Numbered from the stretch's first letter, positions 1 to 32,000 are shown. The stretch: DNA of 32,000 bases from Kineococcus radiotolerans SRS30216 = ATCC BAA-149 (GCF_000017305.1 NC_009664.2:3480001-3512000), one strand, 5' to 3'. Translations and numbers: made by a program. The notes: generated by a model not told the origin, from the letters alone.

Positions 1-285
1 TACCGCCGCCGCGGGGTGGACATGAACCTCGAGGGGGTCGACCTGGACACCGTGAGCTTCGACGGGCAGGTCGTCTACCGCAACGCGTGGGCGGGCACCC
101 GGATGTCGGAGGACGACGTCGCCGTGGCGCAGATCCTCGCCGACACCGGCGCCTGGGCCCGCGGGGAGGGCCCCGAGCCCTACCCGCTGGCCGAGGCCTG
201 CCAGGACCACGCGATCGCCCTGGCCGTGGGAACCTCGGCCACCACCGGCGCCGACGTGCGCGTGACGAAGGAGGCGTGGGCCTGA
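1..285 (+). CDS. 3' end of a CDS entering from upstream of the window; product unknown (the tail weakly resembles C-termini of Gfo/Idh/MocA-type oxidoreductases)
   Basis: Frame 1 is open from base 1 to TGA 283-285. The stop overlaps the ATG of the next gene (TGATG). The family guess rests only on a loose resemblance of the ...PLAEACQDHAIALAVGTSATTGADVRV tail. Confidence 0.45.
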   Translation, partial: YRRRGVDMNLEGVDLDTVSFDGQVVYRNAWAGTRMSEDDVAVAQILADTGAWARGEGPEPYPLAEACQDHAIALAVGTSATTGADVRVTKEAWA

Positions 286-2621
286 TGCCGTCCACCGAGA
301 CGTCCACCGATGACCAGCGCGTCGAGGAACTCCTCGCGACCATGACGCTGGAGGAGAAGCTCGCCCAGCTCGTGGGGTTGTGGGAGGGCCGCGGCGACGC
401 CGACAGCGACGGCGAGGGCGGTGACGTCGCCCCCATGCAGGACGCCATGCAGGTCGCCGTCGACAGCCTCGAGGGTTTCGCCGGCCAGGGGCTCGGCCAG
501 CTCACCCGGGTGTTCGGGACGACCCCGGTCGAACCCGCCGCGCAGGCCCGCGCGCTCGTCGCCAAGCAGCGCTGGCTGCAGGAGAACACCCGGCTCGGCA
601 TCCCCGCCCTCGTGCACGAGGAGTGCCTGACCGGCCTGGCGGCCTGGCGGGCCACGACGTTCCCGGCCCCGCTGTCCTGGGGGGCCAGCTTCCACCCCGA
701 GCTCGTCGAGGAGGTCGGCGCCGCCATCGGGGCGTCGATGCGCAGCCTCGGCGTCCACCAGGGCCTCGCCCCCGTCCTCGACGTCGTCCGCGACGCCCGC
801 TGGGGCCGGGTCGAGGAGTGCGTCAGCGAGGACCCCTACGTCGTGGGCACCATCACCTCCGCCTACGTGCGGGGCGTGCAGTCCACCGGCGTGATCGCCA
901 CGCTCAAGCACTTCGTGGGGTACTCGAACTCCCGCGCCGGGCGCAACCTCGCCCCCGTCCACGCCGGCCCGCGCGAACTCGCCGACGTCCTGCTGCCCCC
1001 GTTCGAGATGGCCGTCCTCGACGCCGGGGCGCGCTCGGTCATGAACTCCTACACCGAGGTCGACGGGATCCCCGTGGCGGCCGACGAACGGCTGCTCACC
1101 GACCTCCTGCGCGAGCGCTGGGGCTTCGCCGGGACGGTGGTCGCGGACTACTTCTCCGTCGCGTTCCTGGAGCGGCTGCACGCGGTCGCGGCCTCCTCCG
1201 GCGACGCCGCCGCGCAGGCCCTGACCGCCGGCATCGACGTCGAGCTCCCTACCGGCGTCACCTACCTGGAACCGCTGGCCGCACGGGTCCGCGCCGGCGA
1301 GGTCGAGGAGGCGCTCGTGGACCGCGCCCTGCGGCGGGTCCTGCGGCAGAAGGCGGAACTCGGGCTGCTGGCCCCGGACTACGACCCCGCCGCCGGGATC
1401 GACCCCGACCGCATCGACCTCGACCCCCCGCAGCACCGCGCCCTGGCGCGGACGCTGGCCGAGGAGTCGATCGTCCTGCTCTCCAACGACGGCACCCTGC
1501 CGCTCGCCGACCTCGCGGGCCGCGCCGAACCCGCCCGCGTGTGCGTCGTCGGCCCGAACGCCGACGACCCCTCGGCCCTCTTCGGGTGCTACAGCTTCGC
1601 CAACCACGTGCTGGCCCAGCACCCCGACGTCGAGCTCGGCCTCGACGTCGACTCCGTCCTCGCCGCGCTGGGCACCGAGTTCGGCGCCGGCGCGCGGATC
1701 AGCCACGTCCGCGGCGCCGACGTCGACACCGACGACACCAGCGGGTTCGAGGCCGCGGTGGCCGCCGCGGCCCAGGCCGAGGTCTGCGTCGCCGTCGTCG
1801 GCGACCGCGCCGGGCTGTTCGGGCGGGGCACCTCGGGGGAGGGCTGCGACGCGGAGTCGCTGGAACTGCCCGGGGTCCAGCGCCCGTTCGTCGAGGCCCT
1901 GCTGGCCACCGGCACCCCGGTCGTCCTCGTCCTGCTCACCGGCCGCCCCTACGCGGTGGACTGGGCGCTGGAACGCTGCGCCGCGGTCGTGCAGGCCTTC
2001 TTCCCCGGGCAGGAGGGGGCGGGCGCGATCGCCGGGGTCCTCTCCGGCCGGGTCAACCCCTCCGGCCGCCTGCCGGTGTCGCTGCCGCGGTCGGTCGGCG
2101 CGCAGCCCTACAGCTACCTGCACCCGAAGCTGGGGGCGGCCAGCCCGGTGTCCAACATCGACACCGCGCCCGTCCGGCCCTTCGGCCACGGGTTGTCCTA
2201 CACGACGTTCGCGCACGCCGACCTGCGCCTGGCCGCGACCGAGGTGCCCACCGACGGCTCCCTCGTCGCCACGGTGCGGGTCACCAACACCGGGGACCGC
2301 GCCGGCGCCCACGTCGTGCAGCTCTACGGCAGCGACCCCGTCGCCTCGGTGACGCGACCCGTCGTCCAGCTCCTGGGCTACGCCCGCGTGCAGCTGGACG
2401 CGGGAGCGAGCGCCGACGTCACGCTCGACGTCCCCACCCAGCGCCTGGCGTTCTCCGACCGCCGGATGGTGCGCGTCGTCGAACCCGGCCGGATCGACCT
2501 GTTCGTCGGCCACGACTGCGCGACCCCCGACCTCTCGGCGTCGGTCGAGCTCACCGGCGGGGTCCACGAGGTCACCGCCGCCGACCGCCGCCTCGTGCGC
2601 GTCGACGTGGCCCCCGCGTGA
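285..2621 (+). CDS. Glycoside hydrolase family 3 (beta-glucosidase/beta-xylosidase type) with a C-terminal Fn3-like domain
   Basis: GH3 motifs are present: KHFVGYS and GFAGTVVADYF (nucleophile Asp context), with two-domain length. I chose ATG 285 (MPSTETS...) because it overlaps the upstream stop. The track ORF from 87 has an Arg/Gly/Pro-rich junk N-terminus. Confidence 0.9.
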   Translation: MPSTETSTDDQRVEELLATMTLEEKLAQLVGLWEGRGDADSDGEGGDVAPMQDAMQVAVDSLEGFAGQGLGQLTRVFGTTPVEPAAQARALVAKQRWLQENTRLGIPALVHEECLTGLAAWRATTFPAPLSWGASFHPELVEEVGAAIGASMRSLGVHQGLAPVLDVVRDARWGRVEECVSEDPYVVGTITSAYVRGVQSTGVIATLKHFVGYSNSRAGRNLAPVHAGPRELADVLLPPFEMAVLDAGARSVMNSYTEVDGIPVAADERLLTDLLRERWGFAGTVVADYFSVAFLERLHAVAASSGDAAAQALTAGIDVELPTGVTYLEPLAARVRAGEVEEALVDRALRRVLRQKAELGLLAPDYDPAAGIDPDRIDLDPPQHRALARTLAEESIVLLSNDGTLPLADLAGRAEPARVCVVGPNADDPSALFGCYSFANHVLAQHPDVELGLDVDSVLAALGTEFGAGARISHVRGADVDTDDTSGFEAAVAAAAQAEVCVAVVGDRAGLFGRGTSGEGCDAESLELPGVQRPFVEALLATGTPVVLVLLTGRPYAVDWALERCAAVVQAFFPGQEGAGAIAGVLSGRVNPSGRLPVSLPRSVGAQPYSYLHPKLGAASPVSNIDTAPVRPFGHGLSYTTFAHADLRLAATEVPTDGSLVATVRVTNTGDRAGAHVVQLYGSDPVASVTRPVVQLLGYARVQLDAGASADVTLDVPTQRLAFSDRRMVRVVEPGRIDLFVGHDCATPDLSASVELTGGVHEVTAADRRLVRVDVAPA

Positions 2622-2649
2622 ACCCCCGCGTGGACCCCGGCGCGGGCCA

Positions 2650-3681
2650 GTGAGGACGCGGGACGTCCACGGGTTCAACTACGCCGGCTCCTGGGGGACC
2701 TCGGGCCTGGACCTGTGGCAGCACCACGACCACGGCCTGATGGCCGTCGAGGTCGCCCGCGGCAAGGCGGCCTTCCCCGGCTGGAACACCGCCCGCTGGT
2801 GGCTGTCGCACGAGGCCTTCCAGCGGGACCCGCGACGGTTCCTGGCCAACCTCGAGGCCGGTCTGGGGATCTTCGCCGGTCACGGGATCGCCGTGGTCCC
2901 GGTGCTGTTCAACCGCTGGCGCGACCCGGTGTGCGACTTCGGCGGGGTGCCGCTGGACCACCTCCTGCCGCACGCCAGCGCCTGGTCGCGCACCGACGAC
3001 CTGTTCGCCGACCCGGACGCGGACGGCCCCGGGACCGCTCCGGTGCAGCGGATCTTCCGCCGCTACCTGGCCGAGGTGGTCGCCGCCCACGCGGACGACG
3101 AGCGGATCTGGGCCTGGGACCTGTGCAACGAGCCCCTCATGGGCGCCTACGTCCACGACGAGCGCAGCCCGCTGCGGATCGCGGAGCTGCGCTGGCTGGA
3201 GTGGTGCCGCGGGGTGGTCCTCGGCGCCGGCGCGCGTCAGCCGCTGACCGTCGGCAACTACGCCGACGTGGCCGCGCTGCGCGCCACCGAGCCGATCAGC
3301 GACGTCCTGGGCTTCCACCCGTACTGGATGTGGCAGGGCATCGGGCCGGAGACGAACGTGCACACCCACGCGGGGTTCGAGGCCTACCTCGACGAGTGCG
3401 TGGCCTTCGCGCGCTCGGTGGGCAAGGACCTCTACGCCAGCGAGACCGTCTGGGGCGCGCGCGACGACGCCAAGCACGTCGAGGTGATGCGCTACACCCT
3501 GTCCCGGCTGAAGGAGCGGGGGATCGGCTACACCGTCCACGCCCTGCACCACAGCGGTGTCGCCGACCTGCACCGCGACACCCACGGGCCCGTGGGGCAC
3601 CCCGAGTGGCTGCACTTCCTCGACGCCGACGGCACCGTGCGCGCCGGGCACGAGGCGTTCAACGACTTCGCGCCCGCCTGA
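2650..3681 (+). CDS. Clan GH-A (GH5-like TIM barrel) glycoside hydrolase, of the kind often annotated 1,4-beta-xylanase/cellulase-like
   Basis: N-terminal GFNYAGSWGTSGLDLW and the acid/base motif WDLCNEP. GTG start at 2650, 29 nt after the GH3 stop. Confidence 0.7.
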   Translation: MRTRDVHGFNYAGSWGTSGLDLWQHHDHGLMAVEVARGKAAFPGWNTARWWLSHEAFQRDPRRFLANLEAGLGIFAGHGIAVVPVLFNRWRDPVCDFGGVPLDHLLPHASAWSRTDDLFADPDADGPGTAPVQRIFRRYLAEVVAAHADDERIWAWDLCNEPLMGAYVHDERSPLRIAELRWLEWCRGVVLGAGARQPLTVGNYADVAALRATEPISDVLGFHPYWMWQGIGPETNVHTHAGFEAYLDECVAFARSVGKDLYASETVWGARDDAKHVEVMRYTLSRLKERGIGYTVHALHHSGVADLHRDTHGPVGHPEWLHFLDADGTVRAGHEAFNDFAPA

Positions 3682-3687
3682 CCCGCC

Positions 3688-3711
3688 GCCCCGTCCGGCC
3701 GCCGACGGGGC
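3688..3711 (+). terminator. GC-rich hairpin downstream of the GH-A gene (candidate terminator)
   Basis: GCCCCGTC (3688-3695) pairs with GACGGGGC (3704-3711) across an 8-nt loop. There is no U-tract, which is common in high-GC actinobacteria. Confidence 0.35.
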
Positions 3712-3736
3712 TCCGCGCGGGCGGTCCCGGGGCCGG

Positions 3737-3742
3737 TAGCGT
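3737..3742 (+). promoter_or_regulatory. Candidate -10 box TAGCGT positioned for a leaderless GNAT mRNA
   Basis: It fits TAnnnT, and a 6-nt spacer follows before the GTG start at 3749. Confidence 0.25.
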
Positions 3743-3748
3743 GCGGGG

Positions 3749-4243
3749 GTGGAGATCAGGGAGTTCACCGACGGGGACTGGGAACGCATCTGGCCCTTCT
3801 TCGACGAGATCGTCGCCGACGAGGAGACCTACGCCTACCCGCGCGGGCTGACCTCCGAGCGGGCCCGGGCCCTGTGGGTGGAACCCCCGCCGGTGGTGAC
3901 CCTCGTCGCCGTCGACGGCGACGAGGTGCTCGGCACGGCCCGGACCGGCCCCAACCGCCCCGGCCCCGGCGCCCACGTCGCCACGGCCAGCTTCATGGTC
4001 GCCCCCGCCGCCCGCGGGCGCGGGGTGGGGCGGGCCCTGGGCGAGCACGTCCTGGCCCTGGCCGCCGCGCGCGGCTACCGCGCGATGCAGTTCAACGCCG
4101 TCGTGGAGACCAACACCGCGGCCGTCGCGCTGTGGCGCTCCCTGGGGATGCGGATCGTCGGGACCGTCCCCGAGGCCTTCGACCACCCCGAGCACGGCCT
4201 CGTCGGGCTGCACGTCATGCACCGCTTCCTCGTCGAGGACTGA
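3749..4243 (+). CDS. GNAT family N-acetyltransferase
   Basis: Acetyl-CoA binding signature RGRGVGRALGEHVL, then QFNAVVETNTAAVALWRSLGMRIVGTVPEAF. Typical GNAT size of 164 aa. Confidence 0.85.
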   Translation: MEIREFTDGDWERIWPFFDEIVADEETYAYPRGLTSERARALWVEPPPVVTLVAVDGDEVLGTARTGPNRPGPGAHVATASFMVAPAARGRGVGRALGEHVLALAAARGYRAMQFNAVVETNTAAVALWRSLGMRIVGTVPEAFDHPEHGLVGLHVMHRFLVED

Positions 4244-4289
4244 GCCCACCGCCGAGCCCGCCGTCCAGCCCGCCGTCGAGCCCGCCGCC
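4242..4289. repeat. Four tandem 12-bp units (GAGCCCRCCGYC-like) in the GNAT-riboswitch spacer
   Basis: The units are gagcccaccgcc, gagcccgccgtc, cagcccgccgtc and gagcccgccgcc, with a degenerate fifth. Confidence 0.6.
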
Positions 4290-4364
4290 CAGCTCGCAGG
4301 AGCCGGCCCGTCCCGCCCCCGCGCCCCTCCCGCGGGCTCGTCCGCCCCGGCGGTCGCCATGCCC

Positions 4365-4370
4365 TACGCT
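4365..4370 (+). promoter_or_regulatory. Candidate -10 box TACGCT for the riboswitch/methionine operon transcript
   Basis: It fits TAnnnT and ends 7 nt before the P1 helix. The same CTACGCT heptamer sits at the equivalent place upstream of the second riboswitch copy (29304-29310, minus strand). No convincing -35. Confidence 0.35.
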
Positions 4371-4377
4371 GGCCCGA

Positions 4378-4471
4378 CCATCCAGAGCGGCCGAGAGACC
4401 TGGCTCGTCGACGCCGCAGCAACCATCCCCCGCCGCCCCGGCGGGGAGGGTGCTCACGCCAGGACCGATGG
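4378..4471 (+). promoter_or_regulatory. SAM riboswitch aptamer (SAM-I/SAM-IV clan, with no internal P4), copy 1
   Basis: P1 is CCATC/GATGG. Core strings are AGAG, the P2 segment CGGCCGAGAGACCTGGCTCGTCGACGCCG, the junction CAGCAACC, a GC-rich P3 hairpin (CCCCGCC/GGCGGGG) and GGTGCT. The P2 loop CCTGG (4399-4403) can pair with CCAGG (4459-4463) as a pseudoknot. SD GGAGG (4471-4475) abuts P1, and GTG follows at 4481. It lies upstream of Met biosynthesis genes. Confidence 0.85.
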
Positions 4472-4480
4472 GAGGAAGAA

Positions 4481-4888
4481 GTGGGCTACGCCGGCGACCT
4501 CACACCCCGTGAGGCCTACGACCTGGTCCGGGACACCCCGGACGCCGTGCTCGTGGACGTCCGCACCGACGCCGAGTGGCGGTTCGTGGGGGTTCCCGAC
4601 CTCAGCGGGACCGGCCGCGAACCGGTCCTCGCGTCCTGGCTGCCCGTGGACCCGCCGCGCTTCCTCGGCGAGCTCGCCGCCGCGGGGATCACCCCCGGCA
4701 GCGGGAGGCCCGTGGTGTTCCTGTGCCGTTCCGGCCAACGGTCGGTGGGAGCCGCCGACGCCGCCACCGCGGCCGGCATCACCCCCAGCTACAACGTCCT
4801 GGAGGGTTTCGAGGGGCCGCTGGACGAGGCCGGTCACCGGGGTGCGGTGGGCTGGCGCGCGGCGGGGCTGCCCTGGCGGCAGTCGTGA
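4481..4888 (+). CDS. Rhodanese-like domain protein (single-domain sulfurtransferase)
   Basis: Active-site loop CRSGQRS in the LVDVR...FLCRSGQRS context. 135 aa. GTG start 5 nt after a GGAGG SD. Its stop overlaps the next start (GTGA). Confidence 0.85.
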   Translation: MGYAGDLTPREAYDLVRDTPDAVLVDVRTDAEWRFVGVPDLSGTGREPVLASWLPVDPPRFLGELAAAGITPGSGRPVVFLCRSGQRSVGAADAATAAGITPSYNVLEGFEGPLDEAGHRGAVGWRAAGLPWRQS

Positions 4889-6084
4889 CCGGCGACGCGG
4901 ACCCCTGGCGGCCGGACACCACCGCGGTGCGCGGGGGGTTGGCGCGCTCGCAGTTCGAGGAGACCGCCGAGGCGCTCTACCTCACCTCCGGCTACGTGTA
5001 CGAGAACGCCGCCGCCGCCGAGGCCGCCTTCTCCGGCGAGACCGACCGCTACGTCTACTCCCGCTACGGCAACCCCACCGTCTCGGTGTTCACCGAGCGC
5101 CTGCGGCGGCTGGAGGGCGCCGAGGCCTGCTACGGCCTCGCCAGCGGGATGTCGGCGGTGTTCTACGCCCTCGCCGCCCTGCTCGGGGCCGGCGACCGGG
5201 TCGTGGCGTCCCGCAGCCTGTTCGGTTCCTGCTTCGTGGTCCTCGACGAGATCCTGCCCCGGTGGGGCGTCAGCACGGAGTTCGTCGACGGCGAGGACCT
5301 CGCGCAGTGGGAACGGGCGTTGTCCACCCCCGCCCAGGCGGTCTTCTTCGAGACGCCGGCGAACCCCATGCAGACCCTCGTGGACGTCGAGGCCGTCAGC
5401 GGGCTCGCGCACGCCGCGGGGGCGACCGTCGTCGTGGACAACGCCTTCGCCAGTCCCGTCGGGCAGCGCCCGCTGCGGTTCGGCGCCGACGTCGTCGTGT
5501 ACTCGGCGACCAAGCACATCGACGGCCAGGGCCGGGTCATGGGCGGGGCGGTGCTCGGGACGTCGGAGTTCATCGGCGGCCGGTTCCAGGAACTCACCCG
5601 GCACACCGGCCCGACCCTCAGCCCGTTCAACGCCTGGACCCTGGCGAAGGGGCTGGAGACCCTCGGCCTGCGGGTGCGGCACTCCGCGGCCACGGCGCTG
5701 CGGATCGCCGGGCACCTGGAGCAGGTGCCCGGGATCCGGTGGGTCCGCTACCCGCTGCTGCCCAGCCACCCGCAGTTCGACCTGGCGCAGCGGCAGATGG
5801 AACTCGGCGGCACCATCCTCACCTTCGAGCTCGACGCCCCCGCGGGCCGGGGCAAGGACCGCGCCTTCGAGGTGCTCGACGCCCTGCGGGTCGTCGACAT
5901 CTCCAACAACCTCGGCGACGCGAAGTCGCTGGCCACCCACCCGGCCACCACGACCCACCGCCGCCTGGGGGCCGAGGGCCGTGCGGCCATCGGCCTGACC
6001 GACGGGGTGCTGCGGTTGTCGGTGGGGCTGGAGGACCCCGACGACCTGCTCGAAGACCTCGACCGCGCCCTGCGCGCGACCTGA
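4885..6084 (+). CDS. metZ: O-succinylhomoserine sulfhydrylase (PLP-dependent Cys/Met metabolism family)
   Basis: RPDTTAVRGGLARSQFEETAEALYLTSGYVYENAAAAEAAF is a typical MetZ N-terminus, and YSATKHIDGQGR carries the PLP lysine. I chose GTG 4885 (GTGA overlap with rhodanese). The longer track ORF from 4576 overlaps the rhodanese gene out of frame. Confidence 0.9.
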   Translation: MTGDADPWRPDTTAVRGGLARSQFEETAEALYLTSGYVYENAAAAEAAFSGETDRYVYSRYGNPTVSVFTERLRRLEGAEACYGLASGMSAVFYALAALLGAGDRVVASRSLFGSCFVVLDEILPRWGVSTEFVDGEDLAQWERALSTPAQAVFFETPANPMQTLVDVEAVSGLAHAAGATVVVDNAFASPVGQRPLRFGADVVVYSATKHIDGQGRVMGGAVLGTSEFIGGRFQELTRHTGPTLSPFNAWTLAKGLETLGLRVRHSAATALRIAGHLEQVPGIRWVRYPLLPSHPQFDLAQRQMELGGTILTFELDAPAGRGKDRAFEVLDALRVVDISNNLGDAKSLATHPATTTHRRLGAEGRAAIGLTDGVLRLSVGLEDPDDLLEDLDRALRAT

Positions 6085-6097
6085 ACGGAGACGAACC

Positions 6098-7318
6098 ATG
6101 CCCGAGCGCCACATCCCCGTCAGCCACGCCGGCAGCCTGCCCCGCACCCCCGAGCTCATCGCCGCCAACGAGGCCCGCCGGATCGGGGAGGACGGGTTCA
6201 CCCTCGAACGCACCCCCGAGTTCGACGCGCTGCTCACCGACGCGGTCGTGGACCTCGTGCAGCGCCAGCGGGACCTCGGGGTCACGATCGTCGGCGACGG
6301 CGAGTACGGCAAGGCCATGTCCAGCGCCGTCGACTACGGGGCCTGGTGGTCCTACTCCTTCCAGCGCGTCGCCGGGCTGGAGGTGACCGGAGAGGACCTG
6401 TTCACCCAGCCCGTCGTGCGCTCGGAGCCGGGGAAGGTCCGGCTGACCAGCTTCCCCGACCGCCGCGACTGGGTGCGGTTCCGCGAGGCCTACCAGGACC
6501 CGACGTCGGGGATCTCCACGGGCAAGAACGCCACCGCGTTCCCGGCGACGACCGGCCCGCTGTCCTACACCGGCCACGACGCCATCGCCTCCGACATCGC
6601 CAACCTCAAGGCCGGCCTGGCCGCCGCGGGCGTCGAGGAGGGTTTCATCACCTCCCTGTCCCCGGGCAGCGGGGCGCGCATCTCCAACCGGTACTACGCG
6701 ACCGAGGAGGAGCACATCTGGGCGTGGGCGGACGTCCTGCGCGAGGAGTACCGGGCCGTCGTCGACGCGGGGCTGATCCTGCAGATCGACGACCCCTCCA
6801 TCGCGGAGAACTGGGACCAGATCAACCCCGAACCCTCCGTCGAGGACTACCGGGCGTTCACCCGCACCCGCGTCGAGGCCCTCAACCACGCGCTGCGCGG
6901 TCTGCCCACCGAGCAGGTCCGGTTCCACCTGTGCTGGGGTTCCTGGCACGGCCCGCACACCACCGACGTCGAGTTCAAGCACATCGTGGACCTCATGCTG
7001 GAGATCGACGCCGGCTCGTACTCCTTCGAGGCGGCCAACGTCCGCCACGAGCACGAGTGGAAGGTGTGGCGCGACGTCGCCCTGCCCGCGGGCAAGAAGA
7101 TCGTGCCGGGCATCGTCAGCCACGCCACGAACGTCGTCGAGCACCCCGAGCTCGTCGCCGACCGCATCGAGCGGTTCGCCTCCGTCGTGGGTCCGGAGAA
7201 CGTCGTCGCCTCGACCGACTGCGGTCTCGGCGGGCGCATCCACCCGCAGATCGCCGTCGCCAAGCTCGCCACCCTCGGCGAGGGTGCGCGCCTGGCCGGC
7301 GAACGGCTCTTCGGGTGA
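6098..7318 (+). CDS. Cobalamin-independent methionine synthase II family protein (short MetE-like, catalytic barrel only)
   Basis: 406 aa, homologous to the MetE C-terminal domain. Zn-ligand motifs HLCWG and TDCGLGG are present. SD GGAGA lies 6 nt before the ATG, 13 nt after the metZ stop. Confidence 0.85.
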   Translation: MPERHIPVSHAGSLPRTPELIAANEARRIGEDGFTLERTPEFDALLTDAVVDLVQRQRDLGVTIVGDGEYGKAMSSAVDYGAWWSYSFQRVAGLEVTGEDLFTQPVVRSEPGKVRLTSFPDRRDWVRFREAYQDPTSGISTGKNATAFPATTGPLSYTGHDAIASDIANLKAGLAAAGVEEGFITSLSPGSGARISNRYYATEEEHIWAWADVLREEYRAVVDAGLILQIDDPSIAENWDQINPEPSVEDYRAFTRTRVEALNHALRGLPTEQVRFHLCWGSWHGPHTTDVEFKHIVDLMLEIDAGSYSFEAANVRHEHEWKVWRDVALPAGKKIVPGIVSHATNVVEHPELVADRIERFASVVGPENVVASTDCGLGGRIHPQIAVAKLATLGEGARLAGERLFG

Positions 7319-7325
7319 GCACCCC

Positions 7326-8132
7326 GTGACCGCGGCCTCGGGGGAGGCCGCGGCCTGGGCGCTGTGGCAGGACTCCCCGTGGGGCCGGTTGCGCTACCGC
7401 GTCGTCGCCCGGGTCCTGCGGGAGTGGTGCGCGGAGCTGGGCGGGGAACCGCTGCGGGTCCTGGACGCCGGCGGCGGGGACGGGCGGGACGCCGTGCAGT
7501 TCGCCCTCGCCGGTCACGCGGTGACCGTCCTCGACCGGTCCCCGGAGATGCTCGCCCTGGCGCGGGCCGCGGCGGGCGCCGCCGGGGTCGGGGACCGGCT
7601 GCACACCGTCGCCGCCGACCTGGAGGACCTCACCGCGCTGGCCGCGCTGACCCGTCACCGCGAGGGCGGTTCGGGGTCCTTCGACGTGGTGCTGTGCCAC
7701 GACGTCCTGCAGCACCGGCGCTCCCACGAGCAGGTCCGCGCCGACGTCGCCACCCTCACCTCCTCCGTGCGGCCCGGGGGGCTGGTGTCCCTGCTCGCCC
7801 CCGACCCCGCGGCCGACGTCGTCGCCACGGTCCTGCGCGAGGGGCCGGCCGCGGCCTGGATCGTCCTGGACGCCGAACGCGCCCTCGACCCGGGGACCGG
7901 CCGTTCCGCGCTGCGGCTGTCCCCGGAGTTCGCCGAGGACGCGCTGACCGAGGCCGGGTGCGACGTCGCCCAGCGCGCGGGGATCCTCGCCGTCACGACG
8001 CTGCTGGAGGAGGCCGAACGGGTCGACGACCGGGCCGCGGCCGACCTCGAGGAGCTCGAGGTGGAGCTCAGTCGGCGGGAGCAGTTTCGCGGGACGGCGC
8101 GCTACTGGCTGATCGGGGGCCGACGACGCTGA
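7326..8132 (+). CDS. Class I SAM-dependent methyltransferase
   Basis: Motif I is VLDAGGGDGRD, followed by VTVLDRSPEMLALAR. GTG 7326 avoids overlap with the upstream gene. ATG 7284, in the same frame, is the alternative start. Confidence 0.75.
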   Translation: MTAASGEAAAWALWQDSPWGRLRYRVVARVLREWCAELGGEPLRVLDAGGGDGRDAVQFALAGHAVTVLDRSPEMLALARAAAGAAGVGDRLHTVAADLEDLTALAALTRHREGGSGSFDVVLCHDVLQHRRSHEQVRADVATLTSSVRPGGLVSLLAPDPAADVVATVLREGPAAAWIVLDAERALDPGTGRSALRLSPEFAEDALTEAGCDVAQRAGILAVTTLLEEAERVDDRAAADLEELEVELSRREQFRGTARYWLIGGRRR

Positions 8133-9984
8133 CCCGCGGCGCAGGTTCCAGCAGCGTCGCCGCGATCCGGTCGTTGAGCCGGAAGAACCCCGCGTCCAGG
8201 CCCGGGCGGGCGAACGCCGCCGCCCAGCCCCCGCCCGCGACCCAGGGCCCCACGGCGAAGCGGGACGGGTGCACCGAACCGTCCGCCGCGACGATCCGCT
8301 GGTCCGGGTCGACGACGATCCGCCCGTCGCCGACCTCGGCGACCTCGCCCCGGCGGGCGAGCGCGGCCAGCAGCGGGTCGGCGCTCTCGGCGAGGCTGGG
8401 GGTGGGCAGCCGGGCGTCCACCAGCACCCGGGCGCAGACCTCCTCGGGGCTGTTGGCCGACCGCGCCGTCCAGCACCGCCCGACCTCGTCGGGACGCACC
8501 CGCAGGTCGCCGCCGAGGAACCTGACCACGCCGGCGTCGGCGAGGGCGAGCAGTTCGCGCAGCCGCTGCGGCGGGGGCCCGGAGGCGACGTAGCTGAAGA
8601 ACCCGTGCCACCAGCCGTCGACCTCGAGGCGGGACGCCTCGTCCAGCAGGCCGCGGTGGGCCAGGCCCGCGACGGTCACGTAGCAGGACAGCAGCGCGGA
8701 GAACACCGCGGCGTCCGGGCTGTGCGCGGGATCCCCGCGGCGGGCCACGTCGTCGGCGACGTGGGCGCGGACCCGGTCGTGGACCTCCCGGGCGTCCGCG
8801 CCGCGCCACCCGGCGAGCGGGCGGTCGAGGTGGCGCAGGTCGAGCCGGTCCCGCGGGTCGGGGACGGCGGCGCCGACGAGGTCGTCGAGTTCCCGGCTGC
8901 CCCACGCCGCGGGCGCGAAGCGGCGCTCGAACTCCCCGGCGTCCATCGACGTGCGGTCCGGGTGGGCGCGGAACAGCTCGTGGTAGTGCGCCCCGGCGAG
9001 CTCCTTGGCGATGGCCGGCCACAGGTCCGCACGCAGGTTCAGCGGGCGCGGGGAGGTCTCGAACTCCCCGGGCGAGAAGAACCGGGGCAGCGGCGGGCGC
9101 TCGTCGAGCACGTAGGTGATCTTCGAGCGGTAGGGGACGCCCCGCCGGCTCCCGACGTGCAGCACCGGTTCCCGGCCGCTGGGGTGGTAGACGAGCCCGT
9201 GCGCCTCCTCGGTGAAGCGGCCCCCGCGGCCCTGGCCCACCAGGACGGTGAGGTCGACGAACGCGAGCCCCATCCCGGCGACGACGACGTCGGCGCCGGG
9301 GGGCAGCGTCCGCTCGTCCTCGACGAGACCGAGGTCGCTGGTGTAGCCGGGGGCGACGTACCCCAGGCCGTGGCGGTCGGCGAACTCCCGCGCGGCCCGT
9401 TCCCGGGGCCCGGGGACGACGTCGGGGTGGCCCTGGGCGAGGACCACGGCGTCGACCCGCAGGGTCCCGCCGTCCTCCAGCCGCACCACCTGGACCCCGC
9501 CCTCCTCCCCGAGGTCGACGACCCGGGTGCGGTGCGGGTGGACGACGACGTTCGGCGGCAGGCCGTCGAGGACCCGGCGCCACGCCCAGGAGAGGTAGCG
9601 GCTGCCGAGCGCGCGGGAGACGAACGTCCCCTCCCGCACCCCCAGCACCTCCCGGTGCAGGTCGTCCTCGCCGGCCGCCGCGAACTCCGCCGCGAGCTCC
9701 TCGCGGTGGGCGTCGAGCCAGGCGTGCAGCGTCGGTCCCGTCCGCACCGGGGCGGTGAGCACCGAGGAGGCGTCGGGCAGCACCGTCACGTCGGCGGCGC
9801 GGGAGTTCATCCACAGCAGGGGGTGCTGGTCGGCGCGCCAGATCCGTCCCGCTCCCGGCGGGTGGGGGTCGACGACGTGCACCTCGACCCGGCGCGCGGG
9901 GTCGTTCGAGGCGTGCGCGGACAACCGGTCGAGGACGCCGAGGGCGCGGGGACCGGCACCGACCAGGCAGAGGGACGGGCTCAC
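8068..9984 (-). CDS. FAD/NAD(P)-binding protein (NAD_binding_9-like flavoprotein), function unknown
   Basis: N-terminal dinucleotide fold LCLVGAGPRALGVLDRL, and a second fold at DVVVAGMGLAFVDL. I chose GTG 9984, preceded by AGGAG. The track start at 10050 adds 22 Arg/Pro-rich residues. Confidence 0.75.
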   Translation of the reverse strand: MSPSLCLVGAGPRALGVLDRLSAHASNDPARRVEVHVVDPHPPGAGRIWRADQHPLLWMNSRAADVTVLPDASSVLTAPVRTGPTLHAWLDAHREELAAEFAAAGEDDLHREVLGVREGTFVSRALGSRYLSWAWRRVLDGLPPNVVVHPHRTRVVDLGEEGGVQVVRLEDGGTLRVDAVVLAQGHPDVVPGPRERAAREFADRHGLGYVAPGYTSDLGLVEDERTLPPGADVVVAGMGLAFVDLTVLVGQGRGGRFTEEAHGLVYHPSGREPVLHVGSRRGVPYRSKITYVLDERPPLPRFFSPGEFETSPRPLNLRADLWPAIAKELAGAHYHELFRAHPDRTSMDAGEFERRFAPAAWGSRELDDLVGAAVPDPRDRLDLRHLDRPLAGWRGADAREVHDRVRAHVADDVARRGDPAHSPDAAVFSALLSCYVTVAGLAHRGLLDEASRLEVDGWWHGFFSYVASGPPPQRLRELLALADAGVVRFLGGDLRVRPDEVGRCWTARSANSPEEVCARVLVDARLPTPSLAESADPLLAALARRGEVAEVGDGRIVVDPDQRIVAADGSVHPSRFAVGPWVAGGGWAAAFARPGLDAGFFRLNDRIAATLLEPAPRVSVVGPRSASSAPSRETAPAD

Positions 9985-10153
9985 GAGGGCTCCTGGGGAG
10001 GGGATCCGGCGGGGACTCCTCAGGAACAGGTGGCGCCGTGGGTGCGGCACAGGTCGACGTGGCGACGGCGCACCAGTCGCCCGTTCGTCGCTCCCGCGGT
10101 CCGCACCCGGCCAGTCTAGGTGCCCGGCCCGGGCCGCGGCCTCCCGCGCGGGG

Positions 10154-11335
10154 TCAGCGGCGGTGGCCGAGCACGAAGGTGCGGATGGCGGTGACGGCGG
10201 CGCCGCGCGCCCACTCGGTGAACCCGGTCGGCTGGACGTCGAGGTCCAGCTCCGAGGCGTAGGGGCTGCGGTGGGCGCGCAGCCCGGCGAGGAGCGCGTC
10301 GCGGCCGACGACCGCGAGCCGGATGCCCTCCCCGGAGAGGATCACCTTCTCGGGCATGGTGAGGTTGGCGATCGCGGCGACGAGGGTTCCCAGCGCCTCG
10401 GCGGAGTCGTCCACGACGCGGCGCGCCAGCGGCTCGCCCGCCTCGGCGAGGTCGAGGACCTCCTCGTACCCGAGCGGGCGCCGCAGGGCGGCCGAGGCCC
10501 GGGCCTCGACCGCGGCCGCGGTGAGCAGGGCGTCGGCGCAGCCCTGGTGGCCCTGGGGGCACAGCGGCCCGCCCGGCAGCAGCGGGAAGTGCCCCAGCAG
10601 CCCGACCCCGGCGTCGGGGCGGTCCACGACCTCGTCGTGGACGACCAGGCCGTAGCCCAGGCCCTCCCCGACGGTGAGCACGGCGAAGTGCCGGCACCGG
10701 CGGGCCGCGCCGAACCACTGCTCCGCGCGGGTGAAGGACAGCAGGTCGTTGTCGACGACGACGGGCAGCCCGAGGCGCTCCTCCAGCACCCGCCCCAGGG
10801 GCACGTCCTGCCAGCCGAGGAAGGTGGCGCTGAGGACGTGGCCGTGGTCGCCGACGAGCCCGCCGAGGCTGACCCCCACGGCGCGCAGGTCGGTGCCGGT
10901 GCCCCCGGGGTGCCCGGCGACGACGGAGCGGACGAGGTCGACGACGGTCTCGACGACGGCGCCGGGGGAGGGGTCGGGCAGCACCGCCTCGTCGCTGGCC
11001 AGCACGGTGGCGCGCAGGGAGGTGAGCACGGCGTGGGCGGTGCGCGCGGTGAGCTTGACCCCCACGAAGAGGTGGGAGTTCTCGTCCACGTCCATCGGGC
11101 GGGTGGGCCGGCCGGTGACCGGGTCGTAGGCGCTGCCGGTCTCCTGGAGCAGCCCCGAGTCCAGCAGGGGCTTGGAGAGGCGGGTGAGGGTGCCGGCGGA
11201 CAGGTCCAGCCGCCGGGCCAGCTCGCTGCGGGGGAGGGGGCCGTCGAGGAGGACCTCGAGGGCGATGCTGTGCGCCGTCCCCGTCAGCGGGGTCCACGCG
11301 ACGGCGGGCGGTGCCGGCCGGACGGGTGCGTCCAC
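10154..11335 (-). CDS. ROK family transcriptional regulator
   Basis: N-terminal wHTH (RSELARRLDLSAGTLTRLSKPLLDSGLL) plus a ROK sugar-kinase-like body with the GHxxCxxGHxGC-type motif (CPQGHQGCADAL). Confidence 0.9.
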   Translation of the reverse strand: MDAPVRPAPPAVAWTPLTGTAHSIALEVLLDGPLPRSELARRLDLSAGTLTRLSKPLLDSGLLQETGSAYDPVTGRPTRPMDVDENSHLFVGVKLTARTAHAVLTSLRATVLASDEAVLPDPSPGAVVETVVDLVRSVVAGHPGGTGTDLRAVGVSLGGLVGDHGHVLSATFLGWQDVPLGRVLEERLGLPVVVDNDLLSFTRAEQWFGAARRCRHFAVLTVGEGLGYGLVVHDEVVDRPDAGVGLLGHFPLLPGGPLCPQGHQGCADALLTAAAVEARASAALRRPLGYEEVLDLAEAGEPLARRVVDDSAEALGTLVAAIANLTMPEKVILSGEGIRLAVVGRDALLAGLRAHRSPYASELDLDVQPTGFTEWARGAAVTAIRTFVLGHRR

Positions 11336-11397
11336 GGTCGTCCCCTCTCGTCAGTGAGTGTCGGAGTGGAACCTACCCGATGGTCGACGGTCCACGA

Positions 11398-11416
11398 GGA
11401 GGCTCGGCGAGCCTCC
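11398..11416. promoter_or_regulatory. Perfect inverted repeat GGAGGCTC-GGC-GAGCCTCC in the divergent ROK/GH36 intergenic region (candidate operator)
   Basis: 8-bp arms with a 3-nt spacer. TTGACG follows immediately at 11418-11423. Confidence 0.25.
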
Positions 11417-11445
11417 GTTGACGGGGTGGAGCTTTCGGCGTACAA

Positions 11446-13689
11446 GTGTCCTCGTCCTGCCACACCGACGTGCCCGACGGAGCGACCGTGACCCTCCCGC
11501 CCGATCCCGACCTCCGCCCCCCTCCGGGCACCCCCGGTGCGACCGCCGGGGCCCTCGGGCGGGTCCTGCACCTGCGCGCGGCGGGGGTGAGCCTCGTCGT
11601 GCAGCTGCACACCACCTCCACGCCCACCGTCCTGCACTGGGGCGCCGACCTCGGCGACCTCTCCGAGGCGGCCCTGGCCGACCTCGCGCTCTCCGGGCGG
11701 ACGGCCCGGGCCAACAACGACCTCGACGAACCCCAGCCGGTGCGCCTGCTCCCCGAGCAGGCCTGGGGCTGGAACGGCCGGCCCGGTCTGTCCGGGCACC
11801 GCGCCGGCACCGCGTGGTCGACGCGCTTCGCCCCCACCGCCGCCCTGGTCGAGGAGGGGGACGGGGGCGGGCGCCTCGTGCTGGACGCGGCCGACGCCGA
11901 GGCGGGGCTGGCCCTGACCCTGGAGCTGGAGCTGCTGCCCTCCGGCCTGCTGCGGCACCGGGCGACGCTGACCAACACGGGGGCGGCGGAGTACGAGGTC
12001 GCCGACCTCGCCCCCGCCCTGCCCGTCCCGCCCGTCGCGACGAAGGTCCTCGACCTCGCCGGCCGCTGGGCCAAGGAGCGCGTCCCCCAGCGGCGCCCGC
12101 TGACCGTCGGGGCCCACGTGCGGGAGAACCGCCGCGGTCGCACCGGCCCCGACGCCCCGCTGGTCCTCGCCGTCGGGACGCAGGGCTTCGGCTTCCGCAC
12201 CGGGGAGGTGTGGGCCACCCACACCGCCTTCAGCGGCAACCACCGCAGCAGCGTCGAGAAGCTCTCCAGCGGCACGACGACGCTGGCGGCCGGGGAGCTC
12301 CTGCTGCCCGGCGAGGTCCGGCTGGCGAGCGGGGAGGGCTACCGCACCCCCTGGGTGTTCGGCGCCTGGTCGGACGAGGGGCTGGACGGGATCGCCGCGC
12401 GCTTCCACCGGCACCTGCGCGCGCGCCCGCACCACCCCCCGCGCCCGCGCCCGGTGGTGGTCAACACGTGGGAGGCGGTCTACTTCGACCTCGACCTCGA
12501 GCGCCTGCTCGACCTCGCCCGCGCCGCCGCGCAGGTGGGGGCGGAGCGCTACGTCCTCGACGACGGCTGGTTCCGGCACCGCCGCTCCGACGACGCCGGG
12601 CTGGGGGACTGGTACGTCGACGAGGGGATCTGGCCGCAGGGCCTGCACCCGCTGGTCGACGGGGTCCGGGCCCTCGGCCTGGAGTTCGGCCTCTGGGTCG
12701 AGCCGGAGATGGTGAACCCCGACTCCGACCTCGTCCGCGCCCACCCGGACTGGGTGCTGCGGACCGGGGGCCGCACCCCGCTGCCCTCGCGCCAGCAGCA
12801 GGTCCTCGACCTGGGCAACCCCGACGCCTACGCGCACGTCCTCGCGCGCCTGGACGCGATCCTCACCGAGTACGAGATCGCCTACCTGAAGTGGGACCAC
12901 AACCGCGACCTGCTCGAAGCGGGTTCGGGACCCTCCGGGCGGGCGGGCGTGCACGCCCAGACCCTCGCGGTCTACCGCCTGCTGGACGAGCTGCGGGCCC
13001 GCCACCCCGGGGTCGAGATCGAGTCCTGCTCCTCGGGCGGGCTGCGCGTCGACCTGGAGATCCTGGAGCACACCGACCGGGTCTGGGGCAGCGACTGCCT
13101 CGACCCCCTGGAGCGCCAGCAGATCCAGCGCTGGACGACCCAGCTCGTGCCGCCGGAACTCATCGGCTCCCACGTCGGCGCGTCCCCGTCGCACACCACC
13201 CACCGCAGCAGCGACCTGTCGTTCCGGGCCGGCACCGCCCTGTTCGCCTCGTTCGGCGTCGAGACCGACCTCACCCGGATGGACCCGGCCGAGCGCGAGG
13301 AACTGGCCCGCTGGGTCGCGCTGTACAAGGAGGTCCGCGAACTCCTGCACACGGGGACCCTCGTGCGGGCCGACGACCACGACCCGTCGTTCCTGGTGCA
13401 CGGCACGGTGGCGCCCGACGGCGGCGACGGCCTGTTCGCGGTGGTGCAGCTCGGCACGCCCGACACCTCGGTCCCGGGGCGGGTGCGGTTGCCCGGGTTG
13501 TCGCCGCAGGCGGAGTACGAGGTCAGCGCCCAGGCTCCCGGCGACGTCCCCGCGGTGCGCGGGGGGAAGGACCTGCCGTGGCTCGCGAGCGGGGTGCGGA
13601 TGAACGGCCGGACGCTGGCCGCGGTGGGGGTGGCCGCCCCGGCGCTGCAACCCCAGCAGCTGGTGCTGCTGCGCACCCGCCGGCTCTGA
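11446..13689 (+). CDS. GH36 alpha-galactosidase
   Basis: YVLDDGWF, GLWVEPEMVNPDS, YLKWDHNRD (nucleophile region) and ESCSSGGLRVD (acid/base region). The start is uncertain: GTG 11446, or GTG 11488 in the same frame, which has a GGAG SD 6 nt upstream. Confidence 0.9.
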   Translation: MSSSCHTDVPDGATVTLPPDPDLRPPPGTPGATAGALGRVLHLRAAGVSLVVQLHTTSTPTVLHWGADLGDLSEAALADLALSGRTARANNDLDEPQPVRLLPEQAWGWNGRPGLSGHRAGTAWSTRFAPTAALVEEGDGGGRLVLDAADAEAGLALTLELELLPSGLLRHRATLTNTGAAEYEVADLAPALPVPPVATKVLDLAGRWAKERVPQRRPLTVGAHVRENRRGRTGPDAPLVLAVGTQGFGFRTGEVWATHTAFSGNHRSSVEKLSSGTTTLAAGELLLPGEVRLASGEGYRTPWVFGAWSDEGLDGIAARFHRHLRARPHHPPRPRPVVVNTWEAVYFDLDLERLLDLARAAAQVGAERYVLDDGWFRHRRSDDAGLGDWYVDEGIWPQGLHPLVDGVRALGLEFGLWVEPEMVNPDSDLVRAHPDWVLRTGGRTPLPSRQQQVLDLGNPDAYAHVLARLDAILTEYEIAYLKWDHNRDLLEAGSGPSGRAGVHAQTLAVYRLLDELRARHPGVEIESCSSGGLRVDLEILEHTDRVWGSDCLDPLERQQIQRWTTQLVPPELIGSHVGASPSHTTHRSSDLSFRAGTALFASFGVETDLTRMDPAEREELARWVALYKEVRELLHTGTLVRADDHDPSFLVHGTVAPDGGDGLFAVVQLGTPDTSVPGRVRLPGLSPQAEYEVSAQAPGDVPAVRGGKDLPWLASGVRMNGRTLAAVGVAAPALQPQQLVLLRTRRL

Positions 13690-13694
13690 GGTTC

Positions 13695-13729
13695 CCGGGG
13701 CGGGGCCCGTCAGCGGGTCCCGCCCCCGG
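13695..13729. terminator. Long GC hairpin between the convergent GH36 and DeoR genes (candidate bidirectional terminator)
   Basis: About 13 contiguous pairs join 13697-13709 to 13714-13726 (one G-U on the plus-strand RNA). The loop TCAG contains the DeoR stop codon. Confidence 0.45.
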
Positions 13730-14567
13730 TGCCGGGGGCCGGCGCGTCCGGTTCCGCGAGCAGCAGCCGTCCGCGCAGGAGGTTCCGCGCCTCCGGCGGC
13801 AACCCCTCGTCGCTCACCACGACGCCCACCTCGTCCCAGCCCGCGACGGACGCCAGCCCCACGACCCCCCACCGCCCGGAGCCGGCCACCACCACCGTGC
13901 ACGCGGCGGCGGCCACCAGCGCCCGGTCGGTCTCCACCCCGGCCAGGTCCCGGCCCGTGAGGCCCGCCGCGGCCGCGAAGCCGTGGACCGGGAGGAACAG
14001 CAGGTCGACGTGGAGGGGGGCCAGGGTGCGTGCGGTCAGCGGCCCGACCAGGGCGCCGGCGGGGTTCAGGGTGCCGCCGGTGAGGACGACGGTGCGGTCG
14101 GGGCGGGCCGGGTCGTGCAGGAGCTGCGCGACGGCGGGGGAGTTCGTCACCACGGTCAGGTCGGCGACCGCCCGCACCGCCGCCGCCACCTCCAGGGTCG
14201 CGTTCCCGGCGGAGAGGGCGATCGAGGAACCGGGCCGGACGAGCGTCGCCGCGAGGCGTCCCAGCGCCCGTTCCGCGGTCCGGTCCGCCGTCCCGGACGG
14301 TGGGGAACCGGACTCGCCACCGGAACCCTCGGGCAGGGCGGCGCCGCCGTGCACGCGGTCGGCCAGGCCCCGCCGGGACAGTTCCCCGATGTCCCGGCGG
14401 ATGGTGACGTCCGACACCCCGAGTTTCCGGACGAGTTCCGATACCCGGACGCCCCCGTTGCGGCGCAACGACTCCAGGATCAGTTCCTGCCGGTTCCGCG
14501 CCAGCACCACCGGTACACCCCCACCCCACGGCGAGCGTGGACCCGTCGACGTCGACCCGTCGAGCAT
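13710..14567 (-). CDS. DeoR/GlpR family transcriptional regulator
   Basis: HTH ILESLRRNGGVRVSELVRKLGVSDVTIRRDIGELSRRGL plus a DeoR C-terminal sensor domain. Alternative GTG start at 14510 (VVLARNRQ...). Confidence 0.85.
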   Translation of the reverse strand: MLDGSTSTGPRSPWGGGVPVVLARNRQELILESLRRNGGVRVSELVRKLGVSDVTIRRDIGELSRRGLADRVHGGAALPEGSGGESGSPPSGTADRTAERALGRLAATLVRPGSSIALSAGNATLEVAAAVRAVADLTVVTNSPAVAQLLHDPARPDRTVVLTGGTLNPAGALVGPLTARTLAPLHVDLLFLPVHGFAAAAGLTGRDLAGVETDRALVAAAACTVVVAGSGRWGVVGLASVAGWDEVGVVVSDEGLPPEARNLLRGRLLLAEPDAPAPGTGGGTR

Positions 14568-14615
14568 GGGGGTTCCGCGATCCCGGAGTCAACGTCCGGG
14601 GCCGGCCCGGCGCGA

Positions 14616-14665
14616 GGTTTCCAACAGACCCGAACACGAGGAGTTCACGGTTTCGTTGGGTTTCG
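14616..14665. promoter_or_regulatory. Three direct copies of GGTTTC(G/C) upstream of the ABC operon (candidate DeoR operator)
   Basis: GGTTTCC at 14616-14622, GGTTTCG at 14649-14655 and GGTTTCG at 14659-14665. The last two start 10 bp apart, one helical turn. Confidence 0.25.
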
Positions 14666-14675
14666 GGCGATCCGC

Positions 14676-14704
14676 TTGACACGCCACGGACGCAGGCCCA
14701 GTCT
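14676..14704 (+). promoter_or_regulatory. Candidate promoter TTGACA-17 nt-CAGTCT for the galactoside ABC operon
   Basis: Perfect -35 at 14676-14681. The -10 at 14699-14704 is weak but keeps A2 and T6. Confidence 0.3.
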
Positions 14705-14786
14705 TGCCGTGACGTGGTCGCCCGTGCGAACGGCCGGCCGAGAAGTGCGAAGCCGGCCCTCGCCGGACGCCGACGAAGGAGTCGCG

Positions 14787-16127
14787 ATGAACCGCCCCAC
14801 CACCGAGTCCGAGTACCTCGCCGGCCTCGTGCCCGCGTCCGCCGGCCGCCACGGTTTCAGCCGCCGGTCGATGCTGCGCGGCTCGATGCTCGCCGCCGGG
14901 ATCCCCGCCCTGCTGGCCGCCTGCGGCGGCGGTGGCGAGACGTCCGGGGGCGGTGGGGGCGGCTCCCAGGTCACCCTCGGCTCGAACTTCTCCGACGAGG
15001 TCCCGCTCAAGACGATGAAGGCGATGGTCGAGGACGCCCAGCAGAAGCAGGGCATCTCGATCAAGCTCAACACCGTCGACCACACCACCTTCCAGAACAA
15101 CATCAACAACTACCTCCAGGGCAGCCCCGACGACGTCTTCTCCTGGTTCGCCGGGTACCGGATGCAGTTCTTCGCCGCCCAGGGCCTCGCCTCCGACATC
15201 AGCGACGTGTGGTCCACCGTCGGGGCCAACTACACCGACGCCTTCAAGAAGGCCTCCACGGGCGAGGACGGCAAGCAGTACCTCGTCCCCACCACCTACG
15301 GCCCGTGGGCCGTCTTCTACCGCAAGTCCCTCTGGGCCGAGCGCGGCTACCAGGCCCCCACCACCCTCGACGAGATGACCGCCCTCTCCCAGCAGATGCA
15401 GGCCGACGGCCTGGTGCCGCTGGCGTTCGCGGACAAGGAGGGGTGGCCGGCCATGGGCACCTTCGACCAGCTCAACATGCGCATCAACGGCTACCAGTTC
15501 CACCTCGACCTCATGGCCGGCGAGGAGGCCTGGACCGACCAGAAGGTCAAGACGGTCTTCGACACCTGGCGCGGGCTCCTGCCCTACCACCAGACGGACT
15601 CCCTCGGCCGCACCTGGCAGGAGGCCGCGAGCGGCATCGTCAACAAGACGTCCGGGATGATGGTCATCGGCTCCTTCATCGGCCAGCAGTTCGAGGAGGC
15701 CGACCAGGAGGACATCGACTTCTTCAACTTCCCCGAGGTCGACCCGGCCATCGGCGCGGACGCGGTCGAGGCCCCCATCGACGGCTTCATGATGTCCAAG
15801 CGCCCCCGCAACGAGGAGGGCGCCAGGAAGCTGCTGGAGTACTTCGGGTCCCCCGAGGACGGCGTCGTGCAGACCACCAACGACCCCTCCGGCATCGCGG
15901 CGAACTCGAAGTCCGACCAGGGGCACTACACCGAGCTGCAGAAGAAGTGCGCCGAGTTCGTCGCGAACGCGGCCTCGATCTCGCAGTTCATGGACCGCGA
16001 CACGCGTCCCGACTTCGCCTCGACCGTCATGATCCCCTCGCTGCAAACCTTCATCTCGAACCCCGCCGACATCGACGGTCTCTGCAACGACATCGAGAAC
16101 CAGAAGAAGAGCATCTTCACCTCCTGA
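14787..16127 (+). CDS. ABC transporter substrate-binding lipoprotein (CUT1 sugar family)
   Basis: ATG 14787 with SD GAAGGAG. Tat-like SRRSMLRG and lipobox LLAACGG. Family-1 solute-binding body. The much longer open frame upstream (from 11358) is artefactual. Confidence 0.9.
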   Translation: MNRPTTESEYLAGLVPASAGRHGFSRRSMLRGSMLAAGIPALLAACGGGGETSGGGGGGSQVTLGSNFSDEVPLKTMKAMVEDAQQKQGISIKLNTVDHTTFQNNINNYLQGSPDDVFSWFAGYRMQFFAAQGLASDISDVWSTVGANYTDAFKKASTGEDGKQYLVPTTYGPWAVFYRKSLWAERGYQAPTTLDEMTALSQQMQADGLVPLAFADKEGWPAMGTFDQLNMRINGYQFHLDLMAGEEAWTDQKVKTVFDTWRGLLPYHQTDSLGRTWQEAASGIVNKTSGMMVIGSFIGQQFEEADQEDIDFFNFPEVDPAIGADAVEAPIDGFMMSKRPRNEEGARKLLEYFGSPEDGVVQTTNDPSGIAANSKSDQGHYTELQKKCAEFVANAASISQFMDRDTRPDFASTVMIPSLQTFISNPADIDGLCNDIENQKKSIFTS

Positions 16128-16137
16128 GGAGCGTCCC

Positions 16138-20920
<4,783 letters not shown>

Positions 20921-20938
20921 CCCGGGCGGCGCGGGCCC

Positions 20939-21787
20939 TCACCGCGCCCCCGCCGGGACCGGGCGGGCGGCGCGGTAGGCGCCGGGGGAGCAGCCGCAGG
21001 CCCGCGCGAAGTGCGCGTACAGGCTGCTCCCCGACCCGAACCCGGCGGCGTGGGCGACGGCGGCCGTCGTCATCGACGTGGTGAGCAGCAACCGCTGCGC
21101 CTCGGCGATCCGGTGCCGCAGCAGCTGGTCGCCGAGGGTGACCCCGGTGGCGCGGCGGAACAGGGTCGTGGCGTAGTTCGGGTTCAGGTTGGCCGCCCGG
21201 GCGATGTCGGCGGCGGAGATGCGGTCGCGGAAGTTCTCCGCGGTGTAGCGGGCCATCAGCGCGACCGGCCGCAGGTCGGGCCGGGGACGGGGGGTCGGTG
21301 CCGGACCGCGGTGCCCCAGGATCCTCAGCACCATGGCGTTCGCCTCCAGCAGCATCGCCTCGGTGTCCGGCTCGGCCCCGCGGGGGTGGGCCAGGTCGCG
21401 CTGCCAGGTGGTGAACAGCCCCTCCACGTGCGGGCCGATCACCGCGGTGGGCACCACGACGGTGCGCTGCGACATCACCGTCGCCGAGAACGCGGCGGGC
21501 AGGGACCACCGCAGGACGACCGCCAGCGGGAGGTGCACCCAGCAGGTGTCGCTGTCCCGCGGCCCGTCCGAGGAGAGCAGCCGGTGCGGCGCCGCGGCCC
21601 AGAACACGGCCGTGGACCCCTCCGGCACGCTGACCCGCTCGCCCCCCACCAGGTACTCCAGCGAACCCCGCAGCGCGACGTTGACCTCCAGGTCGTCGTG
21701 GCGGTGGAACTCCCGCATGGGCGGCGCCGACCCGCGGTGCACCCAGAGGGCGGGCTCGACGACGGTGAGAGCGTCCACGGGGGTCAC
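20939..21787 (-). CDS. AraC family transcriptional regulator (cupin N-domain plus dual HTH)
   Basis: C-terminal AraC HTH: ADIARAANLNPNYATTLFRRATGVTLGDQLLRHRIAEAQRLL...VAHAAGFGSGSSLYAHFARACGCSPGAYR. Confidence 0.88.
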   Translation of the reverse strand: MTPVDALTVVEPALWVHRGSAPPMREFHRHDDLEVNVALRGSLEYLVGGERVSVPEGSTAVFWAAAPHRLLSSDGPRDSDTCWVHLPLAVVLRWSLPAAFSATVMSQRTVVVPTAVIGPHVEGLFTTWQRDLAHPRGAEPDTEAMLLEANAMVLRILGHRGPAPTPRPRPDLRPVALMARYTAENFRDRISAADIARAANLNPNYATTLFRRATGVTLGDQLLRHRIAEAQRLLLTTSMTTAAVAHAAGFGSGSSLYAHFARACGCSPGAYRAARPVPAGAR

Positions 21788-21849
21788 GGTAGCTGAGGAT
21801 CCTGGAACCCCTCACCCGTCGGCCGGAGGACTCCGGGAGGACCCCGCCC

Positions 21850-21855
21850 TAGGGT
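21850..21855 (+). promoter_or_regulatory. Candidate -10 box TAGGGT positioned for a leaderless GH27 mRNA
   Basis: It fits TAnnnT. A 6-nt spacer (CGCCGC) follows before ATG 21862. There is no SD. Confidence 0.3.
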
Positions 21856-21861
21856 CGCCGC

Positions 21862-23199
21862 ATGCCTCCGACGCCGGGCCCCGTGACCACCGCCGCCGGG
21901 GGTCCCCCCTCCCGCCCCCCCATGGGGTGGAACAGCTGGGACTGCTACGGCACCACCGTGACCGAGGAGGAGGTGCTCGCCAACGCCCGGTTCGTGGCCG
22001 AGCACCTCCTGGAGTTCGGCTGGGACACCGTCGTCGTCGACATCGACTGGTCCGACCCGACGGCGAAGGCCCACGGCTACAACGCGGGCGCCCCGCTGTG
22101 CCTGGACGAGCACGGCCGGCTGGTGCCCGACCCGGGCCGGTTCCCGAGCTCGGCGGGCGGGGCGGGGTTCGCCCCGCTCGCCGCGCAGGTCCACGCCCTC
22201 GGCCTGAGGTTCGGGATCCACGTCATGCGGGGGATCCCCCGCGCGGCCGTCGCCGCGGACACCCCCGTCCTCGGCGCCGGCGTCGGCGCCGCCGCGCTGG
22301 CCGACCGGACCAACGTCTGCGAGTGGAACCCCGACATGCTCGGCCTCGACCACTCCCACCCCGGCGCGCAGGCCTACTACGACTCGACGCTGGCCCTGTA
22401 CGCGCAGTGGGGCGTGGACTTCCTCAAGGCCGACGACATGCTGTGGCCCTACCAGGCGGCCGACGTCGAGGCGTACGCGCGCGCGATCGCCCGGTCGGGG
22501 CGCGAGATCCAGCTCAGCCTGTCACCCGGCCGGGACCTGTCCCTGTCCCGGCTGGCGCACCTGCGCGCGCACGCCACGACGTGGCGGATCTGCGACGACC
22601 TGTGGGACCGGTGGGAGGACGTCGAGGCGAACTTCGCCCGGTTCGCCCGCTGGGCCCCGCACGCCGGTCCGCAGGGCTGGCCGGACGGGGACATGCTGCC
22701 GCTGGGACGCATCGGCCTGCGCGCCGAGCGGGGCGAACCCCGCCACGACCGGCTGACCCCGGCCGAGCGCCGCACGCTGGTGACGCTGTGGGTCGTGGCC
22801 CGCTCGCCGCTGATGATCGGCGGGGACCTGCCCAGCTCCGACCCGGCGACGATCGCGCTGTTCACCAACGCCGACGTGCTCGCGGTGCTGGAGGCCACCG
22901 GCAACCGCGAGGTGTTGCGCGAGGGGCCGCTGGTGCTCTGGACCGCGCAGGGGGACGGCGTCGGCTACGTCGCCGCGTTCAACCTGGGGACGGAACCCCT
23001 CGCGGTCGCCCTGGACAGCCTCGACGTCGACCTGCCCGCGCGGCTGGGCCGGGTCGAGGAGCTCTGGACCGGGGAGGCGGTCACGACCTCCCCGGTCACC
23101 GCCCAGGAGGACGCCACCCGCGGCGTCGCCCCCGGCAGCACCGCGGTCCCGGTGACCATCGAGCCGCACGGTGCGGTCCTGCTGCGCCACACCCCCTGA
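21862..23199 (+). CDS. GH27 family alpha-galactosidase-like glycosidase
   Basis: PPMGWNSWDCYG is the hallmark N-terminal GH27 motif. VDFLKADDM is the nucleophile region. Confidence 0.85.
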   Translation: MPPTPGPVTTAAGGPPSRPPMGWNSWDCYGTTVTEEEVLANARFVAEHLLEFGWDTVVVDIDWSDPTAKAHGYNAGAPLCLDEHGRLVPDPGRFPSSAGGAGFAPLAAQVHALGLRFGIHVMRGIPRAAVAADTPVLGAGVGAAALADRTNVCEWNPDMLGLDHSHPGAQAYYDSTLALYAQWGVDFLKADDMLWPYQAADVEAYARAIARSGREIQLSLSPGRDLSLSRLAHLRAHATTWRICDDLWDRWEDVEANFARFARWAPHAGPQGWPDGDMLPLGRIGLRAERGEPRHDRLTPAERRTLVTLWVVARSPLMIGGDLPSSDPATIALFTNADVLAVLEATGNREVLREGPLVLWTAQGDGVGYVAAFNLGTEPLAVALDSLDVDLPARLGRVEELWTGEAVTTSPVTAQEDATRGVAPGSTAVPVTIEPHGAVLLRHTP

Positions 23200-23204
23200 C
23201 CGGG

Positions 23205-23236
23205 GTCGTCCCCTCCGCCGCGGCGGAGGGGACGAC
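23205..23236. terminator. Perfect 32-nt palindrome between convergent genes (bidirectional terminator candidate)
   Basis: GTCGTCCCCTCCGCCG/CGGCGGAGGGGACGAC gives a stem of about 14 bp. It lies 6 nt after the GH27 stop and 7 nt after the sfnB-like stop. Confidence 0.6.
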
Positions 23237-23242
23237 GGGCCC

Positions 23243-24457
23243 TCAGGTGTAGAGGGTGAAGCCCGGGTGGGCACCGGTGAGGAAGTGGTGGCCCACCTCG
23301 CGGGCCTTGTACTGCACCGGGTCGTGCAGGGTGTGGGTGCGGACGTTGCGCCAGAACCGGTCGAAGCCGTACCGGTTGCTCGTCGCCCGGGCCCCGGTCA
23401 CCTCGTAGATCGCCGAGGTCGCCTCGACGGCCAGGTCGGAGGACACGACCTTCAGCGCCGCGATCTCCTCGGCCACCTCGCCGCGTTCGGCCCAGGTGAG
23501 GTCCGGCCCGCGCTCGTGGGCCTGCGACAGCGACTCGCCCGCGCTGCGCCCCAGCGCCTCCGCCGCGCGCAGCCGGGCGACGAGACGGCCGTAGGTCGCC
23601 AGCACGTACGGGTCCTCGACGGCCTCCCGCACGTCGGAGAGCAGCCACGGCCGTGACGTGGTGCGGGTGTACTCCGCGGCCGTCTCCAGCGCCCCGCGCG
23701 TCACGCCGAGGTAGAAGTGCCCGAACGCGGCCTGGATGGCCGGGGTCACCAGCGAGCCGAACGCCCCGCTCTCCGACGCCGAACCGAGGACCGCGTCGGG
23801 GGTGATGCGGACGTCGTCGAAGCGGACGGAACCGCTGGCGGACAGCCGCTGCCCGAGGTTGTCCCAGTCGCCGCCCTTGACGAAGCCCGGCGCGTCGCGC
23901 GGCACGACGACCAGCAGGTCCTTCCCCGTGTCGTCGGCGACACCGCCGACCACGGTCACGTCCCCGACGCTGGCGCCGGTGGAGAAGCTCTTCGTGCCGC
24001 GCAGCAGGTAGCCGTCGCCGTCGCGGACGAGCTGCAGGTCGGGGTCGACGGGGTTCACCGAGTCCCCCCACAGCCACTGCCGCGCCGCGGAGGGGACGCC
24101 CCAGCGCCGGCGGCCCGCCTCGTCGGCGACCCAGACGAGGTTGTGGGCGTTGACGTAGTGGTAGGCCAGCAGCTGCGCGATCGACCCGTCGGCGCGCGCG
24201 ATCTCGCGCACGACGTCGAGGCCCACCGACCACGGCAGGCCGCCGCCCCCGACCTCCCGGGGCAGCAGGACGCCCGGCAGACCGGCCCCGCGCAGCAGCT
24301 CGGCCTCGGCGGAGGGTTCGGCGTTCGCGCGGTCGCGCTCCAGGGCGTCCAGCGCGAGGCGGTCCGCGACGCCGCGGGCGGCGTCGAGGACCTGCTCCGC
24401 GGTGGTCGCCGTCCCGGCGGTCGTCTCGATCTCGGTGGTGGTCACGGCTCTCCTCAC
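23243..24457 (-). CDS. SfnB/DszC-type sulfur-acquisition flavoprotein (acyl-CoA dehydrogenase fold)
   Basis: ACAD-fold body and a C-terminal FDRFWRNVRTHTLHDPVQYK signature typical of the SfnB/DszC group. GTG 24457 overlaps the upstream stop (GTGA). Alternative GTG 24445 is preceded by GAGGAG. Confidence 0.85.
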   Translation of the reverse strand: MRRAVTTTEIETTAGTATTAEQVLDAARGVADRLALDALERDRANAEPSAEAELLRGAGLPGVLLPREVGGGGLPWSVGLDVVREIARADGSIAQLLAYHYVNAHNLVWVADEAGRRRWGVPSAARQWLWGDSVNPVDPDLQLVRDGDGYLLRGTKSFSTGASVGDVTVVGGVADDTGKDLLVVVPRDAPGFVKGGDWDNLGQRLSASGSVRFDDVRITPDAVLGSASESGAFGSLVTPAIQAAFGHFYLGVTRGALETAAEYTRTTSRPWLLSDVREAVEDPYVLATYGRLVARLRAAEALGRSAGESLSQAHERGPDLTWAERGEVAEEIAALKVVSSDLAVEATSAIYEVTGARATSNRYGFDRFWRNVRTHTLHDPVQYKAREVGHHFLTGAHPGFTLYT

Positions 24458-25836
24458 ACCCGCTCGCGGTTCAGCTTGTGCGCGGCGGCGGGGTGGTCGT
24501 CGCGCACGTGGACCTGGCCCTTGCCGTAGATCGTCTCCCGCAGCGTCTCGCCCTCGTACTCGGTGGGGTAGACCCCGCGGCGCTGCAGCTCGGGGACGAC
24601 GAACTCGACGATGTCCTCGAAGGTGCCGGGGGTGATGGCGTAGGCGCAGTTGAACCCGTCGACGTCACCGACCTCCATCCACCGCTGCAGCTCGTCGGCC
24701 ACGGTGGTGGGGGAGCCGACGACCACCGCACCCATCCCGCCGATGCCGACCCAGTTCGCGATGTCGCGCGGGGTCCACTTCCGGTCCGGGTCGGCGGTGG
24801 AGAACGCCTCGACGGCGCTGCGCACGGCCTCGGTCTCGGCGTACTCCAGGGGCTCGTCCGGCGGGTAGCTGGAGAGGTCCAGCCCGCTCCAGCCGCCGTA
24901 GAGGTTCAGGGCGCCGTCGTAGCTGACGTGCTGCGCGTAGTCCTCGTACTTCGCCCGGGCCTCCTCGTCGGTGGCCGCGGTGATGATCGTGACCAGGGTG
25001 AAGACCTTGATGCTGCGCGGGTCGCGGCCGGCCTCGGCGGCCGCGGCGCGCAGCCGGTCCACCCAGGGCCGCATGACCTCCGGGCGGGTGGCGGTGTTGA
25101 AGACCGCCTCCCCGTGGCGGGCGGCGAAGGCGATGCCGCGCGGGGAGGCCCCGGCCTGGAAGATGACCGGCGTGCGCTGGGGGGAGGGAGCGGTCAGCCC
25201 GATGCCGGGGACGTCGAAGAACCGGCCGTGGTGCTCGATCGGGTGGACCTTCGCCGGGTCGGTGAACACCCCGGCCTCGGCGTCGCGGACGACGGCGTCG
25301 TCCTCCCAGGAACCCTCCCACAGCTTGTAGACGACCTCCATGAACTCCTCGCCGAGCTCGTACCGCTCGTCGTGGGAGATCTGCGTCGACAGGCCGAGGT
25401 TCCTCGCCGCGGACTCCAGGTAGCTGGTCACGACGTTCCAGCCGACGCGGCCGTTCGTGTAGTGGTCCAGCGTCGCCAGCTTGCGGGCGAAGGAGTAGGG
25501 CTGCTCGTAGGTCAGCGACACCGTGACCCCGAACCCGAGGTGCTCGGTCACCGCGCCCATCGCGGACACCGCGAGCAGCGGGTCGCCCACCGGCACCTGC
25601 GTCGACTCGCGCAGCGCCGTCTCCGGGCCCCCCTTGTAGACGTCGTAGACCCCGAGGACGTCGGCGATGAACAGCGAGTCGAACCGGCCCCGTTCCAGCA
25701 GCTTCGCCAGTCCGGTCCAGTACCGGATGTCGTCGAAGCGGTGCGACTCGTCGTCCGGGTGCCGCCACAAGCCCGGGGACTGGTGGCCGACGCACGTCAT
25801 GTCGAAGGCGTTGAGGTGGACCCTGCGGTCAGTCAC
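24454..25836 (-). CDS. NtaA/SnaA/DszA-family FMNH2-dependent (LLM class) monooxygenase
   Basis: N-terminal HLNAFDMTCVGHQSPGLWRHP is the family signature. 460 aa. I chose GTG 25836, 14 nt after the permease stop and preceded by GGGAG. The 687-aa track ORF extends through the permease gene. Confidence 0.9.
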   Translation of the reverse strand: MTDRRVHLNAFDMTCVGHQSPGLWRHPDDESHRFDDIRYWTGLAKLLERGRFDSLFIADVLGVYDVYKGGPETALRESTQVPVGDPLLAVSAMGAVTEHLGFGVTVSLTYEQPYSFARKLATLDHYTNGRVGWNVVTSYLESAARNLGLSTQISHDERYELGEEFMEVVYKLWEGSWEDDAVVRDAEAGVFTDPAKVHPIEHHGRFFDVPGIGLTAPSPQRTPVIFQAGASPRGIAFAARHGEAVFNTATRPEVMRPWVDRLRAAAAEAGRDPRSIKVFTLVTIITAATDEEARAKYEDYAQHVSYDGALNLYGGWSGLDLSSYPPDEPLEYAETEAVRSAVEAFSTADPDRKWTPRDIANWVGIGGMGAVVVGSPTTVADELQRWMEVGDVDGFNCAYAITPGTFEDIVEFVVPELQRRGVYPTEYEGETLRETIYGKGQVHVRDDHPAAAHKLNRERV

Positions 25837-25850
25837 GGAGATCTCCCGAA

Positions 25851-26669
25851 TCACTTGACGGCGCCGGCGGACAGGCCGCCGACCAGCCACTTCTGGGCCA
25901 CGACCGCGAGCACGTACATCGGGACGATCCCGACGAGCGATGCCGCGGCCTGCTGACCGAACTGCACGGTGCGGTCCCCCTGGAACAGCGACAACCCGAC
26001 CGGCAGGGTCTGGCTGGAGGTGCTCTGGGAGAACGACACCGCGAAGAGGAACTCGTTGTAGGACAGGAACAGGCAGATCAGCAGCGCGGCGACGAGACCG
26101 GGAGCCAGCAGCGGCAGCACCAGGCGGCGCAGGCCCTGGCTCGTCGACAACCCGTCGACCCAGCCGGCCTCCTCGATCTCCAGCGGGATGCGCCGGACGA
26201 AGCCGTCCAGCAACCACACCGCCACCGGCACGTTCGCCAGCCCGTTCACCAGGACCAGCCCGAGCGCGGAGTTCGTCAGGTCGGCCTGCTTGAGCAGGTA
26301 GTACAGCGGCAGGACCGCGACGATCGGCGGTGCGCAGTAGCTGGCCAGCAGCAGCGTCTGCAGGCGCTCCCCGCGGACCCCCGCGCGGGCGGTCACGTAG
26401 GCCGCCGGCACCGCGACGACCGAGGTGAGCAGGGTCGCGCCGATCGCGACGACCCAGGAGTTCACCAGCATCGTCGACAGCGGGACCGTCTCGAAGGCCC
26501 TCGCGAAGTTCGACCACACGAACGCGGTGGGCAGCCAGCCGCCGTTGGCGATGTCGTCGACGCTGCGCAGCGACAGCGACGCCATGAACAGCACGGGCAG
26601 CAGCGCCACGAACGCGACGAGCGCCAGGACCAGCCGCAGACCGCTGCGGCGCAGCGCCGTCGCGGTCAC
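25851..26669 (-). CDS. ABC transporter permease (MalG-like, CUT1 type)
   Basis: Six TM segments and EAA loop EEAGWVDGLSTSQGLRRLVLP. GTG 26669 overlaps the upstream stop (GTGA). Confidence 0.9.
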   Translation of the reverse strand: MTATALRRSGLRLVLALVAFVALLPVLFMASLSLRSVDDIANGGWLPTAFVWSNFARAFETVPLSTMLVNSWVVAIGATLLTSVVAVPAAYVTARAGVRGERLQTLLLASYCAPPIVAVLPLYYLLKQADLTNSALGLVLVNGLANVPVAVWLLDGFVRRIPLEIEEAGWVDGLSTSQGLRRLVLPLLAPGLVAALLICLFLSYNEFLFAVSFSQSTSSQTLPVGLSLFQGDRTVQFGQQAAASLVGIVPMYVLAVVAQKWLVGGLSAGAVK

Positions 26670-27616
26670 CGGTCCGCCCGCACGGCGCGTGCCCGCAGCA
26701 GCGTGACGACGGTGGTGAGGACGCCGACGACGAGACCGAAGACCAGGGTCTCCGCGGCGGCGGTGCCGATCTCGTAGCTGCCGCGCATGCCCGTCCGGAA
26801 GATCTCGAAGCTGCTGACGATGGTGGAGACCCCGGGGCCGCCCTGGGTGACGACCGTCACCAGGTCGAACACCTTCAGCCCGATGACCAGCTCCAGCAGC
26901 AGCACGGAGAGGACGTTGGGGGCCACGACCGGCCAGACCACCGAGGTGAACGTGCGCCACGGCCCGGCGCCGTCGAGCGCCGCGGCCTCGCGCAGTTCCT
27001 CGGGGACCCCGAGCAGGGCCGCGAACACCAGCAGCGTCACCAGCGGGGTCCACTGCCAGACGTGCATGACGACGAGCGCGCTGAACGCGCCCACGCCGTC
27101 GCCCAGCGGGTTCGCCCCCGGGAACCCGATCGCGGAGAACAACCCCCCGAACGCCCCGCCCACGGGGGCGAGCATGAGCTTCCACGCCACCCCGACCATG
27201 ACCGGCGGGGTGACCAGCGGCAGCAGCAGGATCGTCCCGACGACGCCGAAGCGGGTGCCGCGGGCGTGCAGCAGCAGGGCGAGGACCACGCCCAGCGCCG
27301 TCGCCGCCAGGGCCGCGACCACCGCGAACACCACCGAGCGGAGCAGGGAGCCGGCGAAGGCCAGCGACTCCCAGGCTTCGACGAAGTTGTCGGTCCCGGT
27401 GAACCGCTGCAGCGGCCGGGCCAGGGAGGACTTCGTGAACGCCAGCGCCACGACGAACACCGTCGGGTAGACGAGCATCAGCGCGAGCCCGGCCAGGCTC
27501 GGCGCGGCCAGCCACGTCGAGACGTGCCCGGGGCGGTGCCGGCCGGGCACGCCCCGGCGGGGACCGCCGCCGCGCTGGCGGGGCAGCGTCCCCCGGTCGT
27601 CGAGGACCTGGGTCAT
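26666..27616 (-). CDS. ABC transporter permease (MalF-like, CUT1 type)
   Basis: EAA loop EAAALDGAGPWRTFTSVVWP. ATG 27616 overlaps the SBP stop (ATGA). Confidence 0.9.
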   Translation of the reverse strand: MTQVLDDRGTLPRQRGGGPRRGVPGRHRPGHVSTWLAAPSLAGLALMLVYPTVFVVALAFTKSSLARPLQRFTGTDNFVEAWESLAFAGSLLRSVVFAVVAALAATALGVVLALLLHARGTRFGVVGTILLLPLVTPPVMVGVAWKLMLAPVGGAFGGLFSAIGFPGANPLGDGVGAFSALVVMHVWQWTPLVTLLVFAALLGVPEELREAAALDGAGPWRTFTSVVWPVVAPNVLSVLLLELVIGLKVFDLVTVVTQGGPGVSTIVSSFEIFRTGMRGSYEIGTAAAETLVFGLVVGVLTTVVTLLRARAVRADR

Positions 27617-28989
27617 CCGAGTTCCGCCTCCCAGCTCTCCGCCGCCTTGTCGAGCGCGGCCTGCGGGTCCTCGCTGCCCTGGATGGCCAGGGCGAGCTGG
27701 TCGACGAGGTCCTGCAGCGCCTTCGGCGCCCCGGCCTGGCTGGGCCACGCCAGCGGGTCGCCCTCCAGCCCCTCGCGGATGACGTCGGTGGCCTTCCCGG
27801 CGGCGGCGGCGTACTCCGCGGAGGCGAGGACGCTGGTGCGCGCGGGGTCGATGCCGGAGCCGGCGGTGGAGGCCAGCAGGAAGTTGCGGTCCTTGTCGGT
27901 GGCCCACTTCACGAAGGCCGCGGCCTTGTCCTGCTGCGCCGACGCGCTCGAGACGCCGAGGCCGAAGCCGGCGTCCAGGGCGCTGCGCGGGGTGGTGTTC
28001 GACCCGCCGACGGGGAGGGTGACGACACCCCACTTGTCGACGATCTTCGAGCTCGACGGGTCCTGCGCCTTCAGGCCGAGGTCGGTCCAGGTGTCCAGCA
28101 TCGCGCCCTGCCCGGAGAGGAAGGCCGAGTTGGCCTGGTCGAAGCCGGTCTGCAGCGGCGTCGGCAGGGCGTGCGGGGAGACGTCGACGAGGTGCTGCAG
28201 GGCGGCCAGGCCCTCCGCGCCGGCGAAGGCGGGCCGGCCGTCGGCGTCGACGAGGGTGCCGCCGTAGCCGGCGAGGCGGTTGATGAAGGAGCAGCCGAGG
28301 ATCATGGGGACCTGCTGGCCCTCGACGATGGCGCCGTAGACGCTGCCGCCGGAGTCCTGGGTGATCTTCGCGGCGGCGGCGTCGTACTCGTCCCACGTCG
28401 TCGGGGGCTGCACGCCGTACCGGTCGAAGACCTCGGCGTTGTAGTAGAGGACGTGGGTGTCGCCGTCGAAGGGCAGGCCGTAGCGCTTGCCGTCGAGCAG
28501 CGTGTAGGGGTCGTAGATCGAGGGCAGGAAGTCGTCGGTGGCGATGTCGGGGTTGGCGCCGATCCAGTCGGTCAGGTCGATCAGCGCGTCGGCGTTCACC
28601 AGCTCGCCCAGGCCGAAGTAGAAGTAGTCGAAGACGTCGAACTCGCCGTCGCCGCCCTGCACGTCCAGGATCTGCTTGCTCGTCAGCTGGTCGTAGGGGA
28701 TCGCGGTGACCTCGAGCTTCCCGCCGAACTCCGCCTCGAACCTCGGCCCCAGCAGGTCGGTGAAGGCCAGCACGTGCGGCTGGTTGACCATCAGCTTGAT
28801 CGTCGCGCCCTGCAGGTCGACGGCGGCGTCGGCGGCGAGGCCGGCGGTCGTCCCCCCGTCGCCGCAGGCGCCCAGGCCGCCGGTGGCGGCGAGGGCGCCG
28901 ACCCCCAGGGCGGAGGACAGGACCCGCCGGCGGGTCGCGGTCGGGCGGGCGTTCGCGGCGGGCAGGGGGGTGCGACGGGGCGCGGACAT
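27613..28989 (-). CDS. ABC transporter substrate-binding lipoprotein (family 1/CUT1 sugar-type), ligand unknown
   Basis: Tat-like TRRRVLSS and lipobox GGLGACGDG. Family-1 SBP body. SD GGAG lies 8 nt before ATG 28989. Confidence 0.9.
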   Translation of the reverse strand: MSAPRRTPLPAANARPTATRRRVLSSALGVGALAATGGLGACGDGGTTAGLAADAAVDLQGATIKLMVNQPHVLAFTDLLGPRFEAEFGGKLEVTAIPYDQLTSKQILDVQGGDGEFDVFDYFYFGLGELVNADALIDLTDWIGANPDIATDDFLPSIYDPYTLLDGKRYGLPFDGDTHVLYYNAEVFDRYGVQPPTTWDEYDAAAAKITQDSGGSVYGAIVEGQQVPMILGCSFINRLAGYGGTLVDADGRPAFAGAEGLAALQHLVDVSPHALPTPLQTGFDQANSAFLSGQGAMLDTWTDLGLKAQDPSSSKIVDKWGVVTLPVGGSNTTPRSALDAGFGLGVSSASAQQDKAAAFVKWATDKDRNFLLASTAGSGIDPARTSVLASAEYAAAAGKATDVIREGLEGDPLAWPSQAGAPKALQDLVDQLALAIQGSEDPQAALDKAAESWEAELG

Positions 28990-29070
28990 GGGTGTGCTCC
29001 GGGGGGTAGGCGGACGTCGGGGGTCCGTCGGGGTGCGCTGAGCGCGGGGGAGGGGTGGTGAGGGGTGCGG

Positions 29071-29095
29071 CGCGGACGGTCTCAGACCGTGCGCG
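29071..29095 (-). other. Stable hairpin in the leader between riboswitch copy 2 and the SBP gene
   Basis: ACGGTC/GACCGT (6 bp, 3-nt loop) is extended by CGCG/CGCG across one mismatch. On the RNA a C-rich tract follows it. Confidence 0.35.
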
Positions 29096-29210
29096 GCACC
29101 CCGCGGCGCACCGGTGCGCGGTCACCGCACCGCGCGGAGGCGGTGCGGGCGAGGTCGACGTGGCGGCGCCGGGTGAGCGGGAGCGGGGTAGGGCTGTGCA
29201 CTGCGTTCCT

Positions 29211-29294
29211 CCATCGCCCCTGGCGGGAGCACCTGCCGCTGCGCGGTGGTTGCTGTGGCGTCGTCGAGCCAGGTCTCTCGGCCACTCTGGATGG
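29211..29294 (-). promoter_or_regulatory. SAM riboswitch aptamer (SAM-I/SAM-IV clan, with no internal P4), copy 2
   Basis: The minus strand reads CCATCCAGAGTGGCCGAGAGACCTGGCTCGACGACGCCACAGCAACC-P3(CCGC GCA GCGG)-AGGTGCTCCCGCCAGGGGCGATGG. It matches copy 1 at 44 of the first 47 nt, including a compensatory C-G to U-A change in P2. The same CCTGG/CCAGG pseudoknot potential is present. Confidence 0.85.
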
Positions 29295-29304
29295 TGTTGC
29301 CGGG

Positions 29305-29310
29305 AGCGTA
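29305..29310 (-). promoter_or_regulatory. Candidate -10 box TACGCT for the riboswitch copy 2 transcript
   Basis: The same CTACGCT heptamer as upstream of copy 1, ending 10 nt before P1. Confidence 0.35.
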
Positions 29311-29690
29311 GCGGACGCCCCGCTCCGGCCGCGACCTCCTCGGGGCGTCGGCGTCCCGGTGCGCCGGGACGGGCGGAGCGGGCTGTGCCACACTGTCAGT
29401 GGTCGAGCGTTCCCCACACCGGGCGCCCGGCCCGCCGTCGAGACCGCCGCCCTGCGCGCGGGTCCCGGGCAGCGCCGCGGTCCAGTGGAAGGACCTCGCA
29501 GGCGCCCCGGCCCACGCGCTGGACGTCGACCGCCGGCGGCACGAGCGGAGGCCCGCGACGAGCGCGGGCACGCTGGTGCACCGAGGACTTCCGTCGGGTG
29601 CGGGACGACCCACCCGGCGATTCCGACCAGGACGCTCGCGCGACCGTGGGTTCACCGGTGGAGCGGTCGTCGCGGGCGAGCGGAGCACCC

Positions 29691-32000
29691 GTGACGACCA
29701 CACCCGAAGAGAACGCCGCCCCCACCGCCGAGGGCGCAGCCACCGCGCGCCCCCGTCGACGCCGCGCCGCCAGCCGCCCCGCCGGTCCACCGGCCCGCGT
29801 CCAGCCGGAGAGCGCGCCGGCCGAGCCCGCCGCGCCGGCGGCGTCGGAGTCGACGCCCGCCGTGGAGCCCGCCGCCGAGCCGGTGGTCGAGGCCCCCGCC
29901 GTCGAGGCCCCCGCCGTCGAGGCCCCCGCGGCTGAGACCCCTGCGGCCGAGGTCCCCGTCGTCGAGACCCCCGCGGTCGAGGCTCCCGTCGAGGCGGTCG
30001 CCGCGGCCGAACCCGCCCCGCGTCGCCGGACCCGCCGGGCGACCCGCAAGGTCGCCGCCCCGGCGGAGACCGTGGTCGAGCCCGCGGCCGTGGCCGCCCC
30101 GGCCGAGGTCCCGTCGGAGCCCGCGCCCGCACCCGAGACCGCCGCCGAGCCGGTCGCCGAGGCCCCCGAGGCCCCGGCCGCGCCCGCCCGTCGTCGCCGG
30201 AGCCGCAAGGCGGTCGCGCCCGCCCCCCTCGCCGAGGCCCCCGCCGTCGAGGCCCCCGCCGTCCCGGAGGTCGAGGCGCCCCGGACCGAGGTCGTCGCCG
30301 TCGCCGAGGACGCCCCGGTGGAGGAGACCCCCGTCGAGACCCCTGTCGCGGCCGCCGTCGAGGCGCCGGCCGCGCCGGCTCCCGTCGCGGCGACCGCCCC
30401 CGCCGCGCCCGCCGAGCAGCCCGACCTCATGGACGACCCCGTCCTCCTGCGCGCCGCCGGGTTCGCCCAGGGCCGCCGCGCGCCCTCCGAGGGCGAGCGC
30501 GCCGCCGACGCGGCCGCCCGGGCGACCGCGCTGTTCTTCCAGGCCCCCGTCGACGAGGCGCCCACCCGCCGCAGCCGCCGGGCGTCCGCCCCCGCGGGCC
30601 CGCCGCCCGTCAGCGACCGGGAGGCCCCCGCCCTCGACGAGGACGACGACCTCCTCCTCGACGACCTCCTCCCCGGAGCGGACGACGAGGCCGGTGAGGA
30701 CGCCCCCGAGCTCGACGGCGACGCGCCCGGCTCGGCCGAGGACGGCGACGAGGAGCAGGACGAGGACGGCGGCGCCCCGCGCCGACGCCGTCGCCGCGGT
30801 GGCCGCGGCCGCCGCAGCCGCACCCGCGAGGACGGCGAGGCCGACACCGACGAGGAGCCCACCGAGGCCGGCGAGGTCGGCGAGGCCCGTGACGGGTCCG
30901 ACGACGAGGAGCCCGAGGCCGGCGCGTCCGCCTCCGACGACGAGGACGAGGACGGGGAGGAGCCCAGCGGCTCCTCGCGCCGCCGTCGCCGCCGTCGTCG
31001 GCGCAGCGGGGCCGGGGAGACCGAGGACGGCTCGCCCGACGACCCGCCCAACACCGTCACCCGGGTCCGCGAGCCGCGTCGCCCGCGCACCGGCGCGGCG
31101 ACGACGGGCGGCACCGGCGAGGACGAGATCACCGCGCTCAAGGGCTCCACGCGCCTGGAGGCCAAGAAGCAGCGCCGCCGCGAGGGCCGCGAGCAGGGGC
31201 GCAAGCGGGCCATCCTCACCGAGGCCGAGTTCCTCGCCCGCCGCGAGGCCGTCGAGCGCGTCATGGTCGTGCGCCAGCAGGCCGACAAGACGCAGATCGG
31301 TGTCCTCGAGGACGGGATCCTCGTCGAGCACTACGGGGCGAAGCTCGCCCAGACGACGATGGTCGGCAACGTCTACCTCGGCCGGGTGCAGAACGTGCTG
31401 CCCAGCATGGAGGCCGCCTTCATCGACGTCGGCAAGGGCCGCAACGCCGTCCTGTACGCCGGCGAGGTGAACTGGGACGCCGCGGGCCTGGAGGGCCAGC
31501 CCCGCCGCATCGAGGCCGCGCTGAAGTCCGGCGACCCCGTCCTCGTCCAGGTCACCAAGGACCCCGTCGGCCACAAGGGCGCGCGGCTCACCAGCCAGGT
31601 CTCCCTGCCCGGCCGCTACCTGGTCTACGTCCCGCGCGGGTCGATGACCGGCATCTCCCGCAAGCTGCCCGACACCGAGCGCGCGCGGCTGAAGAAGGTC
31701 CTCAAGCAGGTCGTGCCCGAGGGGGCGGGCGTCATCGTGCGCACCGCCGCCGAGGGGGTCGCCGAGGAGGAGCTGGCCGCGGACGTGCAGCGCCTGCAGG
31801 CGACGTGGGAGGCCATCCAGGCCAAGGCGTCGAGCAAGAACGCGCCCGTCCTGCTGCACGGGGAGCCGGACCTGACCGTCCGGGTCGTGCGCGACGTCTT
31901 CAACGAGGACTTCACCAAGCTCGTCATCTCCGGCGACGAGGCCTGGGAGACCGTGCGCGGTTACGTCGACGACGTCGCCCCCGACCTCGCCGAGCGCCTC
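29691..32000 (+). CDS. rne: Ribonuclease E (RNase E/G family), 5' part; it continues past the window end
   Basis: This frame is open from before 29600 to base 32000, so it has no stop and is missing from the ORF track. From about 31263 the S1/catalytic core appears: MVVRQQADKTQIGVLEDGILVEHY...VGNVYLGRVQNVLPSMEAAFIDVGKGRNAVLY...VQVTKDPVGHKGARLT...GVIVRTAAEG. It is preceded by about 520 aa of Pro/Ala/Glu, poly-Arg and acidic low-complexity sequence. I chose GTG 29691 (GGAG 5 nt upstream). In-frame GTGs at 29646 and 29658 are alternatives. Confidence 0.88.
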   Translation, partial: MTTTPEENAAPTAEGAATARPRRRRAASRPAGPPARVQPESAPAEPAAPAASESTPAVEPAAEPVVEAPAVEAPAVEAPAAETPAAEVPVVETPAVEAPVEAVAAAEPAPRRRTRRATRKVAAPAETVVEPAAVAAPAEVPSEPAPAPETAAEPVAEAPEAPAAPARRRRSRKAVAPAPLAEAPAVEAPAVPEVEAPRTEVVAVAEDAPVEETPVETPVAAAVEAPAAPAPVAATAPAAPAEQPDLMDDPVLLRAAGFAQGRRAPSEGERAADAAARATALFFQAPVDEAPTRRSRRASAPAGPPPVSDREAPALDEDDDLLLDDLLPGADDEAGEDAPELDGDAPGSAEDGDEEQDEDGGAPRRRRRRGGRGRRSRTREDGEADTDEEPTEAGEVGEARDGSDDEEPEAGASASDDEDEDGEEPSGSSRRRRRRRRRSGAGETEDGSPDDPPNTVTRVREPRRPRTGAATTGGTGEDEITALKGSTRLEAKKQRRREGREQGRKRAILTEAEFLARREAVERVMVVRQQADKTQIGVLEDGILVEHYGAKLAQTTMVGNVYLGRVQNVLPSMEAAFIDVGKGRNAVLYAGEVNWDAAGLEGQPRRIEAALKSGDPVLVQVTKDPVGHKGARLTSQVSLPGRYLVYVPRGSMTGISRKLPDTERARLKKVLKQVVPEGAGVIVRTAAEGVAEEELAADVQRLQATWEAIQAKASSKNAPVLLHGEPDLTVRVVRDVFNEDFTKLVISGDEAWETVRGYVDDVAPDLAERL
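29886..29990 (+). repeat. Seven tandem 15-bp units (GTCGAGGCCCCCGCC-like) encoding (V/A)E(A/T/V)P(A/V) pentapeptide repeats inside rne
   Basis: Units start at 29886, 29901, 29916, 29931, 29946, 29961 and 29976. The first two are identical. Further copies occur near 30232-30280. Confidence 0.8.

Follow-up and report, generated by a model that had tools for sequence, protein, structure and literature searches.

A SAM-I riboswitch ahead of a sulfur-regulon leader peptide at a candidate organosulfur-acquisition operon in Kineococcus radiotolerans

Introduction

Riboswitches that act on a small open reading frame instead of the first enzyme gene have been described in actinobacteria. In Mycobacterium tuberculosis the pe20 Mbox controls the conserved upstream open reading frame (uORF) rv1805A through a translational platform and Rho termination (PMC12810186), and a B12 riboswitch and uORF interact at metE and ppe2 (PMC11260477); together these cases set a precedent for a chain leading from riboswitch to conserved uORF to Rho. 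The mycobacterial "Cys ribulon" consists of leaderless polycysteine sORF attenuators upstream of sulfur and cysteine operons, among them the experimentally validated Cys-responsive leaders Ms4527A and Ms5788A, and an sORF left untranslated locks its operon off (bioRxiv 10.1101/834739).

In regard to enzymes, the ssu, msu/sfn, dsz and Corynebacterium seu clusters are two-component flavin monooxygenase systems that combine a luciferase-like monooxygenase (LLM), an ACAD-fold monooxygenase and an ABC importer of the SsuABC/TauABC type, with expression tied to sulfur status by CysB/Cbl/SfnR/McbR-type proteins and a reductase often encoded elsewhere. The sulfoquinovose monooxygenase (sulfo-SMO) pathway of Agrobacterium pairs a CUT1 importer with an LLM that serves a sulfur-bearing sugar. 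DmoA of Hyphomicrobium sulfonivorans (6ak1) turns dimethylsulfide (DMS) into methanethiol, and NtaA-family monooxygenases are induced in Rhodococcus when growth is sulfur-limited (PMC8557817).

Here we examine a 32,000-nt stretch of K. radiotolerans SRS30216 DNA, referred to at its full length as the window. It holds an operon with features of each of these systems, which a first-pass annotation had linked to salvage of a methylthioribose-type by-product of SAM.

Results

Operon organization

Five genes run in one direction on the minus strand and encode a substrate-binding lipoprotein (SBP), two CUT1 permeases, an LLM and an ACAD-fold flavoprotein (Table 1). Counted from the SBP, their junctions are ATGA, GTGA, a 14-nt gap that contains GGGAG, and GTGA. 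These five genes are also found by public gene calling on an identical contig, the sole difference being an ACAD start four codons downstream. The genes, overlaps and gap, riboswitch and terminal palindrome of the first-pass annotation were all found where it had placed them, and its outline of one riboswitch-led operon, joining a CUT1-type importer to two flavin-dependent monooxygenase components of sulfur-acquisition families, is upheld. The genes flanking the operon are ordinary sugar-utilisation genes.

The SBP begins with a Tat motif (TRRRVL) and a lipobox (LGAC). Its closest solved relatives are the sugar/polyol binders 5iai and 4rya and also SmoF (7nbz), all of them distant (105 bits at best; 64 bits for SmoF). 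The UgpA/MalF-like permease scores best with the UgpA and GlcT families of NCBIfam, at about 90 bits each and under their cut-offs. Walker A and LSGGQ motifs are absent from every frame of the 32 kb, as are flavin reductase and DszB families from the window ORFs scanned, in agreement with the earlier remark that no DszB, flavin reductase or ABC ATPase is encoded locally. The palindrome that closes the operon folds at -42 kcal/mol (z = -4.8), has no U tract and was not detected by a consensus terminator scan; it is probably a bidirectional terminator hairpin of the kind that lacks a U tract.

Table 1. Features of the operon, its leader and related elements in the window
Feature	Position	Strand	Basis or detail
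-10-like hexamer TACGCT	29305..29310	-	7 nt upstream of aptamer
SAM-I (S-box) riboswitch aptamer	29208..29297	-	RF00162
Shine-Dalgarno GGAGGA of uORF, overlapping 3' strand of aptamer helix P1	29207..29212	-	sequence and cmscan alignment
Leader-peptide uORF, VHSPTPLPLTRRRHVDLARTASARCGDRAPVRRGVPRTV then stop	29082..29201	-	NCBIfam NF042934; GTG start, 39 codons + stop
Leader-peptide conserved core, LTRRRHVDLARTASARC, with the family's invariant Cys codon at its end	29127..29177	-	HMM profile positions 3-19
Hairpin with uORF stop codon (29082-29084) in apical loop	29064..29102	-	inverted repeat, 19-nt arms, 79% complementary
C-rich, G-poor spacer from uORF stop to SBP start; candidate Rho-loading (rut-like) region	28990..29081	-	60% C, 20% G
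SBP Shine-Dalgarno GGAG, within spacer	28997-29000	-	sequence
CUT1-type substrate-binding lipoprotein (SBP)	27613..28989	-	PF01547 + PF13416 (SBP_bac_1)
ABC permease, UgpA/MalF-like	26666..27616	-	PF00528 (BPD_transp_1)
ABC permease, MalG/GlcU-like	25851..26669	-	PF00528 (BPD_transp_1); best NCBIfam GlcU, MalG
FMNH2-dependent LLM, DmoA/LadA clade	24454..25836	-	TIGR03860 (NtaA/DmoA)
ACAD-fold flavoprotein monooxygenase, DszC/MsuC/SfnB group	23243..24457	-	in neither DszC nor SfnB equivalog
Perfect 32-nt palindrome between convergent genes	23205..23236	.	16+16 arms
Second leader-peptide copy, riboswitch-free, VRTAGATNGRLVRRRHVDLCRTHGATCS then stop	10020..10106	-	NF042934, 27.7 bits, cut-off 27
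Sister SAM-I riboswitch operon	4375..7318	+	aptamer 4375-4474, Shine-Dalgarno overlaps P1
Sister operon, rhodanese-like	4481-4888	+	
Sister operon, MetZ	4876-6084	+	
Sister operon, MetE-like	6098-7318	+	

Placement of the monooxygenases

The LLM matches TIGR03860 at 574.7 bits (cut-off 279.7). It had been read as DszA-like by analogy with the 4S order of DszC then DszA, a reading not supported by bit scores of 577 for DmoA and 491 for the alkane hydroxylase LadA against only 285 for DszA, which place it in the DmoA/LadA clade. The wider NtaA/DmoA family spans NTA, EDTA, alkane, riboflavin and pristinamycin enzymes. Identity to DmoA is 54.7% over 450 ungapped residues at full length, and 18 of 20 published FMN- or substrate-binding residues are kept (the substitutions being G231P and L367M), although this residue set was derived from LadA and its conservation is thus no proof of thioether specificity. 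Scores with the SsuD models (72-75 bits) and SfnG (68.6 bits) are low. Unlike DmoA, the LLM has no adjacent DmoB-like reductase, and the company of an ABC importer and a DszC-like partner in its operon makes DMS or another volatile compound an unlikely substrate.

The description of the ACAD-fold enzyme as SfnB/DszC-type applies at the level of the group, as seen in its PDB matches (DszC 286 bits, MsuC 258 bits), but it belongs to neither equivalog, scoring 298 bits against a cut-off of 850 for DszC (NF043015) and 267.5 against 430.9 for SfnB (TIGR04022).

A riboswitch that precedes a leader peptide

The covariance-model check (cmscan) bore out the proposed aptamer, with an RF00162 match of 54.2 bits (gathering 44.4, E = 5e-10). 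In a set of nine aptamers, orthologous or paralogous, pairing holds in 98.7% of cells, compensatory changes are seen at three pairs, and none of 500 shuffles reaches the covariation score. At the sister riboswitch, and at each of seven orthologous loci that were inspected, a GCTAnnnT hexamer occurs 7-9 nt upstream of the aptamer; since a consensus sigma-70 scan found nothing, it is from this conservation that TACGCT is judged a probable promoter element.

The overlap between GGAGGA and P1 has the appearance of a translational expression platform, and the CGAUGGAGG(A) junction is identical in all orthologs and in four metagenomic composites. The earlier view of a riboswitch-gated importer is correct in that the aptamer heads the operon, but the platform gates an NF042934 uORF and not the SBP gene directly. 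This uORF, absent from public annotation and omitted from the first-pass annotation, matches the family "putative leader peptide" at 30.9 bits (cut-off 27). It is kept in 12 orthologous leaders with synonymous variation of Arg codons, and its pN/pS is 0.70 in frame versus 1.06 and 1.19 in shifted frames. The core motif RRxHVDLxRxxSxxC aligns across orthologs. A 14-codon tail follows the single Cys codon, whereas typical members stop 0-8 codons past it, and similarity to the Ms4527A (18.8 bits) and Ms5788A (16.4 bits) leader HMMs is weak.

The SBP start lies 92 nt past the uORF stop codon, which is in or beside a hairpin loop in most Kineococcus orthologs; fold energies of this hairpin and its orthologs are not significant against shuffles. 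The spacer has a C/G ratio of 3.06, and the values for all 14 orthologs lie at 1.7-3.1, against a background taken from the window at large (median 0.97, 99th percentile 1.95). An excess of C over G is found across the NF042934 family (median 1.56 vs 1.08, p = 8e-11). When a ribosome stalled at the Cys codon was masked in silico, the SBP Shine-Dalgarno was not consistently exposed.

The second leader copy in the window sits 35 nt upstream of a gene for an FAD/NAD(P)-binding protein (8068-9984; PF13454) and, to judge from TAGACT at 10113-10118, is probably leaderless. The sister SAM-I operon includes a match to NF005870 (730 bits, cut-off 618) and has no uORF between aptamer and genes.

Conservation and genomic context of the leader family

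The order SBP-permease-permease-LLM-(SfnB)-ACAD recurs in Kineococcus, Quadrisphaera, Phytohabitans and one Micrococcales MAG, and is conserved well beyond chance. The co-occurrence of riboswitch and gene set that had been put forward for survey holds in every Kineococcus and Quadrisphaera locus with sufficient upstream DNA, and riboswitch, leader and operon are kept together across two genera, but the Phytohabitans and mycobacterial clusters have no riboswitch and no recognisable leader upstream. Mycobacteria combine the same transporter with an LLM of the CE1758 type, not the DmoA type; in Phytohabitans, MetNIQ lies immediately upstream of the cluster. Seven relatives carry a true SfnB equivalog (454 bits, cut-off 431) as an insertion within the operon.

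We found 52 more NF042934 members in metagenomes. Metagenomic members are followed by 39 distinct first genes, which include 6 SfnG/SsuD-type LLMs, 6 SsuE/MsuE reductases, 6 OsmC-related genes, 4 SsuA/TauA SBPs and 3 sulfite/nitrite reductases. At L069 and L072 (Pfam-confirmed) and, as read by eye, at L096, L102 and L153, the leader is followed by TauE. The composite of SAM-I aptamer then leader, with the same junction, also precedes sulfite reductase-cysH (L111, L140) and a cystine-type permease (L060). The family marks general sulfur-acquisition operons, and its association with sulfur genes is almost exclusive.

Discussion

The leader family, together with the recurrence of the composite at general sulfur genes, implies that the regulation signals sulfur limitation and not specifically the salvage of SAM by-products. 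On balance we favour the reading that this is a sulfur-starvation operon for uptake of a hydrophilic organosulfur compound and oxidative cleavage of its C-S bond, under control of two inputs, SAM and probably cysteine. The Tat-exported SBP and the two permeases would import a sugar- or polyol-like organosulfur compound with an ATPase supplied in trans, and the LLM and its DszC/MsuC-like partner would attack the sulfur centre, yielding assimilable sulfur as methanethiol, sulfide or sulfite. Such a locus would resemble the ssu, msu/sfn, dsz and seu clusters in its enzyme and importer classes and its response to sulfur status. It differs from them in its CUT1 importer, in the clade of its LLM, in lacking DszB, SsuE and MsuE, and in relying on RNA and the ribosome in place of regulatory proteins.

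An unlikely though credible alternative is methionine salvage, in which a methylthio-sugar or -polyol of the 5-methylthioribose type is imported and the DmoA-like LLM, on its own or after S-oxidation by the ACAD enzyme, releases methanethiol that MetZ/MetY would join to activated homoserine to form methionine directly. The close identity to DmoA, the SAM-I control, the sugar/polyol character of the SBP, MetZ in the sister operon and MetNIQ in Phytohabitans are all compatible with this original proposal. The regulation disfavours it: the device is no marker of methylthio salvage because sulfite reductase-cysH and a cystine-type permease are under its control as well, and the genes that the leader family marks are those for sulfonates, sulfones and sulfite. 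Furthermore, the mycobacterial transporter comes with a different LLM and no riboswitch, the operon lacks the kinase, isomerase and phosphorylase of known MTR/MTA routes, and our literature searches, like the first-pass annotation, turned up no characterised pathway of this composition.

Alternatively, a sulfo-sugar or sulfo-polyol (sulfoquinovose, SQ-glycerol, DHPS) might enter a sulfonate, sulfone or sulfonate-ester route, with the ACAD enzyme oxidizing a sulfinate or sulfide and the LLM freeing sulfite for cysteine synthesis, by analogy with sulfo-SMO or the seu genes. The sulfo-SMO layout, the presence of SmoF among the SBP relatives, the resemblance to the methanesulfinate monooxygenase MsuC, and a leader family usually found ahead of ssu/sfn/tau-type genes and sulfite reductase speak for it. 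We regard it as distinctly improbable, since the LLM is not of SsuD/SmoC/SfnG type, neither operon nor window holds a sulfoquinovosidase, sulfite exporter or SsuE-type reductase, and the SBP is closer to ordinary polyol binders than to SmoF. A non-sulfur role in amino-polycarboxylate, alkane/alkanol or secondary-metabolite oxidation, with riboswitch and leader secondary or non-functional, would suit the breadth of the NtaA/DmoA family and the sugar-utilisation neighbours, but it is very hard to reconcile with the joint conservation of riboswitch, leader and operon in two genera, the SfnB equivalog inserted in relatives and the near-exclusive sulfur context of the leader.

For the favoured sulfur-starvation operon, control would proceed in two steps. 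SAM binding to the aptamer would block uORF translation because P1 shares nucleotides with the uORF Shine-Dalgarno. When SAM is low, the uORF would be translated, and its conserved nascent peptide or Cys codon may provide a second checkpoint that depends on sulfur or cysteine. A ribosome on the uORF most likely shields the transcript from Rho loading at the C-rich spacer or otherwise permits SBP translation; an untranslated or rapidly completed uORF would leave the operon off. As in the M. tuberculosis Mbox and B12 cases, the platform of this actinobacterial leader acts on the Shine-Dalgarno of a small conserved uORF, a homologous riboswitch-free uORF exists elsewhere, a C-rich region follows, and there is no intrinsic terminator. 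Here the ligand class is SAM instead of Mg2+ or B12, the involvement of Rho is a candidate step, and the uORF is a member of another family, one that is widespread. Because NF042934 is itself linked to sulfur operons, riboswitch and uORF plausibly sense two related metabolites.

The leader also resembles the Cys ribulon in being a short ORF that ends near a Cys codon upstream of sulfur genes, in its weak HMM similarity and in the apparently leaderless stand-alone copy, and the off-lock of that system is the logic required of a riboswitch placed upstream of a leader. It departs from the Cys ribulon in having one Cys codon instead of several in a row, a basic motif that is strongly conserved (RRxHVDLxR) and, in the riboswitch-linked copy, a Shine-Dalgarno and tail; our in silico work did not reproduce the model of a duplex that sequesters the Shine-Dalgarno. 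A two-part switch of this kind, in which a SAM-sensing RNA would decide whether a tiny leader peptide of a sulfur regulon is translated, has not been reported before.

The SAM-I aptamer and its junction with a leader-peptide ORF

The presence of a SAM riboswitch ahead of the importer operon, proposed in the first-pass annotation, is upheld by an Rfam covariance-model match above the gathering threshold (see the feature table). Orthologous aptamers score 48.4-58.3 bits with the same model, and base-pair conservation and covariation both agree with the four-helix junction of the SAM-I class. In nine related aptamers, 98.7% of the cells in the predicted helices are paired and three pairs carry compensatory changes; the covariation score exceeds 500 of 500 shuffles and every slid control, which amounts to moderate support because the sequences are closely related.

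The 3' strand of aptamer helix P1, CGAUGGAGG, contains the Shine-Dalgarno (SD) sequence GGAGGA (29207-29212), 5 nt ahead of the GTG of an upstream ORF (uORF); orthologs and four metagenomic loci share an identical P1/SD junction. By sequence, a SAM-stabilized P1 would thus occlude the uORF SD. Because the gene for the substrate-binding lipoprotein (SBP) starts 92 nt past the uORF stop, the predicted expression platform acts on the uORF and not on the SBP gene. The riboswitch leads the importer operon as annotated, but the direct gating of the SBP gene that this had implied gives way to a platform at the uORF SD. Each aptamer examined is preceded, at a distance of 7-9 nt, by a conserved GCTAnnnT hexamer, which suggests that transcription starts at P1.

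The window also contains a sister SAM-I operon (4375-7318, plus strand) that uses the same SD-in-P1 design, but places it directly on a rhodanese-like gene. This gene is followed by MetZ, an O-succinylhomoserine sulfhydrylase whose earlier assignment agrees with a 730-bit match to NF005870, and by a short MetE-like methionine synthase. A TACGCT -10-like hexamer is common to the two operons.

Features of the importer operon, its leader and related loci (window positions unless a metagenomic locus is named)
Feature	Positions	Strand	Evidence or description
SAM-I aptamer	29208-29297	-	Rfam RF00162, 54.2 bits (gathering 44.4)
uORF	GTG at 29201, 39 codons	-	peptide VHSPTPLPLTRRRHVDLARTASARCGDRAPVRRGVPRTV, then stop
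SBP gene	27613-28989	-	SBP_bac_1/SBP_bac_8, Tat motif, lipobox
Permease genes	26666-27616 and 25851-26669	-	BPD_transp_1
LLM gene	24454-25836	-	luciferase-like monooxygenase, TIGR03860
ACAD gene	23243-24457	-	acyl-CoA-dehydrogenase fold
Perfect palindrome	23205-23236		between convergent genes; -42 kcal/mol, z = -4.8, U tract absent
Second leader copy	10020-10106	-	peptide VRTAGATNGRLVRRRHVDLCRTHGATCS, then stop; NF042934 27.7 bits (cut-off 27); riboswitch absent
Sister SAM-I aptamer	4375-4474	+	Rfam, 49.5 bits
Composite in metagenomic locus L111	3248-3451	-	before NirA/SirA-type sulfite reductase, then cysH
Composite in metagenomic locus L140	2026-2201	-	before NirA/SirA-type sulfite reductase
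Composite in metagenomic locus L060	78-263		before cystine-type ABC permease
Composite in metagenomic locus L163	710-965		sequence ends downstream of leader

The leader-peptide family

The uORF peptide matches the NCBIfam family NF042934, 'putative leader peptide (cis_reg_atten)' (30.9 bits, cut-off 27), and matches the Cys-rich leader families Ms4527A and Ms5788A more weakly. As expected for a member of NF042934, the uORF is short, co-directional with the operon, located just 5' of it and conserved as a peptide. It is kept in 12 orthologous leaders with the consensus L(T/V)RRxHVDLxRTxSxxC; its Arg codons vary synonymously among orthologs, and pN/pS is 0.70 in frame but 1.06 and 1.19 when the frame is shifted. 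The window uORF extends 14 codons past the invariant Cys, in line with Kineococcus orthologs (mostly 13-15), and in this it departs from the metagenomic members of the family, which mostly stop 0-8 codons after Cys. It has a single Cys codon and so lacks the polycysteine tract of the leaderless small-ORF (sORF) attenuators of the Cys ribulon, at least two consecutive Cys codons near the sORF end; CC codons do occur in some relatives, including locus L009, which encodes an SBP relative, and several metagenomic members. With the leader peptide lengthened to 44 aa as query, a protein homolog search returned no candidates, since a sequence this short and this divergent escapes the word index; our literature searches found no published description of NF042934.

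A second copy of the leader is present elsewhere in the window. It is probably leaderless, as judged from a -10-like TAGACT 6 nt before its GTG (region 10020-10118, minus strand). This copy sits 35 nt 5' of a gene (8068-9984, minus strand) for a 638-aa PF13454 FAD/NAD(P)-binding protein, which the NF042934 leader directly upstream implicates in sulfur metabolism.

The riboswitch-controlled uORF is of another kind in two loci encoding SBP relatives, L017 (7688-7730) and L018 (7785-7830), from Quadrisphaera granulorum and 'Streptomyces sp. NP160', both with Quadrisphaera-type leaders. There it is an 8-codon ORF, VS(A/S)CMPxR and a stop, with adjacent Cys-Met codons, which recalls the S. lividans metNIQ leader (…CMCRRMCAF) (PMC8079986). 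Since these leaders carry this peptide instead of the RRxHVDL type, the uORF slot may be fillable by different sensor peptides.

Scanning metagenomes with the conserved leader core gave 120 matches, 52 of them in short ORFs clearly of the family, and we tallied 39 distinct first downstream genes. SfnG/SsuD-type monooxygenases, SsuE/MsuE FMN reductases and OsmC-related proteins were each found six times, followed by SsuA/TauA binding proteins (four), NirA/SirA-type sulfite reductases (three) and TauE/SafE exporters (two by Pfam plus three by eye); a 2OG oxygenase, a carbonic anhydrase and an MFS transporter also occurred. These downstream genes make the leader family a marker for operons of sulfur acquisition and assimilation.

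When these leaders were searched with a covariance model built from the aptamers and then with Rfam, a SAM-I aptamer was found directly 5' of the leader in four of the 44 metagenomic leaders with 150 nt or more of sequence 5' of them. All four composites show the CGAUGGAGG(A)-spacer-start junction. An additional SAM-I aptamer is present in L060 at 4243-4338. Literature searches found no description of a SAM riboswitch combined with a leader peptide at cysH or sulfite reductase.

Operon organization and conservation

Domain searches and the public gene calls, made on an identical contig, recover the same five minus-strand operon genes as the first-pass annotation, joined in order by ATGA, GTGA, a 14-nt gap bearing a GGGAG Shine-Dalgarno sequence, and GTGA. 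The perfect 32-nt palindrome reported at the operon end is likewise confirmed and, lying between convergent genes, could plausibly terminate transcription in both directions. Scans for consensus promoters and terminators returned nothing in the leader region or at the palindrome, as expected in a window of approximately 75% G+C. Two long high-GC3 ORFs in the window, one located 5' of the riboswitch promoter region (29396-31859, minus strand) and one near an AraC gene (18070-21084, plus strand), match no Pfam family.

A family-1 SBP together with MalF-like and MalG-like permeases places the importer in the CUT1 class. The local absence of an ABC ATPase, a flavin reductase and DszB was noted at the outset and holds: a motif scan found no Walker A or ABC signature (LSGGQ) motif anywhere in the 32-kb window, and hence no dedicated MalK/UgpC-type ATPase in the locus, while neither a flavin reductase nor DszB was among the window ORFs scanned. 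None of the five operon genes is SsuA/DszB-like. MsiK-type ATPases, which are shared between importers, are common in actinomycetes. Two more CUT1 permease genes (16033-17103 and 16995-18017, plus strand) lie in a lower-G+C island of the window (15000-18000; 0.65-0.66 versus about 0.75 elsewhere) that was possibly acquired horizontally.

Among 51 loci encoding SBP relatives, the closest SBP-gene relatives are in Kineococcus (76-89% identity), and the order SBP-permease-permease-LLM-ACAD is kept in Kineococcus, Quadrisphaera, Phytohabitans and a Micrococcales MAG. 'Streptomyces sp. NP160' groups with Quadrisphaera in synteny, and its name is probably wrong. Seven loci (L001, L005, L006, L009, L014, L016 and L045) have an extra gene between LLM and ACAD. 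In L001 this gene (12634-13830) is a true SfnB equivalog (TIGR04022, 453.7 bits, cut-off 430.9), with which the genes of the other six are equated by position. Since the extra SfnB-type gene is absent from the window, the window operon reads as a reduced, five-gene version. In Mycolicibacterium, other genes come after this transporter: a UgpC-like ATPase, which is present in the mycobacterial L021 cluster, two genes of ACAD fold and an LLM of CE1758 type.

The riboswitch is found in every Kineococcus and Quadrisphaera locus having upstream DNA, by Rfam in L001, L008, L010, L012, L017, L018 and L045 and by a core-motif match in L002-L006, L009, L011 and L013. It is absent from the Phytohabitans and mycobacterial loci examined, and no convincing Cys-rich or RRxHVDL-type leader was seen upstream of the SBP clusters of either group. 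In Phytohabitans suffuscus (L014), the riboswitch-less cluster follows directly after metN-metI-metQ (4616-6777) in the same orientation, with approximately 1.2 kb of unassigned sequence (6778-7955) between the two.

Enzymes and candidate substrate

The LLM matches TIGR03860 with 574.7 bits and, among solved structures, is closest to DmoA (577 bits), followed by LadA (491), HcbA (356), riboflavin lyase (332), DszA (5tlc; 285), YtnJ (254) and NtaA (227). Its identity to DmoA is 54.7% over 450 ungapped residues, and 18 of the 20 binding residues listed in PMC9259527 are conserved, the changes being G231P and L367M. Because these residues were inferred from LadA and are common to it, they define the clade of the LLM and not its substrate. 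The ACAD protein shows much the same similarity to DszC (286 bits), MsuC (258) and 8cda (244), and falls short of the equivalog cut-offs for both DszC (NF043015, 298.2 versus 850 bits) and SfnB (TIGR04022, 267.5 versus 430.9). The 4S-like chemistry of a DszC-type and DszA-type pair, as first suggested, is thus supported by neither enzyme, and the SfnB-type identity of the ACAD protein is likewise unsupported.

The solved relatives of the SBP are sugar and polyol binders, led by 5iai (105.6 bits) and 4rya (labelled sorbitol; 82), and SmoF, which binds sulfoquinovosyl-glycerol, scores 64 bits. A glycoside substrate was considered from a GH5-like gene in L021 and rejected, because that gene is next to the SBP gene only in this locus. 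The gene itself (6770-7912) is a weak GH5-family glycoside hydrolase match (24.7 bits, cut-off 23.5) directly 5' of the SBP gene, and a distant homolog of it occurs at window positions 2671-3450.

Together with the regulatory evidence, these protein similarities support a predicted role for the operon in taking up a hydrophilic organosulfur compound and subjecting it to oxidative C-S chemistry. Organosulfur salvage in general, as the first-pass annotation had it, is thus supported by the enzyme and importer families and by sulfur-linked regulation; its more specific claim of a SAM by-product as substrate finds no support. The product of the LLM/ACAD pair is predicted to be methanethiol or sulfite.

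The combination of enzymes and transporter is similar to that in the ssu, msu, sfn, dsz and seu sulfur-scavenging clusters, and the layout is like that of the sulfo-SMO pathway. However, tests for DszC-, DszA-, DszB-, SfnB- and SsuD-type proteins all failed, and the operon, judged from its sequence, has the defining features of none of these clusters. Literature searches found no description of the operon composition, of a SAM riboswitch with LLM/ABC genes, or of methylthioribose with a monooxygenase, in agreement with the earlier view that the pathway has no known description.

A proposed two-input regulatory model

In the mechanism we propose, high SAM would leave the uORF untranslated and the operon off. 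At low SAM the uORF would be translated, and its conserved peptide or its Cys codon may then serve as a second, sulfur-dependent checkpoint, which would probably act by controlling Rho access. Between the uORF stop and the start of the SBP gene, the spacer contains 60% C and 20% G, a C/G ratio of 3.06 against a baseline taken from the window (median 0.97, 99th percentile 1.95). The bias is present in 14 of 14 orthologs (1.7-3.1) and extends across the leader family (median 1.56 versus 1.08, p = 8e-11, with other intergenic regions outside the comparison). On this compositional basis, a Rho-type route downstream of the uORF is a candidate; an intrinsic terminator was not found.

Alternatively, the SBP SD could be sequestered and then freed by a ribosome stalled at the Cys codon, as in a Canestrari-type leader. 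We do not claim this route: partition-function estimates of SBP-SD accessibility with no ribosome, a ribosome masked at the Cys codon or a ribosome masked at the stop codon gave no consistent change over 14 leaders. The uORF stop sits in a hairpin loop in most Kineococcus leaders, with hairpin energies that are not significant against shuffles; whole leaders were also aligned globally and given a consensus fold, but this alignment is unreliable in their variable middle and was left out of structure claims.

Related forms of control are established in other systems. The Cys leaders of mycobacteria lock their operon off when the sORF is not translated and switch it on when a ribosome stalls (10.1101/834739). 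Riboswitch action through a uORF has so far been shown experimentally for the Mg2+ and B12 elements of M. tuberculosis, the Mbox and B12 riboswitches, which work with Rho termination (PMC12810186, PMC11260477). The variant described here differs from these in using SAM-I and a sulfur-linked leader family.

The most far-reaching interpretation, to which we give somewhat less than an even chance, is that a SAM-I aptamer on the ribosome-binding site of a sulfur leader forms a two-input, all-RNA/ribosome AND gate (low SAM, low cysteine or sulfur). This gate would be reused in Actinobacteria at an importer-monooxygenase operon, at sulfite reductase-cysH and at a cystine-type transporter, with RRxHVDLxRxxSxxC as a nascent-chain or codon sensor, and the operon would carry out an undescribed DmoA-like cleavage of a sugar- or polyol-like thioether.

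Both the regulatory and the metabolic points extend known kinds, and neither is categorically new. SAM-I is here coupled, via an invariant junction, to a widespread leader family that marks sulfur-acquisition operons, and the composite recurs at no fewer than three operon types. It thereby offers a model, open to direct test, in which high-GC Gram-positives may combine methionine/SAM and cysteine status with no protein regulator involved, and gives functional context to NF042934. A sugar/polyol-type importer combined with a DmoA-clade LLM and a DszC/MsuC-like ACAD points to an uncharacterized hydrophilic organosulfur nutrient of soil actinomycetes. Its identification would extend the organic sulfur cycle by one route and might reveal a new activity that cleaves C-S bonds.
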